This document shows positions 1-64,000 of a stretch of 64,000 nucleotides of DNA, piece after piece. Positions within the stretch are counted from its first letter, which is position 1. Each line of letters opens with the position of its first letter. A program made the translations under genes and the position numbers. The notes under the pieces are model-generated. The model did not search any database. It was not told the DNA's origin and saw nothing but the letters and a program-made list of their open reading frames with translations. The stretch spans positions 63,391 to 127,390 of the forward strand of contig JACOXI010000005.1 of NCBI GenBank assembly GCA_016176335.1, written 5' to 3'. This stretch comes from Candidatus Daviesbacteria bacterium. Lineage in GTDB: Bacteria > Patescibacteriota > Microgenomatia > Daviesbacterales > UBA10151.

Positions 1-119
1 TCGGATTTTGGTAAATCCCTGACATGTCCCATTGAGGCTTCTATTTGATACTGGTCGCCCAAAAATTTCTGTAGTGTCCTAGCTTTAGTGGGTGATTCCA
101 CAATAACCAAATTATTCAT
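1..119 (-). CDS. topA: DNA topoisomerase I, N-terminal fragment (runs off window start)
   Basis: Reverse-strand translation from ATG at 119: [39 protein letters not shown]. This matches the Toprim N-terminus of bacterial topoisomerase I. Confidence 0.6.
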
Positions 120-156
120 AATATAAACTTTGGGTTAATTGTATATTGCTTGTCAA

Positions 157-414
157 CTACTCAAAATCAGAGTCTAAAACTTGAGGATTAATTTTTTCCA
201 GTTCTTGTTTTAAATCTGTAGAGGAGTCAAACTTAAAAGTTTTTGGAGCTTGTGGTGGAAGTGGAGTTGGGGTGGGAGAGACAGAAACGTTCTTCAGTCT
301 TCCTAGATTGGGACTGGTAAGACTTTGCACTGCTTCCTTATTTAATTTGACATAAACTAACACGATTGTTACAGATAATGTCAATAATATGATCAAAAGC
401 AGTTTACGGCTCAT
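157..414 (-). CDS. small hypothetical membrane protein (TM then Pro-rich tail)
   Basis: 85 aa ORF with N-terminal hydrophobic helix. Last gene of a same-strand operon with the Clp-like ATPase. Confidence 0.35.
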   Translation of the reverse strand: MSRKLLLIILLTLSVTIVLVYVKLNKEAVQSLTSPNLGRLKNVSVSPTPTPLPPQAPKTFKFDSSTDLKQELEKINPQVLDSDFE

Positions 415-778
415 CCTCTAATACCTTTCCCACCTCATTTTTAGCTCTTAAAACTTTATTCTTCAAAACCTCTAAACTGTATCTTAACTCATTTTTAGAA
501 GAATACTTCTGTGCTCGCTGATAAGCTATTGCTTCTGCAGCATAAGTTATCCAATAATCAGCTGATTTTATGGGTGTATCCACTCCCCCAAAAGCCACCC
601 TGGTTTCTGTAATTCCCTGTCTTCTTCTTACTTCCTCCATAATTGCAGCCAGTCGGGAAACATCATCCTCAAGCCTGCTACAAATTTTTTGATTTACTTC
701 ATCCAAGGTAAACGCATAAACTGGAGACATTGGCAACAACAATAAAAATAAAATAATTACAGGATAAATAATTTTCAT
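404..778 (-). CDS. hypothetical secreted protein (signal peptide)
   Basis: 124 aa ORF with N-terminal signal-like hydrophobic segment. Overlaps start and stop codons with its neighbours (operon). Confidence 0.4.
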   Translation of the reverse strand: MKIIYPVIILFLLLLPMSPVYAFTLDEVNQKICSRLEDDVSRLAAIMEEVRRRQGITETRVAFGGVDTPIKSADYWITYAAEAIAYQRAQKYSSKNELRYSLEVLKNKVLRAKNEVGKVLEDEP

Positions 779-3282
779 CAGGCTAACATCTCCGCGCCTA
801 CTTTAATAACTTGCCCTTTAACCATTTTTTCTTGCAAAATTAACTTGGAAAGTTTGCCCTCTAGGGTATCTTGGATTAAACGGCGTAAGGGCCGGGCTCC
901 TAGCACTGGATCAAAACCGCGCCTGCCAAGTTCAGCAACCAAGCTTTGATCAAATTGAACCAAATATCCTTTTGTTTTTAGATTATTTTGCAAAGCGGAA
1001 AGTTTTAGTGTAACAATTTTTTCCAAATCTATTTGTGACAAAGGCTTAAATAACACCACCTCATCAAACCTGTTTATAAGCTCGGGTTTGAAAGTTTTTA
1101 AAAGTTCATCGTTAACCTGCCTGTCTATTTCATCCAGAGTGCGACCTTGTTGTAACCCTTGAGCAATGATCAGCGAAGCCACGTTTGATGTGGCAATAAT
1201 AATGGTATTTTCAAAATCAATCAGTTTTCCTGCTCCATCAGTTAATCTTCCATCATCCAAAACCTGCAAAAAAAGAGTTAAAACCTTATCATTGGCTTTC
1301 TCAAATTCATCCAAAAGTAATAAAGCATATGGCCTATTCTTTACAGCCTCCGTCAACAATCCACCCTCACTTGGCCCACCTATTAACCTTACTACAGACT
1401 CCGGATTTTGGTACTCGGACATATCAAATCTTAAAAATGCTCCGGCAGTTTTAAAGTATACATCTGCCAAAGTTTTGGCCAGCTCGGTTTTACCAACTCC
1501 TGTCGGTCCTACAAATAAAAATGAACCAATTGGTCTGCCGTCCTCGTTCATGCCGGTTGCAGATCTCCTTAAAGCATCAGACACCCCCTTGACTGCTTGC
1601 TCCTGACCAATCAACCTGTGATGAAGTTCTTGCTCAAAATGCAAAAGCCGAAGTTTATCCACTGTCCCGACTTCCCAAATCGGCACTTTGACCCTGGATG
1701 ACACAACTTTCCTGACAATATCTCCTGTTACCCAGCCGTTCACAGATTTTGTCATGGCTTCTTTCAAAACCGAAATTGCGGAATCCGGCAAAACCCGATC
1801 ATGTACCAATTTTTTAGCTAAATCTATGGCAGTTTTTATGGCAATAAAAGAAATTTTGAGTTTATCCGTTCTCTCGGCATTAATACTTCTATATTCCAAA
1901 ACTTCCAGAGTTTCCTCATCCGTTGCGGCAGGCATTTCAATTTTTCTAAAAATTCTGGCAAATGAACCATTTTTCTCTAAAATTCTGGAATAATTTTCCG
2001 GCTCTGTTGTGCCTACAAATTGGAAAGTATCGGATTCAAGGTAGGGCTGAAGCAGAGAATATAGATTTAAACTGCTACCAACCTCCCCTACTCCCAACTG
2101 GTGAATTTCATCAATAACAATAATGATATTTTGGGCAAAAGACACTTCTTCAAAGATATTTTTAATCCTGTCTGCCAGATCGCCTTGGGTGCGCATTCCT
2201 GATAAGAGTTTTGTTAAATCCAAACTGACCACCCTTTTTGTGGCAAGTGATAAAGGTGCATCACCGGCAATGATCATCTTGGCCAAATGCCTTATCAGTG
2301 TGGATTTGCCGCAACCTGCGGGGCCAACCAAAATAACATTCCGACCGGAGGTCTGCGATAAAATATTTACCACCTCGGAAACAACAGACGAAGATCTGAC
2401 AAATCTGGCGCTTGTTTCTTTGCTGACCAACTTTGTCAAATCATCTCCCACCACATCCAAAGCAGGAGTAGGCACCCCAAGCCAGCCCCTGTTCACCCCT
2501 TTTAAGTGACGTACGCTGAAATCATCATCCCAAATCCACACTTTTCTCCAAAATTCCCTCTTTCTTTCCAAATAATATAGGGCTCCCAAAAAATCTGCCG
2601 GTTTTAGATCAAGTTTTAAAAGGGCATTTTCAATATTGGGAACATCTAAAATAGCCGCTACAAAAAAATGTCTTGGGCCAATATGTGCGCTGCCAATCTT
2701 TTTTGCATACTCAAATGCACTTCTGCCTGTTTTCTCCGGGTTACTGATCTCAAATTGTGGAAGGCTCTGAAGTTGCAGCTCTAAATTTGCCAGAAGATCC
2801 AAAACTTCTCTTCGAGCTAACAGCTTTTTTAATGTTAGGTCCTGACTTTTAACTGATGCCGCATCCCAAAAACTATCATTTGCGATCTGCCAGACTTTTT
2901 TATGTGGTAGAGAACTGATCTGAATTATAAAAAGACCTACTCCCGATAAAAAAATAATTCTGCTTAAAAATGGCGGCGTATCCAAAATGGCCAAAACCGG
3001 CAAGGACAACCAATATCCGGCTATGGCCAAAAGAACGATAGTTGCGATGATAAATGCAAATAAACCTATTAGAATCCGCAGAGTGCGGAAGAGAAAACTT
3101 AAGAATCTACCCACAAAGGTGGAATCATGAAAAAGAGGAACAAACAAGAGCCGCATCATGAGCTTTACCGCCAAATCTTCTTCCAGATAAAGCATCAAAT
3201 TCTTCCATGTCCGAACAAAAAACTGTATACCTTCAGGATACCAAAACTCGATTAAATATACGGGCAGTTTCAAGTATTTCAT
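778..3282 (-). CDS. membrane-anchored Clp-family double AAA+ ATPase (ClpA/B/C-like)
   Basis: 834 aa. Two Walker A motifs (GPAGCGKST, GPTGVGKTELAKT). Clp D2 signature (LLLDEFEKA...IIATSN). One Clp_N-like repeat (HIGPRHFFVAAILD). N-terminal about 130 aa hold two predicted TM helices. Confidence 0.8.
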   Translation of the reverse strand: MKYLKLPVYLIEFWYPEGIQFFVRTWKNLMLYLEEDLAVKLMMRLLFVPLFHDSTFVGRFLSFLFRTLRILIGLFAFIIATIVLLAIAGYWLSLPVLAILDTPPFLSRIIFLSGVGLFIIQISSLPHKKVWQIANDSFWDAASVKSQDLTLKKLLARREVLDLLANLELQLQSLPQFEISNPEKTGRSAFEYAKKIGSAHIGPRHFFVAAILDVPNIENALLKLDLKPADFLGALYYLERKREFWRKVWIWDDDFSVRHLKGVNRGWLGVPTPALDVVGDDLTKLVSKETSARFVRSSSVVSEVVNILSQTSGRNVILVGPAGCGKSTLIRHLAKMIIAGDAPLSLATKRVVSLDLTKLLSGMRTQGDLADRIKNIFEEVSFAQNIIIVIDEIHQLGVGEVGSSLNLYSLLQPYLESDTFQFVGTTEPENYSRILEKNGSFARIFRKIEMPAATDEETLEVLEYRSINAERTDKLKISFIAIKTAIDLAKKLVHDRVLPDSAISVLKEAMTKSVNGWVTGDIVRKVVSSRVKVPIWEVGTVDKLRLLHFEQELHHRLIGQEQAVKGVSDALRRSATGMNEDGRPIGSFLFVGPTGVGKTELAKTLADVYFKTAGAFLRFDMSEYQNPESVVRLIGGPSEGGLLTEAVKNRPYALLLLDEFEKANDKVLTLFLQVLDDGRLTDGAGKLIDFENTIIIATSNVASLIIAQGLQQGRTLDEIDRQVNDELLKTFKPELINRFDEVVLFKPLSQIDLEKIVTLKLSALQNNLKTKGYLVQFDQSLVAELGRRGFDPVLGARPLRRLIQDTLEGKLSKLILQEKMVKGQVIKVGAEMLA

Positions 3283-3288
3283 ACTCCA

Positions 3289-3648
3289 CTACTTCGCTCT
3301 CACAAAATTACCATCAATATCAAGTTCCACAAAATGCTTTGCACTGCCTTCAACATATGCGGAGCATTGATTTTCCAAAAGATCATCAATCGCTTTTCGG
3401 GGCCGGTGTACAATATCAACTACCCAACCGGGCATTAAGGCATTAGACAAACAAGGACCGTTTGAAAAATCCTCCCCTCTCATTTTTTTCTGATTATAAA
3501 AGTATTTTGCCTGATTTATGGCGGTATCAAGTTCCCTCTTTGGGACCACCTCCGAAGAGCCGATATTAAATACCAAAGTGAGATAGGCTGTCAGCAGGAT
3601 CACTATTAAAGCCAGGATAAAGACAATTCTTTTGGGCATCAACTTCAT
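3289..3648 (-). CDS. hypothetical membrane protein
   Basis: ORF with TM helix (IVFILALIVILLTAYLTLVF). Start trimmed to internal Met to avoid overlap with dprA. Confidence 0.35.
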   Translation of the reverse strand: MKLMPKRIVFILALIVILLTAYLTLVFNIGSSEVVPKRELDTAINQAKYFYNQKKMRGEDFSNGPCLSNALMPGWVVDIVHRPRKAIDDLLENQCSAYVEGSAKHFVELDIDGNFVRAK

Positions 3649-3652
3649 TATC

Positions 3653-4735
3653 TCATATTCTGCAATATGTCCCGTTACCCAAGTTTTGCACCAAACCCGC
3701 AATCTCCATTTTTAATAGTGTGCCGGAAACTTGCGCAGCAGACATTTTTAAATTTCTGCAAATCTCATCCATATGCAATTGTTCATTTCCCAAATACTCC
3801 AAAATCTTCTTCTCCTCTTCTGAAAGATTAACATCATTTGTATTTTTGATATTTGAATTTTGATTTTGTTTGAAACCCATTTCCTCCAAAATCTCTTGAG
3901 GGTCAAAAATGGGCCTTGCCCCTTCTTTCATTAAATCTACCGGGCCGCGGGATAAAGTGGATGTGACAGGACCCGGCACTGCAAAAACTTCCCTTCCTTG
4001 CTCCAAAGCTATACGAGCCGTAATTAACGAACCGGAATCTTCTGCTGCCTCAACCACTAAAACTCCCAAAGACAGTCCTGAAATAATTCTGTTTCTTGCG
4101 GGAAAATTGCCAGGCATTGACGGGTAATCAGGCGGAAATTCGGATAGTACTAATCCCCCTCTATCAATGATTCTCTCCGCCAGAGACCTGTTTTCCGGAG
4201 GGTAGATATTTTTCAACCCTCCCCCCAAAACAGCGATAGTCCTGCCTCCAGCTCTGATTGTTGATAAATGTGCTTCCGCATCTATCCCTCTTGCCAGTCC
4301 CGAAACAATAGTTAGCCCCCCGTCAACCAACCTTTTAACAAACTGCTCTGTCACTGCCCGGCCATAGCCTGTGATCTTTCTTGTTCCCACAACAGCGATA
4401 GCTTTTTCATCCTTTTTAATCTGCCCTTTATAATAAATCACGACCGGCGGATCATAAATTTGTTTTAATAGGTACGGATAGTGTTCATCAAAAATAGTCA
4501 ACCAGGAAATGCCTGCTTTCTTAATAGACTCTGCATAAAGGGCAGGGTCAAGTTTCCTCCTCTCTGCTGCCAGAAGATCCGCTACATTTTGCGGTATTCC
4601 AATTTCCCTAATCACTCCAATATTTGCCTCCCAGGCAAGGCGCGGATCTTTAAAATAATTTAAAATAGCCTTAAGCCTGATTGGCCCCAGCCCATCTATG
4701 GAATGAAGAGCCAGAAGATACGGAATGTTTCCCAT
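3653..4735 (-). CDS. dprA: DNA processing protein DprA/Smf
   Basis: 360 aa. Rossmann-fold DprA core (GLARGIDAEAHLSTIRAGGRTIAVLGGGL), N-terminal HhH/SAM-like part and C-terminal winged-helix-like tail. Confidence 0.85.
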   Translation of the reverse strand: MGNIPYLLALHSIDGLGPIRLKAILNYFKDPRLAWEANIGVIREIGIPQNVADLLAAERRKLDPALYAESIKKAGISWLTIFDEHYPYLLKQIYDPPVVIYYKGQIKKDEKAIAVVGTRKITGYGRAVTEQFVKRLVDGGLTIVSGLARGIDAEAHLSTIRAGGRTIAVLGGGLKNIYPPENRSLAERIIDRGGLVLSEFPPDYPSMPGNFPARNRIISGLSLGVLVVEAAEDSGSLITARIALEQGREVFAVPGPVTSTLSRGPVDLMKEGARPIFDPQEILEEMGFKQNQNSNIKNTNDVNLSEEEKKILEYLGNEQLHMDEICRNLKMSAAQVSGTLLKMEIAGLVQNLGNGTYCRI

Positions 4736-4763
4736 GATAATTACCTCTATGGTAACATAACAG

Positions 4764-6683
4764 TTATTCCCCTAAAGTGTGACCTGAATTAGTTGCTTGG
4801 GTATATACATCCTGGATCAGTTTATTTTTATCAGGAGAAAAATACCAGCGGAAAGTTTCTTTAACAACAGGTGCGGCAACAGATGAACCCTCCCCTCCTC
4901 CTTCTATTAAAACCGTCATTGCTATTTTGGGGTTATCGGAGGGGCCGTATCCTGTATACCATGCATGAACCCTATTTTTTGGGTCGCCAAACTCCGCTGT
5001 GCCAGTTTTTCCCGCGGTGGGAATGGGAAAAGTAAAAAACGGCCATGCTGTTCCCCCATTTCTTGTAACCAGATTTAATCCTTGTCGAATAAGTTCAATT
5101 TTATCCGAAGATATAATATCCGAAACCAACACTTTTGGTTTATATTCAAAAACAACTTGCTCGCCCTTGACAATTTTTTCCACCAGTTGCGGTTTGTATA
5201 AGATCCCGTCTGAAGCAACAAAAGATGTGATCCCTAAAATTTGCAAAGGAGTTGTCAGCACAAATCCCTGCCCTATTGCCATATGTAAGGTATCCCCGGG
5301 ATACCAAACTTCTCCAATAGTTTGCCTTTTCCAGGCATCTTCAGGCACTAAACCTGTTTCTTCGGAAGGAAGATCTATGTCCAGTCTTCCACCCAATCTC
5401 AATTTCTTGGACCAATCAACCAAAGCTTTCTCTCCAATTAACCTTCCCACCTCATAAAAGTAAGTATCATTTGACCTTTGCAGAGCTTTAATAAGATTGA
5501 CCGGCCCTTCTGTTCTGCCGTATTGATTGAAGTACCAGTTGGTAAATCTAAAAGTCCCCAAATACAAAACACCGTTGTCTACAAATATTGTTTGGGGAGT
5601 AATTTTGGAAGATGCGAGGGCGGCAAGAGATGACACAATCTTGTATGTTGAGCCCGGCGGATAAGTTCCAGCAATGCTTCTGTTTAGAACCGGTGAATCT
5701 TTTTGGTTTAAAATCTGGAGAATACTGCTTTCGTCTGTGGGGTTGGTAAAATTATTAGGATCAAAGGTGGGGAAAGAAACCAAGGATAAGATTTTGCCAC
5801 TTTTCGGATCCTCTGCCAAAGCTGCAGCACAACAACTACCCACCTTTGCCAGTGTGTTTTTGGTTAACTCAAAAACTTGATCCTGTAACTGCGCATCAAT
5901 TGTCAGATAAACGTTTTGTCCGGGGGTAGGAAGTTCTATACGCAGCGTCCGCAATTTCGATCCCCTAGATTCAACCTCAACAATCTCTCCGCCATCTACT
6001 CCTTTTAAAACTTTTTCATATTGCGCTTCAATCCCGCTTTTTCCAATTCTATCTCCCAATTTGTAACCTTGAAACTGATCACTTGTTAATTGCTCCTGGG
6101 AAATTTCACCCACATAACCTAGAACGTGAGCCATTCTTTCACCCTGCGGGTAGGTTCTAACATTATCTATTTCCAAATTTTGCGCCCTCGGGTCGTTTTT
6201 AACCTCCAATTCCAAAGCCTGCTCTCTTGTGATCAGCCTTGTTTTCTTACTCTGTTCATCAAACAGCCTAAAAGCAGGGGAGTTGGCTGCCAAAACTCTG
6301 CCTTCCCTATCAAAGATCACTCCTCTGGGCGCGTGAATTATGCGGATTTGAATCCTGTTACCGTCTGCCAAACTTCTATTGGCTTCGCCCTTCACAATTT
6401 GTAAATTAAACATTTTCAAAAAAAGGGTAAAAAATATTACCAGACTGATTGCGGCAAGTACCGCAACACGCCAACCGCTGTTCGAATTTAAACCTACCCC
6501 TTTATATTCAAAATTAGGTATTAGTGAATCTATCCAGTCCGCCCCAGTGTGGTTATTTTTAGAATAGGTGCGTTTGCCGGCTATTTTGGAAATCTCATCT
6601 GAAAATCCCAAGCCCAAGCTTTTCCTTTTTTTGATCATACCTTCAGCTTGATATCTGCTCTTACGATAAATCTTTCCTCCCAA
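4764..6683 (-). CDS. mrdA: penicillin-binding protein 2 (class B transpeptidase)
   Basis: 639 aa. N-terminal TM. SxxK (STYK), SxN (SND) and KTG (KTGTA) motifs. Located next to mreC and mreD. Confidence 0.85.
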   Translation of the reverse strand: MGGKIYRKSRYQAEGMIKKRKSLGLGFSDEISKIAGKRTYSKNNHTGADWIDSLIPNFEYKGVGLNSNSGWRVAVLAAISLVIFFTLFLKMFNLQIVKGEANRSLADGNRIQIRIIHAPRGVIFDREGRVLAANSPAFRLFDEQSKKTRLITREQALELEVKNDPRAQNLEIDNVRTYPQGERMAHVLGYVGEISQEQLTSDQFQGYKLGDRIGKSGIEAQYEKVLKGVDGGEIVEVESRGSKLRTLRIELPTPGQNVYLTIDAQLQDQVFELTKNTLAKVGSCCAAALAEDPKSGKILSLVSFPTFDPNNFTNPTDESSILQILNQKDSPVLNRSIAGTYPPGSTYKIVSSLAALASSKITPQTIFVDNGVLYLGTFRFTNWYFNQYGRTEGPVNLIKALQRSNDTYFYEVGRLIGEKALVDWSKKLRLGGRLDIDLPSEETGLVPEDAWKRQTIGEVWYPGDTLHMAIGQGFVLTTPLQILGITSFVASDGILYKPQLVEKIVKGEQVVFEYKPKVLVSDIISSDKIELIRQGLNLVTRNGGTAWPFFTFPIPTAGKTGTAEFGDPKNRVHAWYTGYGPSDNPKIAMTVLIEGGGEGSSVAAPVVKETFRWYFSPDKNKLIQDVYTQATNSGHTLGE

Positions 6684-7081
6684 AGTCGAATTAAATATAA
6701 AATCGGCAAAGATATAATACTTTCAATCAAAATTCTGGGGAAAATTTGGATAGTTTGTTGCAAAAGAAAGACATTGGTAATTTGGTTTGCGGAAAGCAGT
6801 ACAAACACAAGCGGAATTAAACTTACTGAATTTCCTGCCAGTCTGGATTTGGAAAGCACTTGAGTGATCTGAATAAGAATTAAATATAAGACACTTTTAA
6901 CACCGATCAAAGTAAGGGTCAGGTGCGATATTAAAAGACCAAATAAAAAAGCAAGGTATAAATTTTCCTTGCCGGTTTTAATATAAGCTCTGCAGATTAA
7001 AATTATTAAAAGCAAATCTAAAGGCAGAAGAGTAGTCTGAATAAATGCGGCAATAATTAAAACAATAATTAAAGTCTTCAT
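6635..7081 (-). CDS. mreD: rod shape-determining protein MreD-like
   Basis: 148 aa polytopic membrane protein immediately downstream of mreC and upstream of PBP2. Confidence 0.5.
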   Translation of the reverse strand: MKTLIIVLIIAAFIQTTLLPLDLLLIILICRAYIKTGKENLYLAFLFGLLISHLTLTLIGVKSVLYLILIQITQVLSKSRLAGNSVSLIPLVFVLLSANQITNVFLLQQTIQIFPRILIESIISLPILYLIRLWEERFIVRADIKLKV

Positions 7082-7082
7082 G

Positions 7083-7871
7083 TTACTCCCCTATTACAAA
7101 CACTAACTCCAGATCCCTGATATCAAAAATCTGTTCTACTTTTGCCTGTTTGAAGATCTCATTCTCTCTGCTTAAAACTTCTTTTACCCTGCCTAAAATT
7201 AATCCTCTTGGTAAAAATCCTTCCGTTCCTTCGGAATAAACCAAATCCCCCACAGTAATTTCTTCCTCATGCAAAATTTTATCCATCAAGAGGTCTGTTC
7301 CAAACTGGCCCAACAAAACACCTTTAGCCCGTCTTTCTTTCCCGATGGAAAAAGCGGATACTTTTGAATCCGGATCTGTCAGCAGTTGAATTAAACTGGC
7401 CTTTTCCGAAACCTGAATTATTTTGCCTACATAGTTGTCGTTTACCACCACCGCCTGGTTTTGTGCGACTTTGGAGATTTGCCCTTGATCGATTTTTAAA
7501 TACCTGCCTAAACCAATAGGCCTTGCTGCTATCAGATTATAAGTTCCTGCATCAATATACTTTTCCTGTGAGATTTGAGCTTCTGTCTCTGACAGTCTTT
7601 TGCGCAAAGTGGCGTTTTCTGAAAGTAACTCCCCTAATTGTGCCTTTAACGCCTTGTTTTCTTGGGCAGCGAAGCGGGCCAAGAAAACAAAATTTAATTG
7701 GCTGATGGATTTGTTTGATGACTTATATAAGCCGAAAGATACCGGATTAGTGATATAAAAAGCCCATTGCTTTGGCAAACTTAAAAGATTTAAACTATCA
7801 AGTAGTATTAATGCCAAAGAGGCAAAAAACAAAATAAGAAAAATTTGTAAGTTGGGGACAGCCTTTATCAT
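7083..7871 (-). CDS. mreC: rod shape-determining protein MreC
   Basis: 262 aa. N-terminal TM, coiled-coil segment and beta-rich C-terminal domain. Conserved position between mreD and PBP2. Confidence 0.7.
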   Translation of the reverse strand: MIKAVPNLQIFLILFFASLALILLDSLNLLSLPKQWAFYITNPVSFGLYKSSNKSISQLNFVFLARFAAQENKALKAQLGELLSENATLRKRLSETEAQISQEKYIDAGTYNLIAARPIGLGRYLKIDQGQISKVAQNQAVVVNDNYVGKIIQVSEKASLIQLLTDPDSKVSAFSIGKERRAKGVLLGQFGTDLLMDKILHEEEITVGDLVYSEGTEGFLPRGLILGRVKEVLSRENEIFKQAKVEQIFDIRDLELVFVIGE

Positions 7872-7959
7872 AAGACTGGCTTAATATAACATAATTTTCC
7901 CAGGGTGTCTTTTGGACTTGCAAAGATTTTTGCAACAGGTTATAGTTTTTTTAAATTGA

Positions 7960-8727
7960 ATGACAAATACATCTTTTTCCGACAAACTGGCTACAAAATG
8001 GAATGAGGGTAAATTTGTCTGTGTTGGTCTGGATTCTTCCAATTATTCACTTATCCAAAAAGTTGTTGATCAAACTCACGATATAGTCTGTACTTATAAA
8101 ACAAACAGCGCTTTTTTTGAGGCAGATTCTGCTGCAGGGTGGGAATCTCTAAAAAGGATTATTCAACATATTAAAACAAATTATCCTGATATTCCAATTA
8201 TTTTAGATGCCAAAAGAGGTGATATTGGCAATACTAATGAGGCTTATGCAAAAGCTATCTTTGATGAGTTAGGAGTAGATGCTGTTACAGTTTCCCCATA
8301 TTTAGGTAAAGAATCTTTAGCTCCATTTTTAGAAAGAGCAGATAAAGGTATTTTTGTTTTAGTTAAAACTTCAAATGAGGGGGCAGGAGAATTCCAAGAT
8401 CTAACAACTGAAGGCAAACCACTTTATCAGGTTGTAGCAGAACATGTAAAAGAATGGAATACCAATAATCATTTAGCAGTGGTGGTTGGAGCAACTTATC
8501 CAGAAGAATTATCCAAAGTCAGGAGAATTGTCGGAGATATGCCTATTTTGGTTCCGGGGATTGGGGCACAGGGTGGAGATTTGGAACAAACTATAAAAAA
8601 TGGTTTGGATAGTAATAAACAGGGTTTGATAATCTCCTCTTCCAGAAGCATTATTTTTGCCCCCAATCCCAAAGAAGCTGCTCTAACTTTACATTCCCGA
8701 ATTCAGGAGATTTTGAAAAATGTCTAA
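7960..8727 (+). CDS. pyrF: orotidine 5'-phosphate decarboxylase
   Basis: 255 aa. Motifs VGLDSS and ILDAKRGDIGNT. Sits in a pyr gene cluster. Confidence 0.8.
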   Translation: MTNTSFSDKLATKWNEGKFVCVGLDSSNYSLIQKVVDQTHDIVCTYKTNSAFFEADSAAGWESLKRIIQHIKTNYPDIPIILDAKRGDIGNTNEAYAKAIFDELGVDAVTVSPYLGKESLAPFLERADKGIFVLVKTSNEGAGEFQDLTTEGKPLYQVVAEHVKEWNTNNHLAVVVGATYPEELSKVRRIVGDMPILVPGIGAQGGDLEQTIKNGLDSNKQGLIISSSRSIIFAPNPKEAALTLHSRIQEILKNV

Positions 8728-9445
8728 CCTCACCAAATCTCAAGAGGAACTGGCAGATTTACTTTTAAATACTCGCACCCACGCCAAGGTTAGAAGACGA
8801 AAACACACCAACGGAAAAGTAGAATTTTATTATGTAATCCGTGATACCAGTCCTGTTGATTTTAGAGTTGATCCTTCTGAATTTGCCTTTGTCCATCATG
8901 AAAAACATCCTGATGCGCCACTTTCTCCAATTATTGTTAATCTAAGAAACCTCCCTGAAAGTCTAAATAAAAAGATTGCAAAGTGCATGGCTGAAGTCCC
9001 TTTAAAACAGGTTCCAGATTTTTGTACGGGGATACCAAATGCTGCTATCCCTTATGCTCAAGAATTTTCCCATATCACAAATATTCCCTATGTGACAATT
9101 TTTGAAAAGGATGATAACCCCGCAAGTCCCAGGATTGTACCTGCCAAAGATGCGCCAAATGGAGATGGGAAAACTTTATTAATAGTTGATGATGTTATCA
9201 CAAAAGGTGAGTCAAAATTTAGGGCTTTTAAAGTTGCTGAAGAGTTGAGTTATAAAGTAATTGGTTTAGTTGTTTTAGTGGATAGAGGAGAAGGAGGCAA
9301 AGAAATAATTGAACAGGCAGGTTATCAGTTTTATGCTCCTTTATCCTTAAAAGGGCTGCTGGATTATTACCTTGAAAAGAACAGTATAAATAAAGATCAA
9401 TATGATGAAGTAATAGAATATATAAAGCAGTCACAAGATGTCTAA
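8720..9445 (+). CDS. pyrE: orotate phosphoribosyltransferase-like type I PRTase
   Basis: 241 aa. PRPP-binding motif LLIVDDVITKGES. Lies between pyrF and pyrC. Confidence 0.6.
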   Translation: MSNLTKSQEELADLLLNTRTHAKVRRRKHTNGKVEFYYVIRDTSPVDFRVDPSEFAFVHHEKHPDAPLSPIIVNLRNLPESLNKKIAKCMAEVPLKQVPDFCTGIPNAAIPYAQEFSHITNIPYVTIFEKDDNPASPRIVPAKDAPNGDGKTLLIVDDVITKGESKFRAFKVAEELSYKVIGLVVLVDRGEGGKEIIEQAGYQFYAPLSLKGLLDYYLEKNSINKDQYDEVIEYIKQSQDV

Positions 9446-10502
9446 TCTTAAACTTCCAGGACTAATTGATATACACGTACATCTTAGAACTCCGGGACAG
9501 GAACATAAAGAGGATTTCACAACTGGCACCTCTGCTGCAATAGCCGGAGGCTTTACCACTGTTTTGGATATGCCCAATAACGAAGTTCCTATCACCACTT
9601 TGGGGAAACTTCGGGCCAAAATAGAGCTGGCTAGACAAAATGCAGTTTGCGATGTAGGTTTTTATTTTGGATCTTTGGGAGATAACTTCCAAGAATTTGA
9701 CAAAATCAAGCAGTTGGTTTTTGGAATTAAGCTTTATTTAAATGTCACCACCGGCAATTTCTTAATTGATGAAGTAAAACTGGCAGCCATCTACTCTGCC
9801 TGGCCAGGCCATCAGCCCATACTGTTGCATTGCGAGGGGGAAACTTTACCAATGGCTTTAAAGATCATCAGGCAAACTAATAAAAAAACTCACATCTGTC
9901 ATGTGTCCGGCAAAGATGAACTATCACAGATCATCCGGGCCAAACAAGCTGGTTTACCGATAACTTGCGGAGTTACCCCTCACCATTTATTTTTAACCGA
10001 AGAGGATGCTAAAAAATTAGGGCCATATGGCAGAATGAAACCATTTTTAAAAACTAAAACTGATCAGAACTTTTTATGGGAAAATCTGAAATGGATTGAC
10101 GCAGTAGAATCAGATCACGCGCCTCATACTACAGTGGAAAAAGAATTTGCTAAAAACCCTCCTTTTGGAGTACCGGGACTGGAAACTACCCTGCCGCTAC
10201 TGTTAACAGCAGTTTTTGAAGGTAAACTAACGCTTGATGATGTCATCCGCCTATGCCACACAAACCCTACCAAAATCTTTAATATACCAACAGATGAACA
10301 AACTTATGTAGAAATTGATCCCGATGAACAATATACGATAAACAATAAACATTTATTTACCAAATGCGGCTGGAGCCCGTTTAAAGGGAAAAGCGTAAAG
10401 GGTAAAGTAAAAAAGGTCTTTTTAAGGGGAGAGAAAGTTTTTGACAATGGTCAAATTTTAACTCAACCAGGATCTGGAAAAGTTATTTACCCATCTTTCT
10501 AA
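9438..10502 (+). CDS. pyrC: dihydroorotase
   Basis: 354 aa. Amidohydrolase metal-binding start (IDIHVHLR), GGFTTVLDMPN, HHLFLTEED. Confidence 0.8.
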   Translation: MSNLKLPGLIDIHVHLRTPGQEHKEDFTTGTSAAIAGGFTTVLDMPNNEVPITTLGKLRAKIELARQNAVCDVGFYFGSLGDNFQEFDKIKQLVFGIKLYLNVTTGNFLIDEVKLAAIYSAWPGHQPILLHCEGETLPMALKIIRQTNKKTHICHVSGKDELSQIIRAKQAGLPITCGVTPHHLFLTEEDAKKLGPYGRMKPFLKTKTDQNFLWENLKWIDAVESDHAPHTTVEKEFAKNPPFGVPGLETTLPLLLTAVFEGKLTLDDVIRLCHTNPTKIFNIPTDEQTYVEIDPDEQYTINNKHLFTKCGWSPFKGKSVKGKVKKVFLRGEKVFDNGQILTQPGSGKVIYPSF

Positions 10503-11598
10503 TCTCTTGGGCCAGCAAAGGCTCCCACATAGCACCTGTGGCGCTCATTACACAATCTGCCCCAGCATCCTTATATTCAAAATAATCTTCTGCTTTGGTA
10601 ACTCCTCCCACACCAATTACGTTTATCGTAAATCGTAAATCGTTTATCGTTTTTCGCAGTCTCTTCACCATATCCAAGCCTGCCCATTTTATTGATGCTC
10701 CGCAAACCCCAGAGCGGGCTCTGTTTTTGCCGAGCAGCGCCTGATTTCCATCTTTATCAACAATCTCCGCTTGAATGGTATTGATGGAAGCAATAGCCTG
10801 GGCATATTGTTCACCAATTTCCACTAACTTCTTCAGATCTTCATCGCTTTGGTAATACCCCACTTTCAAAATTAAAGGAGTGACCCCAATTTCTTCTCTT
10901 ATAGCCTGACAAACCCTCTCTGTCGTCTCCAGGTTGTAACAAACCAACCCTTCATTTCCGATATTAGGACAGGACAAATTCACTTCCAAGATTTTTGCGT
11001 TTGTTTGCATCGATTGTTTTGCGGCTAAAGCATAATCCCTAACAAACTCATCCGTTGTTTGATTCTCCCTGACAGTTCCCATAAAACTTAAAACCAGAAC
11101 TTGTCCTCTTCCCGCATAAGAAATTGCCTTCTTAACATCCTCCTGCCAAACTGCCGGTTCCTTGGAAGGCACTCCAAAAGAATTAGTTATGGAAATCGGC
11201 TGCGAGTAATTATTGTCTGCCAAAAGAGGATTTTGGGCCTTCTCCAAAGTCAAATCTCCCTCAACTTTTACAGCTAAAACATTGGGGAAAGGATGGCAGG
11301 GAAAAACATCTGACCTGACTGTTTTATAGACACAAATATCAAAGCCTTTTTCAAAAGCAGCTTTACAGAATTTAGAATTGATTAAAGGCCCAGCTGGAAT
11401 ACCAAATGGCAGATGCACTTTTTGTCCTAAGAAATTGAACCTTGGTTCACCCTGAGCGAAGTCGAAGGGCTTCCCATTTGCAAATGCCCCAAACGGCCCC
11501 TGATCATAATTATCTTCATAGGATTTATTTGGATCGTAGAAAGGATCTTTAAGCATTAGGGGTATTTTAACACAAAAGTTAGACTTTCTTCTTTGCAT
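10483..11598 (-). CDS. pyrD: dihydroorotate dehydrogenase
   Basis: 371 aa. Motifs GIPAGP, LSCPN, IGVGGV. Convergent with pyrC and overlaps it by 20 nt. Carries an in-frame heptamer-repeat insert (KTINDLRFTINV). Confidence 0.75.
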   Translation of the reverse strand: MQRRKSNFCVKIPLMLKDPFYDPNKSYEDNYDQGPFGAFANGKPFDFAQGEPRFNFLGQKVHLPFGIPAGPLINSKFCKAAFEKGFDICVYKTVRSDVFPCHPFPNVLAVKVEGDLTLEKAQNPLLADNNYSQPISITNSFGVPSKEPAVWQEDVKKAISYAGRGQVLVLSFMGTVRENQTTDEFVRDYALAAKQSMQTNAKILEVNLSCPNIGNEGLVCYNLETTERVCQAIREEIGVTPLILKVGYYQSDEDLKKLVEIGEQYAQAIASINTIQAEIVDKDGNQALLGKNRARSGVCGASIKWAGLDMVKRLRKTINDLRFTINVIGVGGVTKAEDYFEYKDAGADCVMSATGAMWEPLLAQEIRKMGK

Positions 11599-11998
11599 GC
11601 TCTTTCAACCACTTGGCAATTTTTTCAACAGATAATTTTTCATTTTCGAGCTTGTGAGAAAATAGTCCACGTCTATTTTCTACTTTTAAAGCAAACTTGA
11701 CTACTTCTTTTTGCCTTGCATTGAAGAGATATCCATTTAATTCTAAAAATGTCATGGCCGAAAACATCGAGGTACGTTTATTCCCATCCACAAATGGATG
11801 ATTCCTCAATAGTACATGGATTAAAGCTCCTGTTTTTAAAAAAATATCAGGATATAAATCTTCTCCTCCAAATGAAGCTTGAGGCCTGGCCACAGCTGAT
11901 TCTAGAAGACCCAAATCACGGAGTCCGTGAGAGCCACCACTCTCATCAACTGCCATATTATGCAAAAGTAATACATCTTTGACAGATAAGTACTTCAT
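11579..11998 (-). CDS. doc: Doc (Fic-family) toxin
   Basis: 139 aa with the Fic/Doc motif HPFVDGNKRT. Confidence 0.8.
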   Translation of the reverse strand: MKYLSVKDVLLLHNMAVDESGGSHGLRDLGLLESAVARPQASFGGEDLYPDIFLKTGALIHVLLRNHPFVDGNKRTSMFSAMTFLELNGYLFNARQKEVVKFALKVENRRGLFSHKLENEKLSVEKIAKWLKEHAKKKV

Positions 11999-12011
11999 CA
12001 GTCATCCCGAA

Positions 12012-12260
12012 TTATTTTTTTGCAAGCTCTTTGAAAGCAGGCAAATATCTTTTGAGGAGTTTTTTTGCTACCATATAAACTTCAGTGTCCACAATTTCAT
12101 CTGTTGAGTCTTCGGTTACAAAGCTAATAACTACTCTCTTCTTTTTAGGCTCCTCGTAAAGATTGACAAATTTTTCCTTTGCCACACCATACGCTTCAAT
12201 AATACTTTTAGGAATAGTCACCGCATATGAGTTGCCTACCTGAATAATTTTTTGTAACAT
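12012..12260 (-). CDS. AbrB/MazE-fold antitoxin of the Doc toxin
   Basis: 82 aa. Swapped-hairpin motif VGNSYAVTIPKSI. Directly upstream of doc on the same strand. Confidence 0.55.
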   Translation of the reverse strand: MLQKIIQVGNSYAVTIPKSIIEAYGVAKEKFVNLYEEPKKKRVVISFVTEDSTDEIVDTEVYMVAKKLLKRYLPAFKELAKK

Positions 12261-12310
12261 AGTTCACCTCCTTTTTCGCGTTATAACATAATTATAACAT
12301 AATAGTCGGT

Positions 12311-13375
12311 CTAACGGAGTCCCCCGGTTACCCTGACCTTGGAAAGCAAATCTAAATTTTCCAGCACTTCACCGCAGCCCCTGACAACTGAAGTTAGGGG
12401 ATCATCCGCAATATAAACCGGCAATTTTGTTTCCTCCGCAATTTTTTTATCCAATCCACGAATGAGCGCTCCTCCCCCTGCCAAGTAGACTCCGCGTTCC
12501 ACAATATCAGTGAGCAGCTCCGGAGGAGTTTCTTCTAAAACTTCTTGGATGGCGGAAACTATTTGAGAAATTGTCGGAGTTAAGGCTTCTCTTATTTCTG
12601 AAGCTGTAATCTTTAAAGATTTAGGCAGACCTGATGCTAAATCCCGGCCGCGGACAACAGTTGCCAAATCATCTTTACCCAAAGGGTATGCTGAACCAAT
12701 CTCAATCTTGGCCTCCTCTGCACTCTTCTCACCAATCAGCATGCCATATCTTATCCTCATGTAATTTACAATTGCCTCATCCAACTCATCTCCTGCCACC
12801 CGCAAAGATTTATTTATCACCATCCCTCCAAGTGAGATTACAGCGATCTCTGCAGTGCCCCCCCCAATATCCACCATCATCACTCCTTCCGGTTCTTCAA
12901 CCGGCAGTTTTGCTCCAATTGCTGCTGCCATAGGCTCTTCTATCAAATATGCTTCTCTTGCTCCGGCCGAAAGACATGCATCTTGTACTGCCCTTCTTTC
13001 CACTTCTGTCACGCCTGAAGGAATTCCTACAACAATTCTTGGTTTGGGAATTTTAGGCAAAGAAAAAAAGCCGCCTTTTCCAGGGGTTTGGTGAACCTTA
13101 TGGATAAAATAACGGAGCATTGCCTCGGTGGTATCAAAGTCAGAGATTACTCCATCCCGTAACGGGCGTACTGTCTCAATAGCCGCAGGAGTTCTCCCCA
13201 GCATTCTTTTAGCCTCCACCCCAATTGCCAAAACCTGCCTGGTCTTTTTGTGCAGCGCCACCACAGTGGGCTCGCGGATTAAAATCCCTTTGCCTTTAAC
13301 TAAAACTAAAGTATTAACTGTGCCTAAATCAATGCCGATATCATGGGAAAAAAATTGCCAAAACTTATCTAACAT
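12311..13375 (-). CDS. mreB: rod shape-determining protein MreB
   Basis: 354 aa. Actin-fold motifs (IGIDLGT, DIGGGTAEIAV). Confidence 0.9.
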   Translation of the reverse strand: MLDKFWQFFSHDIGIDLGTVNTLVLVKGKGILIREPTVVALHKKTRQVLAIGVEAKRMLGRTPAAIETVRPLRDGVISDFDTTEAMLRYFIHKVHQTPGKGGFFSLPKIPKPRIVVGIPSGVTEVERRAVQDACLSAGAREAYLIEEPMAAAIGAKLPVEEPEGVMMVDIGGGTAEIAVISLGGMVINKSLRVAGDELDEAIVNYMRIRYGMLIGEKSAEEAKIEIGSAYPLGKDDLATVVRGRDLASGLPKSLKITASEIREALTPTISQIVSAIQEVLEETPPELLTDIVERGVYLAGGGALIRGLDKKIAEETKLPVYIADDPLTSVVRGCGEVLENLDLLSKVRVTGGLR

Positions 13376-13434
13376 GAGGGGAGTTTAACACATGACGTTG
13401 AATTCTCACAACAATTTCTGTTAGCATAACTTTA

Positions 13435-14139
13435 ATGATTAATTACCTTGAGCCACATCTGGCTAACACCACAGCAAAATTAAATTGGCTTAGGGCTTCT
13501 GTTTTAGGAGCCAACGATGGCATTGTTTCTATTGCTGGTTTAGTATTAGGTATTGCTGGTGCAACAGATTCACCGGGCATTATTTTTACAGCAGGGATGA
13601 CAGGAATTATTGCTGGGGCAATTTCTATGGCAGCCGGTGAATATGTCTCTGTTTCAAGCTCAAGGGATACGGAAAGAGCTCTAATTAAAAAAGAACGTAA
13701 GGAACTTAGGGAACACCCGGAGCAAGAACTGGAGGAACTGATATTAATCTATGAGAGAAAAGGACTCAGCAAAAAAACAGCCACAACTGTGGCAAATGAA
13801 TTAACTAAACATGATCCGATTGCTGCCCATTTAGATGCAGAGTTAAATCTTGATCCTGAAAATCTGACAAATCCCTGGCATGCAGCATTTGCTTCAGCTT
13901 CATCTTTTCTAATAGGCGGTATTATACCTCTGATGACTATTTCTACGCCCCCTCTTCCACTTCGAATCCCTGCTACTGTTATATCTGTAGTACTGGCTTT
14001 AGCAATAACAGGATCAATCAGTGCTAGCATAGGCGGTGCAAGTATCCCAAGAGCTACAGCAAGAGTTGTTTTGGGAGGAATATTCGCTATGGCCATTACC
14101 TATAGCATAGGAAGGTTCTTTGGAATATCAGGCATATGA
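13435..14139 (+). CDS. VIT1/CCC1-family membrane iron/manganese transporter
   Basis: 234 aa. LRASVLGANDGIVSIAGLVLG motif and TM-rich C-terminus. Confidence 0.65.
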   Translation: MINYLEPHLANTTAKLNWLRASVLGANDGIVSIAGLVLGIAGATDSPGIIFTAGMTGIIAGAISMAAGEYVSVSSSRDTERALIKKERKELREHPEQELEELILIYERKGLSKKTATTVANELTKHDPIAAHLDAELNLDPENLTNPWHAAFASASSFLIGGIIPLMTISTPPLPLRIPATVISVVLALAITGSISASIGGASIPRATARVVLGGIFAMAITYSIGRFFGISGI

Positions 14140-16217
14140 TAGATCAAATTATCACTTACTCCTTTTACTTACTCTTTTTCCTAACCCCCCTTTTTTGGAC
14201 TTCTCAAAACTTTGAGCTTTTTGAATACAACAAAATGATTTTGACTTATGGAATCACAGTAATCATTGTCGGAGCCTGGATCCTTAAAGCCATAAACGAC
14301 AAACGATTAACGATCAAACGTACACCTTTAGATATACCGCTTCTTTTATTCCTAACAGCCAACATTTTATCAACTATTTTCTCCATAGACCCCCACACCT
14401 CCATTTGGGGCTATTATTCCCGCTCAAATGGCGGGCTTTTATCCATAATATCCTACCTATTATTATATTGGGCTTTTGTTTCCAATATAACTTCCGATCA
14501 AATTAAACCATTACTAAAAATTGGGCTTGTATCAGGTTTAATAATTTCCATCTGGGGTATTTCGGAACATTTTGGAGTCTCTCCCTCCTGTGTAATTTTA
14601 CGGGGACAATTTAGTGCCAATTGTTGGGTGCAAGATGTCCAAGCCAGGGTGTTTGCCACCTTGGGTCAGCCAAACTGGCTGGCAGCATATCTTGCCATGC
14701 TCATTTTCCCGGCCCTTTATTTCTTTTTGACTGCCACCACAAGATTAACCCGTACTACTTACTACTTACTACTTACTACTTACTACCTGGCCTTCACTTT
14801 TACCTATTCCAGAGGACCAACTTTGGGGCTAATTGGGGGATTTGTAGTATTTCTGTCGTTCTGGCTTGTCCAGAATCGATTCTGGAGTCGTCGCTCCGCT
14901 CCTCCCCAGAATGACACTGCTAAATTATTTGGTATTATCATTACTTCCTTCCTGGCTATTAACCTTCTCTTTGGCTCTGCCCTAACCAGCTTTAGATTAG
15001 TTTCCAAATTTGCTCCGCCTCCAAGACCTACCCTAACACTGCCTACCACCTCTGCTACCCAACTTGAGACCGGAGGCACGGAATCCGGAAAAATCAGATT
15101 AATTGTTTGGCAGGGAGCTTTGGATATTTTTAAAAACTATCCGATATTCGGCTCAGGAGTTGAGACTTTTGCTTATTCCTACTATCAATATCGTCCCTCC
15201 TCACATAACTTGACCAGTGAATGGGACTTTTTATACAACAAAGCTCATAATGAGTACTTAAATTACCTAGCAACAACTGGTTTAACAGGCTTTATTATAT
15301 ACATGGGAATAATTTTTACTTTTGTTTTTTGGAGTCTTTCAAGAATTTTAAATTTTAAATTTTCAATTTTCAATAAAAATTTTAAATTAGAAATTAAAAA
15401 TTACAAAAACGATAATTCAATAAATCTTTTATTAATAGCTCTGCTTGCATCCTATATCAGCTATCTTGTCTACAACTTTTTCTTATTCTCTGTTGTCATT
15501 ATTGCCATCTTTTTCTACCTCTTTCCCGCTCTTGCTTTTGTGGCAACAGAATCAACTAAGGTTTTTAAATGGCCTAAAAAACTATACCCTATACCCTATA
15601 CTCTATACTCTATACTTTACCGCCGTCCCATCTATACCAAAATGGTCAAAGGTATCGTGATTTTTTCTGTGCTCTTCTTTCTATATTCTATTTTCCAGCT
15701 CTGGTATGCCGACACGATTTTCAACCGTGGGCAACAAGCATCCGAGGCAGGCAATCCGGGCAGAGCTTATAATCTTTTAACAACCGCCTCGCAGTTAAAT
15801 CAGGCCGAGCCTTTTTATAGATCAGAGCTGGCTTTTTCAGCAGCTCAAGCTGCAGCTGCTTTAAAAGATACTGACGCCTCTCTTTCTGCCAAGCTTTCGG
15901 ATCAGGCCATATCTGATATGGACAGAGTTTTGCAGCAAAGTCCCCACAATGTTTCATATCTTCGAACCGCAATAAGAACCTATTTTGAGCTGGGTAGTAC
16001 TGACAAAGTCTATATAGAGAAAGCGTTGGAAGCTTTGGATAAAGCAATTTATTTGGCTCCCACCGATCCAAAACTGTATTATAACAAGGCATTAATTTTA
16101 CAATCCATGGATAAACACGATGAGGCCATAAAAGCCTTTGGGAAAGCTTTGGAATTAAAGCCTAATTATATTCAGGTTGAGGAACAACTTAAGGAAACAA
16201 CTGGATCTGCAAAATAG
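14136..16217 (+). CDS. O-antigen ligase/polymerase-like membrane protein with C-terminal TPR repeats
   Basis: 693 aa polytopic protein. Wzy_C-like segment (YNKAHNEYLNYLATTGLTGFIIY). C-terminal TPR (AIKAFGKALELKPNY). Contains three in-frame heptamer-repeat tracts. Confidence 0.6.
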   Translation: MIDQIITYSFYLLFFLTPLFWTSQNFELFEYNKMILTYGITVIIVGAWILKAINDKRLTIKRTPLDIPLLLFLTANILSTIFSIDPHTSIWGYYSRSNGGLLSIISYLLLYWAFVSNITSDQIKPLLKIGLVSGLIISIWGISEHFGVSPSCVILRGQFSANCWVQDVQARVFATLGQPNWLAAYLAMLIFPALYFFLTATTRLTRTTYYLLLTTYYLAFTFTYSRGPTLGLIGGFVVFLSFWLVQNRFWSRRSAPPQNDTAKLFGIIITSFLAINLLFGSALTSFRLVSKFAPPPRPTLTLPTTSATQLETGGTESGKIRLIVWQGALDIFKNYPIFGSGVETFAYSYYQYRPSSHNLTSEWDFLYNKAHNEYLNYLATTGLTGFIIYMGIIFTFVFWSLSRILNFKFSIFNKNFKLEIKNYKNDNSINLLLIALLASYISYLVYNFFLFSVVIIAIFFYLFPALAFVATESTKVFKWPKKLYPIPYTLYSILYRRPIYTKMVKGIVIFSVLFFLYSIFQLWYADTIFNRGQQASEAGNPGRAYNLLTTASQLNQAEPFYRSELAFSAAQAAAALKDTDASLSAKLSDQAISDMDRVLQQSPHNVSYLRTAIRTYFELGSTDKVYIEKALEALDKAIYLAPTDPKLYYNKALILQSMDKHDEAIKAFGKALELKPNYIQVEEQLKETTGSAK

Positions 16218-16251
16218 CTTTCAGCTATCAGCTTTCAGACTGACGACTACT

Positions 16252-16512
16252 ATGAAATCCATTAACAAAATTATCGGAGAAACAAAGTTTAAAGATAGAC
16301 CCAAGAATATCTCAAAAGAATTCCAAATGTACGGAGTATACCTTGCTGAAACCCTGGGCGATACTAAACATTATTCTTTATATATTAAACTTGCAAAGGA
16401 GGTTGACAGAAAACTTTTGGAAGAAGCGCTAAATTTTACCAAAGGTTACTATGGGGCCAAGTCCAAAGCCAAAATCTTTATGTGGAAACTGACAGAACTT
16501 AGAAAAATTTAA
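16252..16512 (+). CDS. hypothetical protein
   Basis: ORF 16177..16512 trimmed to the internal Met, because the 5' part is repeat DNA. Confidence 0.3.
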   Translation: MKSINKIIGETKFKDRPKNISKEFQMYGVYLAETLGDTKHYSLYIKLAKEVDRKLLEEALNFTKGYYGAKSKAKIFMWKLTELRKI

Positions 16513-16526
16513 CCTTTTTTGGTACA

Positions 16527-17051
16527 ATGTCACCCATGGAAGTAGTCAAAGCACCGGATCCAAGATTGAGAGTTAAAACTAAACCAGTCAAAAAGATTAA
16601 CCAGGCTCTAAAAAATATCTTAAAACAAATGATTAAGCTTACTCAAACCTTTAAAGACCCTGAAGGAGTAGGTTTGGCTGCAACCCAGATAGGGCTGGAT
16701 GGCCGTTTTTTTGTGGCCAAAAATGAACAGCAATTTATTTCTGTGGTAGATCCGAGGATATTATCTTTGGGCAAGCGGACCAAAAAATATTTTGAAGGTT
16801 GTTTGTCTATCCCCAATATGTGGGGTGAAGTCAGAAGGCATACCAATATTAAGGTACAATATCAGGATCAAACAGGAAAAAATATCATACTGTCTTTAAA
16901 AGGGGTACTGGCTTGGATTTTCCAACATGAAATAGATCATTTAAACGGAATTTTATTTTCAGATCGAGTTTTGCAACAAAAAGGCCAGTTCTATAAATAT
17001 ACCGGCAAAGATAAAACAGGCACAGATACATTCGAGCTCGTTGAGCTCTAA
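16527..17051 (+). CDS. def: peptide deformylase
   Basis: 174 aa. Motifs GVGLAATQIG, EGCLSIP, QHEIDHLNG. Confidence 0.9.
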   Translation: MSPMEVVKAPDPRLRVKTKPVKKINQALKNILKQMIKLTQTFKDPEGVGLAATQIGLDGRFFVAKNEQQFISVVDPRILSLGKRTKKYFEGCLSIPNMWGEVRRHTNIKVQYQDQTGKNIILSLKGVLAWIFQHEIDHLNGILFSDRVLQQKGQFYKYTGKDKTGTDTFELVEL

Positions 17052-17064
17052 ACTTAAAAGTCAA

Positions 17065-17790
17065 ATGTCAAAAGTCAAAATTATTTTTTTAGGAACTCCG
17101 CTTTTTGTTAAACTTATTAAAGATACACTGGCTAAGCATTTTACATTGGTAAAGTCACTAAAGGAGGCTGATTTAGCAGTGGTGGCGGCTTATGGCAGGA
17201 TTTTAACAAAAGATGAACTGGATATCCCTCAATATGGTTTTTTAAACATCCACCCCTCCCTTTTACCAAAATACCGGGGGCCGTCCCCAATTCAACAAGC
17301 CATCTTAAATGGAGACAAAGTATCCGGCATCACCATCATTAAAATGGATGAAGATGTGGACCATGGACCGATAATTTATCAAGAAAAATTAGAGCTTTCC
17401 GATAATGATAACTTTGATACTTTGAGTAAAAAGATGTTTCAGCTTGCAGCTCAAGTTTCACCCAAAATTATTGAAGATTTTGTATCCGGAAGAATACAAC
17501 CTACTCCACAAAATCATGATCAGGCCACCTACTGTGTTCGTCTCACCAGAGAAAGTGGGTATTTTCCTATTGATAATCCCCTCTCTGCTGAAAAATTGGA
17601 CAGGATGATTCGCGCCTATCATCCTTGGCCAGGGGTGTGGACTGTATGGGAAATCAAAAATCAAAAATCAAAAATCAAAAAGATTGTAAAGTTTCTCCCT
17701 GATGGAAGGATCCAAATGGAAGGGAAAAAAGCTATGCCGATGCGGGATTTTCTAAACGGCTACCCAGATTTTCCTTTAAAGGAACTTTAA
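17065..17790 (+). CDS. fmt: methionyl-tRNA formyltransferase (short form)
   Basis: Motifs HPSLLPKYRGPSPIQ and formyltransferase core. ATG at 17065 gives MSKVKIIFLGTP. Contains an in-frame (aatcaaa)4 tract. Confidence 0.8.
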   Translation: MSKVKIIFLGTPLFVKLIKDTLAKHFTLVKSLKEADLAVVAAYGRILTKDELDIPQYGFLNIHPSLLPKYRGPSPIQQAILNGDKVSGITIIKMDEDVDHGPIIYQEKLELSDNDNFDTLSKKMFQLAAQVSPKIIEDFVSGRIQPTPQNHDQATYCVRLTRESGYFPIDNPLSAEKLDRMIRAYHPWPGVWTVWEIKNQKSKIKKIVKFLPDGRIQMEGKKAMPMRDFLNGYPDFPLKEL

Positions 17791-17971
17791 CTACTCTTAA
17801 ACATTTAGTGCAGTATTTTTTGCCTTTGTAAACATGCAGATTGGGCTTTTGTACTCTTTTGTGAATGGGGGCGCGCAAAGCCCAAACACCTCCTGCTCCG
17901 GAGGAACCTTTCTTATGACGGGAATATGACAGAGTATTTTTACCTTTTCCACACCTAATACATGCTAACAT
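17732..17971 (-). CDS. rpmB: 50S ribosomal protein L28 (zinc-ribbon form)
   Basis: CIRCGKG...SYSRHKK...KRVQKPNLH...CTKCLR resembles L28 conserved segments. Start trimmed to internal Met. Confidence 0.5.
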   Translation of the reverse strand: MLACIRCGKGKNTLSYSRHKKGSSGAGGVWALRAPIHKRVQKPNLHVYKGKKYCTKCLRVVKVPLKENLGSRLENPASA

Positions 17972-18022
17972 GTGGTAAACTATAACATGAGTTGATTTAT
18001 GATTCAAGATTCTTAAATCTAT

Positions 18023-18664
18023 TTGATCATGCCAGAATTCTTCGCCTTATCTATAATAGTTCTTTTATTTTCCGTCATAGTCCATGAAGTGATGCACGGA
18101 GTAGTGGCTTTAAAATTTGGTGATACAACTGCCCAAAAAGCAGGCAGATTAACCTTAAATCCCCTCCCTCATATTGATCTTTTTGGCACAATTCTTTTAC
18201 CTGCTCTGTTGATGTTTACCGGCTCCCCCATTCTTTTTGGCTGGGCCAAGCCCGTTCCTGTTAACCCCTTGAATTTTTCCAATTTAAGGCGCGGCGAGCT
18301 TCTGGTATCAGCTGCAGGCATCTTGGCCAATTTTTCTTTGGCAATAGCTGCAGCAATCATCTACCATATCCTAAATGCCCTCCCTCAAACTTTTCCAGCT
18401 ATTTTAGGAGAATTGCTTCGTTTTACAGTCCTAATTAATCTTGTTTTGGGAATTTTTAATCTGTTTCCCATCCCGCCATTGGACGGGTCAAAAATTTTAA
18501 TATCTCAATTGCCATATAATTTGGCCAAACAATATCAAAAAATTGAACCTTACGGTATGCTGATTCTCTTGATTCTTTTGATGATTCCATTTGGCAAAAC
18601 TTCTCTGCTACAGGGAGTGTTGGGATTTTTGATCAGGTTACTTAGCCGGTTTTTGGGATTTTAA
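18023..18664 (+). CDS. site-2 protease family (peptidase M50) membrane metalloprotease
   Basis: 213 aa. HEVMHG zinc motif in first TM and a second motif region (LNPLPHIDLFGT). Confidence 0.7.
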   Translation: MIMPEFFALSIIVLLFSVIVHEVMHGVVALKFGDTTAQKAGRLTLNPLPHIDLFGTILLPALLMFTGSPILFGWAKPVPVNPLNFSNLRRGELLVSAAGILANFSLAIAAAIIYHILNALPQTFPAILGELLRFTVLINLVLGIFNLFPIPPLDGSKILISQLPYNLAKQYQKIEPYGMLILLILLMIPFGKTSLLQGVLGFLIRLLSRFLGF

Positions 18665-18675
18665 ATTAAATCTTT

Positions 18676-19191
18676 TTAAGGTTTTCCTGTAACCTCTGTC
18701 ATCCGGGCCGCCAGTAGGCATTCAAAAGCTCCGAAAAGAAGTTTCTTTTGTTGATCCGGCGTTCCTTCCGTAAAAAATCTTTCATGTCCTTCAGGCATAG
18801 GTTCTTTCAGTTCGAGACCTGTTACCCTAGAACCGTCTACCGTTCCATTAACCTGCTCACAGGATCCAAAGAAGCGAAATACTCCATTTGTAATATCAAA
18901 AACTCCCCTACTTGATATCCTAGTGATTTCTCTTGTCCTGGTATCTACGGCAGACAGCCTATATGTTCCCGACAATTCAATTCCTTGTATCCACTGCTGG
19001 CTTTCTCCAAGATAAAATAGGCTTAGTTTTTTAATCTTCCTTGCTTCTTTTAACACCACACTGAGTGCATCTTCTGTCTCCCCTCGATCAACTAATTCAG
19101 TTATTCTGATCTTCCGTAACTCTAAAACCTGTTTGTATAGGTTTGTTACTATTTCGGTCATATATTCCTCTGGGCAGTTGCGGGAAGACAT
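18676..19191 (-). CDS. hypothetical protein
   Basis: 171 aa ORF with no recognisable motif. Confidence 0.3.
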   Translation of the reverse strand: MSSRNCPEEYMTEIVTNLYKQVLELRKIRITELVDRGETEDALSVVLKEARKIKKLSLFYLGESQQWIQGIELSGTYRLSAVDTRTREITRISSRGVFDITNGVFRFFGSCEQVNGTVDGSRVTGLELKEPMPEGHERFFTEGTPDQQKKLLFGAFECLLAARMTEVTGKP

Positions 19192-19206
19192 AATCTAACA
19201 TATTTC

Positions 19207-20418
19207 TTATGGTTTAACAAGAAGACTCTTTACTTCCGGTTTCAAAAACTTCTTTTTAAAAACCACATAAATGAGCATTGCGGCAATAGAAATTACCACC
19301 ATTAAAAATGCCGCATGGTATCCGAAGGAATAAAAAACCAATCCGCCCGAAATTGGCCCAATTATCCTCCCCATACTTTCAAAAGAGGCGGCAATCCCCA
19401 TGGTGGTGCCCTGACCTTCGTGAGTTTTTTTGGAGATTAGGGTTTGAACTGTGGGCCTGGTTATGGCGGAGCCAAAACTGGCAATCATCATTAGGGCAGC
19501 TAATACCAAAGCTGAAGGGGAGAAAGGCATTAAAAACAAACTCAAAGCCATAATTGAAAGACCCAAAACAGCAGTGTGGTGCTCTCCGATCTTTTGGGCA
19601 ATTTTAGAAAGAAAAAACCACTGGACCAATGCTGATGCAGCACCCTGTAAAGAGAAAAATATACCAATAAGTGTGGCCGAGGTAAGTAAAACTTCCGCCC
19701 CAAAAAGAGGAATTGTCACCTGATTATTTGACATTCCATATGACCAAAGGAAAATTAGAATAAAAAGAGCCGCCAATTCTCCTCTTAAACCATGATACAT
19801 TTGCCTAATATTCAAAAAACCTTCTTTAATAACCAAAATTTCTGCCTTTTTGCTTAAAGATTCGGGTAAAAATGCCAAAACCAAAATAAAATTGAGGAAA
19901 GCCAAAGCAGATGCAGCGAAAAAGGGCATTTGATGATTTACGGAAGAAAGAGTTCCCCCAATTGCCGGCCCGAATATAAAGCCTAAAGCAACAGATGCTC
20001 CAAGCCTACTCATACCCTTAATCCTGTCATTTCTTCCTGTGACATCTGCAACATATGCCGAAGCGGAAGTGAAGGTGGCGGAGGAAAATACCCCCTGTAA
20101 AAACCTGGAGATAAAAAGCCACAACAGATTATTGGCTAGAGCAAAAGATAAAAAGGCCAAGCTGACCCCGATTAAAGCCAAAAGAATAATTGGTTTTCTG
20201 CCAAATCTGTCGGAAAGTCTTCCCCAAAAAGGGGCAAAGAAAAACTCGCCTATGGCAAAGGAGGCTGCCAAAAGTCCGATTGTTAACTCCGAGGCTTGAA
20301 ATTCCCTGGCATAAAAAGGCAAAAGCGGGAAAACCATGCCAAAGCCAATGATAGTGACAAAAGTGGCAAAATAAATAAAAAGTAGCCTGGGCTTTTTCTT
20401 GGCATGATTTTTCATCAA
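19207..20418 (-). CDS. MFS transporter
   Basis: 403 aa. About 12 TM. MFS signature-like GRLSDRFGRK between TM2 and TM3. Confidence 0.8.
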   Translation of the reverse strand: MMKNHAKKKPRLLFIYFATFVTIIGFGMVFPLLPFYAREFQASELTIGLLAASFAIGEFFFAPFWGRLSDRFGRKPIILLALIGVSLAFLSFALANNLLWLFISRFLQGVFSSATFTSASAYVADVTGRNDRIKGMSRLGASVALGFIFGPAIGGTLSSVNHQMPFFAASALAFLNFILVLAFLPESLSKKAEILVIKEGFLNIRQMYHGLRGELAALFILIFLWSYGMSNNQVTIPLFGAEVLLTSATLIGIFFSLQGAASALVQWFFLSKIAQKIGEHHTAVLGLSIMALSLFLMPFSPSALVLAALMMIASFGSAITRPTVQTLISKKTHEGQGTTMGIAASFESMGRIIGPISGGLVFYSFGYHAAFLMVVISIAAMLIYVVFKKKFLKPEVKSLLVKP

Positions 20419-20798
20419 AACAGTATAGCACAGGCAAAGAACGACACTACCCCTCTTGACAAAACAAGTCTATTAGTTTTATGATTAATGAGTCTAAAGG
20501 ACATTTAGTAGATGGCCCAAAGACACTGCCCTTAACAGGCATCCCTGCGTAGCACGTTTAAAGTCGGAATATTTTTCTTCACTGTTTTGTAACTTTACGG
20601 GAGTCTGGAGTCCATGCACCATTACGGTACACGGCAGGACACCCACCTCAAATTACTGAGGAGAAATCCGACTAACGGCTATTGTAGGGAGAACTTATTT
20701 TTTGGATAAGTATCCGCAGTAATGCGGAATTATCCATTTTCCACCCCACTCTCGTAAATACCTTTAATTTTTTGATAGAATATACTATGTATGCTTAA

Positions 20799-20872
20799 GC
20801 CCTCTTAGCTTAGTGGTAAAGCAGCGGTTTTGTAAACCGTCGACGACAGTTCAATTCTGTCAGAGGGCTCCA
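20799..20872 (+). tRNA. tRNA-Thr (anticodon UGU)
   Basis: Cloverleaf folded by hand. Acceptor gccctct/agagggc, anticodon loop tttgtaa, T-arm gacag-ttcaatt-ctgtc, encoded CCA. Confidence 0.7.
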
Positions 20873-20876
20873 TTTC

Positions 20877-20948
20877 GCCGAAGTGGCTCAGTGGTAGAGC
20901 ACGTTCTTGGTAAGAACGGGGTCACGGGTCCGATTCCCGTCTTCGGCT
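20877..20948 (+). tRNA. tRNA-Thr (anticodon GGU)
   Basis: Acceptor gccgaag/cttcggc, anticodon stem cgttc/gaacg with loop ttggtaa. 4 nt after the first tRNA. Confidence 0.7.
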
Positions 20949-21133
20949 CACGAGCAAAGCGAGTGAGACAAGATGGGAACAAGATCTTCGAGTGAAACGA
21001 GAAGTAGACTTATTCCCGTCTTCGGCTCCAAGGCCGCGGGTTCAGCAATTTCGAGCATTTGCGAGAAATTGGGCGTATTATCCACCACCTGCTCCTCCCT
21101 AAATTTGCTTACCATAAGATGTATAATTAGTTT

Positions 21134-21826
21134 ATGACCTTTAAAATAAAGAATCTTAAATATATTTTCCCTGTTTTACTTATTATTTTATTTATAGTTT
21201 TAGTAAAAGTTCAGAATCGGGTGGCTACCTGTACGATTACACCAGCTGTTTTAAATACATCTGATGTTGATGGTTCAACTGTTAATCTGACTTGGGCAAA
21301 TGGTCAAAACAGCAAAATAACTTATTTAAATGTCTCTACTTCCAGAACTCTAAATCCTGACGGATCTTTAGAAACGCCAGATATTGTAAATGATGTTGTT
21401 ACAAACAAAAATTCATATTCAAAGAGTGATTTTAGATCAGGAACATATTACTGGAATATTGTAAGTGATGGCTGTAGGCAAAGAAAAGTTTCAAATCAGG
21501 AAACATTTACTGTCTATTCAAAGGTTAAAGCCGATTGCGAACTTAAATCAGCAGTTTTAGGTACACCAGTTGTAAAAGGCGCAAACGTTACCTTTAACTG
21601 GACAAATGATCAAAACACAGAAGCCACTTATATAAATGTCTCCAGCTCAAATACCGTAAATGCTAATGGAGTGTTAGAGAAAGTAGATATTGCAAATGAT
21701 GTTGTTACCAGTAAAACCTATTCTATGAAAGAGATTTCATCTCCTGGAACTTATTATTGGAATATTGCAAGTGATGGTTGCGGACAAAGAAAAATGTCTG
21801 ACCTTGGCGCCTTTACTGTCCAATAG
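21134..21826 (+). CDS. secreted protein with two tandem ~95-aa repeat domains
   Basis: 230 aa with signal/TM. Two internal copies of ...VNLTWANGQN..TYLNVS...GTYYWNI.SDGC.QRK... Confidence 0.5.
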   Translation: MTFKIKNLKYIFPVLLIILFIVLVKVQNRVATCTITPAVLNTSDVDGSTVNLTWANGQNSKITYLNVSTSRTLNPDGSLETPDIVNDVVTNKNSYSKSDFRSGTYYWNIVSDGCRQRKVSNQETFTVYSKVKADCELKSAVLGTPVVKGANVTFNWTNDQNTEATYINVSSSNTVNANGVLEKVDIANDVVTSKTYSMKEISSPGTYYWNIASDGCGQRKMSDLGAFTVQ

Positions 21827-21881
21827 TCCGCGAGTCCAACTCTAACACCGACTCCCGCTCCATTATGCTATACTATCGCCT

Positions 21882-22055
21882 ATGGCAAAAAAAGGTAACA
21901 GACAATTATTTCAACTTCAATGCTCTGTTTGTAAAAACAGGAATTATACCCAATCCAAAAATACCGTAAATATTAAGGATAAACTTACTTTGAGTAAATT
22001 TTGTAAACATTGTAAGAAACACACCCCGCATAACGAAGTAAAAATCGGGAAATAA
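21882..22055 (+). CDS. rpmG: 50S ribosomal protein L33
   Basis: 57 aa found by manual translation (below the ORF-track cutoff): MAKKGNRQLFQLQCSVCKNRNYTQSKNT...LTLSKFCKHCKKHTPHNEVKIGK. L33 zinc-ribbon pattern. Confidence 0.75.
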   Translation: MAKKGNRQLFQLQCSVCKNRNYTQSKNTVNIKDKLTLSKFCKHCKKHTPHNEVKIGK

Positions 22056-22341
22056 TTATTTCTTACTGCGTTTGGAGCGCTTCCACAATGTGGGAGCTAC
22101 CACAATAGAAATGGCAAGAACCAGAATTGAAACTGTTAAATAGAATGCTTGCAATTCAGTCATAGATTTTTTTCAAACCAGCTGTTTATTGTTTAGTTCA
22201 GGAATGAACAAGTTCTTGCTTCGCAATAATATCCATCCTTGTTATATAATACATCATGTTTAGGGATGTGATGAAATGGTATCATGGGGGTCTCCAAAAC
22301 CCCTCTTCCAGGTCCGAATCCTGGCATCCCTGCTTGGATGG

Positions 22342-22614
22342 TTATTGTACCTGAATAATTAATTTGGAGCCTAGGGCTTGGGTTAGCTTATCTAAGAAGT
22401 CTACCGAAGGGTTTGAATTACCTGATTCTAATCTTGCGATAGCAGACTGTTTTGTACCTACTTTTTTGGCAAGATCTGCTTGAGTTAATCCCCTTTTATT
22501 CCTTGTCTCAATTAGTTGCGAGATCAAAGCATAACGAGGTTTGAGTCTTTCGTACTCTCTTTTAACCTCTTCATTCTTTAATAATTCCTTCTTAACTGTT
22601 TTCCAATTTTCCAT
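22342..22614 (-). CDS. higA: XRE-family HTH antitoxin (HigA-like)
   Basis: 90 aa. HTH segment LTQADLAKKVGTKQSAIARLESG. Downstream of the toxin gene. Confidence 0.7.
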   Translation of the reverse strand: MENWKTVKKELLKNEEVKREYERLKPRYALISQLIETRNKRGLTQADLAKKVGTKQSAIARLESGNSNPSVDFLDKLTQALGSKLIIQVQ

Positions 22615-22651
22615 AAACTTATTATATCATATACGTTATACTGTTTGCGTA

Positions 22652-22984
22652 TTATTTATTTAAACTATTAAAACGCTGCTCTGCTGTTTTTATTTCTTTA
22701 GAAGGTGTTTTCTCAGTTTTCTTCAAAAATACATGCAATAAATATATATTTTTCTTCACGAATCCATAAATTATCCGTACTTCTTGCCTACCTCTAATTC
22801 TCAATTCATAAAAATCCTGAGTTATCTTCTTACTGTGAGGCATGCCCAAAAATGGACCATGTGTTTCTAATAGATCAATTTCATTAGAAATTTTGGAAAC
22901 TGTTGAGTCATCAAGAGTTTTAATAAATTCTTTAACAACTTTCTCACCTCTGGCTGTTTCAAAGAAAAGTATTTCCCAATTCAT
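22652..22984 (-). CDS. higB: RelE/HigB-family (Gp49-like) toxin
   Basis: 110 aa. Conserved ELRIRGRQEVRIIY and LLHVFLKKTEKTP segments. Toxin gene precedes the antitoxin gene, as in higBA. Confidence 0.65.
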   Translation of the reverse strand: MNWEILFFETARGEKVVKEFIKTLDDSTVSKISNEIDLLETHGPFLGMPHSKKITQDFYELRIRGRQEVRIIYGFVKKNIYLLHVFLKKTEKTPSKEIKTAEQRFNSLNK

Positions 22985-23166
22985 AAGTTGATGATACCAG
23001 ATTATTTTCTTTTATACTTAGTAATTTAACTGATTTTTGATATACTAACTCTGGGTATTTGATATTCTGGGCCCAATTAAAGGTTCTGAAATCATTTACT
23101 AATCCCTGCATTTTTTTATCCTTAAGAGATGAGATGTAAATAAACTACAATGATATAATCTGATTA

Positions 23167-23469
23167 ATGATTAAGGATATTTCTGCAATACTTATCTGGT
23201 CTGAAAATTATAGAAAACTAGCTGATTGGTATATTGAAAAACTTGGTTTGGAAGTATTAGAAGAGTTAAACCATTCTGAAGACACAGGAGTTGGATTTCA
23301 GGTTGGTCATGTTTATCTCTGGATAGGACAACATTCAAAAGTAAAAGGGAAAAATGAAGATATTCATAGACATATGTTTAACTTTGTTTATGAGGAATTG
23401 AAATCTAAAGGAGTAAGATTTTTAGCCAAACCTTTTAAAGCTCCAACATTTGACAAAGTGTATATTTAA
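23167..23469 (+). CDS. VOC/glyoxalase-family fragment
   Basis: 100 aa. Start resembles a VOC beta-alpha-beta-beta-beta module. Too short for a full enzyme, so possibly a remnant. Confidence 0.3.
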   Translation: MIKDISAILIWSENYRKLADWYIEKLGLEVLEELNHSEDTGVGFQVGHVYLWIGQHSKVKGKNEDIHRHMFNFVYEELKSKGVRFLAKPFKAPTFDKVYI

Positions 23470-23487
23470 GTGTACATTTAAGTATAT

Positions 23488-23763
23488 ATGGAATATATTA
23501 CAACAACCCATTTAAGGACGAGATCTTCTCAACTTGTTGCTACCCTTCAAAAAGGTGGTTCGGTTTCGCTCATTCACCGATCAAAAGTGATTGGAAAAAT
23601 TGAGCCAGCTCAAAAAAGCCCTATTACAATAACCGATATTAAGGCGTTTGAAAAAGCTCTTGCAGGAATAAAACCAAAAAAGCTTATTCCCAGAAAAGAC
23701 AGGGACAAGGTGTATAGGCAACGCCTTATGGAAAAATATGGCAAAAATATTTCTAGACACTAA
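23488..23763 (+). CDS. Phd/YefM-like antitoxin
   Basis: 91 aa. N-terminus ITTTHLRTRSSQLVATLQKGGSVSLIHRSKVIGKIEP fits the Phd/YefM pattern. Overlaps the downstream PIN gene. Confidence 0.5.
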   Translation: MEYITTTHLRTRSSQLVATLQKGGSVSLIHRSKVIGKIEPAQKSPITITDIKAFEKALAGIKPKKLIPRKDRDKVYRQRLMEKYGKNISRH

Positions 23764-24106
23764 TGTCTTTGTTGATCTGGCAGAAAAAAGAAAACAAATA
23801 ACTCTAGCTGATTTTCTGGAACATGAGTTATATATTTCTCCTCTATCAATTCATATTCTAATCTATTTATATAAATATCAGATTCCTAGTAAGAAATTGA
23901 CTAATTTATTAAAAAAATTCATCAACCTTGTTCCTTTTGATAAAGGAATTACAGAATCTTCTTCTCAAGGCCCTACGGAAGACTTTGAGGATAATGTACA
24001 ACTGCATAGTGCTGCAGAAGCAGAATGTGATCTTTTCTTAACCAGTGATACAAAGTTATTAAGTTTGAAATTTTTTGGCAAGGCCCGGCTTGTCTCTACC
24101 CTATAA
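23738..24106 (+). CDS. vapC: PIN-domain toxin (VapC-like)
   Basis: 122 aa. N-terminal IFLDTNVF acidic motif and C-terminal LTSD. Confidence 0.7.
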   Translation: MAKIFLDTNVFVDLAEKRKQITLADFLEHELYISPLSIHILIYLYKYQIPSKKLTNLLKKFINLVPFDKGITESSSQGPTEDFEDNVQLHSAAEAECDLFLTSDTKLLSLKFFGKARLVSTL

Positions 24107-24158
24107 ACCCCTGCCTGATTGATTTCTCAAGCTTAACCAGTGTATAATCCCACCTACC

Positions 24159-24560
24159 ATGAGTGCTGAACAAACAGAGCTTAAAAGACATGTTCATCAG
24201 TTAGCATGGGATAATTTACAAGCTAGTGCCTTCCCCAATTTAACTGCGGCTAAGGTTTTGGCCGACCCACGACGCATACACCGAGAGCTATTTGGTGAGA
24301 GGTTTGAAAGTTGGAGGGAAGAACATGGTCAAGGGGAAGGAAACAAAGTAGGTATTCGACTGAGCTGGCAGGATTCGAATCAAGTTAGACGCATTGTTGA
24401 GATCATCTCTGAACCAAACGGGGGATTTATGGTTCGTGGAGGTATCCTTGGTTCCACTCAAATAATGCCACGTTCAACAGCAGAGTATCAAAGACAAGCC
24501 CTTGAAAAGGCTTGTACACATCCCATCAGAGTTCTCCTATCTCCACCATCTCCTCAGTAA
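24159..24560 (+). CDS. hypothetical protein (locally GC-richer)
   Basis: 133 aa ORF. Noticeably higher GC than its neighbours. Confidence 0.3.
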   Translation: MSAEQTELKRHVHQLAWDNLQASAFPNLTAAKVLADPRRIHRELFGERFESWREEHGQGEGNKVGIRLSWQDSNQVRRIVEIISEPNGGFMVRGGILGSTQIMPRSTAEYQRQALEKACTHPIRVLLSPPSPQ

Positions 24561-24580
24561 ATAGGGACACAGCTTTGGGG

Positions 24581-25303
24581 TTAAAAATTCACCTTGATTC
24601 TGGCAAATTGGATATACAGATTGGTGCCTTGAGAGCTTTTGACTTGTAATTTGTAGGTTTTGCTACCTTGGGGTAAGGTAAAGGAGGAAGATGTTTTCAA
24701 ACTAAAAGAGGTGGAGGTGGTGTCTAGTTGTGCTGAAACAGCAGATGAATCTGTCACATTATACAGTCTGACCGAACCTGTGCCTGCAGCTTCCACTAAC
24801 CTAAACGTCACCTCCAAAATCATGCCTTTATAGCCCGGGTAATTGGCCGTATCTAAAGCAATTTCATATTCAGCAGTGGTATACCAATCTTTATCCCCCC
24901 AAGGTCCTCCGCCTGAACCTAAAGGGATATAAACTGTGGGCTTTGATGATGTAGCAGTTGTGGTAGGTTGTCCTAAAGAAGCAACCTGCACTTTAAGATC
25001 AGTAATGGAGGCCTCAATTGAGTTCAACCTGGAATTGATGGAGCTGTCGCCTGCATCTTTACCGCTTAATCCATTTACTTTTTTTACAACTTCAATTAAA
25101 GCATCCTCCAAAACTTTAACCCTGGCCTCCAGCGTGGCATTTGGCAAGGTTTTTGGTACCTCAACAGGACCTTGAGTTTCGCTCACTTTCGACCCGATCA
25201 AATTGCTGCTACTGCCGCTTGATTTGATGGCAAAAAATCTCCAGTAAATAAGACCTGTACCTATTAAAATTATTAGTAAAACTGCGGGCAGGATTCTAAT
25301 CAC
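24581..25303 (-). CDS. hypothetical membrane-anchored protein with coiled coil
   Basis: 240 aa. N-terminal TM, coiled-coil segment, Ser/Thr-rich beta C-terminus. Confidence 0.4.
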   Translation of the reverse strand: MIRILPAVLLIILIGTGLIYWRFFAIKSSGSSSNLIGSKVSETQGPVEVPKTLPNATLEARVKVLEDALIEVVKKVNGLSGKDAGDSSINSRLNSIEASITDLKVQVASLGQPTTTATSSKPTVYIPLGSGGGPWGDKDWYTTAEYEIALDTANYPGYKGMILEVTFRLVEAAGTGSVRLYNVTDSSAVSAQLDTTSTSFSLKTSSSFTLPQGSKTYKLQVKSSQGTNLYIQFARIKVNF

Positions 25304-25327
25304 ACACTAATAATACACCATTCCATT

Positions 25328-26014
25328 TTGCTTGCAAAACAACCCATAGTGTGCTATACTACCCAGTTCATGTCAAACATACGTAAAAACATACAATTTT
25401 TGGCATTTCTTCCAATCCCCTTCTCCGTGATTTTTGGTAACACAGAGAAAGTTTTGGCTGAATACGAAATGTCTTTGGATAACCGTTATCCGGAAAAATT
25501 CGTCAACGAGGTTTTTAAAAATAATATTTTGCTCAATCTGGCATATCTGGATGGCAAAGTCACTTCCCCTAAAGATATAAAATGGGATGAGGTGACAAAA
25601 CCTTTCAAATATGAATTCAAGCTGGACCCAAACAAGACCTTTGCCTTTCATGAAGATGTGGAAGAGAAATATAAAGATAGCCTAGTCAAAACTACCAATG
25701 CTCACTTTAATGCTCAAGAAGGCTTTAAAACCGATGGCTACTTATTCGGGGATGGAGTTTGTCATTTGGCCTCACTGATAAACATTGTCGCCCAAAAAGC
25801 CGGCCTGGATGTGAAGGCTCCAACTTCCCATGATTTTGCCCAAATTCCTGATATCCCCAAAGAATATGGAGTGTCTATTTATAGTAATCCATATGCCAAA
25901 GGATCCAATGCCCAACAGAATTTGTATATTAGAAACAACAAAGGCAAACCAGTAACCTTTAGGTTTGAATACCAAGATAACAAAGTAAAAGTTTCCATAT
26001 TGGAATCAATCTAA
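25328..26014 (+). CDS. hypothetical protein, possibly VanW-like
   Basis: 228 aa. GDGVCHLASLINIVAQKAGL weakly resembles the VanW core. Confidence 0.3.
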   Translation: MLAKQPIVCYTTQFMSNIRKNIQFLAFLPIPFSVIFGNTEKVLAEYEMSLDNRYPEKFVNEVFKNNILLNLAYLDGKVTSPKDIKWDEVTKPFKYEFKLDPNKTFAFHEDVEEKYKDSLVKTTNAHFNAQEGFKTDGYLFGDGVCHLASLINIVAQKAGLDVKAPTSHDFAQIPDIPKEYGVSIYSNPYAKGSNAQQNLYIRNNKGKPVTFRFEYQDNKVKVSILESI

Positions 26015-26064
26015 CCTCTCAAGGAGCCTTTACATAAGCTCCTAAATTATCCTACTATGTAGGT

Positions 26065-27375
26065 ATGCACAAAACTCATCTTAAGGAAAAGCATGACCAC
26101 CAAACTTTAAAATTTCCACAAGGTTTCTTATGGGGTGCTGCAACGAGTGCCCACCAGGTTGAGGGCGGAAATATTTACAATGACTGGTGGAAGTGGGAAC
26201 AGGATAGGCCCCCCCATCTTCGTTCAGGAGCAGCCTGTGATCAATATAACCGCTACAGGGAAGATTTTGAGATGGCCAAGGATCTAAACCACAACGCCCA
26301 CAGGCTGTCAATTGAATGGTCCAGAATTGAGCCTCGCGAGGGTGAATTTAACCTTGCCGAGATTGAGCATTATGTTAAGTTACTTAAGCACCTTAAGTCA
26401 CTTAATATGACAGTCATGTTAACCCTATGGCACTTTACACTGCCTGGCTGGTTAGCGGACTGCGGCGGGTGGGAGAACTTTAAAGCCCCTTTTTACTTTG
26501 AGCGTTTTGTTAAAAAAATTGCGCCTGAACTGGGAGAATACGTAGATTTCTGGGTGACCATCAACGAGCCGGGAGTTTATATTTACGAAACTTACATTGA
26601 AAGGGTTTGGCCGCATTCCAAAAAAAGCCTGATTGGCCAGATTAAAACTTATTTAAACCTTGCCTCCGCTCATAGAAAGACTTACAGATTTCTACATTCC
26701 AAAAATGCTTTGGGCAAACCAGTCGGCATGGCCCAAAACATCATGTCATTTGAACCTTACCACAAACATTCAATCATGGAGCAGCTGGCTGTTGTTGTAA
26801 ACGATATATTCACCAATCATCTTTTTTATTTTTTAACCCGAGGCACGCACGATTTCCTGGGAATAAATTACTATTTTCATGCCCGTTTAAAACACCAAGG
26901 TTTAATACCCCAAAAGGTAGACTTTTCTCCTCCAACGCACGAGGTGTCCGATTTAGGCTGGGAAATATACCCCGAGGGTCTTTTTGATGTTTTGAGTGAC
27001 CTTTCCGATGATGTGCCTATTTATATCACCGAGTGCGGCATTGCCTCAACCAACGACGATCGGAGAAACCGCTTTCTTGTAGCCTACTTACAAGAGGTTG
27101 TGAGGGCCATAAAATCAGGTGTAAATGTCAGAGGATTTTTCTATTGGTCTTTAATTGATAATTTTGAGTGGCATTTGGGATTTACACCTAGATTTGGTCT
27201 TATTGAAGTAGATTATGAAACCCAAAAAAGGCACATTCGGCCATCCGCATTAACCTTTGCGGAAATTATTGCTGCAAACGGCATTCCTCACACTTTGATG
27301 AGGTTTTTGGGACACACAGTCACATCAGAAGAGGTTTTAAAAAGATTTCAGAAAATGGAACCACAGCATAAATAA
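26065..27375 (+). CDS. glycoside hydrolase family 1 (beta-glucosidase-like)
   Basis: 436 aa. Acid/base TINEP and nucleophile ITECGIA (ITENG-type) motifs. N-terminal FLWGAATSAHQVEG. Confidence 0.8.
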   Translation: MHKTHLKEKHDHQTLKFPQGFLWGAATSAHQVEGGNIYNDWWKWEQDRPPHLRSGAACDQYNRYREDFEMAKDLNHNAHRLSIEWSRIEPREGEFNLAEIEHYVKLLKHLKSLNMTVMLTLWHFTLPGWLADCGGWENFKAPFYFERFVKKIAPELGEYVDFWVTINEPGVYIYETYIERVWPHSKKSLIGQIKTYLNLASAHRKTYRFLHSKNALGKPVGMAQNIMSFEPYHKHSIMEQLAVVVNDIFTNHLFYFLTRGTHDFLGINYYFHARLKHQGLIPQKVDFSPPTHEVSDLGWEIYPEGLFDVLSDLSDDVPIYITECGIASTNDDRRNRFLVAYLQEVVRAIKSGVNVRGFFYWSLIDNFEWHLGFTPRFGLIEVDYETQKRHIRPSALTFAEIIAANGIPHTLMRFLGHTVTSEEVLKRFQKMEPQHK

Positions 27376-27489
27376 TGCCAAAACTCAAATGTCAAAACTT
27401 AAAACTTAAAGATTTTAGCGCGTAGCGCGAACTTGTTCAGATTTGAGTTGTAGATTTGCGATTTGAGATCTAAGATTTAAGATAAACAA
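27376..27489. repeat. same heptamer-repeat palindromic element family, centre gcgcgtagcgcg
   Basis: aaactcaaatgtcaaaacttaaaacttaaag ... tagcgcgtagcgcga ... agatttgagttgtagatttgcgatttgagatctaagatttaagat. Confidence 0.75.
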
Positions 27490-28386
27490 ATGTACTTACC
27501 AATTTCTATTCTGGCCTTCATTTTAAACGGCATTGCCGTAACAACAGATAAATTCCTGCTTGTAAAAGTTATTCCGGATCCCTTATTTTATGTTTTTTAT
27601 TTCAGCCTGGTAAGTTTTTTGGCTGTATTGCTTCTGCCTTTTACCCATATCCCCACGAGGGAAGTACTTCTTCTTTCATCCGCATCAACCGTGCTTTGGA
27701 CACTCGGTGCCCATTTTATGTTCAAAGCCTTAAAGGTTGGTCAGATTGAAAGAGTGATCCCTGTTATTGGCAGTGTAAATCCCCTGATACTTTTCCTGAT
27801 TGCTTTAGCTAGTGGGACAATATTAACCAATGAGATTTGGGGGATTTTAGTACTCATATTAGGGTTCATATTTTTAACTCTCTCTGCGTGGAAAGGCAAA
27901 ATCCAAAAGGATGAGCTGTTGTTTGAAGGGTTATCCGCCACCCTTTTGGCTTTGTCATATCTGATTTTGAGGCAGGCATATTTAAGAGAAAATTTTATCA
28001 CTGTTTTGGTTTGGTCCAGATTTATCCTGATTCCTGTTGCAATAGTTTTTCTTATGGTACCCCTTCTGCGAAGCAAGGTTATACCCAGTCAATCCCAAGG
28101 TGTCTCACTAATTAAAAAAGGCGGATTGCTTTTTATCATTGGACAAGTTTCGGCAGGAATTTCTCAACTCCTTATCTTTTTTGCCATATCTTTGGCAAAT
28201 CCGGCTTTGGTAAATTCCCTTCAGGGAATTCAATATGTCTTTCTGTTTATAGCGGCACTGCTGCTTTCCAAAAAATTCCCGTTTATTTTCAAAGAGACCT
28301 ATTCAAAAAAAGTTTTGCTGTTTAAAATTTTTGGGATTTTACTGATTGGTTTAGGGCTTTATACATTAGCTTTCTCTTCAGGATAA
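27490..28386 (+). CDS. DMT/EamA-like polytopic membrane protein
   Basis: 298 aa, about 10 TM helices. Confidence 0.45.
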   Translation: MYLPISILAFILNGIAVTTDKFLLVKVIPDPLFYVFYFSLVSFLAVLLLPFTHIPTREVLLLSSASTVLWTLGAHFMFKALKVGQIERVIPVIGSVNPLILFLIALASGTILTNEIWGILVLILGFIFLTLSAWKGKIQKDELLFEGLSATLLALSYLILRQAYLRENFITVLVWSRFILIPVAIVFLMVPLLRSKVIPSQSQGVSLIKKGGLLFIIGQVSAGISQLLIFFAISLANPALVNSLQGIQYVFLFIAALLLSKKFPFIFKETYSKKVLLFKIFGILLIGLGLYTLAFSSG

Positions 28387-28460
28387 ATTTGCCTCTTGCA
28401 GGCTATACAAGGATTCATTTAGAATGGCCGCATAATCTTTCTGTCCTAACATAATCTAAC

Positions 28461-30854
28461 ATGCCAAAAGGACAAAGAAAAACCAATTTTAAAAACAACC
28501 CTTCTTCTCTTATCCTCCTTTTGGTTCAATTTATCCTGATAAAAATAGGCCAGGCACCTATCTGGGTGATCAAATTATTATTATCTATAGCTGTGGGAGG
28601 CTACCTCCGAGCGCGGCGAGCCCTAGACAAGCCACGTCTGACGTGGCGAGCGTATCCGAGCCATGCACCAAGCGGTGCGTGGCGCAGGACGCTAGCGTTG
28701 GCGAGCAAGAGAGTGTGGTTGCCGACCGAAGCCACAAAGAGGCAGTATCTATTCAATCAATTCTTTCATCGTCGTCGTGGCCGGCCCAGAAAATCTTCAT
28801 TTATTCCCTACTATTTAAATAAATTTAAGTTGTTTGTCAAAAGAAGGGTGCCCAAAAAAACTAAAATAGCCGTAGTTTTTGGAGTGGGTTTAATCATACT
28901 TACTCTTTACACTCAATTCATTCTTAATGCCGCAGATACCCTGCCAAACCCTGATAAACTCATCTCTCCCAGACCTGCCACCACAGAAATATTTGACAGA
29001 AATGGCAAACTTTTATACAGAATTTATGAGGGTACAAATAGAAGTCTTGTCAGAATGGATGAATTACCAAAACATTTAATTTTGGCAACTCTTGCCTCCG
29101 AAGATAAAAATTTTTACAACCATCCGGGAGTGGATCCTGTTGCCATATTCAGGGCTTTCTATCACAATTTAAGGTTTGGCAGGACCGAGGGAGCCTCCAC
29201 CATCACCCAACAACTGATCAAAAACTCTTTTCTTACTCCGGAAAAAACTTACAGTAGAAAAATCAAAGAGGTAATTTTATCTCTGTGGACAGAAACCAGA
29301 TATTCAAAAGAGGAGATTCTTAAAATGTATTTTAATGAAGCTCCATACGGAGGGCCCAACTGGGGAATTAAGGCTGCGGCCAGATCCTACTTTGGCAAGA
29401 AACCCGTAGATTTAACTCTTGCGGAAGCAGCTTTTTTGGCAGGACTTCCCGCCTCCCCCAGCCAATTTTCCCCATATGGCGTCAGAGCCGATTTGGGAAT
29501 AGCGCGTCAAAAACAGGTTTTAAAAAGGATGTTAGATGAACATTACATCACTGACGGGGAGTATACTCAAGCAATATCGGAAAAACTGACATTCAGACCC
29601 CAAAATCAAGACATCAATGCCCCTCATTTTGTGTTCTATATCAGAGATATTCTCGCTCAACGTTACGGAGAGAAAACTGTTTCCCAGGGAGGATTAAAGG
29701 TGATCACCACTTTAGATTTGGGATTGCAAAAGGAAGTTGAAAAAATTATTTCAGATGAAATTGCAAACCTTGCCGGACTTGATGTTAAAAACGGAGCAAG
29801 CATGGTTTTGGATGCAAAAGAGGGCCAGATTTTAGCCATGGTAGGATCGCGGGATTATTCTTACCCGGAATTTGGAAATTTCAATGCCACGCTCGCCCTT
29901 CGTCAACCAGGCTCTTCAATAAAACCCATAACTTATGCCACGGCTTTCAAAGAAGGTTACTTTCCGGGAAATACTATCTTGGATTCTCCTGTCACATTCC
30001 CAGATGGAGCCAGAAATTATTCACCGATAAATTATGACGGGGTGTTTCATGGACCTGTCTCCATCCGCACTGCTTTGGGTTCATCCTTAAATGTCCCTGC
30101 TGTTAAGCTTTTGGCCAGTGTGGGTATTCCCGATATGATCAAAACCGCCCAGGATTTAGGTATCACCACCTTTGATGATCCTAAACGATTTGGTCTGTCT
30201 TTAACATTGGGTGGAGGGGAAGTAAAAATGATGGAGATGATGGGAGTTTATCAAGCTTTTTCCCAGATGGGGCTTGCTCAAAAACCTACCGGCATCTTAA
30301 AAGTGACGGATTCTGTGGGCAATATATTGGAAGAATATGAATCCCAACCCAAACAGGTACTGCAACCGGAGGTGGCATATCTTATTACCAGTATACTTTC
30401 CGATAATACGGCAAGAACTCCGGCTTTCGGACCTAATTCCCTGCTACTTATCAGAGGCAATGAAGTGGCTGTAAAAACAGGCACCTCGGATAATAAAAGG
30501 GATAATTGGACTTTTGGATACACTCCTGATTTTGTGGTTGGGGTTTGGGTGGGCAATAATGACAATACTCCCATGAACCCGCAATTAACATCAGGAATAA
30601 CCGGTGCTACCCCAATTTGGAATAAGATCATAAGAGGGCTTTTGGCACAAAAACCCAGCCTCGGATTCATCAAACCCAGTGGCATCATTGAGGCGCAAAT
30701 TGACGGCAGGAGGGATCTGGCCATTTCAGGCTTCATCCCCAAAGGATTGGTCAAGGTCCGAACCCAAGATGTTCAAACCATCTATTTTGACTCTTTTTCA
30801 TCTTATGCCACTCAATCTGCCCAGGCTGCATTGGAAAGTGGAACTAGGAACTAG
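28461..30854 (+). CDS. penicillin-binding protein 1A (bifunctional GT51 glycosyltransferase / transpeptidase)
   Basis: 797 aa. GT51 motifs (ASEDKNFYNHPGVD, TITQQL). Transpeptidase SxxK (SSIK) and KTGTS. The N-terminal cytoplasmic region contains a GC-rich in-frame element. Confidence 0.85.
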   Translation: MPKGQRKTNFKNNPSSLILLLVQFILIKIGQAPIWVIKLLLSIAVGGYLRARRALDKPRLTWRAYPSHAPSGAWRRTLALASKRVWLPTEATKRQYLFNQFFHRRRGRPRKSSFIPYYLNKFKLFVKRRVPKKTKIAVVFGVGLIILTLYTQFILNAADTLPNPDKLISPRPATTEIFDRNGKLLYRIYEGTNRSLVRMDELPKHLILATLASEDKNFYNHPGVDPVAIFRAFYHNLRFGRTEGASTITQQLIKNSFLTPEKTYSRKIKEVILSLWTETRYSKEEILKMYFNEAPYGGPNWGIKAAARSYFGKKPVDLTLAEAAFLAGLPASPSQFSPYGVRADLGIARQKQVLKRMLDEHYITDGEYTQAISEKLTFRPQNQDINAPHFVFYIRDILAQRYGEKTVSQGGLKVITTLDLGLQKEVEKIISDEIANLAGLDVKNGASMVLDAKEGQILAMVGSRDYSYPEFGNFNATLALRQPGSSIKPITYATAFKEGYFPGNTILDSPVTFPDGARNYSPINYDGVFHGPVSIRTALGSSLNVPAVKLLASVGIPDMIKTAQDLGITTFDDPKRFGLSLTLGGGEVKMMEMMGVYQAFSQMGLAQKPTGILKVTDSVGNILEEYESQPKQVLQPEVAYLITSILSDNTARTPAFGPNSLLLIRGNEVAVKTGTSDNKRDNWTFGYTPDFVVGVWVGNNDNTPMNPQLTSGITGATPIWNKIIRGLLAQKPSLGFIKPSGIIEAQIDGRRDLAISGFIPKGLVKVRTQDVQTIYFDSFSSYATQSAQAALESGTRN
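28596..28735. repeat. GC-rich ~140-bp hairpin-containing element inserted in-frame in the PBP1A N-terminal coding region (homologous to 31640..31775 in nusG)
   Basis: ggaggctacctccgagcgcggcgagccctagacaagccacgtctgacgtggc...gttggcgagcaagagagtgtggttgccgaccgaagcc. Shared blocks with the nusG copy. Internal palindrome gccacgtctgacgtggc. Confidence 0.7.
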
Positions 30855-31242
30855 TTCCTTCCAACACCACCCAGCCTCTTAAATCTTTCTTGGGAAATTT
30901 TATGGGTGAGGTGATAAAGGGATCAACCTCGCCTATAAAGATTAAAGTGCCATATCTTGAGTCCTGCTTTTGCTGCCAGTAGCCTTCTCCTGCGGCTAGC
31001 TGTCTGCCATATCGTTTTCTTAAGTTACTTAAATCACTTAAGTCTAACCCGTCATAAAAGATCACTTTTTTTACTCTAAATTGTCCGATTATGTCTTCCC
31101 CTGAAGGTTTTATATAAACCAAATCCCCTGTTGCAATCTGCCCGAAAGGAGGGTTACGCCTTTTGGAAAAGCGGCTTTCTATTGTTTTTTTGCCGGACAG
31201 AATTTTTTTTGCCCCGTCTCCCTTAAAAATTGCCAGGTGTTT
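30844..31242 (-). CDS. ASCH/PUA-like domain protein
   Basis: About 130 aa. ASCH-like N-terminus (LAIFKGDGAKKILSGKKTIESR). Confidence 0.4.
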   Translation of the reverse strand, partial: KHLAIFKGDGAKKILSGKKTIESRFSKRRNPPFGQIATGDLVYIKPSGEDIIGQFRVKKVIFYDGLDLSDLSNLRKRYGRQLAAGEGYWQQKQDSRYGTLIFIGEVDPFITSPIKFPKKDLRGWVVLEGTSS

Positions 31243-31359
31243 CATAACTCTGGCCAGATTATACACCATCCAGTGGGGAAAACAGATAGTTGCCAACTAA
31301 TAATTAATCTGTTATACTTGACAAATTGCCTCCAATAATATGGAGGATTTTTTAGACCC

Positions 31360-31554
31360 ATGAAAAAAGGAGTTAGTTTTATTAAGGAAGTTTACGAAGA
31401 GTTAGTAAAAGTGGCCTGGCCCACCAGAGAACAAACTATCCGCTACACTGTTTTGGTAATCATTGTCACTTTGGTTGTGGGAGTTTTTTTGGGAGGATTT
31501 GATTATATTTTGACAGCAATAACAGCATTTATACTAGAACACTATGGACGATGA
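31360..31554 (+). CDS. secE: preprotein translocase subunit SecE
   Basis: 64 aa. VKVAWPTREQT motif followed by a single TM. Immediately upstream of nusG. Confidence 0.7.
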   Translation: MKKGVSFIKEVYEELVKVAWPTREQTIRYTVLVIIVTLVVGVFLGGFDYILTAITAFILEHYGR

Positions 31555-32308
31555 TTTAAAACTCAAAACTCAAATGTCAAATGTCAAAGCTGGAGAGGAT
31601 CAGACAGCAAAATCTGAACCAGTTAATGATATAAGCGAAGGGAGACTGCCTCCGAACGCAGCGAGCCCTAGAGTCGCCGAAGGCGACCGTACCCGAGGCG
31701 AAGCCGAAGGCGAGCCGCAGGGCGTAAGTACCGAAGGTACAGTTGGCGAGCAAGAGAGCGGGGCGGTCGACCGATCAGGCAATCCTAACGCCAAATGGTA
31801 TGTTGTTCATACTTATTCCGGTCATGAAAACAAAGTGGCGCACACTTTAAAGCAGCGGATTGAATCCGAACATTTGGAAGAGAAAATTTTAGATGTTTTG
31901 GTGCCTATGCAGGATAAAATTGAAATAAAAGGCGGCAAAAAAGTAAGCATTAAAGAAAAAATCTTCCCCGGCTATATTTTGGTAAAAATGGTTTTGGAAG
32001 ATAGTTCCTGGCTGGCTGTCAGAACAACTCAAGGTGTCACCTCCTTTGTGGGTATGGGTAATAAACCCACCCCGATCTCCGATGCGGAGGTGGCCACCAT
32101 AGTCAAATTTACCCAAGAGGAGGCTCCTGTTTATAAGCAGGTTTTCTCTGTTTCGGATACTATCAAAATTGTGGACGGGCCTTTTGCAGATTTTATTGGT
32201 AAAGTGGATAATGTGGATGAGGAAAAAGGCAAGGTTAAGGTTTTGGTATCAATATTCGGGCGTGAAACACCAGTGGAGTTGGATTTTCTGCAGGTGCAGA
32301 AGATATGA
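31544..32308 (+). CDS. nusG: transcription termination/antitermination factor NusG with ~75-aa repeat-derived N-terminal extension
   Basis: NGN start KWYVVHTYSGHENKV and KOW C-terminus. No in-frame start codon near the NGN domain, so the extension (heptamer tract plus GC-rich element) appears to be translated. Confidence 0.85.
   Translation: MDDDLKLKTQMSNVKAGEDQTAKSEPVNDISEGRLPPNAASPRVAEGDRTRGEAEGEPQGVSTEGTVGEQESGAVDRSGNPNAKWYVVHTYSGHENKVAHTLKQRIESEHLEEKILDVLVPMQDKIEIKGGKKVSIKEKIFPGYILVKMVLEDSSWLAVRTTQGVTSFVGMGNKPTPISDAEVATIVKFTQEEAPVYKQVFSVSDTIKIVDGPFADFIGKVDNVDEEKGKVKVLVSIFGRETPVELDFLQVQKI
31640..31775. repeat. GC-rich element copy inside the nusG N-terminal extension
   Basis: gggagactgcctccgaacgcagcgagccctagagtcgccgaaggcgac...gttggcgagcaagagagcggggcggtcgaccgatcagg. 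Palindrome gtcgccgaaggcgac. Read in a different frame than the PBP1A copy. Confidence 0.7.
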
Positions 32309-32368
32309 TCGGCTCTTCGTATATCGAATATTGGTCATCCGATAAACGATAAACGATATTCCAAACAA

Positions 32369-32794
32369 ATGGCTAAAAAAGTTAAAACCTATATTAAACT
32401 AACTATCCCTGCAGGAGTAGCAACTGCAGCTCCTCCAGTGGGAACAGCCTTAGGCCCGCACGGTTTACCTATCATGGAGTTTGTCAAGGCATTTAATGAA
32501 AGAACCAAAGATAAACAGGGTACTGTTTTACCTGTGGTGATCACAGTTTATGAGGATAGAACCTTTTCTTTTATTACCAAAGAGCCTCCTGTTGCTGAAA
32601 TGATTAAAAAAGCCCTCAAGCTGGAGAAAGGCTCTGGCCAAGCCTTAAAAGAACCTGTTGGAACCCTGACAGCAACCCAAGTTGAAGAAATTGCCAAAGC
32701 CAAAATGCCTGATTTGAATGCAAATTCGGTAGAGGCTGCTATAAAAATTGTTGAAGGAACAGCCAAAAGTATGGGAGTAAAAATTAGTAGTTAG
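32369..32794 (+). CDS. rplK: 50S ribosomal protein L11
   Basis: 141 aa. Motif [19 protein letters not shown]. Confidence 0.9.
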
Positions 32795-32805
32795 TATTAA
32801 GTATT

Positions 32806-33723
32806 ATGGGCAAGACAAAAGTAGCCATCATTGATGATTCAGCGCAAGAAGAGAATAGAGAATCAAGAATAAAGAATAAAGCCTCTAAGAAAAGGGCTAA
32901 AGCGACCGAAGTGAAGTCTGATGCAGCTTCTCGACTGTTTGAGCCAGGCGAGGATGGCCAAAAGGCTCAAGCTTTGACGAGCGTGACGCCATCCGAGCCG
33001 ATTCCGCCAAAGGCGGAAGGCGAGTTGGAGAAGCAAATTCAGACGAACGAGAGAGTACAACCTAAAAAACCTCAAAAACCAGGCAAAGCTAAGCCCCGCT
33101 CCAAGAAATACCAAGAGGTCGTAAAAGATTTGGATAGAACTAAATCCTACCCTTTAGGTGAGGCTATAGAACTTAGTAAAAAACTGTCCTATTCTAAATT
33201 CACAGGTACACTTGAAGCACATATCAATACCACTCAAACAGGAATCCGTGGTTTAGCCTCCCTTCCCTATTCTTCAGGTAAAAAATTACGCATCCTGGTC
33301 TTTGGAAAAGGTGCCAAAGACGCAGGTGCAGATCTGGTGGGTGATGATTCCACCATTGAGGCTATCTCCCAGGGCAAAATTGATTTTGACCTTCTGATAA
33401 GCACTCCTGAATGGATGCCAAAGCTTGCCAAAGTGGCAAGGGTTTTGGGACCTAAGGGGCTCATGCCCAATCCCAAAAATGGCACCATCACAGACGACCT
33501 CAAAAAAGCAGTGGAAGGATTTCAAGCCGGAAAAACAGAATACAAAACAGAGGCCAAAGCAGCAGTAATCCACCTTGGGCTGGGAAAGTTGAATCAACCT
33601 ACCGAGGAGTTATCTGCCAATGTTCAAACTTTGCTTCAAACTTTAGGCAAAACCAGAGTTAAAAAAGTCACTCTTTCCCCCACCATGGGACCATCAGTTA
33701 AAGTTGATCTAGCTTCCATGTAA
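32806..33723 (+). CDS. rplA: 50S ribosomal protein L1 with ~90-aa N-terminal extension
   Basis: L1 core starts near KKYQEVVK...EAIELSKK. N-terminal Lys/Glu-rich extension carries a GC-rich stretch. Confidence 0.85.
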   Translation: MGKTKVAIIDDSAQEENRESRIKNKASKKRAKATEVKSDAASRLFEPGEDGQKAQALTSVTPSEPIPPKAEGELEKQIQTNERVQPKKPQKPGKAKPRSKKYQEVVKDLDRTKSYPLGEAIELSKKLSYSKFTGTLEAHINTTQTGIRGLASLPYSSGKKLRILVFGKGAKDAGADLVGDDSTIEAISQGKIDFDLLISTPEWMPKLAKVARVLGPKGLMPNPKNGTITDDLKKAVEGFQAGKTEYKTEAKAAVIHLGLGKLNQPTEELSANVQTLLQTLGKTRVKKVTLSPTMGPSVKVDLASM

Positions 33724-33729
33724 AATAGT

Positions 33730-34317
33730 TTACCCTTGCGAATGAGTTTTGGCTATTTTCTCTATAGCTTCCTCTACATATTCTTCTATCTGTCTTGCTA
33801 ACCTTATGTGAACTTTAAGCACTGCCTGCTCGTCAGTCGGATGAACATAACCAGTTATGCCATAAAAAGGCGGTTTTAACAAAGGGGGCAAACTGTTAAT
33901 AACCCCAGAAAGCCAGGTGGCTCTGATCAAGCTATGCGGATCAGGAATCTCCTGCTCTGGGAAACCAACGTACTCCGGCAAGGTATAAACATTACCGGCC
34001 TCTCCTATTCCTGTTAAAGCTCTGACTTGCCTTACCTGGTCACGCTCAAAACATAACACCAGATCGGAATTTCCTAAAAGTTCGGCTGTTGCCCTTGTCG
34101 GTATATGGTGCTTGGGAGGTTGATATCCCAGTCTCTCCAAAGCAGAACGCATTTCATAGCTTAGATCCATAAAAGGAGGTTCAATTAAACCGGCCGACGC
34201 ACACTTAACACCAAGAAGACCTTTTTCTTCAGCCATAGCTTTAGCAATGCATTCGGCAACCGGACTTCTGCTTATATTGGCCCAGCAGACAAAGGTCACG
34301 CTGTTGATCTGTTCCAT
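33730..34317 (-). CDS. low-molecular-weight protein tyrosine phosphatase / ArsC-fold
   Basis: 195 aa. P-loop CX5R(S) motif VCWANISRSP at the N-terminus. Confidence 0.55.
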   Translation of the reverse strand: MEQINSVTFVCWANISRSPVAECIAKAMAEEKGLLGVKCASAGLIEPPFMDLSYEMRSALERLGYQPPKHHIPTRATAELLGNSDLVLCFERDQVRQVRALTGIGEAGNVYTLPEYVGFPEQEIPDPHSLIRATWLSGVINSLPPLLKPPFYGITGYVHPTDEQAVLKVHIRLARQIEEYVEEAIEKIAKTHSQG

Positions 34318-34339
34318 AAGTCCAAGTATTATAGCAGTT

Positions 34340-35323
34340 CTATTTTCTACGTAAGGCCTTCTTCAGTATCAGGTTCAAATCCAACTTTAGATTAAATATA
34401 GATATCAAACCAAGTATTATCACAAATATAGCTGTTGTTATATGCGATAAAACTACCATGGATGAAGCTACATTTACTTCAAATCCAAACACTCCGGACA
34501 AAATTAAACTTCCTGATACCTCCGCAGACCCCACATAACCTGGAGCTGCCGGAATAAGATAAGTTAAGGCAGAAAGCATCTGACCAAAATACATCGTGAG
34601 ATATCCCGGGTTAACCCCCAGTGATTGAAAGGTAAAAAACCAAATCCCCGCATCAGCCACATAAGCCAACAATGTTAAAACAATTAAAGTCATCAGATCT
34701 TTTTTGCTTCTTTTTAAAATAGAAAAAGACTCTAAAATAAATGACGTAAACCTAACAAAAGGTATCTTAATAAGATTAAATATAAATAGTGGTGTCAAAA
34801 AAACGACCAATTTTTTAGAAAAATCTAATCTGAATATTGCCAAATATGTGACCAGCAGGAATAAACAGAATACACTCGATATAATAATGATAAAATTTTT
34901 AGGCAAAGTTGTGGGGATAACAAGCAAAAAAATTGACGATGCAGCCAAAACAGTTAAAAAATCAATAAACCTGTCCATAAACACCCAAATTATTGATTTT
35001 CCAAAGCTTAACTCATATTTTGTATTAAGATATACACCTTTGCCAAAATCCCCTGCTCTAATCGGAATAAAAAAATTCAACAGTATTGCCGCACCATTTA
35101 AAAACACCAAATTCCAAAGGGGAATTTGTTTGATTTCCGAAAGGAAAACCTTCAGTCTTATTGCCCGAATGAACGGCGAGGCAAACATACAAAAAAATGC
35201 AGGAAGAAGAAAAATAAGATTGGCCTCGGATAATTTTTGCCATATTTGAGTAAGGTCAACAAATCGAGACCAAATAAAAATTAAGACTAATCCCACAATT
35301 GTATTGAAAATAATCTTTATCAT
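34340..35323 (-). CDS. polytopic membrane protein (UPF0104 / lysyl-PG-synthase-TM-like)
   Basis: 327 aa, 8 or more TM helices. Confidence 0.35.
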   Translation of the reverse strand: MIKIIFNTIVGLVLIFIWSRFVDLTQIWQKLSEANLIFLLPAFFCMFASPFIRAIRLKVFLSEIKQIPLWNLVFLNGAAILLNFFIPIRAGDFGKGVYLNTKYELSFGKSIIWVFMDRFIDFLTVLAASSIFLLVIPTTLPKNFIIIISSVFCLFLLVTYLAIFRLDFSKKLVVFLTPLFIFNLIKIPFVRFTSFILESFSILKRSKKDLMTLIVLTLLAYVADAGIWFFTFQSLGVNPGYLTMYFGQMLSALTYLIPAAPGYVGSAEVSGSLILSGVFGFEVNVASSMVVLSHITTAIFVIILGLISIFNLKLDLNLILKKALRRK

Positions 35324-35362
35324 TAGTTGCCAAACTCTCCCTTTTAAATATACACTATTAAT

Positions 35363-35436
35363 AGCTATCAGTCTTCAGCTATCAGCTTTCAGACTGAAAA
35401 ATTGTCTGACGACTGATGACTGACAGCTGACGACTA
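35363..35436. repeat. palindromic heptamer-repeat element of the ctgatag/gctatca family
   Basis: agctatcagtcttcagctatcagctttcagactgaaaaattgtctgacgactgatgactgacagctgacgac. Lies between the divergent starts of the membrane-protein and dockerin genes. Confidence 0.75.
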
Positions 35437-35442
35437 ATTACC

Positions 35443-36339
35443 ATGTTTTCTACCTTTAAGCAAAGAGTGCTTCTTATAATATATACTATTGTTATACTGT
35501 CCATCCCTGTGGGCACGTATCTTATTTCTCAATATCAAACTATCCGAAGCAGGGCGGAAGAAGCCAAGCCAACCACACCACCTGTGGAAAGAATTACACC
35601 TGTACCTGAAAGCTCTTCCAGCAGTAATCTTACCAATCTATCCGAAGCGGATTCCACTTTGGAAGATCTGTTAAAGATCACTCCCACTCCCTCACCCCAA
35701 GCAACCATAAGCCCGACAATTGCCACATCTTTCGGCCCCACTCTATCATTTAAAATCACCATTGAAGGAAGGCCAAAAGAAAAACAGGCAGGGAAAGTTT
35801 TTGTAGGGGTTTTGGAAGGTGATTTGGTGACAAACCCCAAGTTTTTATTAACCTTTTTGGCTGATGTCCCCGCGAGCGGTGAATACGGCAATCTGTCAAT
35901 TGCAGGATTAAACCCCGGCAGCAAATACACGGCGCTTTTGAAGGGCAGAGGACAAATTGCCAAAGCTTCCACATTTATTATGTCTCCTGCAGAATCTAAA
36001 TTAAACGGAGGTCAAGCCTTAAATCTTGTTTCAGGAGATTTAAATGAAGATAACATCATCAATACAGCGGATTATTCTATTGCTCAAAAAGCCTTCAACT
36101 CAACTCCAACTCAATCAAACTGGAATAAAAATGCCGATATAAATGATGATGGAGTTGTCAATATATTTGATATCTCTGTAATCATTAAAAATTTGGGCCA
36201 AGTTGGAGATTCCGGAGTTTGGGTTTCACCTATTCCAACCGCCACATCATCGGGAGCGCTGACAGAAGATTCAAATAATCTTCCTGTTGGTTCTTCTGGA
36301 GGATCAAACAATGGCTACTGGCTATGGATACCCAAGTGA
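35443..36339 (+). CDS. secreted dockerin-domain protein
   Basis: 298 aa. N-terminal TM/signal and Pro/Thr linker. C-terminal paired dockerin type-I calcium-binding repeats (DLNEDNIINTADYS... DINDDGVVNIFDIS). Confidence 0.6.
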   Translation: MFSTFKQRVLLIIYTIVILSIPVGTYLISQYQTIRSRAEEAKPTTPPVERITPVPESSSSSNLTNLSEADSTLEDLLKITPTPSPQATISPTIATSFGPTLSFKITIEGRPKEKQAGKVFVGVLEGDLVTNPKFLLTFLADVPASGEYGNLSIAGLNPGSKYTALLKGRGQIAKASTFIMSPAESKLNGGQALNLVSGDLNEDNIINTADYSIAQKAFNSTPTQSNWNKNADINDDGVVNIFDISVIIKNLGQVGDSGVWVSPIPTATSSGALTEDSNNLPVGSSGGSNNGYWLWIPK

Positions 36340-36403
36340 TATTGCAACCACACAACGCTAATTGACAAATGCAAGCCCATAGTTTATACTTATTCATTAT
36401 CAT

Positions 36404-37045
36404 ATGAGTGTTTTAGAAAAACTTGCCCGAGTCGGTCTTAGCTCCGCAATGCTTTTAACTGCATGTGATTCCGGACCTAGTACGTAAGAATCATCAATCC
36501 AACCACCGGTCAAACCGAACGCAACCGTAATAAGTCAAGCTCAAGCTACGCCAACCCCGCCATCAAAGCCTGGAGAAAGAGTTGTTTTTGAAACCCCTGA
36601 ACCAACACCTCCTTCCCTAAGACTTCCAGACCTTCACGCTTACCTTGGATATCCAACCATTATATCTATCAACGGAGAAAGCTATACAAGCTTTATGGAG
36701 AAAAGAGGATATAAAATTAATATATATGAGTCACAAATCCCATATAAAGGAACGGTTGTACCACAAGAAGGGCTAATCACTCATCTTCTACCAACAACCG
36801 ATAGTAAGATCAGCAGCTTAGGTGGAGAATATTCTCTAAAACAGGGTCATATCCAGGTTGGATTAAAATATTTTGTGGAAATTAAAAAAAGAGATGGGAC
36901 AAGAAAGGAACTTTGGGTGGCCCGATTCCTAATGGTCAGAATGGGTAATAACCCACCAGTTCTTACCTTAGGATTTAACGCCGTTGAATTTAAAGAGGGT
37001 GAAAGTGGAAAAACCAACACATATATCAACCTCCTTCCAGGATGA
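36404..37045 (+). pseudogene. lipoprotein gene interrupted by in-frame TAA (signal peptide MSVLEKLARVGLSSAMLLTAC then stop at 36485..36487, frame continues to 37045)
   Basis: Lipobox LLTAC. The same frame stays open through a Pro/Thr linker into the 116-aa ORF 36695..37045. Confidence 0.35.
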
Positions 37046-37136
37046 CTACCGGGAAATACTGAATAGTTACATGATTGGCCTATTGACAAGGAGGAAAAAG
37101 TTATTTTAAACTGAAAGTAGCAGACGGGCAAACCAA

Positions 37137-40100
37137 ATGGTTAGCCCAAAAAAATCTCTGGTGGCCATTATTGGCCTGATAGCAGTTTCCCTGTGGATTT
37201 TAATTCCCCAGTCTGCTTTTGCCACTTCAAGTAAATATTATGATTTTGGCCCATATTATGGCGGTTCTTCTGTTTTAGGTTTTTCCTTCTCCAACTTGGA
37301 AAACCTGCCTGTCCCTCAAATTGCGGATAGCCTGATGCCACCTAAAGCAGGCGGTATTTTGCCTGACAATCCTTTTTATGCTTTGGAAAAGGTGGTGGAG
37401 AATGTCCAACTTACTTTTACATTTGATCCTGTAAAAAAAGAGCAGTTGAGGCTTGATATTGCTAGCGAAAGATTATCTGAAGCTAAAACTTTAATGGATC
37501 AAGGTAAAACCCAAGCAGCCTCTCAAGCCCTGGATGATTACGGCCAGACCTTAACTGCCCTCAGCCAAAATCTAGCGGCCATTGCTCAAAGAACCGATCC
37601 TGCTGCCCAAGCTTTAGTCAACAAAGCAGAGGAGGTATCTGCTACCCAGGCAGTGGTTACTCAAGCCTTAAGTTTAACTTCTTCTCCTGCTCAAGCTGAA
37701 AGCTGGACCCAAGCCACCAACATCACCAGATACTCTCTTGACAAGGTAGCCGAGGCCAAAGGCGAACCTGCTATACCTACGGAGTTTTCTTCCAGTATCC
37801 AACAACTCAAAGAACAGGGGCTGATTTCGGAAGAAGAAAGTAATAAGTTATACAGTTTCAAAAACCGAAGCGAAGTCAGGGACGAGCTTAACAAACTCTC
37901 TTCCTCGGGCCAATTTCCTATTTCGGAAGCTGTTAGATTAGACGATGCTGTCACCAAATATTTCCCGGATGTACAGAAACAGTACCTAACTAATTTACAG
38001 GTTGTAGAATTAAAATCCTATCAAACTTTACCCCAGCCTGACAGCAAAACGGCAGAAGAGCTGAAAAAGTGGCAAGCTAATCCAGCTACCCCCCCATCAA
38101 ATGATATCAAACCATATTTGTGGTATAACCGAGCCCAGGATTTAGCCCGCGATGTTGACCTGTCGAACTTTTCACCAACCCAGCAGGGAGACTTAGTCAA
38201 ATTCTACCCTCAAGCTGTTCAAACTAACCCAACTTATTCCCCTCCGCCCAGCCCTTCTCCTGTACCAGCTGACGCCTCGCCTGCCCCCTCACCCACCTCT
38301 GCTGTTCCTGCCTCACCTACACCTTCCCCCACACCTCCTGCTGCCGAACCTTATCTGCAAGGTACAGGTGGAGCTTTGCCTGGTGAGCCTTTCTATTTTA
38401 TAAAGCAGTGGGGAGAGGGTTTAACCTATACCTTTACTTTTGATCCGGCCCAGAAAGCCAGACTGAGGATGCAGGAGGCTGAACGCCGTCTGGCTGAAGC
38501 CGAAGCACTGGCCAATGATCCCAAGAAAGCCACCTTATATGAATCTACCCTCAAAAGTTACCAGCAAACTCTCGCTGATGCTTCAAACATCGTCAAAAAT
38601 CTGAAAGATACCAAAGCATCTGAAGAGGCGGCAGCCAGATTAGAAGCTCAGGCAGCCAGACATGAGGTGGTTTTTGAAAAAGGGCTCTTGCCTCCTCCTC
38701 CTCAAAATCCCACACTGACCTCTGATGTTATCAGGACAGCGGAGGATGCCATGGACAGAAGCGCTGATGTTTTGGACCGACCGGCGCTGCCGCCTGTCTT
38801 GGCCTCTCGTCTGCAAGATCTCAAAGCCCAGGGCCTGATCCTGCCTGAAGAAGCAGAAGATTTAACCCGATCTGCTTCGCGAGAAGAGGCGCGGGAAAAA
38901 ATTAGAAAATTGGTTGAGCTTAACACTTTTCCCCCGGCTGATGCCAAAAAACTGGATGAAGCCCAAGCTGTAGTTTCCCCTGCAGACTACAATCAGCTGG
39001 TGGAGGTCAGGAAAGTTGAGGAGTTGCAAAGTTTGAGATCAGTCCAAACTGATCTGGCTCAAACTCCCACCTTAAGATCCACAGCCACCACTTTAGCCCA
39101 AAAGGAGGTGGCTTTAACTAACTCTTTTGATCCTACACTGATCAAACCAGAAGATCTAGGAGGTAAAGAAAACTTAATTAAAGCCTATGAAAGACTGACA
39201 GCGGTTCCTCGTCCTATTAATGGCGGGCAATTTGGTCCCGAAGTCACACCTGGCGCTCAACCATCAGCTACTCCCAGACCTCAAGATGCGGTTTTGTCTG
39301 CTTGTCCTGAGGGGGCTACCTTCAAACAATCTGAAGGCTGTATTTGGGCAGATAATGGCAAGCGGATTAATGATTATGACCAGTATAAATGTGAAGGCCC
39401 AAGACAATATTATTCTTTTGCTGTTAAGAAATGTGTGGCTTCTGACTCAACTCGCGGTTATCAAGAAGATGCCCAGCCAATCTGTCCAGTAGGTTATTCC
39501 TGGAACTGGCAGGCTCAAAGCTGTCAGACAGCAACAGGCGGGATTCTTCCTTTCCCCAGCCCCTCGCCTGTAGTAGACCCTATTAATGATGAGGAACGAG
39601 AGGCCAGGTCAAAGAGTTGTCCTGAGGGAGCCTCCTATCAACCGCCCAATGGCTGTGTTTGGGATAAAACTGGCAAATCAGTTTATGATCCTGAGCAATA
39701 TAGATGCGGTCGAGGTCAATACTATTCATTTGAGGAAGGGAAATGTGTTGCCTCGCCAAAAGAGGGAGAACCTTATCCCAAAAATACCACTCCAGTTTGT
39801 AAAGAAGATGGAGCTTATTGGAGTTGGAACGAAGGAAAATGTATTCAAGCTGTTTTTCCATCAGAGCAAAAAGGAGGACCGGGGGCAATTATAATTGATG
39901 AGTTTAGACCTCCTTTTATCGCTCCCAACAGTCCATTCTATATTATTAAACAAGCAGCGGAAAGAGTACAACTTGCTATAGCATTTACTGCCCCAGCCAG
40001 AGAACGAGTCAGCTTGTCTCAAGCTAAAGAAAGATTAATTGAAGCTGCGGACGCTCTAAAAAGAAATGATGAAGGAGCTGTTAAAAAAGCTTTAGACACT

Positions 40101-41801
40101 TATACTTCTATGATGCAGGATATTGTATCTGACGTATCTAAGGAACAGCTGACAGAGGGGGCCAAAATCGAAATCGGGAAGCTGTTAGCCGAGAAATCAG
40201 TTGAGCAAAACCTGCTATTGCAGAAGCTTCAAGCTTTGGCCCCAAGTGCACAAGATACGGCCATCAGTGCTGCGGTATCAGCCACCATCTTAGGGGTGGA
40301 TAAAGCAGCAGATGTTGCTGGCGAGCCGCCAATTCCAGATGAACTCAGAAGCAAAATTGAAGCTTTGCCGGAAAAGATGATCTCAGAAGAAGACAAAAAG
40401 AAACTTTTGGAGATGAAGTCTCGAGTTGAAGCCAGACTCCAAATAGGAGGCTTGGTAGCAAACGGGGCTTTAACCCAAACTGACACCAGCTTCTTAAATG
40501 AGGATTTTGATGCTGTTGATCAAAACGCCAGAATCAAGGTGGAGGAACTCAAAAAACTAGAGGAGATTGCCGATGCTGCCGAGACCAAAGATAAACTGGA
40601 AGAAAAGATAGGTAAGAACGAAGAAATTGCCCAAAAACTCCAAGACTTTGAGAAAACCTTTGAGCCGGGCAAAGAGGTACCAGCTGAAATCCGTCCTTAT
40701 ATCCGGCTAACCCGCATTAACGAGATAGCCCAAACCGTCAGACCCGATACTATCAACCTTGAAGACTTCTCAAACCGCAAGGATCTTATGTTGGCAGTAG
40801 CCACTCTACAGGAAGAATACAGGCCCACCATAGATGCTTTAAGACAAGTAGAAGACTTTAGAAGAAGAAATCCCAATGCTGCCTTGCCGCTTACTTTGGC
40901 CCGGGTTGCGGCTTTATCCGTAAGCCTTGGGGTAAGAGAAAAAGCCGGACCATGTTATCTACCAACACCCCTCTTCCCGGCCAACACCCCTTGTCCGGCG
41001 CCGGGAGCAGCCATCCCCATTAGTTCCTTTACCGGGATCGGGCCTACCATTGTTGATGAGTTTCGCCCCGGCTGGCCAGGTTCAGCATATCCGTCAGCCT
41101 ATCAAACAGGTCCTACTACCGATAAAGATGGCAATCCCTTAGTCTATGGCCAAGGGCCTCAACCAACCAGCGCCGGGGTTTGTCCTTCAGGTTCTCACTG
41201 GATGTATGATAGTGGTGGCTGGTGTATGTCAAACAGTGGCAACTACAGTTCCTCCTATTCCTACACGCCTTCTGGCACTGGTTCCGGTTACACCCCTTAT
41301 AGTCCTTATTACACTGCCCCGGGAGCGCCTCCGGCAAGCTATGGCTACCCAGGATCCGGTTCTTATTCTAACTTCATAAACACTTACTCGCCTCCAAATT
41401 ACTGGAGTCCTGCCCCCACCAATTACACTACCACCCCACCTACTGGCACGGTGCCAGGATCTGGACCCAGGCCAACTGCTCCTGGTCAGTGTCCATCAGG
41501 GTATCATTGGATGTCTGATTCCGGTGGCTGGTGTATGGCTGACGGACCAACCTATGTACCCAGCGGCTCACCATACAATTATCCGGCGGGTACAACTACC
41601 AGTGGCGTGCCGTCAGGAAGCTTGAATTGCGGCTCCCAGAGCTTTAATCCGGCTACCGGAAGGTGCAATGATGGCGCCTGCCCCGGAGGCTTTAACTGGG
41701 ACGGCTCAAGATGTGTAGCCAGCAGTCCCAGTTACTATTCTCCTAACTTAAACCGGATATTACTGGGATGGCAGAGGCTGTATTCGCACAAGCCCTACTG
41801 A
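37137..41801 (+). CDS. giant secreted modular cysteine-rich protein (N-terminal 1554 aa before frameshift)
   Basis: Signal peptide. Three ~55-aa modules (P.NPFY.L/IK...TFTFDP...A.ERL.EA). Four Cys-rich ~45-aa modules (CPEG...C.W...GK..YD...Y.C....YYSF...KCVAS). G/S/Y/T-rich tail with CPSG[SY]HWM.DSGGWCM repeats. Confidence 0.7.
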   Translation: MVSPKKSLVAIIGLIAVSLWILIPQSAFATSSKYYDFGPYYGGSSVLGFSFSNLENLPVPQIADSLMPPKAGGILPDNPFYALEKVVENVQLTFTFDPVKKEQLRLDIASERLSEAKTLMDQGKTQAASQALDDYGQTLTALSQNLAAIAQRTDPAAQALVNKAEEVSATQAVVTQALSLTSSPAQAESWTQATNITRYSLDKVAEAKGEPAIPTEFSSSIQQLKEQGLISEEESNKLYSFKNRSEVRDELNKLSSSGQFPISEAVRLDDAVTKYFPDVQKQYLTNLQVVELKSYQTLPQPDSKTAEELKKWQANPATPPSNDIKPYLWYNRAQDLARDVDLSNFSPTQQGDLVKFYPQAVQTNPTYSPPPSPSPVPADASPAPSPTSAVPASPTPSPTPPAAEPYLQGTGGALPGEPFYFIKQWGEGLTYTFTFDPAQKARLRMQEAERRLAEAEALANDPKKATLYESTLKSYQQTLADASNIVKNLKDTKASEEAAARLEAQAARHEVVFEKGLLPPPPQNPTLTSDVIRTAEDAMDRSADVLDRPALPPVLASRLQDLKAQGLILPEEAEDLTRSASREEAREKIRKLVELNTFPPADAKKLDEAQAVVSPADYNQLVEVRKVEELQSLRSVQTDLAQTPTLRSTATTLAQKEVALTNSFDPTLIKPEDLGGKENLIKAYERLTAVPRPINGGQFGPEVTPGAQPSATPRPQDAVLSACPEGATFKQSEGCIWADNGKRINDYDQYKCEGPRQYYSFAVKKCVASDSTRGYQEDAQPICPVGYSWNWQAQSCQTATGGILPFPSPSPVVDPINDEEREARSKSCPEGASYQPPNGCVWDKTGKSVYDPEQYRCGRGQYYSFEEGKCVASPKEGEPYPKNTTPVCKEDGAYWSWNEGKCIQAVFPSEQKGGPGAIIIDEFRPPFIAPNSPFYIIKQAAERVQLAIAFTAPARERVSLSQAKERLIEAADALKRNDEGAVKKALDTYTSMMQDIVSDVSKEQLTEGAKIEIGKLLAEKSVEQNLLLQKLQALAPSAQDTAISAAVSATILGVDKAADVAGEPPIPDELRSKIEALPEKMISEEDKKKLLEMKSRVEARLQIGGLVANGALTQTDTSFLNEDFDAVDQNARIKVEELKKLEEIADAAETKDKLEEKIGKNEEIAQKLQDFEKTFEPGKEVPAEIRPYIRLTRINEIAQTVRPDTINLEDFSNRKDLMLAVATLQEEYRPTIDALRQVEDFRRRNPNAALPLTLARVAALSVSLGVREKAGPCYLPTPLFPANTPCPAPGAAIPISSFTGIGPTIVDEFRPGWPGSAYPSAYQTGPTTDKDGNPLVYGQGPQPTSAGVCPSGSHWMYDSGGWCMSNSGNYSSSYSYTPSGTGSGYTPYSPYYTAPGAPPASYGYPGSGSYSNFINTYSPPNYWSPAPTNYTTTPPTGTVPGSGPRPTAPGQCPSGYHWMSDSGGWCMADGPTYVPSGSPYNYPAGTTTSGVPSGSLNCGSQSFNPATGRCNDGACPGGFNWDGSRCVASSPSYYSPNLNRILLGWQRLYSHKPY

Positions 41802-42588
41802 TACTTCTTACTATTCTCCCAGCTCGTACTCGCAAGGTTGCACTCCAGGTTATTACTGGAATGGCAGTAAATGTGTGGCAGGTAGCAATGAAGGTTCAGG
41901 GTGGTCAGATACAGCTGCCAGATCCCAATCCTGGTGTCAACCTCCCTCAAACGGCTGTGGCTCTAATTCTTATTGGGATTATGGTAGCTGTTACTGCAGC
42001 AGCTCAACCACTTATTATGGAGGTAGTGGTCCCTCACCCAGCAATCAATGCCAGGGTCTAAGCTGCGGTGGAGGCGCATGGTTAGATTACTCAACCTGTA
42101 GTTGTAAGTATTCAGGTGGTTCTGGAACTAGTTCTACAGGATCTACCATCACTTGTTATCCTCCTTCCGCAGGTTGTCCAGGCGGCTGGTATGATTATGG
42201 CACTTGCAGCTGCAAAACCAGCTACTCCGGCACAAGTTCCGGCTCAGGAGGAACAACTACCACCGGTTCTTGTCCTTCAGGCTCCCATTGGATGAGTGAT
42301 AATGGTGGTTACTGCATGTCTGATACCGGAGGAGGCACATCCTCTTCCGGCTCTACCACCACTTCATCCGGAGGATCAACATCAAGCGGATCCTGTCCTT
42401 CGGGATATCATTGGATGAGCGATAATGGTGGCTGGTGCATGCAAGACGGCGGAGGCTCGACCTCAAGTAGCGGCTCAACAACTACTACCAGTGAACCGGC
42501 TCCGACCACTACCACCACTACCACATCTGAACCGGCCCCCACACCTACCAGTTCCGAACCTGCGCCAACACCTGCTCCCAGCCCTTAG
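41752..42588 (+). CDS. C-terminal continuation of the giant protein in the +1 frame (frameshift near 41745..41760)
   Basis: The frame holding ORF 41875..42588 encodes TGYYWDGRGC...CTPGYYWNGSKC, then CPSGSHWMSDNGGYCM and CPSGYHWMSDNGGWCM repeats identical in type to the upstream ORF. Ends in a T/P-rich tail. Confidence 0.55.
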   Translation, partial: TGYYWDGRGCIRTSPTDTSYYSPSSYSQGCTPGYYWNGSKCVAGSNEGSGWSDTAARSQSWCQPPSNGCGSNSYWDYGSCYCSSSTTYYGGSGPSPSNQCQGLSCGGGAWLDYSTCSCKYSGGSGTSSTGSTITCYPPSAGCPGGWYDYGTCSCKTSYSGTSSGSGGTTTTGSCPSGSHWMSDNGGYCMSDTGGGTSSSGSTTTSSGGSTSSGSCPSGYHWMSDNGGWCMQDGGGSTSSSGSTTTTSEPAPTTTTTTTSEPAPTPTSSEPAPTPAPSP

Positions 42589-42801
42589 TCCTTAATGTCA
42601 GTCAATACGACACATTGACAAACATGACATCATAAGTTAAAATAATTTGGCTTAAGACAGTGAGTGGAGCGAAGCGACATCCTGAGCATAGTCGAAGGAT
42701 GCTTTACACCATAAATCTCACCGAGGCAGTTTAGTATATCGTAAGATTGAATATCGTATATCGGAAAACCGATAAACAATAAACGATTAACGATAAACCA
42801 A

Positions 42802-42826
42802 AAACGCCTCAGAAAGGCGTTTTTTA
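42802..42826 (+). terminator. rho-independent terminator-like hairpin plus T-run abutting the rplJ start codon
   Basis: aaacgcc-tcagaaa-ggcgttttttaa, then ATG of rplJ 2 nt later. A-run on the 5' side makes it bidirectional in form. Confidence 0.5.
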
Positions 42827-42827
42827 A

Positions 42828-43364
42828 ATGGCTAAAACTAAACAACAAAAAGAGCAAGCAGTACAACAAATACAAGAAAAGCTGGGCAAGGCCAAAGCTA
42901 TAGTTTTTGCTGACTATAAAGGCTTGACCATGAAGCATTTATCCGATTTAAGAAATAAATTGCGTGATGTTAATGGCGAATTCAGTATAACCAAAAATAG
43001 CTTACTTGAACGTGCTCTTCCCGCCTCCAACTTTGAAGGTCCAACAGCCACTCTTTTTGCGTATGATGATCAAATTACCCCTATTAAAATTTTGGTCAAA
43101 GCGCTAAAGGATGCTGCCATTGGTAAAGTTAAGGCGGGGTTTTTAGGAGTTGATGTCCTGGATGAAAACAAGATTCTTACACTGGCCAGTCTGCCCTCTA
43201 AAGATGAACTGAAAGGTCAAGTTGTGGGACTATTGGCAGCTCCACTTCAAGGTATGGTATCAGTACTACAAGGAAATCTAAGAAATTTAGTGCACGTAGT
43301 GCGCGAACTTCGTTCAGTATATACATTATCAGAAATTCAAAAAGCGAAAGGAGGTGAAAGTTAG
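42828..43364 (+). CDS. rplJ: 50S ribosomal protein L10
   Basis: 178 aa. Start MAKTKQQKEQAVQQIQEKLGKAKAIVFADYKGLTMKHLSDLR. Confidence 0.85.
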   Translation: MAKTKQQKEQAVQQIQEKLGKAKAIVFADYKGLTMKHLSDLRNKLRDVNGEFSITKNSLLERALPASNFEGPTATLFAYDDQITPIKILVKALKDAAIGKVKAGFLGVDVLDENKILTLASLPSKDELKGQVVGLLAAPLQGMVSVLQGNLRNLVHVVRELRSVYTLSEIQKAKGGES

Positions 43365-43440
43365 TATATCGTAAATCGGTTATCGTATATCGGAAACACA
43401 CAAACCATAAACGATAAACCATAGACGATCAAACAACCAT

Positions 43441-44088
43441 ATGGCAGATGATCAACAAAAACAAGATCAACAATCAGAACAGCCTAAAACTGAAGAATCA
43501 ACAGAGGGAGCGAAGGCTGCCGCAGATTCTCAACTGTCAGAGGCAGGCGAGATCAGCAGCGAGAGCACAAGTTCTGACGTGCACGAGCCTGGTCGAGCTG
43601 GTGGCGAACCGCCAGCTGGCGGTGAGCCAGCCGAGTTGGAGAATCAAGGCCAGCCGAGCGACCAAAGCGCACCAGCCAAGAAAAAACCTGCTCCTAAACC
43701 AGTTTCAGCAAACTTAGAAAAGATAATTGAACAAATTGAAAAATTATCAGTTCTAGAACTGGCTGATTTAGTACATGCTTTAGAGGATAGATTTGGGGTT
43801 TCAGCATCCGCACCAGTTATGGCAGCAGGACCAGCAGCCGCCTCGCCTTCGGCGGGCGAGCCAACGGAGGAAAAAACTACTTTCAATGTGGTTTTAACAG
43901 CAGCAGGTGCCAATAAAATTGCAGTGATAAAAGCTGTCAGGGAATTAGTCCAGACTTTAGGGTTAAAAGAGGCAAAAGATTTGGTGGAGTCAGCTCCAAA
44001 ACCTGTTTTGGAATCAGTTAATAAGCAGACTGCTGAAGAGGCAAAACAGAAGCTTACGGCAGCAGGAGCGACAGTAGAACTTCAATAA
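43441..44088 (+). CDS. rplL: 50S ribosomal protein L7/L12 with ~90-aa GC-rich N-terminal extension
   Basis: L12 core from [28 protein letters not shown] to ...AAGATVELQ. Acidic/Pro-rich N-terminal extension. Confidence 0.85.
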
Positions 44089-44214
44089 CCCTATTGACAC
44101 CATCTGTTTTGTTGTGATATACAAAGAAATAGATCATCTTATTATTGAACCAGAATACCTCGCCAAGTCAGACTTGGCAGGGATGAATGGTTCGATAAGA
44201 ACTTGTTCGTTCGT

Positions 44215-44454
44215 ATGGCTAATAATAAATTATCACTGGAAAATCTCCCTGATTTACTAACTGTTAAAGAAGTTGCAGAAGTTTTGCGTGTTTCACCCTT
44301 AACCATTAAAAGGTGGGGCAAAAGAGGAAAATTACCTGCTATAAGAATTAATAGTAGAGGTGACAGGCGTTATAAAAAAGAGGCGGTGCTATGGCTTTTA
44401 GGTATAACCCAGAAACAAGTTTCAGGTGAATCCACTACACCTACTTCATACTAA
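44215..44454 (+). CDS. helix-turn-helix DNA-binding protein (excisionase/MerR-like HTH)
   Basis: LTVKEVAEVLRVSPLTIKRWGKRGKLPAIRI. Confidence 0.5.
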   Translation: MANNKLSLENLPDLLTVKEVAEVLRVSPLTIKRWGKRGKLPAIRINSRGDRRYKKEAVLWLLGITQKQVSGESTTPTSY

Positions 44455-44650
44455 ATATCTCAAAACTCAAATCGCAAAACATCAATGCTGCCTTCGGCAG
44501 AACAAAAATACAATTCAAATCTAAAATCTTTTAACGGTTTTGAGATTTAGGATGTAGATTTGACCCATTCGGCTTCGTTCAGGGTCATCCTGAGCATTGT
44601 CGAAGGATGCCATTTGAGATCTAAGATTTGAGATTTAGCACTTAAGTACT
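44455..44650. repeat. heptamer-repeat arms flanking a conserved core (ggtcatcctgagcattgtcgaaggatgc)
   Basis: Arms tctcaaaactcaaatcgcaaaac ... gatttgagatctaagatttgagatttag. Core has hairpin catcc/ggatg. Related cores at 42667..42702 and 61174..61220. Confidence 0.75.
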
Positions 44651-44697
44651 CTATTCTGCTAATTGCCATTGAAAAGGTTATCCGAAAAGCATAATCT

Positions 44698-45207
44698 TCA
44701 TTCTGTTGTTATTTGCGGGTGTAGTTTGTAGTGGGAATTTTGTTCAAAACCAATTTCTCCCTTTTTCTCAATAATATAGTAAGCAAGTCCCTTTTTCGTA
44801 ATGATTGGTTTAGAATCAATATTATTTGATTCCAAGTCTATATTTCCCACAACTACCAAAAATGCTTTCCCTATATTTACCAAAGACATTGCCCAACCAG
44901 CCGGTATACCAACTTGTCTTCCGGGATTTAAAGTGACAACCTTAAACTCTTTTGCCTCACCCAAAGTATCATTTCTTTGCATAAGCAAAACCCCCTGACC
45001 ATACAGGCATTGATAAACTTGCACTCCCGGATAATTACTTAAATATCCTTCGGTCTTGTTGTATTCTACCCCGTTTTGTCCTGCGGAAATTACAAAAATA
45101 ATTTGATCTTTTTCTACAATAAGATTGTAAGGTTCCTTTATAATGGGTCTGGCCCGAGGATCCATTAACACATCTTTTATATCTTTATACTTTTTTGTAA
45201 TGATCAT
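44698..45207 (-). CDS. cupin-fold hypothetical protein
   Basis: 169 aa, beta-rich. Weak resemblance to small cupin sugar isomerases, no metal-binding His seen. Confidence 0.3.
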   Translation of the reverse strand: MIITKKYKDIKDVLMDPRARPIIKEPYNLIVEKDQIIFVISAGQNGVEYNKTEGYLSNYPGVQVYQCLYGQGVLLMQRNDTLGEAKEFKVVTLNPGRQVGIPAGWAMSLVNIGKAFLVVVGNIDLESNNIDSKPIITKKGLAYYIIEKKGEIGFEQNSHYKLHPQITTE

Positions 45208-45238
45208 AATTTCAGCTTAAACGGAATAAATAGGATAG

Positions 45239-46030
45239 TCAACCCTTCAGCTGAGCTCTCAAAAGCAAATACAGGTATTGTATTAAAGCCAGCTGCCTTT
45301 TGATCCTCCATGGTTGAAGACACAACCTGAACAACCACTCAAATCCTAAATGTTGTATCCAAATTGGAGCTCTGGGAACCTTGCCGCTTATTATATCAAA
45401 TGCTCCCCCCACCCCCATAGCCACTTTAACAGGAATTTTGGGCAAATTTTTAGCAATCCATTTTTCTTGTTTTGGAGGACCAAGCGCCACAAACAAAATA
45501 CCTGTTTGTGGCAGATTTAAGATATAAGATTTAGGATTTATGATTTTCTCTCTATTCTTAAATCTTAAATCATAAATCATATCTCCATCATCATTAAAAA
45601 TCCCAACTTCACTGGCAAACGAGACTTTAAGTTTTGGATATTTCCTCTTCAAGCACTCAGCCGTTTTTTCTGCTATCTTCCCTCTCCCTCCTAAAAAGCC
45701 TGTTGTAAAACCCTTTTCTTCGGCCATCTTTACCAACCCTTCCATTACATCTATACCAGGGGTAGTCATAACTATATCACCAGTAAGTTTCAACCCTACC
45801 CCATCAGGAACTGCTAAATCCGCGTTATTTAATATCCTTTTAAATACAAGGTCTTTTTGGGCCGCGACGATAAACTCCGGATTAGGAGTTACTATGTAAT
45901 GTTTACCGGGATTCCAAATCCAATGCTCTACTATCGTAAGCGCTTCATTAAGACTTACATCATCAATTTTGATTCCCAGAACATCTACTTTCATAAATTC
46001 TCCAATACCCCAAGTGTTTCTTTTGCGCAT
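45239..46030 (-). CDS. tagA: WecB/TagA/CpsF-family glycosyltransferase
   Basis: 263 aa. Family motifs (IVTPNPEFIV, DLAVPDGVG). Contains an in-frame heptamer-repeat insert (YDLRFKNREKIINPKSYILNL). Confidence 0.75.
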   Translation of the reverse strand: MRKRNTWGIGEFMKVDVLGIKIDDVSLNEALTIVEHWIWNPGKHYIVTPNPEFIVAAQKDLVFKRILNNADLAVPDGVGLKLTGDIVMTTPGIDVMEGLVKMAEEKGFTTGFLGGRGKIAEKTAECLKRKYPKLKVSFASEVGIFNDDGDMIYDLRFKNREKIINPKSYILNLPQTGILFVALGPPKQEKWIAKNLPKIPVKVAMGVGGAFDIISGKVPRAPIWIQHLGFEWLFRLCLQPWRIKRQLALIQYLYLLLRAQLKG

Positions 46031-47160
46031 TTCTCCCAGCTAAATCTTTCTATATTATCAAGTCCCGCCTTAATAAGCTTAATTCTTAATTCTTGATTCT
46101 TTATTCTTATCATTCCCTTTACTATATCATCTACACTATATGGATTAACATAAACTGCTCCTTTACCAGCCACCTCCGGCATGGATGAAAGATTAGAAGT
46201 GATCACCGGACAACCACAAGCCTGGGCCTCCAAGATTGGCAAACCAAAACCTTCAAAAAGCGAAGGAAAAAGTAATGCTATTGCTCCGAAGTACAGTGCA
46301 GATAAATCTTTATCAGGCACATACCCCAAAAATTTTACCCTGTCCTCTATCCCTAATTTCTTTGGCAACTGATAAATTTCATCAGACAGCCAGCCTTTAG
46401 AACCTGCTATAACTAATTTCAGTGATTTATGATTTATGATTAAAGATTTATGATTTTTTATTCGTAAATCAGTATTCTTAAATCGTAAATCTTGCTCATA
46501 AATTAATTTTTCTTCAGATATAAACTTACTGAATGCAATAATTAAACGCTCGAGATTTTTACGAGGCTGTACTGTCCCCACAAACAAAAAATAACTATGA
46601 TACTTTAAATTATATTTCTTAATACTTTGAGTGTCTTTGAACTTTTCTTTATCATATCCTTCATAACTCACGCTGATTTTATCCGGTTTAATTCCCACCC
46701 TTTTGATAAGATCATCCTTAGTGGCCCGGGACACAGCAATCAAGGCAGTTGCGCTTTTTAGCTGGGAGCGGGTCATGAAATTTAAATACAACCTTTGTTT
46801 TAGCTGGTGCATGGCCGGAAGATATTCTGATCCCAAATCATGAACAGTCACCAAAGTCTTAAGTCCTGGCTTTCTAATAACCGGCAAGGTATGGGCAGGT
46901 ACAAATAACACATCAATATTGTCTTTGAAGGTCTGCAAAGCCAACCCCCCTTGAGTCCATAAAAATTTAAAATTTAAAGTTGAAAATTGAAAATTGTCAG
47001 GGAAATCTTTTTTAACAAAATTAACACCTGGCCTTAAATAAACTTGGTAAGTATTTTTCCTATCAATCCTTGCCAAAGCCTTAAGCAGTTGATAAGAATA
47101 ATTCTCTGTACCTGTTTTCTCTTTAATAAAGGCCCTGGAAGCATCAAATCCAATAATCAT
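45991..47160 (-). CDS. GT4-family glycosyltransferase
   Basis: 389 aa. EGFGLPILEAQACGCPVITS motif. Contains an in-frame heptamer-repeat insert (DLRFKNTDLRIKNHKSLIINHKSL). Confidence 0.8.
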   Translation of the reverse strand: MIIGFDASRAFIKEKTGTENYSYQLLKALARIDRKNTYQVYLRPGVNFVKKDFPDNFQFSTLNFKFLWTQGGLALQTFKDNIDVLFVPAHTLPVIRKPGLKTLVTVHDLGSEYLPAMHQLKQRLYLNFMTRSQLKSATALIAVSRATKDDLIKRVGIKPDKISVSYEGYDKEKFKDTQSIKKYNLKYHSYFLFVGTVQPRKNLERLIIAFSKFISEEKLIYEQDLRFKNTDLRIKNHKSLIINHKSLKLVIAGSKGWLSDEIYQLPKKLGIEDRVKFLGYVPDKDLSALYFGAIALLFPSLFEGFGLPILEAQACGCPVITSNLSSMPEVAGKGAVYVNPYSVDDIVKGMIRIKNQELRIKLIKAGLDNIERFSWEKCAKETLGVLENL

Positions 47161-47249
47161 ATTCCAACTATATCACAATAGAATGGAATTTCTTGACTTT
47201 AATCTGAATGAGGATAGAGTAGTTAATGTTTTTGACTTGCTGAAGTAGA

Positions 47250-47516
47250 TTAAGGTTGGTGGTTGTTGGATCCATTCTCCGTTACTCGAAACACCCTTAT
47301 TGGTCTTAGAATCTCTCTTTCCACAGCCGTTTCTTGCCCTTGCAAACCCTGATGTAGTCTACCACCTAACTCCGGATGCCAACCTCTGTAAAAGTTAACT
47401 ACTCGTTTGAATGACCCTCCATCAAAAATCACTGTGGTACCCAATAAGTCGGGTTGGTCCTTAACTATTTCTACCATCTTAATTTTAGTATGGACAAAGT
47501 TGATAGAATTTGTCAA
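47250..47516 (-). CDS. hypothetical protein
   Basis: 88 aa ORF downstream of the mreB-like gene. Confidence 0.3.
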   Translation of the reverse strand: MTNSINFVHTKIKMVEIVKDQPDLLGTTVIFDGGSFKRVVNFYRGWHPELGGRLHQGLQGQETAVEREILRPIRVFRVTENGSNNHQP

Positions 47517-47525
47517 GTAACTTAA

Positions 47526-48542
47526 TTAGCGCTTAGAAACCGACCGCTTATATAAATCCAAATTTTCCAAAGCAATGCCTGTGCCTAAGGCCACACACAG
47601 CAGTGGGTTTTCTGCCAAAGCCGCAGGTACCCCCAAAGAATCTGTTAAATGTTTATCCAAATTCCTAAGCAGCGACGTCCCGCCGCTCATCACAATTCCT
47701 TTATCAATAATGTCTGATGCCAGCTCCGGTGGAACTTGCTCTAAAACCTCTTTAACTGCCCCGATTATTTTGTGTGTTATATCGGCAATTGCCTCCGTTA
47801 CCTCATCACTGTTTATTTCAACTGTCCGAGGCAATCCTGAAAAAGCATCTCTGCCTCTCACCTCTGCTTTTTCAACTTCGGCAGGTTTAAGTTTGACTGC
47901 AGAACCAATCTTTATTTTTACATCTTCCGCCATTCTTTCCCCAATTATCAAATTATGCTTTTTGCGAACATAAGTTTGGATAGCCTCATCAATTTTATTG
48001 CCGCCAACCCGAACAGACGAGTGAACTACCACTCCTCCCAAACAAATCACCGCGGCCTCTGTGGTCCCTCCGCCAATATCCACAATCATATTGCCGGAAG
48101 GATTGGCAATGGGGATCCTGGCTCCGATTGCGGCAGCTAGAGGCTCGTCAATCAAAAAAGCTGTTTTTGCCCCAGCTGAAAGTGTGGCATCCAAAATTGC
48201 TCTTTTTTCCACAGATGTCACTCCGGCCGGTGCACAAACCATCACCTCCGGTTTAAAAATCCTGCTTGGTCCGCACACCTTGTCCAAAAAATAGCGGATC
48301 ATGGCTTCGGTGATCACATAATCCGCAATAACCCCGTCTTTCATCGGACGGGAAGCAATAATATTTCCAGGAGTTCTTCCCAACATCTCTTTGGCCTCAT
48401 TACCAACAGCCAACACCCGAGCATCATCTGTGGTGATTGCCACCACTGTCGGCTCATTGAGAACTATTCCTGTTCCCGCCAAGTAAACTAAGGAGTTTGC
48501 AGTACCTAAATCAATACCAACTCTTTTGGATAAGCCAAACAT
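47526..48542 (-). CDS. MreB/Mbl-family actin-like protein (second paralog)
   Basis: 338 aa. Motifs GIDLGTANSLVY and DIGGGTTEAAVI. Confidence 0.85.
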   Translation of the reverse strand: MFGLSKRVGIDLGTANSLVYLAGTGIVLNEPTVVAITTDDARVLAVGNEAKEMLGRTPGNIIASRPMKDGVIADYVITEAMIRYFLDKVCGPSRIFKPEVMVCAPAGVTSVEKRAILDATLSAGAKTAFLIDEPLAAAIGARIPIANPSGNMIVDIGGGTTEAAVICLGGVVVHSSVRVGGNKIDEAIQTYVRKKHNLIIGERMAEDVKIKIGSAVKLKPAEVEKAEVRGRDAFSGLPRTVEINSDEVTEAIADITHKIIGAVKEVLEQVPPELASDIIDKGIVMSGGTSLLRNLDKHLTDSLGVPAALAENPLLCVALGTGIALENLDLYKRSVSKR

Positions 48543-48600
48543 TGCGCCAACATTTTAACAGTCAAGGAAATCAGTCACAAGATATACTAAATGGAGCAAA

Positions 48601-48672
48601 AGCTATCAGTCGTCAGTCGTCAGACAGAAAATTGTATAAGTCTGATAGCTGAAAGCTGAAGTCTGATGACTA
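48601..48672. repeat. palindromic heptamer-repeat element of the ctgatag family
   Basis: agctatcagtcgtcagtcgtcagacagaaaattgtataagtctgatagctgaaagctgaagtctgatgac. A half copy lies at 16216..16250. Confidence 0.75.
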
Positions 48673-49836
48673 CCTTAAATTAATCCCATACAAATTAGGT
48701 TCTGAAGCTGTTGGTGTTGGGGATGAGGAAACTATCACGAGTTTCGATGAATCCGGCCAGGGGAAAACAAAATTATCTTCAAAATTACCTGCATAAATTA
48801 CAGACCTATTTTTGCCATCGAACTCCACCAGTGAGATGGTATCTTTTTCTACCAGAATTATATGAGTGGAGTTGGGAAGCCACATAAATGATTTAGCTTC
48901 AGGCAGTACATACTGAATGTTTCCCTCCAAGTCATAAACTTTAACATCCCCAATCAATTCTTTTTCCTGACCTGAAATCGGTTTTTCTCTTGCCATGAAT
49001 TTTGTTTCGTCCGGCGACCATCTTAAAAAGGCCGAATCCGATGCTGTTTTTCTCAAACTTATATCTTTAATATTTTTAATAAGCAGCGCATCAGAGGCTC
49101 TCGTGCTTTCTTCCCAATCATTTAAGGTTGCCGAAAGTATCGGAGTTATATCCCTTGGATCCGAATTTGTGGTATCCGCATTTAAAAGATAGTTGTTGTT
49201 TGAAATAGTTGCCATGATTTGTTTTGAATCGGAAGACCAACGAAGAGTGGCATTTGAAAAATCTATACTTAACGAGGTTATTATTTGATGAGGCTCGGAA
49301 GATCTGGCAAAAGCAATTGGTTGATTTTTAATCATCGTCCAAACCCAAATTCCGCCTTTTTTATTATCACCTGCAGCACTACTCCTGGGAACAATAAAGG
49401 CCAGCTTTGAACTATCCGCAGAAAGAGTGGGATTTTTAATCCCGCTAAATGTCAGCGGATAAATGGTGGGTATGGCAGGAAATAGCGTTATTTTTACCTC
49501 TGTCACTAAACCCTCTTTAACATTAATCGATTTCTCCCAGGGAATAAAGCCTTCTTTGATAACCCTGACAGAGTAAGTTTTTGGTGTTAAAGACGCCACC
49601 GTGGCGTTAGTGGCAGTGGTTAGGTGTCCGTCAATAAAAACAGAGGCTGCATCAGGCTCTGATGAAATATTAATTATGCCCGTGCCTACAATCCTTTTTT
49701 CTCCGGGTGAAAATCTGTAGCCCCTGGCCAAAAATATGGCCAGGCCAGCAACAATACCAATTACTGCTAATGTGCTGATGGTAATAATAAATCGTTTGCT
49801 CATGTTCTTAATTGTACACCAATTTTGCCCTGACAA
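48670..49836 (-). CDS. membrane-anchored PEGA-domain / beta-propeller (TolB-like) protein
   Basis: 388 aa. N-terminal TM, PEGA-like segment (YSVRVIKEGFIPWEKSINVKEG), repeated beta-propeller-like blades. Confidence 0.45.
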   Translation of the reverse strand: MSGQNWCTIKNMSKRFIITISTLAVIGIVAGLAIFLARGYRFSPGEKRIVGTGIINISSEPDAASVFIDGHLTTATNATVASLTPKTYSVRVIKEGFIPWEKSINVKEGLVTEVKITLFPAIPTIYPLTFSGIKNPTLSADSSKLAFIVPRSSAAGDNKKGGIWVWTMIKNQPIAFARSSEPHQIITSLSIDFSNATLRWSSDSKQIMATISNNNYLLNADTTNSDPRDITPILSATLNDWEESTRASDALLIKNIKDISLRKTASDSAFLRWSPDETKFMAREKPISGQEKELIGDVKVYDLEGNIQYVLPEAKSFMWLPNSTHIILVEKDTISLVEFDGKNRSVIYAGNFEDNFVFPWPDSSKLVIVSSSPTPTASEPNLYGINLR

Positions 49837-50485
49837 CCAACCTTCTTAAAAGCGTTCCGGGCGGATCGCAGGTTTGCAAAGTCAAGACCGGTTGATCGTA
49901 GCGGTTTGTTAAATATGAAGTATCACTGGGACTCACTATATTTTTATCAAAAACCACATAATCGAATCTTTTATTATCGCGGAATATCACTACCCTATCC
50001 CCAACTTCCAGCTCTTTGAGAAGATAAAAGATGGCATTAAAGCGGATTATATTCCATGGCGCATCTGTTGAGTGGGAAAAAAGATATAAATTCCCAGGTT
50101 GCCCCGGAGAGGTTGAACCCCTTGCCTCGGCCACACCTTGAGTTAGTGCCGCAACATATGCTTTTTCATCAGATGGGTCCACATTTGGCACAATCTTGGC
50201 ATTAGCATTAATTTTTTCAATCACAATGCCGTAGTCTGTGGAAACAGGAGTAATAATATTTTCAGCAGTTGAAACATTACCGAAACTGCTTGGACCCCCC
50301 GTTCCCTGGGAAGTGACGATATTGCCGGATAAGGTTCTTTTGATACCCAAGATTTTATCTGTCCTGTAATTTAGTTCGGCTTGGACCAAAGGTCCCAAAA
50401 TAAATATAAAACCAATCAGGCCAATAAAGAAAATCAAGTATCCTAAAAATCTTATAAAAAGAACTATTTTGTAATATTTTGACAT
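49808..50485 (-). CDS. sortase-family transpeptidase
   Basis: 225 aa. N-terminal TM. Catalytic TLxTC motif (VLTLQTCDPPG) and upstream His. Confidence 0.7.
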   Translation of the reverse strand: MSKYYKIVLFIRFLGYLIFFIGLIGFIFILGPLVQAELNYRTDKILGIKRTLSGNIVTSQGTGGPSSFGNVSTAENIITPVSTDYGIVIEKINANAKIVPNVDPSDEKAYVAALTQGVAEARGSTSPGQPGNLYLFSHSTDAPWNIIRFNAIFYLLKELEVGDRVVIFRDNKRFDYVVFDKNIVSPSDTSYLTNRYDQPVLTLQTCDPPGTLLRRLVVRAKLVYN

Positions 50486-50493
50486 AATAAAAG

Positions 50494-50566
50494 CGCCGTT
50501 GAGAGGAATCGAACCCCCAACCTATCCCTTAGGACGGGATTGCTCTGTCCATTGAGCTACAACGGC
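50494..50566 (-). tRNA. tRNA-Arg (anticodon CCU)
   Basis: Reverse complement folds as a cloverleaf: acceptor gccgttg/caacggc, D-stem gctc/gagc, anticodon stem atccc/gggat with loop gtcctaa. Confidence 0.65.
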
Positions 50567-50667
50567 AAAATGGTCCAATAGATATTTTAGCACTTCAGGA
50601 GGTATAATGCTTTAAACGGGGTGTAGTGAATCGGTATCACGCTGCGTTCGGCCTGCCCGCCAGAACT

Positions 50668-50739
50668 ACGGAGACTAGGTCATCGGTAGACCGCTCGGTT
50701 CGGGTCCGAGAGGTACGGGGTTCAATTCCCCGGTCTCCG
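50668..50739 (+). tRNA. tRNA-Pro (anticodon CGG)
   Basis: Acceptor cggagac/gtctccg (C1:G72, A73 as in bacterial tRNA-Pro), D-stem ggtc/gacc, anticodon stem ctcgg/ccgag with loop ttcgggt, T-arm cgggg-ttcaatt-ccccg. Confidence 0.6.
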
Positions 50740-50819
50740 ACAGGCAAGTGCAGGCGGGGTCGCAGAAACAAGTAAGTTAGATAGAAGAGTTAATAGACAT
50801 AAATCAGGAGACGGAGAAA

Positions 50820-51755
50820 TTAAGCTGCAGGTACAAGTGTACTATTAACTAAGGCTTTTACAAAATACTCGGGTCTTTGCTGATTTCCAGGATCAATTAT
50901 AGCCTGAATTTCTCTACAAATTGCATTTGATACAACTGGTTGCCAGTAAGCGTAATTTCTGGGCCATCGTAAATTAGGAGTAACCATTGTTATATCTTGT
51001 ATAGGAGTTACATCTCCCTTTGGATCAAATGCTAATCCTTCTTTCCATAAAAATGGATATCTAGTTGGAAATTCTGAAGCTATCATCCTTTCCCAAGTGG
51101 TTAAATAAACTGTTAATGGTCTTTTTCCTGAAAGAGGTATACTAGTCGAAGTCATATCATCAGCCAAATGAATTATTTTCTCAGCCATCTTGTTCGGTAC
51201 TAAAGATGGAATACCATCAGATAATGTTAAAAAGTCTCCAATACTTAAATGCGCCGTTTCTTTTCCAGCTCCAGCCATATAATTAACTAGTTCTGGATCT
51301 ATTCCCTGGGCTGTCAGTATAGGTCTAATAGTTTCATATGCTTGAGGGGTATATGCTTCTCTGACAGCACCCTCCCTAACTGCATTTCTTCGCATAATTT
51401 CAATTCTCTTGTTGGCATCATGAACTAAAGCACGGCTTGTAACTAATCCTGCTTCTTCCATTGATAAAACTCCTTTTTCATACAGTCTAAAAGCTAACGT
51501 GTTGGCTAAAGATGCAACTGCTAGACAGTGTTCACCAATATTAGTAAATGATTCATCATGAGGTTTACCAGTATATGGATTATCTATTCTTGCATCTTCC
51601 GTAGGGTGAACTCCGCCTATCCGTAAAATTTGAATGGCAAAGGGGAATCCTTCTGTAAATTCTGTTAGACGGGTCAGAGGGTCAAATGGTCTAGCCTCTG
51701 CTAAGATAGTTTCTCTTTCTAAAATGGGCATTACTTCACTTGCTTCTGCTAACAT
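50820..51755 (-). CDS. hypothetical protein (possible HD-domain hydrolase)
   Basis: 311 aa. H...HD-like residues (EHCLAVA, LVHDANK). Weak. Confidence 0.3.
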   Translation of the reverse strand: MLAEASEVMPILERETILAEARPFDPLTRLTEFTEGFPFAIQILRIGGVHPTEDARIDNPYTGKPHDESFTNIGEHCLAVASLANTLAFRLYEKGVLSMEEAGLVTSRALVHDANKRIEIMRRNAVREGAVREAYTPQAYETIRPILTAQGIDPELVNYMAGAGKETAHLSIGDFLTLSDGIPSLVPNKMAEKIIHLADDMTSTSIPLSGKRPLTVYLTTWERMIASEFPTRYPFLWKEGLAFDPKGDVTPIQDITMVTPNLRWPRNYAYWQPVVSNAICREIQAIIDPGNQQRPEYFVKALVNSTLVPAA

Positions 51756-51907
51756 ATTTCAAGAATTATATATGATTATAGGATAAAAATCAAATTCAGG
51801 TTGTTTTTCTGCTGGTTAAATCCTAACAGTTTACTCTTTCTTCTTAAACGCACTGCTGTAAGTTAACCCCTTTATGTTATGATTAAACCGGAACATTCAT
51901 TTTACTT

Positions 51908-53035
51908 ATGGATCAAAAGGATCAGGAAAACCTCCCTTCGCCTCCACCCTTAACCAGGCGGGAACTTTTTGCAAACCTTGCCCACTTTCAAAGGTCATTT
52001 GAAATAAGTGACCAAACCCAAGCTCAACGTCAACAATCCCCTCCCGAACCTTCTCCCACCCAAGAAACATTAAGTAGAAGATCCTTCTTAACAGGGGTGG
52101 CATCATTGTTAGTTGTTGCCCTGGCCGGATTTCTGGGTAAAAAAATGGGTGAAACTAACCCCTCTCCTTCCACATCACCCACCCCGGCTGTCATCCCTCC
52201 GCTCCCTGATAAGGATACCTCTTCAGGGAAACCGCTTGAGGATGAATTAACTTTAAAAAGCGAGCAGCCTACTCCAATAGCAGAGACTCCTCTATCGTCT
52301 TGGGAAAAGTCACTCAAAAACCATCCTCTTTTCTCCAAAAACACTCCCCAAGAACTAAAAACAGCAGCAGATTTGGTAAGTAAATTCTTCCAATATTATC
52401 AAAGCGAGCCCGGTGTAGAGAAAAAAATTAATAACACCATGGCTTACCGGGACAAAGCTTCCGGTCTGGCTAACCTGCTGGGTTTCTACCCTGACTCCTT
52501 TGCCAGAAAGATTATCTTACCGCTGATTTTTGCTGAAAGCAGCGGCAAGGCAGACGAAATCAGTCCTGCCGGCGCAGTGGGATTGTGCCAGCTGATGCAA
52601 GATGCTTTAGATTATGTCAGGAAGTTTGCTAAAGCATCAGATATTAAAAAATTAGGCATAACAAGTAATACTACCTTAGAAGCTTTAAGAGGAGACCTAA
52701 ATAAAAATATTGGCACAGCTCTGCTCTATCTACATTTACTCAATAATATTTTCGAAGATCCCAGTTTGGTAGTACTGGCTTACAACCGGGGTGGCGGGGA
52801 TCTGATAAAAATAATCAAACAGGAGTTATTGAGTGACAATTGGAACAAAGACCAAAAAGCAGAAGTAACCGGCATTACACCCGACCATCCTGGCCGGCTT
52901 GGCTACTTCATCCGACTCACCGGTATAAATGCTACCAGGCTTATTCAAAAACACCCTCGAAGCTTTGTCCCCGAGGCAAGGAACTATATTTTCAAGATTG
53001 CTGCCGCTGAAAAGATTCTCCAAACCACAGCTTAA
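51908..53035 (+). CDS. membrane-anchored lytic transglycosylase (SLT domain)
   Basis: 375 aa. SLT catalytic region (AESSGK...AGAVGLCQLMQDA, AYNRGGG). Confidence 0.7.
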   Translation: MDQKDQENLPSPPPLTRRELFANLAHFQRSFEISDQTQAQRQQSPPEPSPTQETLSRRSFLTGVASLLVVALAGFLGKKMGETNPSPSTSPTPAVIPPLPDKDTSSGKPLEDELTLKSEQPTPIAETPLSSWEKSLKNHPLFSKNTPQELKTAADLVSKFFQYYQSEPGVEKKINNTMAYRDKASGLANLLGFYPDSFARKIILPLIFAESSGKADEISPAGAVGLCQLMQDALDYVRKFAKASDIKKLGITSNTTLEALRGDLNKNIGTALLYLHLLNNIFEDPSLVVLAYNRGGGDLIKIIKQELLSDNWNKDQKAEVTGITPDHPGRLGYFIRLTGINATRLIQKHPRSFVPEARNYIFKIAAAEKILQTTA

Positions 53036-53516
53036 TCTCTTTTTTTGCTTCTTCTTCTGATCCTGATGCATGAATCAAATTATAAACAGGTCTTTCTTCC
53101 ATATTTGCCTTAAGAATTGAATCTGTCCCTAAATCACCCCTGATAGTGCCTTTTTCAGCACTTGATGGATCGGTAAAACCAGTCACCTCACGAGCAACAG
53201 ACACTGCATTTTTTCCTTCCAAAAGCAAAGCCACAATTGGACCGGAAGTGATAAATTTCCGAAGCCATGTCACTACTTTTCTGCCCTGATCCTGGGCGCT
53301 TTTAACTTTTTGACCGGCAGCAATAGTTTTCTCACCAATTGATCGCAAATACGAAGGCTCCATGGGATAATGCTTTTCTACCAAATCATGCGGAGCCATC
53401 AGATCACGCCTCTTGACCACCTTCAAACCTGCTTGCTCATATCTTTCTATTATTTCCTCGGTAAAACCACCCTGCACTCCATCCGGCTTAATTATTATCA
53501 AAGTCTGCTGTAGCAT
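52992..53516 (-). CDS. ndk: nucleoside diphosphate kinase
   Basis: 174 aa. Start TLIIIKPDGVQ, active site NLIHASGS. Confidence 0.85.
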   Translation of the reverse strand: MLQQTLIIIKPDGVQGGFTEEIIERYEQAGLKVVKRRDLMAPHDLVEKHYPMEPSYLRSIGEKTIAAGQKVKSAQDQGRKVVTWLRKFITSGPIVALLLEGKNAVSVAREVTGFTDPSSAEKGTIRGDLGTDSILKANMEERPVYNLIHASGSEEEAKKEIKLWFGESFQRQQS

Positions 53517-53519
53517 ATC

Positions 53520-53601
53520 AAAGTATTATACATAAAAAATCTCAAATGGTAAATCTCAAATGTCAAAACTAGATTTGCGTTTTGCGATTTGAGTTTTGAG
53601 A
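53520..53601. repeat. same heptamer-repeat palindromic element family
   Basis: aaatctcaaatggtaaatctcaaatgtcaaaactagatttgcgttttgcgatttgagttttgagatt. Confidence 0.75.
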
Positions 53602-54585
53602 TTACTTAATCTCCACATCGTCAACCATAGTTGACCCGTCCTCAAATACCGTGACTACTGCAAACCTTGGTAATTGCGGGTTTCGCTCGGTTCCAACCGC
53701 TCCGATTGTGACCATAGACAGGTTGGTTTCCGGTTCGTTGTATTGGCTGAAATAGTGGGTATCGCCTGCAAAGACTTTTTTCACCCCTACAAGCGCAAAA
53801 ATTAAACTTCTTGCCTGATTTTTTAACTCCTTTTCTACCCTCCCCATTATATGGTCGGATGAGGGGTGAAAAAGCGGTTCATGGACAAACACAAATATAG
53901 CCTTAACTTGCTCATCTTTTGATCTTTCCAGCTCACCTGCAACCCACTTAAGTTGTACCTCATCTATCCCTAGATAATTATCACTGTTGTCAAGCAGTAT
54001 AAATTTAAAGTTATGTAAACTGAAAGATTGATAAGTAGGACCAAAAATTTGTCTGAAATTTGTCAGCGGAGGTTGATTTTTATCTCTTGAGTCCCACAGA
54101 TCATGATCTCCGGGAATCAGAAAGTAACGCAAGTTTGCCTCATCAAACTCTTTTTTGGCTTTTTGCATCTCATCCAAAGTACCTACTTCTGTATAATCCC
54201 CCAACCCGATAACAAATTGAATATCCGGAAAGATCTGTTTGGCTTGAGAGATTGCTTTTTGCAGGTTGTTATTGTCACTGTGTGAATCCGCTACCAGCAA
54301 AAATTTAAAGACGCTCTTGGGACTTGTTTTGGGAACGGGGGTGGAAGCAGTTAGATTTTGGGGCAATAATTTTTGATCTCCAATTTTAACCTTGGAAAGC
54401 AAGGTTAATGCCTCATTCGCGACTGATTTTGGATCAAGCTTTAAAGGATCCAAACCGGAAAAGTGCTTGTACGCGGAATATACCCCGCCTAAAAGTATAG
54501 TAAATATAATAAGGCTTAATATAAACCTGAATAAAATAAATATGGGATTGGCAGATTTTCTACCGCTGTGTTTTCTAAACATCAC
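53602..54585 (-). CDS. calcineurin-like metallophosphoesterase (membrane-anchored)
   Basis: 327 aa. Motifs LVADSHSD, GLGDYTEVG, IPGDHDLW. Confidence 0.7.
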   Translation of the reverse strand: MMFRKHSGRKSANPIFILFRFILSLIIFTILLGGVYSAYKHFSGLDPLKLDPKSVANEALTLLSKVKIGDQKLLPQNLTASTPVPKTSPKSVFKFLLVADSHSDNNNLQKAISQAKQIFPDIQFVIGLGDYTEVGTLDEMQKAKKEFDEANLRYFLIPGDHDLWDSRDKNQPPLTNFRQIFGPTYQSFSLHNFKFILLDNSDNYLGIDEVQLKWVAGELERSKDEQVKAIFVFVHEPLFHPSSDHIMGRVEKELKNQARSLIFALVGVKKVFAGDTHYFSQYNEPETNLSMVTIGAVGTERNPQLPRFAVVTVFEDGSTMVDDVEIK

Positions 54586-56201
54586 ATCCTTTCTGGTGCC
54601 GAAACTCCCAAAAGTTTTAAAGTATTTGCTAAAGTGATTTTGCAGGATTTAACCAAAGCAAGCCTTGCTTTCACTAATCCTGAAGTTTCTGCAGATAGAA
54701 CCGGACAGGTTTCATAAAACTTATGGAAAAAGTCAGCTAGAGATATGGCATACTCTGTTAGCTGATGAACTTGGAGATTAATAGCTAATTCTGACACTAA
54801 ATCAGGAAAATATAAAAGATGTTTTATCAAATTAAGCTCATATTCGGTCTGTAATTGTCCAAAATCCACATTTTGGAATTTGGAATTTGTGATTTGAGAT
54901 TTGAGCAATATATTACTCATCCTGGCATGAGCATACTGAACATAGAAAACCGGATTCTTGCTTGATTGTTCTTTTACAAGCTCAAGATCAAAATCCATGT
55001 GAGTTTGAGGGGCAAACCGCAGAAGATAAAATCTGAAAGCATCCACCCCTACCTCATCCAACACCTCTCTGGCCGTAATAAAATTACCAGCTCTTTTACT
55101 CATTTTAACGATATCAGAACCCCTCTTTACTCGAACATACTGATACAAAATTACTTTTAATCTTTTGGGGTCAAACCCTAAAGCAGAAGCTGCAGCTTGT
55201 AATCTTGACACATGACCATGATGGTTACTCCCAAATACATCAATAATTGGATCTGCTCCAGATTCAAATTTGATTTTGTGATAAACAATGTCCGCAGTAA
55301 AATATGTATATCCTCCATCGGATTTTTGAATAACTGTCTCACGATCTTTTAAAAACTCATCTTTGGGTGCCAGCCACAAAGCACCCTCTTTTTCCTTTAA
55401 TACTCCTGCCTTTTTAAGTTGTGCCAAAACTTGGGCAGCCTCTTTTCTCAAATCGGATTCATGTACAACAAGATCAAATTTAATTCCCATTGAGTGACAG
55501 TCTGCCAAAATTTCCTGATGCAAAAGAGCAACTGCCATCATGCCTGTTTCCTCATCACTCTTTCCTTCCATATCAGCACCCAAATTTTTTACCAGATCAT
55601 CTATATACCCGCCTTTGTATTGTTTTTCCTCCGGCAAATCTTTGTGGTATTTTGCCCTGATAGTTGCCCCCAAAGCCTTAATTTGTTCACCAACATCATT
55701 ATTAAGAAATTCCCTAATCACCTCATACCCTTGAGATAATAAAACATTGGCAATCACATCACCTAAAGGCCCGCCTCGGGCATTACCCATATGCAAGGGA
55801 CCGGTGGGGTTGGCGGAAACATATTCCACTCTTGCTTTCTTATCTTCTCCCAAACTAGAGCTACCAAAGTTCTTGTCTTTTTCTAAGATTTCTTTTAAAT
55901 CTTGGGCTAATTTTTCAGCTTTTACAAAAAAATTTATAAAACCGCTACCGGCAATTTTAATTTCAGAGAAATTATCCTGAGCGGAGTCGAAGGACTTCAA
56001 CTTTTCAATAATTTCATTAGCAATTTCTGTTGGAGACTGCTTATTGGAAACTCCTTCCAGTTTAGCAAGCTGCAAAGCCAAATTCGTAGTATAATCTCCA
56101 AATTGGGGATTTTTAGGAATAGATAAAACTATATCAATGGCTAGAAAGCCTAAATCCCCAATTACCTTTTTTAAATCAGCTAAAATTTGATCCTTCACCA
56201 T
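54582..56201 (-). CDS. argS: arginyl-tRNA synthetase
   Basis: 539 aa. Class I motifs (SANPTGPLHMGNARGG, KMSKRAGN). Confidence 0.9.
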   Translation of the reverse strand: MVKDQILADLKKVIGDLGFLAIDIVLSIPKNPQFGDYTTNLALQLAKLEGVSNKQSPTEIANEIIEKLKSFDSAQDNFSEIKIAGSGFINFFVKAEKLAQDLKEILEKDKNFGSSSLGEDKKARVEYVSANPTGPLHMGNARGGPLGDVIANVLLSQGYEVIREFLNNDVGEQIKALGATIRAKYHKDLPEEKQYKGGYIDDLVKNLGADMEGKSDEETGMMAVALLHQEILADCHSMGIKFDLVVHESDLRKEAAQVLAQLKKAGVLKEKEGALWLAPKDEFLKDRETVIQKSDGGYTYFTADIVYHKIKFESGADPIIDVFGSNHHGHVSRLQAAASALGFDPKRLKVILYQYVRVKRGSDIVKMSKRAGNFITAREVLDEVGVDAFRFYLLRFAPQTHMDFDLELVKEQSSKNPVFYVQYAHARMSNILLKSQITNSKFQNVDFGQLQTEYELNLIKHLLYFPDLVSELAINLQVHQLTEYAISLADFFHKFYETCPVLSAETSGLVKARLALVKSCKITLANTLKLLGVSAPERM

Positions 56202-56340
56202 AAGTTAATAATAGCATATCTCAAATGTCAAAACTCAAATGTCAAATCTGAATCTTAAAACTTAAAACTAGACTAAAACAGTTTTGAGATTTAAGTTTTA
56301 GTTTTGAGTTTTGCGATTTGCGTTTTGAGTTAACATTAGC
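56202..56340. repeat. palindromic composite intergenic element built from degenerate heptamer repeats (tcaaatg arm / cattttga arm)
   Basis: Left arm tctcaaatgtcaaaactcaaatgtcaaatctgaatcttaaaacttaaaac, centre tagactaaaacag, right arm ttttgagatttaagttttagttttgagttttgcgatttgcgttttgag. The arms are reverse complements of each other. Confidence 0.8.
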
Positions 56341-57296
56341 AATACTCCACCCAATACCATATAATACCCCACCCAAACTACCCAAATTTGTTCCCCCACA
56401 TATTCCCAGGCAAAGGGCATGGAGGCAATGAATTGAACAATGTAAACAAAATAAGTTAATAAAATATTTAAGATCAGGGCCACAACTGTTCCTAAAATCT
56501 GCGAGATTGAACCTAAAATTAGCATAACTGCCCCCCCGATCATAATAAAAGGCACTGTCCAACCTACCAGTAAATTTGTTATAACCGCAACCAATGACAG
56601 CTGGTGAAAGTGTTGGATGATAATTGGCATAACCGCAATCTGTGCACCCATTGTAATTGCCAGATCCTGGCCGATCAGCGGCAAATATTTAAAATATTTA
56701 AGCAAGATCGGGGCTATTATAATAAGTCCCATGGTTGCCATAAATGAGAGTTGAAATGACAAATCAAAAAGCCATTGGGGATTTAGAAGCAACATAAAAG
56801 CTCCTGTTACAACCAAAGTCCAAAAACCACTGTTTTGTCTGCCAAAGATTTGAGCCAAAAAGGAAAGAGAAACCATAATAGTTGCACGGAGTACAGGCAC
56901 TTGGGCTCCGGTGAGTAGTGTATAAAAAATAATTGCCCCAAAAGCTAAAATAATGGCTGCTTTTCTTTTGATAAGGCCGGCAAGTGCCAGAAAAAACCCG
57001 GCCACCATGCTTAAATTTTGGCCGGACACAACAACAATATGTAATGTTGAGGTATCTCTTAAAGCAAGTTGGAATTTTGGCGGCAAACTCTTTTTCTCAC
57101 CTAAGACAATACCTGATAAAAGTTGAGCTTGGGGCGAGGGTAAAAATTTGGTTATAGTCTCATCTAGAGCTTGACGCTGATTTTGAAAGAGATCTGTCTT
57201 TATCTCCCAACCTCCCTGTAAAAATCTTAACCAAAATAGCAATAAATATAAAATAACAGATAAAATTAAAGGGAGATTTCTATTTAAAAAATACAT
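56298..57296 (-). CDS. comEC: ComEC/Rec2 competence-domain membrane protein (no beta-lactamase domain)
   Basis: 332 aa polytopic protein. Competence-domain core (LRDTSTLHIVVVSGQNLSMVAGFFLAL). Confidence 0.65.
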   Translation of the reverse strand: MYFLNRNLPLILSVILYLLLFWLRFLQGGWEIKTDLFQNQRQALDETITKFLPSPQAQLLSGIVLGEKKSLPPKFQLALRDTSTLHIVVVSGQNLSMVAGFFLALAGLIKRKAAIILAFGAIIFYTLLTGAQVPVLRATIMVSLSFLAQIFGRQNSGFWTLVVTGAFMLLLNPQWLFDLSFQLSFMATMGLIIIAPILLKYFKYLPLIGQDLAITMGAQIAVMPIIIQHFHQLSLVAVITNLLVGWTVPFIMIGGAVMLILGSISQILGTVVALILNILLTYFVYIVQFIASMPFAWEYVGEQIWVVWVGYYMVLGGVLLMLTQNANRKTQN

Positions 57297-57314
57297 TTGT
57301 TACACGATAAGTGG

Positions 57315-57899
57315 CTAGTAGATTGTTATAGAATCCTTAATTTGTTCAAATACAGACTTGCCGACTATTTTTTTATCTAGCAGGTCCTCTATTTTTTGAT
57401 ATGGCCTGTCCGAAATAATTTTTGATGCCCTACCAGAACCTATTCCCGAAAGAGATTCAAGTTCTGACTGGGAAGCAGTATTAATGTTTATTTTGGATTG
57501 AACTCCTGCTACTGCTTGGCTACTTTGAGACCCTGTTGTTTCCCCTTCAAATGGGACATAAACTTTACTTCCATCTGACAGTTTTTGTGCCATATTTAAA
57601 TACTTTGATATATATTCTCCGTTAGCTGTTTGGGCAAATCCTCCAGCTACTGCAATAGCCTCCTCTATTCTAGAACCTGTCATTAACTGGTACACGCCTG
57701 GTTTATTAACTGCCCCGGATACATCCACAGAAATCATTTTTTGGCTTTCTTCGACTAAACTTTCTTTTGGAAACTGGACCTGACGCGTCTGATTTAAACC
57801 GGAGGCAAATATTCCTCCCACAATCAACACCATACCTAAAATACTTAAGGCTATTGGCAGTTTGAATTTTTCAAGTTTTTCAAAAGAATTACCATCCAT
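57315..57899 (-). CDS. comEA: ComEA (SLBB plus tandem helix-hairpin-helix DNA-binding domain)
   Basis: 194 aa. N-terminal TM. C-terminal ININTASQSELESLSGIGSGRASKII. Confidence 0.75.
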   Translation of the reverse strand: MDGNSFEKLEKFKLPIALSILGMVLIVGGIFASGLNQTRQVQFPKESLVEESQKMISVDVSGAVNKPGVYQLMTGSRIEEAIAVAGGFAQTANGEYISKYLNMAQKLSDGSKVYVPFEGETTGSQSSQAVAGVQSKININTASQSELESLSGIGSGRASKIISDRPYQKIEDLLDKKIVGKSVFEQIKDSITIY

Positions 57900-58323
57900 G
57901 AGTAATCCTTACAGTTTGCCGATAACTTTTAATCCATTTTTTATAAGACTCATACAAATATCCCATTCCCCGCTCTGCCATCTCTTTTTTTACCACCCCT
58001 CCGGCATGAGGGTATTTGTGTAATCTTGGGTGTACTGATGAAAAACCATGGGCATAATGGACTAATTCATGACCAATGGTATGATCCACAACTTCCGGCG
58101 GAATGTTTGGATCTTTAAACATTGAAGTAATGGTAATGAAACTGATCTTTGTTTTTTTATCCAACCTGATAGATCCCAATCTATATTTGGCAAACCTGCC
58201 AAATTTTATAAAGACCTTGTTAGTCTGTAGGATATTGGGAAAGTATTGATCCCATATATGATCCAGCCTTGATAGTAACCATCTGTCATCCCTATTTATG
58301 GCAGTTTTTGATTTGCTTGTCAT
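57889..58323 (-). CDS. HExxH zinc metalloprotease (SprT/YgjP-like)
   Basis: 144 aa. TIGHELVHYAH motif. Confidence 0.5.
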   Translation of the reverse strand: MTSKSKTAINRDDRWLLSRLDHIWDQYFPNILQTNKVFIKFGRFAKYRLGSIRLDKKTKISFITITSMFKDPNIPPEVVDHTIGHELVHYAHGFSSVHPRLHKYPHAGGVVKKEMAERGMGYLYESYKKWIKSYRQTVRITHGW

Positions 58324-58367
58324 AACAATCCAAATTACTAACGAGTTTCTATTAGCAATATTAATTA

Positions 58368-60791
58368 TTAACTGCTAGTAACAAAGCTGATAATTTTTCC
58401 TGGAACGTATATGGTTTTTTTCACGGACTTTTCAGCCAAAAATTTCTGGGCTTTTTTACTGGCAATGGCCAAATTTTGCACTATCTCTTTATTATTTATT
58501 ATATCCTTTTGTATCAAGATTGTATCCCGAACTTTACCATTAACTTGTACTACCACCAAAGTTTCTTCCTCCTCCAAATATTTATTATCAAACTTGGGCC
58601 AAGACTGCTGATGGATTGAATATTTCCCTCGCAGCATCTCCCATAATTCTTCCGTAATATGCGGTGCAAAAGGTGCTAAGACTATTAAGAGTCTTCTCTT
58701 TTGATCGTTTGTTAATTTTGAATGAAACACTAAATTGATAAACTCCATCATGGAGGCCACAGCTGTATTGAATTTCATAACCTCAATGTCTTTTGCAACT
58801 TTAACAATAAGTTTGTTCAAAGCTGTTTCAACTTTTATCTCGGTTTCATTGCTCTCTTCTTTATTTATCACTTCCCACACTCTATTTAGGAATTTATAGA
58901 CTCCATTAATACTTGTTGGATCCCAAGAAATGGTATTTTCAAAAGGGCCCATGAATGCCTCGTACAGCCTTAAGGTATCTGCGCCATATTCTTTGACAAT
59001 CTCATTGGGAGTAATCACATTGTCCAGACTTTTGCTCATCTTCCTTCCATCGGCTGCCAAAACCAGACCCACGCTGGATAACTTTTGAAACGGCTCTTTG
59101 GTTGAAATAACGCCGATATCAAATAAGACTTTATGCCAAAAACGAGCGTAAAGTAGATGCAAAACAGCATGCTCTGCTCCGCCGATATACCAATCAACTG
59201 GCATCCAATACTTTTCTTTGTCTTTATCAACCAATACCTTGTCGTTTTTAGGATCAATAAAGCGCAGGTAATACCAACAAGAACCTGCCCATTGAGGCAT
59301 GGTATTACTTTCTCTTCTGGCCGGGCCGTCGCATTTTGGACAAGTTGTGTTAACCCACTCCGGAATTGCAGCCAAAGGTGATTCTCCGGTCCCGGTAGGC
59401 TCATATTTTTCAACGTCCGGCAATTTTAAAGGTAATTGATCTTCTGGTATAGCAACTACACCACACTTCTCACAATGCACCAGCGGAATAGGCTCTCCCC
59501 AATACCTTTGCCTGGAAAAAATCCAATCACGAAGATGATATGTAGTAACTCTTTCTCCCCATCCCTTTTCTTCTAAATAATTCATTATTTTGATGGTTGC
59601 TTCGTGAATATCCATCCCGTCTAGAAACTCAGAGTTAACCATTGTTCCTTCTTTTTCTTGCACTTGTTCAGCTCGAGTGATAGCAGATGTATCACCATCT
59701 TTGCCAACTACAACTCTGACGATTGACAGTTTAAATTCCCTAGCAAATTCAAAATCACGGATATCATGACCTGGTACCCCTACCACTGCTCCGGTCCCTA
59801 CATTACCCAATACAAAATCACTGACCCAGATTGGTAATTTTTTACCATTGAGATTATTAATGGCGTAGGAACCAATAAACTCACCTGTTTTCTTCCTGCC
59901 TTCCGCTATCCGGTCTAATTCAGACTTTTTCGTGGCTTGTTCAATATATCTGTTAACCCTGGATAAATGTTCCTTTTTTGTAATCTTCTTTATTAAAGGG
60001 TGTTCTGGGCCTAAAACAATAAAAGTAGCCCCAAAGTTAGTATCAGGTCTTGTAGTAAAACAAACAATTTTCTCTTTACTACCTTCTACTTCATAACTGA
60101 TATTGATACCTTCTTTTTTACCAATCCAGTTAACCTGCATCTCTTTAATAAACGGCGGCCAGTCTAAACTTTCTAAATCCTCCAACAGTTTTTCTGCGTA
60201 TTTAGTAATTTTTAAAATCCATTGCCTGATCTTTTTTTGTTCTACTTTTGTACCACAGCGTACACATTTACCATCTAGCACTTCTTCATTAGCCAAACCT
60301 GTTTTATCTTTGGGACACCAGTTGATAGGAGCATCATCTTCATATGCCAACCCTTCTTCAAATAATTTAATAAAAATCCATTGAGTCCATTTATAATAAT
60401 TTAGATCAGTAGTATTGATTTCTCTATTCCAGTCATAAGAAAGACTAACCATCTGCATCTGATTTTTGATATTGGCTATATTTTTAGCAGTGGTAATACT
60501 TGGGTGAATACCCATCTTGATGGCATAATTTTCTGCCGGCAGACCAAAAGCATCCCATCCCATGGGATGAAGTACATTATAGCCTTTAAACCTAAAGTAC
60601 CTGGAAATCACATCTGAGGCTACATAGCCTTTAAAATGACCAACATGCAACCCATCTCCCGAAGGGTATGGAAACATATCTAAAACATATTTCTTAGGCT
60701 TATCAGAGATATCAGGAGTCTCATGAATTCCACCTTTTTCCCACTTTTTTTGCCACTTGGGCTCAATTTGAGAAGGAATATATTTGTGCAT
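58368..60791 (-). CDS. leuS: leucyl-tRNA synthetase
   Basis: 807 aa. HIGH-type (HVGHFKGY) and KMSKS motifs. Confidence 0.9.
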   Translation of the reverse strand: MHKYIPSQIEPKWQKKWEKGGIHETPDISDKPKKYVLDMFPYPSGDGLHVGHFKGYVASDVISRYFRFKGYNVLHPMGWDAFGLPAENYAIKMGIHPSITTAKNIANIKNQMQMVSLSYDWNREINTTDLNYYKWTQWIFIKLFEEGLAYEDDAPINWCPKDKTGLANEEVLDGKCVRCGTKVEQKKIRQWILKITKYAEKLLEDLESLDWPPFIKEMQVNWIGKKEGINISYEVEGSKEKIVCFTTRPDTNFGATFIVLGPEHPLIKKITKKEHLSRVNRYIEQATKKSELDRIAEGRKKTGEFIGSYAINNLNGKKLPIWVSDFVLGNVGTGAVVGVPGHDIRDFEFAREFKLSIVRVVVGKDGDTSAITRAEQVQEKEGTMVNSEFLDGMDIHEATIKIMNYLEEKGWGERVTTYHLRDWIFSRQRYWGEPIPLVHCEKCGVVAIPEDQLPLKLPDVEKYEPTGTGESPLAAIPEWVNTTCPKCDGPARRESNTMPQWAGSCWYYLRFIDPKNDKVLVDKDKEKYWMPVDWYIGGAEHAVLHLLYARFWHKVLFDIGVISTKEPFQKLSSVGLVLAADGRKMSKSLDNVITPNEIVKEYGADTLRLYEAFMGPFENTISWDPTSINGVYKFLNRVWEVINKEESNETEIKVETALNKLIVKVAKDIEVMKFNTAVASMMEFINLVFHSKLTNDQKRRLLIVLAPFAPHITEELWEMLRGKYSIHQQSWPKFDNKYLEEEETLVVVQVNGKVRDTILIQKDIINNKEIVQNLAIASKKAQKFLAEKSVKKTIYVPGKIISFVTSS

Positions 60792-62084
<1,293 letters not shown>

Positions 62085-62138
62085 ATATAATCTTGTTTGC
62101 CTTTTGACCTTTGACTTTTAACTTGATATGATCGACTC

Positions 62139-62792
62139 ATGCCCATTCTGCCTGCAAATTTTGTTATTTTCATAATCGGTGCTATAGCAGTAATTACTAT
62201 TTTGCTTTATCTGCGAGAGTATTTTTTAAGAAAAAAAATCTTGCATGAACAACAAATAATCTCCCAACAAACCAGACAAAAAAGCGTGCAGCTTTTGGGA
62301 GCGGCAGAGCAGGCTGAAACTCAATTACTTTCCAGTAATATTTATTTTGCCCAAAAATTGGAATCTGAATTTAGAGCAAAGCTTGATAAGATGCTCCAAA
62401 ATTCCCAGGCAACAATTGATACCCAAACAAACGCATTAACAAAGTTTTTATCCAATTTACAAACAAAGAGTGTCGAATCGGAAGAGATGCAAAGGAAAAC
62501 CATTGAACAAACAATCAATCAGATGTTTGCCAACCTTGAGCAAAGGCTGTCCGATTTCCTTACCTCAACAGAACAAAAAACTACCCAATCTATTGAACTT
62601 GAATTAAAGGGGGCGAGGAATCTGATTGAATCCTACAAGGCACAACAATTAAAGCTTATTGACGAAAATATCATTGCCATGATGGAACAAACCTTAAACA
62701 TAGTTTTAGCAAAAAAACTGACCTTAAAAGACCAACTGGAACTTGTTTATGAAGCTTTGGAAAAAGCCAAAGTGGATAAATTCGTTGTATAA
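62139..62792 (+). CDS. atpF: ATP synthase F0 subunit b-like (N-terminal TM plus long coiled coil)
   Basis: 217 aa. Single N-terminal TM then Gln/Glu/Lys-rich helix. Position before delta and alpha. Confidence 0.5.
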   Translation: MPILPANFVIFIIGAIAVITILLYLREYFLRKKILHEQQIISQQTRQKSVQLLGAAEQAETQLLSSNIYFAQKLESEFRAKLDKMLQNSQATIDTQTNALTKFLSNLQTKSVESEEMQRKTIEQTINQMFANLEQRLSDFLTSTEQKTTQSIELELKGARNLIESYKAQQLKLIDENIIAMMEQTLNIVLAKKLTLKDQLELVYEALEKAKVDKFVV

Positions 62793-62802
62793 ATTAAAAA
62801 TT

Positions 62803-63276
62803 ATGGATGACCTATTAAACATTTTACTAAAAGATATTTATACTCTTTCCTTACTTAAACATCGGATTAGGGTGTTAAGGAGCTATTTTTCCAAGATTTT
62901 TTATGGCACGGCAGATCTAATCTTAAAAGAGAACGATATAGCTTGGATAAATGCCCTGCCAAAAGATTTTTTGGAAAAATTTGACAAAAACAATATCACC
63001 CAAAAAATCGCCGAACTGGAACAAACAATAAGTCAATTGCAACCTCTGACTGTCTACTTACCTTTCGAGGCCAATGATGAAGCTGTCAAGTCAATTGGAG
63101 GAATGGCCAGAAAACTATTTAATCCCAAACTATTTTTGGATATAAAATATGATCCCAAGCTTTTGGCAGGCTGCGCTCTGTCTTGGAAAGGAATATATAA
63201 AGATTATTCCCTACACGAAAAGATTACGGAAAAAAAACTGGCAATTTCACTGTCGTTTAATAAATTCTTAAGATGA
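62803..63276 (+). CDS. atpH: ATP synthase subunit delta (OSCP)-like
   Basis: Helical N-domain. C-terminal DPKLLAGCALSWKGIYKDYSL resembles the delta C-terminus. Stop overlaps the atpA ATG (ATGA). Confidence 0.45.
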   Translation: MDDLLNILLKDIYTLSLLKHRIRVLRSYFSKIFYGTADLILKENDIAWINALPKDFLEKFDKNNITQKIAELEQTISQLQPLTVYLPFEANDEAVKSIGGMARKLFNPKLFLDIKYDPKLLAGCALSWKGIYKDYSLHEKITEKKLAISLSFNKFLR

Positions 63277-64000
63277 ATCCTAAACCTCAAAACGAACAAA
63301 AAGAAATCGGTTATGTCACGAAAGTACGGGATTTTTTGACACGCCTTGACGGACTTCCCACCGTGAGAATTAACGACATGGTGGAATCGGATACAGGGCT
63401 GCGGGGCTGGATCAGCACCTTGGGTTTGGATTTTGCTGACGTTTTGATGCTGGATGAGGGCCAAATTACGCCCAGGCAAATGTTTAAAAGGACAAATTCC
63501 CGCTTAGGTGTTGGGACCGGAGATTTTCTGCTGGGACGGGCCATAAACCCTTTGGGAATACCTATTGACGGCAAAGGCATGTTAACAAAAACATCTCGCG
63601 AGACAATTTTAGATTTGGAACAAGGGGCACCAGGTATCGAAAGCAGAGAATATATTACCCGACAATTCTTAACAGGTATCACATTAATTGATACCCTAAT
63701 TCCTCTAGGACAGGGGCAGCGGGAACTGGTGATGGGTGATGCCCACTCCGGCAAAACCCAATTTTTGGTTGATACAATCGTCAATCAAAAAGGCACTGGT
63801 GTTATTTGCATATACGCATCAATCGGCAAACCGGCCGTGTCTGTTAGGGGGTTGATTAATATCTTAAGAGCCAACAAAGCATTAGATTATACTGTTGTTA
63901 TCGCCACCTCCTCCTCCGAACCTGCTCCTCTTATTTTTTTAACTCCAAAAACAGCTGTAACTGTGGCGGAGTATTTTCAAAAGCAGGGACGCGATGTACT
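63273..64000 (+). CDS. atpA: ATP synthase subunit alpha, N-terminal part (runs off window end)
   Basis: Manual translation MNPKPQNEQKEIGYVTKV...GRAINPLGIPIDGKG...GQRELVMGDAHSGKTQ (P-loop)... Confidence 0.8.
   Translation, partial: MNPKPQNEQKEIGYVTKVRDFLTRLDGLPTVRINDMVESDTGLRGWISTLGLDFADVLMLDEGQITPRQMFKRTNSRLGVGTGDFLLGRAINPLGIPIDGKGMLTKTSRETILDLEQGAPGIESREYITRQFLTGITLIDTLIPLGQGQRELVMGDAHSGKTQFLVDTIVNQKGTGVICIYASIGKPAVSVRGLINILRANKALDYTVVIATSSSEPAPLIFLTPKTAVTVAEYFQKQGRDV

What the first reader, a model, noticed from the sequence alone, without database searches (positions are those of the whole stretch)
42802..42830. Strong bidirectional terminator hairpin ends 2 nt before the rplJ start codon
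aaaaacgcctcagaaaggcgttttttaa-ATG. A canonical intrinsic terminator this close to the rplJ start leaves no room for a promoter or RBS between them. So either rplJ is translated from read-through transcripts with a structured, occluded RBS (an attenuator-like control), or its promoter lies upstream and the hairpin acts as an attenuator.
Basis: seen in the sequence. Interest (0 to 1): 0.5.

Follow-up and report, generated by a model that had tools for sequence, protein, structure and literature searches.

The report
Ribosomal protein L10 leader attenuator hairpin
The hairpin in front of rplJ is most likely the terminator of a known self-regulating leader RNA, one that lets ribosomal protein L10 shut off its own gene; here it is a compact version in a Patescibacteria genome that makes little use of ribosome-binding sequences, so it is largely ordinary.

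Summary
A 10-bp hairpin (42800-42824) with a 6-U run (42820-42825) ends 2 nt before the rplJ ATG (42828).

It is the 3' element of a ~178-nt rplJL leader. The leader starts at a conserved TTGACA-17-TAAAAT promoter (42615-42643) and contains the L10(L12)4-binding kink-turn helix (42650-42727). Rfam L10_leader (RF00557) matches 42633-42835 at 35 bits (E 8e-4, below the 44-bit gathering score). A model built only from other Patescibacteria leaders hits 42647-42730 (E 2e-5).

Truncated folds predict an antiterminator: GAGGC of the L10 site pairs with GCCUC of the terminator's 5' arm. All four close relatives that carry a terminator keep this pairing.

The inferred mechanism is L10(L12)4-dependent transcription attenuation, as shown experimentally in Bacillus subtilis.

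The "no room for an RBS" puzzle goes away. SD-like motifs are not enriched before genes in this window (8/62 versus 6/62 control) or before 78 related rplJ genes. In 23 of 79 rplJ loci (78 relatives plus this window) a terminator-like hairpin ends within 8 nt of the ATG.

Bidirectional function is unsupported.

Verdict: a divergent new member of a known kind; low to moderate interest.

The parts
42615..42643 (+). Promoter-like site, TTGACA (42615-42620), 17-nt spacer, TAAAAT (42638-42643). The predicted transcription start is about 42649-42650.
   Evidence: It matches 11 of 12 consensus positions. The same TTGACA-17/18-TAnAAT lies at the same distance from GCTTAAGAC in all 8 lineage members (alignment A1).
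42650..42727 (+). L10(L12)4-binding kink-turn helix, which acts as the anti-antiterminator. Its parts are GCUU/AGGC stem, AAGA loop, GUGAG/CUCAC stem, bulged C at 42722, and UAA-containing internal loop at 42712-42716.
   Evidence: Rfam RF00557 matches at 35 bits, E 8e-4, with AAGACAG and CCGAGG matched exactly. Custom model R1 hits 42647-42730 with E 2e-5. The helix covaries in 31 relatives.
42668..42708 (+). A 41-nt insertion at the tip of the L10-site helix. It carries a REP-like hairpin, CATCCTGAGCATAGTCGAAGGATG.
   Evidence: It is absent from the close relatives. The repeat recurs at 44581-44610 and 61189-61218 (family D14).
42723..42732 (+). 5' strand of the predicted antiterminator, GAGGC-A-GUUU. 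It overlaps the 3' strand of the L10 site.
   Evidence: In truncated-transcript folds, 42723-42727 pair with 42806-42810 and 42729-42732 pair with 42802-42805.
42734..42798 (+). Hairpin with 7-nt periodicity (TATCGTA... / ...GATAAAC). It forms the upper part of the antiterminator helix.
   Evidence: Fold results. The same repeat family lies before rplK and in the rplJ-rplL spacer. L001, L171 and L195 have only 9-14 nt at this position.
42800..42825 (+). Its 5' arm (42802-42810) doubles as the 3' strand of the antiterminator.
   Evidence: It aligns with the 3' terminator stem of RF00557.
42828..43364 (+). rplJ, encoding ribosomal protein L10 (178 aa).
   Evidence: Pfam PF00466, E 9e-21.
43441..44088 (+). 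rplL, encoding ribosomal protein L7/L12 (215 aa, including an N-terminal acidic extension). It is the second gene of the regulated operon.
   Evidence: Pfam PF16320 and PF00542. The extension is conserved in L001-L003.

Best explanation
The hairpin is the intrinsic terminator, that is the expression platform, of an rplJL leader RNA of the L10_leader type.

Transcription starts about 42650 from a conserved sigma-70-type promoter. The first 78 nt fold into the kink-turn helix that mimics the 23S rRNA site of the L10(L12)4 stalk complex.

When L10(L12)4 is scarce, the GAGGC of that site (42723-42727) instead pairs with GCCUC (42806-42810) in the 5' arm and loop of the terminator. This closes a long antiterminator helix whose upper part is the inserted 7-nt-periodic hairpin. 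RNA polymerase then reads into rplJ-rplL, and the U-rich 3' arm is left single-stranded just before the AUG.

When free L10(L12)4 accumulates, it binds and locks the kink-turn helix. GAGGC is then unavailable, the terminator forms, and transcripts end in the U run just before the start codon.

What is shown and what is inferred:
- Shown by sequence and comparison: the leader's identity, the promoter, the terminator, and the alternative pairings.
- Inferred from homology to the experimentally studied Bacillus subtilis system: L10 binding and actual termination.

The start codon needs no SD because this genome, and the rplJ genes of relatives, show no SD enrichment.
For: - rplJ and rplL identity.
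- Rfam L10_leader covers 42633-42835 over the full model (35 bits, E 8e-4). The conserved AAGACAG, UAA and CCGAGG are matched, and the hairpin aligns to the model's terminator stem.
- The same family passes its gathering score directly upstream of rplJ in 16 of 40 related Patescibacteria loci.
- Model R1, built from 31 other Patescibacteria leaders and excluding this lineage, gives one significant hit in the window, 42647-42730 (E 2e-5). It also hits all 7 lineage relatives in front of rplJ.
- The helix covaries: 94% of cells are paired, and 45 cells have changes on both sides against 13.9 in shuffles, with 0 of 500 shuffles reaching the observed value.
- The promoter is conserved in all 8 lineage members.
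- The transcript truncated before the terminator's 3' arm folds into the GAGGC:GCCUC antiterminator. At full length, the terminator state is only 2.5 kcal/mol more stable.
- L001, L171, L195 and L002 predict the same kind of antiterminator even though their terminator sequences differ (GCGCC/GGCGC versus CCUCGC/GCGAGG).
- In the wider Patescibacteria set, the terminator's 5' arm is complementary to the 5' strand of the L10 site and covaries with it: CCACAGAC/GUCUGUGG, CCGCAGAC/GUCUGCGG, ACACCGUA/UACGGUGU. In 18 of 42 leaders the match is at least 6 nt.
- A terminator-like hairpin lies within 150 nt upstream in 63 of 79 rplJ loci. It ends within 8 nt of the ATG in 23 and abuts the ATG in 8.
- In L001 the upstream gene is divergent, so the hairpin there cannot be that gene's terminator.
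- The mechanistic precedent is in PMC4538822. The terminator-containing Rfam alignment and the family's wide distribution are described in PMC3616713.
Against: - The Rfam score is below the curated gathering threshold (35 versus 44 bits). The whole sub-lineage scores only 30-35 bits.
- The antiterminator core is only 5 G-C-rich pairs. Its complementarity is modestly significant per sequence (p about 0.035-0.08 against shuffled arms), and the five sequences represent about two independent terminator types.
- Canonical hairpin-plus-U terminators are no more frequent in this window than in shuffles. How well this organism's RNA polymerase responds to them is therefore unknown.
- No transcript 5' or 3' ends, no binding data and no 23S rRNA sequence from this organism were available.
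Confidence: 0.78

Rival explanations
1. The hairpin is mainly a translational operator. On full-length mRNA, a hairpin 2 nt from the AUG blocks 30S binding when it is folded. L10(L12)4 would control the hairpin/antiterminator equilibrium after transcription, with little or no real termination.
For: Three members of the same lineage (L003, L092, L186) have no terminator, and their L10 site ends 4-6 nt before the ATG. That arrangement implies direct translational repression. Canonical terminators are not enriched in the window. E. coli regulates rplJL at the level of translation (PMC4538822, introduction).
Against: A run of 5-7 U immediately after the stem is kept in every terminator-bearing relative. 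A purely translational hairpin would not need it. The hairpin aligns with the terminator of RF00557. The two modes are not mutually exclusive.
Confidence: 0.1
2. The hairpin is an ordinary, constitutive terminator or insulator for the upstream co-directional gene (stop at 42588). It has no regulatory link to rplJ.
For: The upstream ORF is on the same strand, and no other hairpin-plus-U site lies between its stop and rplJ.
Against: A conserved promoter and an L10-binding RNA lie between that stop codon and the hairpin. A constitutive terminator at this position would silence rplJL. The hairpin tracks rplJ whatever the upstream gene is, including the divergent upstream gene in L001. It overlaps a conserved alternative pairing.
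Confidence: 0.07
3. The hairpin is a chance A/T-flanked hairpin, or part of one of the repeat elements that litter this genome's intergenic regions, and has no function.
For: Of 60 shuffled windows, 15 contain a hairpin of this class. The leader does carry two repeat-element insertions.
Against: The hairpin sequence is not a member of any repeat family found in the window. Equivalent hairpins with compensatory stem changes occupy the same position in L171, L195, L002 and L001, and in most wider relatives.
Confidence: 0.03

Closest known systems
Rfam RF00557 L10_leader, as characterised in Bacillus subtilis rplJL (Yakhnin et al. 2015, PMC4538822)
   Same: It lies 5' of rplJ. It has a kink-turn helix with a UAA internal loop that mimics the 23S rRNA L10 site. 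It has three mutually exclusive elements: the protein-bound helix (anti-antiterminator), an antiterminator, and an intrinsic terminator. The logic is autogenous transcription attenuation.
   Different: - It scores below the Rfam gathering threshold (35 versus 44 bits).
- The terminator's U run ends 2 nt before the start codon, so there is no leader peptide and no SD. In B. subtilis a leader peptide and an SD for rplJ follow the terminator.
- The antiterminator uses the 3' strand (GAGGC) of the protein site directly.
- Two repeat-element hairpins are inserted in apical loops.
- rplJL is an isolated operon, about 9 kb from rplKA.
Escherichia coli rplJL leader (L10(L12)4 translational repression)
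   Same: It has the same regulator and the same kind of rRNA-mimic binding site in the 5' UTR of rplJ.
   Different: E. coli acts on translation through long-range refolding that sequesters the SD, and has no terminator. The window has a terminator and no SD. The terminator-less relatives L003, L092 and L186 resemble the E. coli logic more closely.
L10 leaders of other Patescibacteria (loci L004-L078 here)
   Same: They share the overall architecture. Many likewise place the terminator 0-8 nt from an SD-less ATG.
   Different: In most of them the terminator's 5' arm (GUCUGUGG) pairs with the 5' strand of the L10 site (CCACAGAC), not the 3' strand. The window's lineage has GCUUAAGACAG in place of CCACAGACAG.
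E. coli S10 operon leader (L4-mediated attenuation)
   Same: A ribosomal protein promotes termination at a leader terminator of its own operon. This rests on established knowledge; the work is cited in the reference list of PMC3616713.
   Different: The protein and the RNA are different and there is no sequence relationship. The similarity is one of mechanism only.

Membership tests
Rfam RF00557 L10_leader | Located in the 5' UTR of rplJ, on the same strand | tested here: met
   The match at 42633-42835 ends at the rplJ ATG at 42828.
Rfam RF00557 L10_leader | Covariance-model score at or above the curated gathering score (44 bits) | tested here: not met
   The score is 35.0 bits, E 8.3e-4, in a 921-nt targeted scan, and there was no hit at the gathering threshold. 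Lineage relatives score 30-34 bits. Sixteen of 40 more distant Patescibacteria loci do pass.
Rfam RF00557 L10_leader | Kink-turn consensus (AAGACAG ... CCGAGG) with a bulged C next to the stem | tested here: met
   AAGACAG (42654-42660) and CCGAGG (42721-42726) match exactly. C42722 is unpaired between the CUCAC strand and the G42723:C42658 pair in the predicted fold. The independent model R1 gives E 2e-5. The helix covaries in relatives. The three-dimensional kink-turn geometry was not tested.
Rfam RF00557 L10_leader | Internal loop with unpaired adenosines (UAA) above the stem | tested here: met
   CCA-UAAAU-CUCAC at 42709-42721, aligned to the model's UUAA. TAA is conserved in 7 of 8 lineage members.
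Rfam RF00557 L10_leader | Bound by the L10(L12)4 complex | not testable with these tools
   This needs a binding assay with the purified complex.
B. subtilis-type rplJL transcription attenuator | Overlapping, mutually exclusive anti-antiterminator, antiterminator and terminator structures | tested here: met
   Truncated and constrained folds give the alternative structures, with a difference of 2.5 kcal/mol between the two states in the window. The same holds in L001, L171, L195 and L002. These are predictions only.
B. subtilis-type rplJL transcription attenuator | Leader peptide and SD between the terminator and rplJ | tested here: not met
   Only 2 nt separate the U run from the ATG.
B. subtilis-type rplJL transcription attenuator | L10(L12)4 increases termination at the leader terminator | not testable with these tools
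   This needs in vitro transcription or reporter fusions.
Canonical intrinsic terminator | Uninterrupted G+C-containing stem followed directly by a U run | tested here: met
   The stem has 10 bp (4 G-C), the loop 5 nt, the U run 6 U, and the hairpin folds at -11.1 kcal/mol.
Bidirectional terminator between convergent genes | Convergent transcription units on both sides | tested here: not met
   rplJ and rplL downstream are on the plus strand, and no credible minus-strand gene reads into the hairpin.
SD-sequestering translational operator (E. coli type) | A functional SD inside the regulated hairpin | tested here: inconclusive
   Only a 4-nt AAGG (42815-42818) is present, 9 nt before the ATG. 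SD-like motifs are not enriched in this genome window (8/62 versus 6/62) or before related rplJ genes (14/78 versus 15/78). The 16S rRNA 3' end is not in the window.

The most novel reading that the evidence does not exclude
One switch may gate expression at two levels in an SD-less organism. Because the terminator abuts the AUG, the same L10-controlled choice between antiterminator and terminator would decide two things: whether polymerase stops just before the start codon, and, on read-through mRNAs, whether the AUG is exposed behind a single-stranded U-rich tract or blocked by the refolded hairpin.

In addition, a 7-nt-periodic repeat hairpin of the kind scattered through this genome's intergenic regions has been co-opted as the body of the antiterminator helix. 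Sister lineages switch freely between this platform and a terminator-less platform in which the binding site abuts the AUG.
Probability: 0.3. Interest if true: 0.45.

Novelty: new member of a known kind. Interest (0 to 1): 0.3.

Why it matters
It extends a well-understood feedback circuit for a ribosomal protein into Patescibacteria (the candidate phyla radiation). It shows how that circuit is packaged in a genome that makes little use of Shine-Dalgarno sequences: the terminator is pressed against the start codon, and the antiterminator pairs directly with the protein-binding site.

For annotators, it explains a terminator that looks misplaced. It also shows that Rfam's L10_leader threshold misses this sub-lineage. 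It does not open a new question in the field.

Tried and rejected
- The Rfam gathering-threshold scan of the whole window found only tRNAs. The leader appeared only in the permissive targeted scan.
- I first attributed the sub-threshold Rfam score to the two insertions. This was rejected, because relatives without insertions also score only 30-34 bits.
- I looked for the antiterminator type used by most Patescibacteria, in which the terminator's 5' arm pairs with the 5' strand of the L10 site. In the window this gives only 4 nt (TTGG), no better than shuffles.
- Internal promoter or leaderless rplJ: no TAnnnT -10 box lies 7-13 nt before the ATG (reading), and the scan found no promoter-like site after 42643.
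- A functional SD inside the hairpin is considered unlikely.
- Several hits to the GATAAAC repeat pattern fall inside coding sequence (10323-10353, 10624-10655, 14291-14314). I set these aside as probable chance or coding matches.
- Of the 120 loci returned by the metagenome 15-mer scan, only 4 were real leaders.
- Literature searches on SD usage in Patescibacteria and on heptamer hairpins returned nothing specific. The closest result was the TAACTGA heptamer direct repeats of Beggiatoaceae (PMC4679880).
- An Rfam scan of the secE-nusG-rplKA region found no known leader.

Full report
**1. Observation**

The sequence at 42800-42830 reads AAAAACGCCU-CAGAA-AGGCGUUUUU-U-AA-AUG. This is a 10-bp stem with 4 G-C pairs, a 5-nt loop and a run of six U (42820-42825). 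Two nucleotides then separate the U run from the ATG at 42828.

That ATG opens a 178-aa ORF that is ribosomal protein L10 (Pfam PF00466, E 9e-21). The next ORF, 43441-44088, is L7/L12.

The hairpin alone folds at -11.1 kcal/mol. It is symmetric, with an A run 5' and a T run 3'. This is why the consensus scan lists it on the minus strand.

As a bare pattern it is not statistically exceptional. Under lax criteria the window holds 4 terminator-like sites against 4.2 in shuffles. In the stricter class (>=9 pairs) it is the only site in the window, but 15 of 60 shuffled windows also contain one. The case for function therefore rests on context and comparison.

**2. What surrounds it**

The 239-nt spacer between the upstream stop codon (42588) and rplJ contains a near-consensus promoter. 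This is TTGACA (42615-42620), 17 nt, TAAAAT (42638-42643), matching 11 of 12 positions.

The spacer RNA is unusually structured, with a z-score of -5.8 against dinucleotide shuffles.

A permissive Rfam scan of 42560-43480 gives one credible match:
- It is RF00557 L10_leader at 42633-42835, over the full model, at 35.0 bits and E 8.3e-4. This is below the 44-bit gathering score.
- The family's signature nucleotides are matched exactly: AAGACAG, the UAA internal loop and CCGAGG.
- The finding's hairpin aligns to the terminator stem and U run that form the 3' end of the Rfam model.

**3. Relatives**

Relatives found with the L10 protein place the window in Patescibacteria. The closest are 60-66% identical (L001-L003) and the rest are around 40% or lower.

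RF00557 passes its gathering score immediately upstream of rplJ in 16 of the 40 loci scanned.

A metagenome scan for the lineage-specific 15-mer GCTTAAGACMGTGAG added four true leaders: L092, L171, L186 and L195. In all eight members of this sub-lineage, the TTGACA-17/18-TAnAAT promoter and the motifs GCTTAAGACAGTGAG and TAAATCTCACCGAGGC are conserved. L003 carries a compensatory GUAGG/CCUAC version of the stem.

The terminator-bearing members of the sub-lineage score only 30-35 bits with Rfam, even those without insertions. The sub-threshold score therefore reflects lineage divergence.

As an independent test I aligned the L10-site helix of 31 other Patescibacteria leaders, leaving this sub-lineage out.
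- The helix covaries strongly. 94% of cells are paired, 45 cells have changes on both sides against 13.9 in shuffles, and 0 of 500 shuffles reach the observed value. Slid controls give 30-45% paired.
- The covariance model built from this alignment (R1) finds exactly one significant site in the 64-kb window, 42647-42730 (24.6 bits, E 2e-5).
- The same model finds the site in front of rplJ in all seven sub-lineage relatives, with E values from 5e-11 to 9e-5.

**4. The terminator is a recurrent part of this leader**

- Among 79 rplJ loci (78 relatives plus the window), 63 have a terminator-like hairpin within 150 nt upstream. In 23 it ends within 8 nt of the ATG, and in 8 the U run touches the ATG.
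- In the sub-lineage, L171 has ttttttaaATG, L195 has ttttttaATG and L002 has tttttaATG, the same arrangement as the window. In L001 a repeat-element insertion pushes the terminator 62 nt away from the ATG.
- The stems differ through compensatory changes: CGCCU/AGGCG, GCGCC/GGCGC and CCUCGC/GCGAGG.
- L003, L092 and L186 have no terminator, and their L10 site ends 4-6 nt before the ATG.
- In L001 the upstream gene is divergent. The hairpin therefore belongs to rplJ and not to a preceding gene.

**5. Mechanism**

In B. subtilis, L10(L12)4 binds the kink-turn helix (the anti-antiterminator). This prevents an antiterminator from forming and so promotes termination at a leader terminator (PMC4538822). 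The Rfam alignment includes that terminator for several phyla (PMC3616713).

The alternative structures are predicted in the window as follows.
- A transcript truncated before the terminator's 3' arm folds with G42723-C42727 (GAGGC, the 3' strand of the L10 site) paired to G42806-C42810. G42729-U42732 pair with A42802-C42805. These pairs close a long helix whose upper part is the 42734-42798 hairpin.
- At full length, the state with the L10-site helix and the terminator folded is only 2.5 kcal/mol more stable than the antiterminator state.
- The same CGAGGC-to-terminator-arm pairing is predicted in L001, L171, L195 and L002, even though their terminator sequences differ.
- Per sequence, the complementarity is only modestly better than with shuffled arms (p 0.035-0.08).

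In the wider Patescibacteria set the logic is the same but the register differs. There the terminator's 5' arm is complementary to the 5' strand of the L10 site and covaries with it: CCACAGAC/GUCUGUGG, CCGCAGAC/GUCUGCGG and ACACCGUA/UACGGUGU. The match is at least 6 nt in 18 of 42 leaders.

The following steps are inferred and not shown: L10(L12)4 binding, real termination by this organism's polymerase, and the transcription start site.

**6. The missing RBS**

- SD-like 4-mers occur upstream of 8 of 62 ORFs in the window, against 6 of 62 control positions. Many genes instead have a TATAAT-like box 7-13 nt before the ATG, which suggests leaderless or very short-leader mRNAs.
- Upstream of the 78 related rplJ genes, SD-like motifs are no more common than in controls (14 versus 15). 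The 15 nt before the ATG average 79% A+T.
- rplL also lacks an SD.

The absence of an SD before rplJ is therefore the norm in this genome. The AAGG in the hairpin (42815-42818) is probably incidental.

A consequence follows, and it is inference only. With the antiterminator formed, the 17 nt before the AUG are single-stranded and U-rich. With the terminator formed on a full-length mRNA, the AUG sits 2 nt from a stem. The same switch could therefore also gate translation.

**7. Insertions**

Compared with its closest relatives, the window's leader carries two insertions, both in apical loops.
- The first is a 41-nt REP-like hairpin at the tip of the L10-site helix (42668-42708). Its repeat recurs at 44581-44610 and 61189-61218.
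- The second is a 65-nt hairpin with 7-nt periodicity in the loop of the antiterminator (42734-42798). The same repeat family lies in front of rplK and in the rplJ-rplL spacer.

These positions are structurally tolerant. The first insertion accounts for the window's lower R1 score.

**8. Rival explanations**

- A purely translational hairpin remains possible. It is compatible with the terminator-less relatives, but it does not explain the conserved U run.
- A constitutive terminator for the upstream gene is contradicted by the promoter and binding site lying between that gene and the hairpin, and by L001.
- A chance origin is contradicted by the positional conservation with compensatory stem changes.
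- Bidirectional function has no convergent gene to act on.

**9. Verdict**

The element is a divergent member of the known L10 leader class that falls below the Rfam threshold.

Its lineage-typical peculiarities are:
- the terminator abuts an SD-less start codon;
- there is no leader peptide;
- the antiterminator pairs directly with the protein-binding site;
- repeat elements are inserted in apical loops.

It is a new member of a known kind, of low to moderate interest.

Noticed in passing
window 56228-56328, 53533-53608, 45514-45578, 15353-15406, 27366-27486, 61085-61245, 44461-44636; also L002, L007, L012, L021, L033, L043 upstream of rplJ: Many intergenic regions hold long AT-rich hairpins built from two inverted arrays of tandem 7-nt units (for example CTCAAAT/GTCAAAA, GATTTAT, CTATACC). 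The unit sequence differs from locus to locus, but the 7-nt period is kept. Relatives carry the same kind of element at variable positions in their rplJ leaders. I found no description of these for Patescibacteria; the nearest literature is on heptamer direct repeats in Beggiatoaceae (PMC4679880).
   Followed up: partly
window 32316-32360, 42734-42798, 43366-43432: One heptamer-hairpin family (TATCGTA... / ...GATAAAC) sits just upstream of three ribosomal-protein genes: rplK, rplJ (inside the leader) and rplL. The rplJ-rplL spacer is 76 nt here but only 3-6 nt in L001-L003, so the copy there is an insertion inside an operon.
   Followed up: partly
window 42673-42702, 44581-44610, 61189-61218; L001 2940-3000: A REP-like hairpin, CATCCTGAGCATAGTCGAAGGATG, recurs three times in the window. 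Related copies lie between the terminator and the ATG in L001. Similar small hairpins (for example CTTCGCTAAAGCTTCG) occupy the apical loop of the L10-site helix in other Patescibacteria (L053, L057, L077, L171).
   Followed up: partly
window 43441-43710 (N-terminus of rplL): L7/L12 carries an N-terminal acidic, low-complexity extension of about 90 aa ahead of the normal dimerisation domain. The extension starts with a conserved MADD(T/Q)QKQ and ends with KKAPKPVSA. Its length varies: 25 aa in L003, about 55 in L002, and about 85 in L001.
   Followed up: partly
window 32806-33723: The L1 ORF is 305 aa, but Pfam Ribosomal_L1 matches only residues 129-296. This is either another N-terminal extension or a start codon called too far upstream.
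   Followed up: no
whole window (62 ORFs): SD-like motifs are not enriched upstream of genes. Many genes have a (TGn)TATAAT-like box only 7-13 nt before the ATG, for example at 21134, 23167, 24159, 33730-34317(-) and 52992-53516(-). This suggests widespread leaderless or near-leaderless mRNAs. The ~178-nt rplJ leader stands out against this background.
   Followed up: partly
window 31329-31352: The only other plus-strand hairpin-plus-U site in the window is CCTCCAATAATATGGAGG-ATTTTTT. It lies 8 nt before an ORF starting at 31361 (SecE-like by eye, not tested) that precedes nusG-rplK-rplA. It begins about 4 nt after the start predicted from a TTGCCA-17-TGtTATACT promoter (31290-31318). Its arms are CCUCC and GGAGG. 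No Rfam family matches it.
   Followed up: partly
L003 2953-3000, L092 1587-1650, L186 3690-3752: Three members of the same sub-lineage lack the terminator altogether. The GAGG of the L10 site lies 6-7 nt before the ATG in L092 and L186 (GAAG in L003). This implies direct translational repression, and shows that the expression platform is swapped between close relatives.
   Followed up: partly
window 37137-41801 and 41875-42588: A very large (1554 aa) secreted-looking protein is followed by a 237-aa ORF. They share Cys-rich repeats, CPSG(Y/S)HWMSD(S/N)GG(W/Y)CM, and Pro/Thr-rich linkers. The two ORFs may be one gene interrupted by a frameshift or a stop codon. The second ORF has no Pfam match.
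   Followed up: no

What the first reader, a model, noticed from the sequence alone, without database searches (positions are those of the whole stretch)
44565..44610. Conserved ~30-nt hairpin core (tcatcctgagc-N-gtcgaaggatg) present in three copies inside repeat elements
Copies at 42672..42702 (gcgacatcctgagcatagtcgaaggatgc), 44586..44610 (ggtcatcctgagcattgtcgaaggatgc) and 61189..61220 (gtatcatcctgagtgtaatcgaatgattgac). Each is preceded by a cttcg(a/g)cttcg(c/t)tc block, or its inversion gagcgaagcg in copy 1. The core stays conserved while the surrounding heptamer arms vary, which suggests a functional unit such as a protein-binding site, small-RNA seed or recombination site carried by the composite elements.
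Basis: seen in the sequence. Interest (0 to 1): 0.6.

Follow-up and report, generated by a model that had tools for sequence, protein, structure and literature searches.

The report
Widespread hairpin repeat of GIY-YIG cassettes
The three hairpins are real copies of a roughly 30-base DNA hairpin found in nearly every bacterial phylum, which elsewhere forms the two inverted ends of a tiny nuclease gene cassette and which in this Daviesbacteria lineage has even inserted in-frame into essential genes.

Summary
The core CCTGAGC-NNN-GTCGAAGG occurs where stated, against 0 matches expected by chance. A covariance model finds five strong copies and one decayed copy. Two of them lie inside genes, ArgRS and a DHODH-like gene. 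The "preceding cttcg..." block is itself an inverted copy of the hairpin.

The hairpin does not belong to the heptamer-repeat elements. The same motif, (T)GTCA–stem–GAGC-GNA-G(T)CGA–stem', occurs in more than 120 genomes from nearly all bacterial phyla, with unrelated flanks and covarying stems.

In 80 metagenome loci chosen only for a ~95-aa Slx1-like GIY-YIG nuclease gene, hairpins are 42-fold enriched within 150 nt of the gene. Thirty-three loci have a forward hairpin upstream and a reverse one downstream. Homology between loci stops exactly at the outer hairpin edges.

My best reading is that the window holds solo, non-autonomous copies of the terminal hairpin of a GIY-YIG nuclease cassette. 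Homologues of both genes show several independent in-frame insertions, in both orientations and in two reading frames.

No Rfam family and no paper in the searchable library describes this. Cleavage and mobilisation by the nuclease are inferred, not shown. No GIY-YIG gene was found in the window or in any CPR locus.

The parts
42675..42704 (+). Hairpin copy 1 (CATCCT / GAGCATAGTCGA / AGGATG). It lies in the spacer between a secreted-protein gene and rplJ.
   Evidence: Exact pattern match. CM 33.7 bits, E 7e-8. 6-bp stem in the DNA fold.
42667..42677 (+). Stemless forward core fragment GAGCGAAGCGA directly upstream of copy 1.
   Evidence: Regex scan and sequence.
44583..44612 (+). Hairpin copy 2 (GGTCATCCT / GAGCATTGTCGA / AGGATGCC). 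It lies in a convergent spacer.
   Evidence: Exact match. CM 35.9 bits. Fold -5.0 kcal/mol, z -1.9.
44563..44585 (-). Decayed inverted copy abutting copy 2 head-to-head (reverse complement CCTGAACGAAGCCGAATG).
   Evidence: 3-mismatch match on the - strand. It is not significant with the CM on its own.
61168..61197 (-). Intact inverted hairpin (GATACT / TCGACTTCGCTC / AGTATC on the + strand).
   Evidence: CM 29.8 bits, E 1e-6. 7-bp stem.
61191..61220 (+). Decayed hairpin copy 3 (ATCCTGAGTGTAATCGAATGAT), head-to-head with the hairpin at 61168-61197.
   Evidence: CM 16.7 bits, E 0.013. 3 mismatches to the core.
11445..11474 (+). Hairpin inside the DHODH-like gene (10483-11598, - strand). It encodes ...GKPFDFAQGEP... 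in a surface loop.
   Evidence: CM 39.2 bits, the best hit in the window. ORF. Most homologues have DGKVFEQxGEP at this position. DNA comparison with filled and empty alleles.
55970..55999 (+). Hairpin inside the arginyl-tRNA synthetase gene (54582-56201, - strand). It encodes ...KSFDSAQDNF... in a hypervariable loop of the N-terminal domain.
   Evidence: CM 34.3 bits. ORF. Homologue alignment. Codon alignment.
44457..44485 (.). Heptamer array (NCTCAAA type), an arm of the palindromic spacer around copy 2. The partner array is at 44612-44636. This is a host-genome feature, not part of the hairpin family.
   Evidence: TRF period 7. Inverted repeats I18, I19 and I22.
61086..61130 (.). Heptamer array arm around copy 3. 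The partner array is at 61216-61244. The whole ~190-nt block is absent from the orthologous spacers of two relatives.
   Evidence: Comparison with L123 and L125.

Best explanation
The window copies are solo, non-autonomous members of a pan-bacterial family of ~30-nt DNA hairpins. The consensus is (T)GTCA, then a 5-8 bp variable stem, then GAGC-GNA-G(T)CGA, then the complementary stem.

In its complete form this hairpin is the terminal inverted repeat of a ~0.4-kb cassette. The only gene of that cassette is a minimal (~95 aa) Slx1/UPF0213-like GIY-YIG nuclease.

Shown here: the family, its covarying stem, its enrichment and inverted orientation at both ends of the nuclease gene, the coincidence of cassette homology boundaries with the outer hairpin edges, gene-less inverted doublets, and repeated independent insertion of single hairpins into the same protein loops in Daviesbacteria.

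Inferred: the extruded or single-stranded hairpin is the structure that the nuclease recognises and cuts. Cassettes, doublets and solo hairpins would then spread by nuclease-initiated copying or insertion, with solo copies mobilised in trans or left as relics. In this window the copies are probably passive passengers. They add 5-8 residues to tolerant protein loops and sit in spacers that are already full of heptamer repeats.
For: 1. Family and structure.
Flanks are unrelated and the NNN is mostly GNA.
- Apart from the 128 seeded matches, 61 of 211 further core matches in those loci have a stem of at least 4 bp, against 0.8 expected. Twenty-two different 5-nt arms were seen.
- On 53 distinct hairpins, 5 stem pairs change on both sides, 73 cells against 17.7 in shuffles.

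2. Link to the nuclease.
- In hairpin-seeded loci a small GIY-YIG gene lies 11-230 nt from the hairpin in 4 loci from 4 phyla. Pfam GIY-YIG E 9e-19.
- In 80 metagenome loci seeded only on that protein, CM hits are 4.86 per kb within 150 nt and 0.116 per kb beyond 500 nt.
- 53 of 80 loci have a nearby hairpin and 33 have a forward copy upstream plus a reverse copy downstream.
- Orientation is 43:14 upstream and 13:43 downstream.

3. Discrete unit.
- L149 340-726 and L186 399-782 are 71% identical from outer hairpin edge to outer hairpin edge, to within 0 to +1 nt, with unrelated flanks.
- Right-hand boundaries are exact in several other pairs.
- L198 holds one cassette plus two gene-less (+-) doublets that share subterminal sequence with it.

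4. Nuclease family.
- Active-site residues (Y, Y, G, R, H, E) are invariant in 36 diverse members.
- The family is very large, and members 70-77% identical to one query carry Desulfobacterales and Clostridia names. Many members sit on very short contigs.

5. Insertion dynamics in this lineage.
- The DHODH-like loop carries inserts in both orientations, FD[FYS]AQG or PERSRG, at slightly different points.
- The ArgRS loop carries the hairpin in two reading frames with different stems.
- In the orthologous LeuRS spacer the window has the doublet, L125 has none, and L123 has a different hairpin elsewhere.
Against: - No GIY-YIG gene is in the window (tblastn). None was seen in 14 CPR loci that carry the hairpin. 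No CPR name appears among the top 120 relatives. Trans-mobilisation in this organism is therefore unsupported.
- Only about 3% of hairpin-seeded genome loci and 1 of 106 viral loci have the gene nearby.
- The protein-seeded sample used queries that were first found next to hairpins, so the link may hold for one subfamily only.
- No target-site duplication is visible, and GIY-YIG enzymes are not known transposases.
- Head-to-head (-+) doublets, as in the window, are as common as the (+-) type expected from simple internal deletion, 24 against 29.
- Predicted stability of the window hairpins is modest, z -1.0 to -2.3. The two in-gene copies do not form the hairpin in the minimum-energy fold.
- The data cannot tell 'hairpin is the end of the element' from 'hairpin is the site the gene inserts into'.
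Confidence: 0.6

Rival explanations
1. The hairpin is a host or independently spreading DNA element, and it is the preferred insertion (homing) site of free-standing GIY-YIG nuclease genes rather than their own end. The gene lands in the middle of an inverted hairpin doublet, which produces the same hairpin-gene-hairpin picture.
For: Gene-less (+-) doublets with 20-45 nt between the arms are common. Hairpins nest inside the loops of other hairpins, which suggests the hairpin can be a target (L141). About 97% of hairpins are solo. GIY-YIG enzymes are classically homing endonucleases, which is established knowledge.
Against: Homology between cassettes in different contexts includes the hairpins and stops at their outer edges. 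Both hairpins of a cassette are often identical to each other yet differ between cassettes (L186, L191, L203). This fits co-inheritance with the gene. The protein is only the ~95-aa catalytic core, without the DNA-binding modules of known homing enzymes.
Confidence: 0.17
2. The hairpin acts at the RNA level, as a terminator, an mRNA 3'-end stabiliser, a processing site or a protein-binding RNA motif. Its association with the nuclease gene would reflect regulation of that gene.
For: Only 17% of hairpins lie inside ORFs, against 84% ORF coverage. Convergent spacers outnumber divergent ones, 38 to 16. A conserved internal loop with a variable stem, and sometimes a nested inner helix, looks like an RNA motif.
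Against: No Rfam family matches, even at E up to 10. There is no T-run after the stem. There is no clear strand preference in co-directional spacers, 42 to 30. Inverted orientation at the two ends of the cassette means one end would be antisense. Copy 3 lies in a divergent promoter spacer. In-gene copies are antisense to the hairpin's conserved strand.
Confidence: 0.12
3. These are REP/REPIN-type repeats mobilised by a RAYT (IS200-like Y1/HUH transposase).
For: They are short imperfect palindromes, mostly intergenic, often in inverted doublets, with a conserved 5' tetranucleotide (GTCA). This matches the general look of REPs.
Against: All-against-all clustering of 2,097 ORFs from 120 hairpin loci found no recurrent transposase family. 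The only recurrent hairpin-adjacent family was the GIY-YIG gene. The sequence is shared across phyla, whereas REPs are lineage-specific. The 5' tetranucleotide is not GTAG. No Y1 profile search was run, so absence is not proven.
Confidence: 0.05
4. The three copies are a chance similarity or the remains of one recent local duplication.
For: None beyond the shared heptamer context of copies 2 and 3 (flank identity 0.64).
Against: 0 matches in 100 shuffles. Flanks are at random identity. An externally built CM hits the copies at E 1e-6 to 1e-9. Thousands of relatives exist elsewhere.
Confidence: 0.01

Closest known systems
REP / REPIN elements with their RAYT transposase (Enterobacteria, Pseudomonas)
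   Same: Both are 20-40-nt imperfect palindromes, hundreds of mostly intergenic copies, often as inverted doublets, with a conserved 5' tetranucleotide. In both, a single small nuclease-type gene is flanked by the repeats in inverted orientation.
   Different: The associated gene here is a GIY-YIG nuclease, not a Y1/HUH transposase. The conserved part is the loop rather than the stem. The same sequence is shared across phyla instead of being lineage-specific. Copies enter coding regions.
Rickettsia palindromic elements (RPE)
   Same: Both are palindromic repeats that insert in-frame into protein-coding genes, including essential ones, in a reduced genome. Both add short peptide segments in tolerant loops.
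   Different: RPEs are 100-150 bp and restricted to Rickettsia, with no known associated enzyme. This unit is ~30 nt, pan-bacterial, and linked to a nuclease gene.
Free-standing GIY-YIG homing endonuclease genes (phage T4 Seg proteins, I-TevI relatives)
   Same: Both involve a GIY-YIG catalytic domain in a small selfish gene cassette found in many contexts.
   Different: Known enzymes carry extra DNA-binding modules and target a conserved host gene sequence. They have no hairpin ends. Here the protein is the bare ~95-aa Slx1-like core, flanked by inverted hairpins.
Prokaryotic Slx1-like / UPF0213 standalone GIY-YIG proteins (PDB 1zg2, 1ywl; E. coli YhbQ type)
   Same: These are the closest solved relatives by sequence (E 0.003). 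They have the same minimal architecture. Eukaryotic Slx1 is a structure-specific nuclease acting on branched and stem-loop DNA (PMC1564403).
   Different: This group has been regarded as vertically inherited repair proteins (PMC1564403). No flanking repeats or mobility are described there.
MITEs (miniature inverted-repeat transposable elements)
   Same: The gene-less (+-) doublets of ~100 nt with ~45-nt inverted arms that share ends with a gene-bearing element (L198) look like MITE derivatives.
   Different: No target-site duplication was seen, and no DDE transposase is involved. Single 30-nt hairpins are far smaller than any MITE.

Membership tests
Hairpin family defined here (ends of GIY-YIG cassettes) | Core GAGC-NNN-G(T)CGA flanked by complementary arms of at least 4 bp | tested here: met
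   Five window copies score 29.8-39.2 bits with a CM built only from other organisms' hairpins. Stems are 4-7 bp.
Hairpin family defined here (ends of GIY-YIG cassettes) | Conserved 5' (T)GTCA terminus | tested here: inconclusive
   Copy 2 has GGTCA, the DHODH copy has GTTCA, copy 1 has CGACA, and the others lack it. This fits decayed solo copies.
Hairpin family defined here (ends of GIY-YIG cassettes) | Adjacent Slx1-like GIY-YIG gene bracketed by inverted hairpins | tested here: not met
   No tblastn hit (E up to 1) to five GIY-YIG queries anywhere in the window. The window copies are solo or doublet forms.
REP/REPIN-RAYT | Conserved 5' GTAG tetranucleotide followed by a palindrome | tested here: not met
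   The consensus 5' end is TGTCA (alignment A4).
REP/REPIN-RAYT | A Y1 (IS200-like) transposase gene flanked by the repeats | tested here: inconclusive
   ORF clustering of 120 loci found no recurrent transposase, but no Y1 profile search was run and whole genomes were not scanned.
REP/REPIN-RAYT | Repeat sequence specific to a species or genus | tested here: not met
   An identical 19-base pattern occurs in more than 120 genomes of most bacterial phyla.
Rickettsia palindromic elements | In-frame insertion into protein-coding genes | tested here: met
   ArgRS and DHODH-like genes.
Rickettsia palindromic elements | Unit of 100-150 bp with RPE consensus sequences | tested here: not met
   The unit is about 30 nt and is unrelated in sequence context.
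Intrinsic (Rho-independent) terminator | G+C-rich stem with a short loop, followed by a T-run | tested here: not met
   The loop is 12 nt and no T-run follows any copy. A separate canonical terminator lies about 100 nt downstream of copy 1, at 42805-42826.
Any Rfam RNA family | Match to a curated covariance model | tested here: not met
   Only tRNAs at the gathering threshold. Nothing on the hairpin at E up to 10. Nothing on five full cassettes at E up to 1.
GIY-YIG homing endonuclease genes | GIY-YIG catalytic domain with intact active-site residues (cassette gene, not in the window) | tested here: met
   PF01541 E 8.8e-19. Y, Y, G, R, H and E are invariant in 36 members.
GIY-YIG homing endonuclease genes | Additional DNA-binding domain, and insertion in or near a conserved host target gene | tested here: not met
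   The proteins are 88-121 aa with the catalytic domain only. Flanking genes are unrelated between loci.

The most novel reading that the evidence does not exclude
Minimal Slx1-like GIY-YIG nuclease genes flanked by inverted hairpins may be a previously unrecognised, very widespread class of bacterial mobile element. Their ~30-nt hairpin ends would proliferate on their own across almost all phyla and colonise protein-coding genes in-frame in CPR bacteria. The large 'GIY-YIG nuclease family protein' group now annotated as repair enzymes would then be largely selfish.
Probability: 0.45. Interest if true: 0.9.

Novelty: new variant of a known kind. Interest (0 to 1): 0.75.

Why it matters
If correct, this gives a concrete role and a testable DNA substrate to one of the largest uncharacterised nuclease families in bacteria. 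It adds a nuclease class, GIY-YIG, to the enzymes known to be tied to interspersed palindromic repeats.

It would explain a repeat that breaks metagenome assemblies and seeds spurious ORFs and odd peptide inserts (FDFAQG, PSTSLG, PERSRG) in annotated proteins of many phyla.

It also shows that streamlined CPR genomes tolerate repeated in-frame invasion of essential genes such as ArgRS, a parallel to Rickettsia RPEs. For annotation, the covariance model built here can mask these sites.

Tried and rejected
- Rfam gave only tRNAs at the gathering threshold on the whole window. Permissive searches on the copy-2 region and on five complete cassettes gave nothing relevant.
- All ten literature searches found no description. 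They covered sequence strings, the encoded peptides, CPR plus palindromic repeats, RPE, and GIY-YIG combined with COG2827, REP, inverted repeats, YhbQ and MITE.
- I considered hammerhead-like, tRNA T-arm, RNase P CR-I, CsrA-site and K-turn resemblances from memory. I dropped them because the stem varies, the matches are partial and no model hits.
- I rejected the intrinsic terminator reading because there is no T-run.
- I rejected a recent segmental duplication because the flanks are at random identity.
- A five-sequence GIY-YIG alignment was too divergent for the locus finder, so I used a two-sequence alignment instead.
- MAFFT misplaced the 1-nt gap when 11-nt and 12-nt cores were mixed (A3). 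I built the model from 12-nt cores only (A4).
- Viral contigs carry the hairpin in 106 stretches but almost never the gene, so phage carriage of the cassette is unsupported.
- The synonymous-site test on four ArgRS orthologues was too small to separate DNA-level from protein-level constraint.
- Nearest-neighbour folding does not model GA/AG tandem pairs or GNA triloops, so its modest energies are weak evidence either way.

Full report
**Observation**

The three reported copies exist. CATCCTGAGCNNNGTCGAAGGATG matches exactly at 42678-42701 and 44586-44609, with no match in 100 dinucleotide-preserving shuffles. The shorter core CCTGAGCNNNGTCGAAGG has four exact + strand copies, at 11451, 42681, 44589 and 55976. 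There is a 3-mismatch copy at 61197, and reverse-complement copies lie directly upstream of copies 2 and 3. At copy 3 it is an intact hairpin with a 7-bp stem (61168-61197).

A covariance model built only from hairpins of other organisms (A4, R1) recovers five window copies at 29.8-39.2 bits and the decayed copy 3 at 16.7 bits. Nothing else scores below E = 0.04. The 100-nt flanks of all copies are at random identity, so this is not one recent duplication.

**Context in the window**

The source is a Candidatus Daviesbacteria (CPR/Microgenomates) genome. The ArgRS protein is 100% identical to an NCBI Daviesbacteria entry on a 160-kb contig.

- Copy 1 lies upstream of rplJ.
- Copy 2 lies in a convergent spacer.
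- Copy 3 lies in the divergent spacer upstream of leuS.
- Two further copies lie inside long minus-strand ORFs. One is in ArgRS (KSFDSAQDNF). The other is in a DHODH-like PF01180 protein (GKPFDFAQGEP).

Period-7 tandem arrays account for 48 of 98 TRF rows. They fill most spacers and are often arranged as inverted arrays. The hairpins of copies 2 and 3 sit inside such arrays. The in-gene copies, and all copies in other organisms, have no heptamer arms. The heptamer arrays are therefore a property of this genome's spacers, not of the hairpin.

**Distribution and structure**

They come from:

- CPR lineages: Saccharimonadia, Peregrinibacteria, Levybacteria and Daviesbacteria
- Acidobacteriota, Bacteroidota and Alphaproteobacteria (Hyphomonas, Henriciella)
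- Planctomycetota (Scalindua), Firmicutes and Verrucomicrobiota
- Spirochaetota, Nitrospirota, Chloroflexota, Gemmatimonadota and others

Beyond roughly (T)GTC-ATCC...GGAT-C/GAC the flanks share nothing. The three central bases are mostly GNA (GAA 78, GGA 34, GTA 22, GCA 17).

In the same loci, 61 of the 211 core matches that were not the search seed have at least 4 consecutive Watson-Crick pairs next to the core, against 0.8 expected. There are 22 different arm sequences. On 53 distinct hairpins, five stem pairs show changes on both sides, 73 cells against 17.7 ± 3.3 in shuffles. Sliding the partner by ±1-3 columns drops pairing from 95% to 31-49%. That set was selected for a stem of at least 4 bp, so the percentage paired is by construction. 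The diversity of pair types is not.

The triloop position can hold a long nested helix (L006 560-612, L057 4620-4670). This suggests the conserved TGAGC / GTCGAA bases form an internal loop between an outer stem and a variable inner stem. The reading GA/AG tandem plus GC-GNA-G(T)C mini-hairpin is my inference from the known stability of d(GCGAAGC). The energy model does not capture it, and it gives modest values.

Hairpins are mostly intergenic. Only 17% lie in ORFs, against 84% ORF coverage. They are more frequent in convergent than divergent spacers (38 to 16) and have no clear strand preference in co-directional spacers (42 to 30). Inverted doublets (+- 29, -+ 24) outnumber direct ones (18).

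**Link to a nuclease gene**

I clustered all 2,097 ORFs of at least 90 aa from the 120 hairpin loci. No transposase recurred. A small GIY-YIG protein recurred next to the hairpin in four loci from four phyla: Hyphomonas L006, Bacteroidota L057, Spartobacteria L084 and Ruminococcus L094. Pfam PF01541 matches at E 8.8e-19. The closest solved relatives are the UPF0213 proteins 1zg2 and 1ywl. PMC1564403 classes these as bacterial Slx1-family members and treats them as vertically inherited repair proteins.

As an independent test I fetched 80 metagenome loci seeded only on this protein.

- With a strict pattern, hairpin density is 1.8 per kb in the 200 nt upstream, 1.5 per kb in the 200 nt downstream, zero inside the gene, and mostly 0-0.25 per kb (about 0.07 per kb overall) beyond 400 nt.
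- With the covariance model, 53 of 80 loci have a hairpin within 150 nt.
- 33 loci have a forward hairpin upstream and a reverse one downstream.
- Density is 4.86 per kb near the gene and 0.116 per kb beyond 500 nt, a 42-fold difference.
- Orientation is 43:14 upstream and 13:43 downstream.
- In L186, L191 and L203 the two end hairpins are identical to each other.

All-against-all blastn shows that homology between loci is confined to the gene plus its hairpins. L149 340-726 and L186 399-782 (71% identity) begin and end within 0 to +1 nt of the outer hairpin edges, with at least 150 nt of unrelated sequence on every side. The right-hand edge is exact in the L138, L156, L180 and L190 pairs.

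The termini read TGTCAT...ATGACA, with no evident target duplication. L198 carries one cassette and two gene-less inverted doublets that share the subterminal CTCATCGCCGTCGA.

The protein family is very large. At least 7,982 clusters reached E ≤ 1e-8 among the 8,000 candidates scored. Members 70-77% identical to the query carry names from Desulfobacterales and Clostridia. Many sit on contigs under 3 kb, as expected for repeats that break assemblies. Tyr, Tyr, Gly, Arg, His and Glu of the active site are invariant in 36 diverse members.

**Insertion dynamics in the Daviesbacteria lineage**

In the DHODH-like protein most of 120 homologues read DGKVFEQxGEP at the loop. About twenty carry inserts. 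These include FD[FYS]AQG (hairpin antisense), PERSRG or PEQSRG (hairpin sense) and longer composites, placed before or after VFEQ. DNA of a filled allele (L313), a sense-orientation allele (L314) and an empty allele (L315) confirms that the hairpin sequence is present.

In ArgRS the window and three relatives share TCC TTC GAC T(C/T)C GCT CAG GA(T/C). Two other relatives carry GAT/AAT CCC TCG ACT TCG CTC GG(G/A) ACA. That is the same element with a CCC/GGG stem, read in another frame as PSTSLGTG.

In the orthologous leuS spacer the window has the doublet inside a ~190-nt heptamer block. L125 has neither. L123 has a different hairpin (11-nt core) on the other side of a conserved block. These patterns require several independent gains.

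**Interpretation**

The best-supported account is that the window copies are solo members of a hairpin family that forms the inverted ends of Slx1-like GIY-YIG nuclease cassettes. The mechanistic step, recognition and cutting of the extruded hairpin followed by copying or insertion, is inferred from two things: the architecture, and the structure-specific activity of eukaryotic Slx1. It was not tested.

Main weaknesses:

- No GIY-YIG gene was found in the window or in any CPR locus examined.
- Most hairpins are solo.
- No target duplication was seen.
- The window's head-to-head doublets are not the simple deletion product of a cassette.
- The protein-seeded sample may represent one subfamily only.

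The chief rival is that the hairpin is the insertion site of the gene rather than its end. RNA-level roles and a RAYT-type system are less likely (see rivals).

**Novelty**

No Rfam family matches. None of ten full-text searches found the sequence, its peptide signatures, or a GIY-YIG and hairpin association. That library lacks most subscription journals, so prior description cannot be excluded. Relative to REP/RAYT, RPE, MITEs and homing endonuclease genes, this is a new variant: a different nuclease class, a conserved loop with a variable stem, pan-phylum distribution, and in-frame colonisation of genes.

Noticed in passing
window, e.g. 10620-10656, 15344-15407, 15582-15616, 17651-17681, 27439-27483, 32852-32881, 46078-46109, 53537-53603, 56218-56331, 60892-60921, 61304-61335: 48 of 98 tandem-repeat rows have period 7. 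Arrays of many different heptamers (CGTTTAT, AATTTTA, CTATACT, AAATCAA, AGATTTG, AGAATAA and others) occupy almost every intergenic spacer, often as inverted pairs such as 56215-56262 / 56280-56327. I know of no described equivalent in CPR genomes. Cyanobacterial STRR heptamers are the nearest thing I recall.
   Followed up: partly
window 45513-45546 and 46423-46456: Heptamer arrays (AGATTTA / TGATTTA) lie inside two long minus-strand ORFs (45239-46030 and 45991-47160) and are translated in-frame (…DLRFKNREKIINPKS…, …DLRFKNTDLRIKNHKSLIINHKSL…). Heptamer repeats, like the hairpin, therefore invade coding sequence here.
   Followed up: no
window 28590-28720 and 31620-31790: G+C-rich in-frame segments sit in the N-terminal regions of a PBP1-like gene and of nusG. 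They share a 33-nt repeat (GGGAGRCTRCCTCCGARCGCRGCGAGCCCTAGA, 88% identical) and a second block (GTTGGCGAGCAAGAGAG). They contain stemless GAGCGCGGCGA-like cores and may be a related or separate family of coding inserts.
   Followed up: no
window 61005-61045; L123 5389-5425; L125 2180-2215: A block GGGTTTAGGG-NCT-NGGG...TATAG...GATCAGAATA is conserved upstream of leuS in three Daviesbacteria while the rest of the spacer is not. It is built of heptamer-like units (GGTTTAG GGACTAG GGTGTAG AGTATAG). It may be a promoter or operator.
   Followed up: no
L094 4800-4975 and 5335-5490; L129 150-215 and 1620-1800: Tandem arrays of 20-22-nt units consist of the 5' half of the hairpin (GTCATCYCGARC) plus about 9 variable bases. 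Up to 7 units lead into a complete hairpin, on the outer side of GIY-YIG cassettes. They could be iteron-like protein-binding arrays or footprints of repeated events.
   Followed up: partly
L141 1155-1207; L006 560-612; L057 4620-4670: Hairpins are nested inside the loop of another hairpin (GTCATCCCGAGC|CCTTCGACTTCGCTCAGGGTGAACTCC|GCGAGGGATC), and some hairpins have the triloop replaced by a long G+C-rich stem-loop. This suggests the loop is both a permissive and a preferred insertion point.
   Followed up: partly
L313 (P0134) and window 11440-11480: In the DHODH-like gene the inserted hairpin is followed by GGTGAACC (Gly-Glu-Pro), which repeats the original GGTGAACC(C) just upstream. The result reads GEP-FDYAQ-GEP. 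An unrelated organism's hairpin (L141) also carries GGGTGAAC. The repeat may therefore be element sequence meeting a similar target (microhomology) rather than a target-site duplication.
   Followed up: partly
window 20944-20970: A hairpin-like match with the 11-nt core variant (CTCAC GAGCAAAGCGA GTGAG) overlaps the 3' end of tRNA-Thr(GGU). The covariance model did not report it, and it is possibly chance.
   Followed up: no
window 37137-42588: A 1,554-aa secreted protein and the following 237-aa ORF carry repeated Cys-rich modules (CPSG-S/Y-HWMSD-N/S-GGWCM) at 41164, 41473, 42254 and 42377, plus Pro/Thr/Ser-rich low-complexity tails. G+C here is 48-49%, against about 40% elsewhere in the window.
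   Followed up: no
L137 and L145 (27-28% G+C metagenome contigs): Two paralogous GIY-YIG genes lie about 1.3 kb apart in the same locus of two related low-G+C genomes. They have no covariance-model hairpin immediately adjacent, so not every member of the protein subfamily keeps the hairpin ends.
   Followed up: no

What the first reader, a model, noticed from the sequence alone, without database searches (positions are those of the whole stretch)
45514..46495. Two adjacent wall-glycopolymer glycosyltransferases (TagA-like and GT4) each carry an in-frame gatttac/gatttaa heptamer-repeat insertion
The TagA-like gene holds gatttaagatataagatttaggatttatgatt...cttaaatcttaaatcataaatcat at 45514..45580, encoding YDLRFKNREKIINPKSYILNL. 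The GT4 gene holds gtgatttatgatttatgattaaagatttatgat...cgtaaatcagtattcttaaatcgtaaatc at 46422..46495, encoding DLRFKNTDLRIKNHKSLIINHKSLKL. The peptide inserts have a 7-residue period (21 nt is three heptamers). They share the DLRF(K/T)N motif with the pyrD insert, which implies the same repeat family entered three unrelated enzymes.
Basis: seen in the sequence. Interest (0 to 1): 0.7.

Follow-up and report, generated by a model that had tools for sequence, protein, structure and literature searches.

The report
Hairpin heptamer repeats inside two glycosyltransferases
Two neighbouring cell-envelope sugar-transferase genes of an uncultured Daviesbacteria (CPR) bacterium each carry, in frame, a roughly 65-75 base hairpin built from 7-base repeats; it belongs to a repeat population that pervades this lineage, sits in dispensable surface loops, and is kept at the DNA level better than the host genes, much like the "protein-coding palindromes" of Rickettsia.

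Summary
The WecG/TagA-family gene (45239..46030, minus strand) and the GT4 gene (45991..47160, minus strand) each hold an in-frame array of GATTTAN heptamers, a short loop, and the inverted array. Each forms a hairpin.

Orthologs show that both are insertions at hypervariable sites. About half the orthologs have nothing there. Others carry the same family, other heptamer hairpins, or GC-rich palindromes. AlphaFold2 gives the segments low confidence between well-predicted core elements.

The inserts belong to a much larger phenomenon. Period-7 tandem arrays are the only enriched period in the window (39 runs against about 0.2 expected) and in most of 80 Microgenomates loci. The same element sits in frame in LeuRS and TrmD and in intergenic DNA of other metagenomes.

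Synonymous codons inside the inserts are 76-96% conserved, against 39-54% in the host genes, so something preserves the DNA and not the peptide. Tract lengths are identical in three independent assemblies, which argues against phase variation.

The "pyrD insert" and two further GT4 arrays are not insertions. They overlie native helices at unchanged length.

Best reading: a dispersed, RPE-like DNA repeat tolerated in protein loops. How it spreads is unresolved.

The parts
45239..46030 (-). WecG/TagA/CpsF-family glycosyltransferase gene (263-aa ORF). The true start is probably M13 at 45994, which overlaps the GT4 stop as ATGA.
   Evidence: Pfam PF03808, E 7.5e-41. TagA of PDB 7mpk, E 7.9e-46. 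100% identical to a protein named as Candidatus Daviesbacteria.
45515..45577 (-). In-frame insert in the TagA-like gene: 63 nt, residues 152-172, IYDLRFKNREKIINPKSYILN.
   Evidence: Absent from orthologs P0004, P0031 and P0072, and P0094/P0101 have only a short linker. The query has 14 extra residues against TiTagA at this point. AF2 pLDDT is 61-70 here and 91 or more just after it.
45513..45582 (.). Hairpin of the TagA insert: GATTTAN array 45513-45547, loop about 45548-45555, inverted array 45556-45582.
   Evidence: I6, I10, I11; z -3.4 and -4.1.
45991..47160 (-). GT4 (GT-B fold) glycosyltransferase gene, 389 aa.
   Evidence: Pfam PF00534, PF13692 and PF13439. Orthologs named as Daviesbacteria GT4.
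46420..46491 (-). In-frame insert in the GT4 gene: 72 nt, residues 224-247, DLRFKNTDLRIKNHKSLIINHKSL.
   Evidence: Minimal orthologs have 4-8 residues at this site. AF2 pLDDT is 47-71.
46424..46491 (.). Hairpin of the GT4 insert: arm 46424-46453, loop 46454-46461, arm 46462-46491.
   Evidence: -15.7 kcal/mol, z -4.5 on the sense strand; -25.3, z -6.6 on the antisense strand. (I12, I13).
46074..46110 (-). Heptamer array (AAGAATN x ~4.6) encoding IRIKNQELRIKLIK in the C-terminal helix of GT4. It is not an indel.
   Evidence: Orthologs have the same length but other units (CAGCTGT, AGGGTAC, AGAGTCA, AGTTCAA, AGTGCAA, AGATTAC).
46958..47000 (-). Heptamer array (CAATTTT/AAATTTT) encoding NFQFSTLNFKFLW in the N-terminal domain of GT4. 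It is not an indel.
   Evidence: Orthologs read NFQFSILNFQFLW or NFQFKxIxWxRLW at the same length.
10619..10656 (-). Direct heptamer array (GATTTAC/GATAAAC) in the pyrD-like gene, encoding KRLRKTINDLRFTIN. It has no inverted arm and is not a clear insertion.
27374..27486 (.). Intergenic hairpin of TTTRNGW-type heptamer arrays between the GH1 gene and the next gene.
   Evidence: (-22.0 kcal/mol).
44457..44640 (.). Intergenic complex just downstream of the GT4-TagA-GPI gene run: heptamer arrays, plus a GC-rich palindrome (44566-44613) nested inside a GATTTGA-type array.
   Evidence: Three public contigs end at 44580.
56218..56332 (.). Long intergenic heptamer-array hairpin between ArgRS and ComEC.
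   Evidence: (-33.3 kcal/mol).
61097..61250 (.). Intergenic heptamer-array hairpin with a nested GC-rich palindrome (61170-61213).
35363..35435 (.). Intergenic hairpin of the AGCTNTC/CAGTCNT heptamer family. The same family occupies the GT4 central site in other genomes.
   Evidence: (-24.1 kcal/mol).
48601..48668 (.). Intergenic hairpin of the CAGTCGT/AGCTGAA family, downstream of mreB.
   Evidence: -25.8 kcal/mol.

Best explanation
The two segments are copies of a dispersed, self-complementary DNA repeat. Each is an array of degenerate heptamers (GATTTAN, more generally TTTRNGW), an A-rich apex, and the inverted array.

Such heptamer arrays and array-hairpins populate Daviesbacteria and Microgenomates genomes. 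They are concentrated in intergenic DNA but also lie inside many genes.

These two copies landed, or grew, in the two structurally dispensable, hypervariable surface sites of the TagA-like and GT4 enzymes. They survive there for three reasons: their length is a multiple of three, their stop-creating units have mutated, and the encoded 21-24 residue peptide is an exposed excursion. The peptide is a by-product.

The element is kept as DNA. It stays far more similar between diverged lineages than the synonymous sites of its host genes. This points to continuing homogenisation among copies, or to selection on the nucleotide sequence itself.

Shown:
- the anatomy;
- insertion polarity;
- the loop location, by proxy;
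- dispersal into unrelated genes and into intergenic DNA;
- nucleotide-level conservation;
- the absence of tract-length variation.

Inferred: that the copies spread and homogenise through hairpin or slipped-strand intermediates (fold-back copying, ectopic short-patch conversion, or an unidentified enzyme acting in trans), and that they have no enzyme-specific function.
For: Insertion and hotspot:
- At the TagA site, the segment between LGG and GPPKQEKW ranges from 33 to 94 aa in 35 genomes.
- Short states fold weakly (0 to -10 kcal/mol); long ones fold at -13 to -52 kcal/mol.
- The GT4 central site ranges from 6 to 57 aa.

Surface location: low pLDDT between confident core elements. There is a 14-residue excess against solved TagA.

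Family and dispersal:
- The window has 39 period-7 runs against about 0.2 in shuffles; other periods give 0-6.
- Most of the 80 loci from other genomes show the same.
- 30% of arrays lie in the 11% of the window that is non-coding (p 0.004).
- The apex-defined element GATTTAAGAAT-N(2-24)-AAAATCATAAATC was found on 35 metagenome contigs. It is in frame in LeuRS, in two different TrmD orthologs and in an unknown protein, and it also occurs in intergenic DNA.
- An intergenic copy (L117) differs by 2 nt over about 78 nt from the LeuRS copy.
- Near-identical peptide variants occur in TagA of one genome and GT4 of another.

DNA-level maintenance:
- Among codons with identical amino acids, the same codon is used in 14/17, 11/13, 13/17 and 25/26 cases inside the inserts. 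In the rest of the genes the figures are 54%, 39%, 53% and 51% (p 0.036, 0.0023, 0.077 and 1.9e-6).
- The LeuRS element is 78/79 nt identical where the flanks are 70% identical (p 1e-10).

Reading-frame filtering: in the NTAAATC arm an in-frame TAA falls due every third unit. Exactly those units are altered (gatAtaa in TagA, gattAAa in GT4). TGA is avoided as CGA or AGA.

Essential genes also carry arrays: ArgRS, Fmt, NusG, L1 and the pyrD-like gene.
Against: - No mobilising enzyme was found. None of the 60 window ORFs scanned against Pfam matches a transposase family. The window is only a fraction of the genome.
- No target-site duplication or empty-versus-filled allele pair was found.
- Some arrays clearly arise or turn over in place, not by insertion. 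The GT4 C-terminal and LeuRS C-terminal arrays keep a constant length but have different units. The GT4 central-site arrays start inside the conserved A-F-S codons, and the hairpin arm pairs with those native codons.
- Strong nucleotide conservation could equally mean a function as RNA or DNA that I cannot see.
- Surface exposure rests on AF2 confidence, not on a solved structure.
Confidence: 0.6

Rival explanations
1. Purely local origin. The segments are ordinary heptanucleotide simple-sequence repeats. They grew in place by replication slippage from a native seed and became palindromic by fold-back (template-switch) copying. No movement between loci is involved, and the similarity between genes is convergence driven by a lineage-specific slippage bias for 7-nt, T-rich units.
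For: - Arrays at orthologous positions keep a constant length but differ in unit. This holds for the GT4 C-terminal helix and the LeuRS C-terminus.
- Minimal GT4 linkers are themselves 3-unit arrays that begin in the conserved A-F-S codons. The L008 and L040 hairpins pair their 3' arm with those native codons.
- Many different unit sequences exist.
- Over-representation of heptanucleotide repeats attributed to polymerase slippage is described in other bacteria (PMC4692102 and PMC4679880, citing Mrazek et al. 2007).
Against: - Near-identical composite elements, sharing an idiosyncratic apex and irregular units, sit at unrelated loci: LeuRS against an intergenic site (2 differences in about 78 nt), and TagA against GT4 in different genomes.
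- Elements stay 84-99% identical while host synonymous sites are saturated. Independent local growth does not predict this.
- The same gene can hold one family at two sites (P0151).
Confidence: 0.17
2. Cis-acting nucleic-acid element. The hairpins function in the mRNA or the DNA of the GT4-TagA-GPI operon, for example as RNase or stability determinants, translation pauses for co-translational folding or coupling, or protein-binding sites. They are conserved for that reason.
For: - Folding is significantly better than shuffles.
- Nucleotide-level conservation exceeds that of synonymous sites.
- The same families form hairpins between genes, where REP-like roles are plausible.
Against: - About half of the orthologs have no insert, and others have unrelated palindromes at the same site.
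- The 5' arm has decayed in L044.
- The sense-strand hairpin is the weaker one, because stop avoidance breaks pairs.
- Conservation is of sequence, not of pairing through compensatory change.
- Consensus terminator and promoter scans are at chance level.
Confidence: 0.1
3. Functional peptide module. The Lys/Arg/His-rich 21-24 residue loop helps these lipid-linked-substrate enzymes bind the membrane or a partner.
For: - Both enzymes act on undecaprenyl-linked substrates at the membrane (established knowledge of the TagA/WecG and GT4 families).
- The peptides are cationic.
- The TagA insert peptide is conserved in L004 and L044.
Against: - The same element is in cytosolic LeuRS and TrmD.
- Orthologs carry unrelated peptides or none.
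- Conservation extends to synonymous positions, which protein-level selection does not explain.
- AF2 gives the segments low confidence.
Confidence: 0.05
4. Phase-variable contingency locus. Gain or loss of one 7-nt unit shifts the frame and switches surface-glycan genes on and off.
For: - Glycosyltransferases are classic phase-variable genes.
- A 7-nt unit is not a multiple of 3.
- Perfect arrays exist elsewhere in the window, for example TACTACT x5 in a Wzy_C-like gene.
Against: - The tracts are imperfect, with at most 2 identical consecutive units.
- Three assemblies from three sequencing runs are identical over 3.4 kb.
- The TagA insert has kept its length and frame in a lineage only 66% identical in protein.
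- Arrays also sit in essential housekeeping genes.
Confidence: 0.03

Closest known systems
Rickettsia palindromic elements (RPEs; Ogata et al. 2000, 2002, as summarised in PMC10969869)
   Same: Palindromic repeats inserted in frame into many unrelated, often essential genes, adding a peptide at positions compatible with fold and function. Copies also occur in non-coding DNA. No transposase is known.
   Different: - RPEs are about 100-150 bp with family-specific sequences and are not built from tandem heptamers. The elements here are 63-80 nt arrays of a degenerate 7-mer with variable unit number.
- The host is a CPR bacterium, not Rickettsia.
- No sequence comparison with RPEs was run.
- These copies are conserved beyond the synonymous sites of their host genes.
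Heptanucleotide long simple-sequence repeats: cyanobacterial STRR, Xanthomonas GGGAATC, Beggiatoaceae TAACTGA (PMC4692102, PMC4679880)
   Same: Specific over-representation of 7-nt tandem units. The repeats are mostly intergenic, sometimes occur as inverted pairs able to form stem-loops, have unknown function, and are attributed to polymerase slippage.
   Different: - Those are described as essentially intergenic and as one or a few unit sequences per genome.
- Here many unit families coexist, 70% of the arrays in the window lie inside ORFs, and hairpin copies are translated within enzymes.
REP/REPIN elements mobilised by RAYT transposases (PMC3116915)
   Same: Short hairpin-forming dispersed repeats whose sequence is maintained across copies. 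A trans-acting enzyme that recognises the hairpin would explain the nucleotide-level conservation.
   Different: REPINs are extragenic and are tied to a RAYT gene. No RAYT or any transposase was seen in the window, and these elements are frequently intragenic.
Bacterial MITEs that make in-frame fusions (Correia, ERIC, BOX; PMC10969869)
   Same: Small inverted-repeat elements that occasionally lie in ORFs in frame.
   Different: MITEs have defined terminal inverted repeats, target-site duplications and a parent IS. None of these was found here.
[quoted passage not shown]
   Same: Coding DNA with dyad symmetry that yields periodic amphipathic peptides and is spread among genomes.
   Different: PARCELs are tandem 25-residue domains that make up whole accessory or surface proteins. 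They are not short single hairpins inserted in conserved enzymes.

Membership tests
Rickettsia palindromic elements (protein-coding palindromes) | Self-complementary (hairpin-forming) repeat | tested here: met
   both inserts fold with z -3.4 to -6.6; inverted-repeat pairs I6, I10-I13.
Rickettsia palindromic elements (protein-coding palindromes) | In-frame copies in several unrelated genes, plus non-coding copies | tested here: met
   TagA and GT4. LeuRS, TrmD and an unknown protein, plus intergenic copies.
Rickettsia palindromic elements (protein-coding palindromes) | Insertion at surface positions away from the catalytic core | tested here: inconclusive
   AF2 pLDDT is 47-71 in the inserts and 90 or more in neighbouring core elements. 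The sites are hypervariable in orthologs. There is no solved structure, and solvent exposure was not computed.
Rickettsia palindromic elements (protein-coding palindromes) | Sequence homology to an RPE family, about 100-150 bp, Rickettsia lineage | tested here: not met
   The elements are 63-80 nt, are built of heptamers, and lie in Candidatus Daviesbacteria. A direct alignment to RPE sequences was not run.
Heptanucleotide LSSR / STRR-type repeats | Tandem 7-nt units enriched over other periods | tested here: met
   39 runs for period 7, against 0-6 for periods 3-12 and about 0.2 in shuffles; the same in most related loci.
Heptanucleotide LSSR / STRR-type repeats | Predominantly intergenic location | tested here: inconclusive
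   Arrays are enriched 2.7-fold in non-coding DNA (p 0.004), but 21 of 30 lie in ORFs.
MITE | Target-site duplication and defined termini | tested here: not met
   No common flanking duplication among the TagA, GT4, LeuRS and TrmD copies. Arm unit number varies.
MITE / REPIN | A cognate transposase (IS parent or RAYT) in the genome | not testable with these tools
   None of the 60 ORFs of the 64-kb window scanned against Pfam matches a transposase family. The rest of the genome was not available.
Phase-variable simple-sequence contingency locus | Tract-length polymorphism between or within populations | tested here: not met
   Three assemblies from three runs are 100% identical. Length and frame are kept in L004. 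Read-level data were not examined.
Phase-variable simple-sequence contingency locus | Long perfect tract | tested here: not met
   At most two identical consecutive units in either insert.
WecG/TagA/CpsF glycosyltransferase (host gene 1) | Pfam PF03808 domain over the full length, and similarity to solved TagA | tested here: met
   140 bits, profile positions 1-167 of 168; 7mpk, E 7.9e-46.
GT4 / GT-B glycosyltransferase (host gene 2) | N-terminal Glyco_transf_4 domain plus C-terminal Glycos_transf_1 domain | tested here: met
   PF13439 over residues 17-172 and PF00534 over residues 227-366. The insert lies at the start of the C-terminal domain.

The most novel reading that the evidence does not exclude
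Microgenomates (CPR) genomes harbour an active, lineage-specific DNA process that writes and homogenises 7-nt tandem arrays and array-hairpins across both intergenic and coding DNA.

In this reading the process inserts hairpins at recurrent hotspots. It overwrites native coding sequence without changing its length. It keeps dispersed copies nearly identical while host genes diverge to saturation. The likely routes are hairpin or slipped-strand conversion, possibly fed by natural transformation, or an unrecognised hairpin-specific enzyme.

Because 3 x 7 nt = 7 codons = two helical turns, the process would systematically seed heptad-periodic helices and loops in the proteins of a whole phylum.
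Probability: 0.3. Interest if true: 0.8.

Novelty: new variant of a known kind. Interest (0 to 1): 0.6.

Why it matters
The papers consulted here treat protein-coding palindromes mainly as a Rickettsia feature, with occasional in-frame MITEs elsewhere (PMC10969869). They describe heptanucleotide repeat excess as an unexplained and mostly intergenic curiosity of a few phyla (PMC4692102, PMC4679880).

In this window the two phenomena coincide, in an ultrasmall CPR bacterium with a reduced genome. One would expect such a genome to purge 65-115 nt hairpins. Instead they sit in many intergenic spacers and in essential enzymes. They also evolve more slowly than the synonymous sites of the genes that host them.

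This gives a tractable system for two questions: how short repeats spread and stay homogeneous without a known transposase, and how nucleotide-level processes create protein sequence.

Practical consequences:
- These repeats break assemblies; three public contigs end inside one.
- They inflate apparent divergence between orthologs.
- They generate recurrent low-complexity peptides that can mislead homology searches in CPR genomes.

Tried and rejected
- **Assembly artefact:** rejected, because three independent assemblies are identical.
- **Phase variation:** rejected at the consensus level.
- **T-rich-arm-first versus A-rich-arm-first topology** as a discriminator between coding and intergenic hairpins: my composition-based classifier was not reliable for units such as GATTTAA, and the counts were mixed. 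Dropped.
- **The native 10-bp inverted repeat next to the TagA insert (45486-45512) as a general insertion target:** it is present only in the window and in L004. Dropped.
- **Mismatch-by-mismatch test of stop avoidance:** only one of the two possible repairs creates a stop, at 4 of 10 non-Watson-Crick positions. This is suggestive only. The unit-phase argument is stronger.
- **Peptide searches for a census of host proteins:** The exhaustive search with the 38-aa segment gave a single hit, the same unknown protein as L099.
- **Rfam:** only tRNAs at gathering threshold.
- **Consensus promoter and terminator scans:** at chance level.
- **Literature searches:** I found no description of heptamer hairpins or in-frame palindromes in CPR or Patescibacteria.
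- **Ogata et al. 2002 (PMC186582):** not held by the library.
Full report
**Observation**

The window (GC 40%) comes from a Candidatus Daviesbacteria (Microgenomates, CPR) genome. Both proteins are 100% identical to database entries with that name.

ORF 45239..46030 (minus strand) is a WecG/TagA/CpsF-family glycosyltransferase (Pfam PF03808, E 7.5e-41; TagA structure 7mpk, E 7.9e-46). ORF 45991..47160 (minus strand) is a two-domain GT4 enzyme. The GT4 stop and the probable TagA start (M13) overlap as ATGA. A cupin-type GPI-like gene follows.

Each segment is more than a heptamer tract. It is an array of GATTTAN units, a short A-rich apex, and the inverted array.
- TagA hairpin: 45513-45547 / 45556-45582.
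- GT4 hairpin: 46424-46453 / 46462-46491.

GATTTANGATTTA with at most 1 mismatch occurs 19 times, against 0.93 expected. Both segments fold far better than dinucleotide shuffles (z -3.4 to -6.6).

**Are they insertions?**

Thirty TagA orthologs align cleanly except between GGEVDxxGN and PxTDLLFVAFG.
- P0004, P0031 and P0072 have no heptamer or palindromic insert there, and P0094/P0101 keep only a short linker.
- P0003 has the same insert.
- P0005, P0053 and P0059 have other versions of the GATTTAN hairpin.
- P0008, P0014 and P0019 have a CTATACT-type hairpin (SIEYxVSSIEGKKQKK..HYTLYSI).
- P0025, P0028 and P0010 have GC-rich palindromes.

In 35 genomes the segment from LGG to GPPKQEKW ranges from 33 to 94 aa. 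Inserted DNA folds at about -13 to -52 kcal/mol, and short states fold weakly.

GT4 behaves the same way between RLIxAFS and LVIAGSKGW. The site is 4-8 aa in minimal orthologs (350-367 aa proteins) and up to 57 aa in others, with the same assortment of repeat families.

Solved TagA has a short helix at the site, and the query has 14 extra residues there. AlphaFold2 models (pLDDT 87 and 79 overall) give 61-70 (TagA residues about 152-172) and 47-71 (GT4 residues 224-247) between confidently predicted core elements.

**Context**

Period-7 tandem runs are the only enriched period in the window: 39 runs, against 0-6 for periods 3-12 and about 0.2 in shuffles. There are many unit families, including GATTTAN/TTTRNGW, GAGTTTT, CGATAAA, CTATACY, TACTACT, AGCTNTC and AATTTTN.

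With arrays merged under the strict threshold, 9 of 30 lie in the 11% of the window that is non-coding (p 0.004). The other 21 are inside ORFs. These ORFs include ArgRS, Fmt, NusG, ribosomal protein L1, a Wzy_C-like protein and the pyrD-like gene.

Intergenic copies form long hairpins: 27374-27486, 35363-35435, 48601-48668, 56218-56332 and 61097-61250.

In about 1.3 Mb from 80 other genomes fetched through TagA, most Daviesbacteria, Levybacteria and Microgenomates loci show 1-7 period-7 runs per 10 kb, against about 0-0.5 for periods 5, 6 and 8. Eighteen loci show none. The two inserts are local instances of a lineage-wide repeat population.

**Dispersal**

I scanned metagenome contigs for the apex-defined element GATTTAAGAAT-N(2-24)-AAAATCATAAATC. 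It returned 35 contigs. The element is in frame in:
- leucyl-tRNA synthetase (L092, L098, L116);
- two different TrmD orthologs (L095/L097 and L100/L104/L109/L112);
- an unknown 280-aa protein (L099).

It also lies in intergenic DNA. The intergenic copy in L117 sits between two pilin-like genes and differs from the LeuRS copy by 2 nt in about 78, including the apex and an irregular ATATTTC unit.

Variants recur across genes. L035 TagA (VINDERLKINEKNHQSLIVNHKSL) resembles L006 GT4 (VINDERLKIKDLKSLIINHKSI). P0053 TagA resembles the window's GT4 insert. One GT4 (P0151) holds one family at both of its variable sites.

No target-site duplication is evident. No transposase family was matched by any of the 60 window ORFs scanned.

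**Nucleotide-level maintenance**

The TagA insert is orthologous in L004 (66% protein identity) and L044. It has the same 3' junction and the same frame.

| Comparison | Nucleotide identity, insert | Nucleotide identity, rest of gene | Third codon positions, insert | Third codon positions, rest of gene |
|---|---|---|---|---|
| TagA, window vs L004 | 89% | 68% | 18/21 | 48% |
| TagA, window vs L044 | 75% | 58% | 17/21 | 36% |
| GT4, window vs L120 | 84% | 70% | 22/25 | 48% |

Restricting the comparison to codons with identical amino acids controls for codon bias. The same codon is then used in 14/17, 11/13, 13/17 and 25/26 cases inside the inserts (TagA window/L004, TagA window/L044, GT4 window/L120, LeuRS L092/L116). 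In the rest of the genes the figures are 54%, 39%, 53% and 51% (p 0.036, 0.0023, 0.077, 1.9e-6).

The LeuRS element is 78/79 nt identical between lineages whose flanks are 70% identical (p 1e-10).

A neutral passenger peptide would not behave this way. The DNA is either being homogenised among copies or selected as nucleotide sequence. One pair (GT4, window vs L006) shows no excess, and the 5' arm has decayed in L044, so maintenance is not universal.

**Reading-frame filtering**

In the NTAAATC arm an in-frame TAA would recur every third unit. Exactly those units are altered: gatAtaa in TagA, TAA to TAY shared with L004, and gattAAa in GT4. In the GATTTAN arm the TGA phase reads AGA or CGA.

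The CGA changes leave G.U pairs on the antisense strand. This explains why the antisense strand folds better.

**Arrays that are not insertions**

The pyrD-like array (10619-10656) overlies the helix before the IIGxGG strand. The protein is only 3-5 residues longer there than the solved enzymes.

In GT4, the array at 46958-47000 (NFQFSTLNFKFLW) and the array at 46074-46110 (IRIKNQELRIKLIK) align without indels. The C-terminal segment is 21 aa in 20 of 24 orthologs. In most of them it is a ~4-unit heptamer array, but with different units: CAGCTGT, AGGGTAC, AGAGTCA, AGTTCAA, AGTGCAA, AGATTAC and AAGAATN. Mean period-7 self-identity is 0.50, against 0.31 for period 6 and 0.33 for period 9.

A LeuRS C-terminal segment shows the same behaviour. 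AGTGCAA, AGTTGAA and AGTTCAA arrays replace IQKDIIDNKEVVEK at equal length.

At the GT4 central site the short arrays begin inside the conserved A-F-S codons (GCTTTCAG). The 3' arm of the L008 and L040 hairpins pairs with those native codons. This looks like local fold-back copying.

These arrays therefore also arise and turn over in place. Insertion of ready-made elements cannot be the whole story.

**Alternatives**

- Phase variation is unlikely. The tracts are imperfect. Three assemblies from three sequencing runs are identical. Length and frame are stable across deep divergence. Arrays occur in essential genes.
- A functional peptide is unlikely. Cytosolic LeuRS and TrmD carry the same element. 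Orthologs carry unrelated peptides or none. Conservation extends to synonymous sites.
- A cis-acting RNA or DNA role cannot be excluded, but it is not supported by ortholog variability or by the weaker sense-strand fold. Consensus terminator and promoter scans are at chance.

**Comparison with what is known**

The closest analogue in behaviour is the Rickettsia palindromic element: in-frame palindromes in unrelated genes, as reviewed in PMC10969869.

In composition the repeats resemble the heptanucleotide long simple-sequence repeats of cyanobacteria, Xanthomonas and Beggiatoaceae. There a 7-nt slippage bias has been proposed and inverted pairs have been noted (PMC4692102, PMC4679880). REPIN/RAYT systems (PMC3116915) would explain sequence maintenance, but no such gene was seen.

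My literature searches found no description of this in CPR or Patescibacteria.

I therefore class it as a new variant of a known kind: RPE-like protein-coding palindromes built from heptanucleotide arrays, lineage-wide in Microgenomates, and unusually well maintained. The mechanism of spread and homogenisation is the open and interesting part.

Noticed in passing
window 44566-44613 and 61170-61213: A GC-rich ~45-nt palindromic element (core TCATCCTGAG...TCGAAgGAT) is nested inside T-rich heptamer arrays at two intergenic sites. Three public contigs all end at 44580, inside the first copy, as expected for a multi-copy repeat that breaks assemblies. TagA and GT4 orthologs carry other GC-rich palindromes in frame (VIARSEATKQS..ARNDE; FCHSGAKRSEAIESRSY; ..LRFAQNDN; PELVEG..GLRMTG).
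   Followed up: partly
window 14753-14786 and 17651-17681: Two perfect heptamer tracts lie inside genes. TACTACT x5 sits in a Wzy_C/TPR O-antigen-ligase-like gene (peptide TTYYLLLTTYYL). AAATCAA x4.4 sits in methionyl-tRNA formyltransferase (EIKNQKSKIKK). The Wzy_C-like gene holds five separate arrays, one of them a hairpin at 15341-15408. Perfect tracts are the best candidates for length variation.
   Followed up: no
GT4 orthologs in L005-L084 (C-terminal helix); LeuRS in L092, L098, L116: Orthologous heptamer arrays keep position and length but differ in unit sequence between lineages. The same units (AGTTCAA/AGTGCAA, peptide VQSSKFKVQS) recur in GT4 and in LeuRS of different genomes. This implies homogenisation without length change.
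   Followed up: partly
window 45486-45512: A perfect 10-bp inverted repeat, GCCACAAACA/TGTTTGTGGC, lies directly next to the TagA insert and encodes the conserved LPQTGILFVA. It is present only in the window and in L004, the lineage that shares the insert.
   Followed up: yes
window 45991-45994: The GT4 stop codon and the likely TagA start codon overlap as ATGA, which suggests translational coupling. The annotated 263-aa TagA ORF probably starts 12 codons too early.
   Followed up: partly
window 31544-32308 and 32806-33723: NusG and ribosomal protein L1 have about 83-aa and about 125-aa low-complexity N-terminal extensions ahead of their Pfam domains. Both extensions begin with heptamer arrays.
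   Followed up: no
window 12311-13375 and 47526-48542; 3653-4735; 56298-57899: There are two full-length MreB paralogs, plus MreC and PBP2. A natural-competence set is also present (DprA, ComEC, ComEA). DNA uptake could feed recombination among repeats.
   Followed up: no
window 11579-11998, 22652-22984, 23738-24106: Toxin-like genes (Fic/DOC, Gp49/HigB-like, PIN) are scattered among the housekeeping genes.
   Followed up: no
L092 (LeuRS, metagenome contig Ga0213870_1001090): A single LeuRS gene carries several different repeat-derived segments: the GATTTAN hairpin, an AATTTTC array (IFNFQFSI), a GC-rich-palindrome-like peptide (DPSTGSGQGK) and an AGTGCAA array. One essential enzyme can therefore accumulate many such segments.
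   Followed up: no
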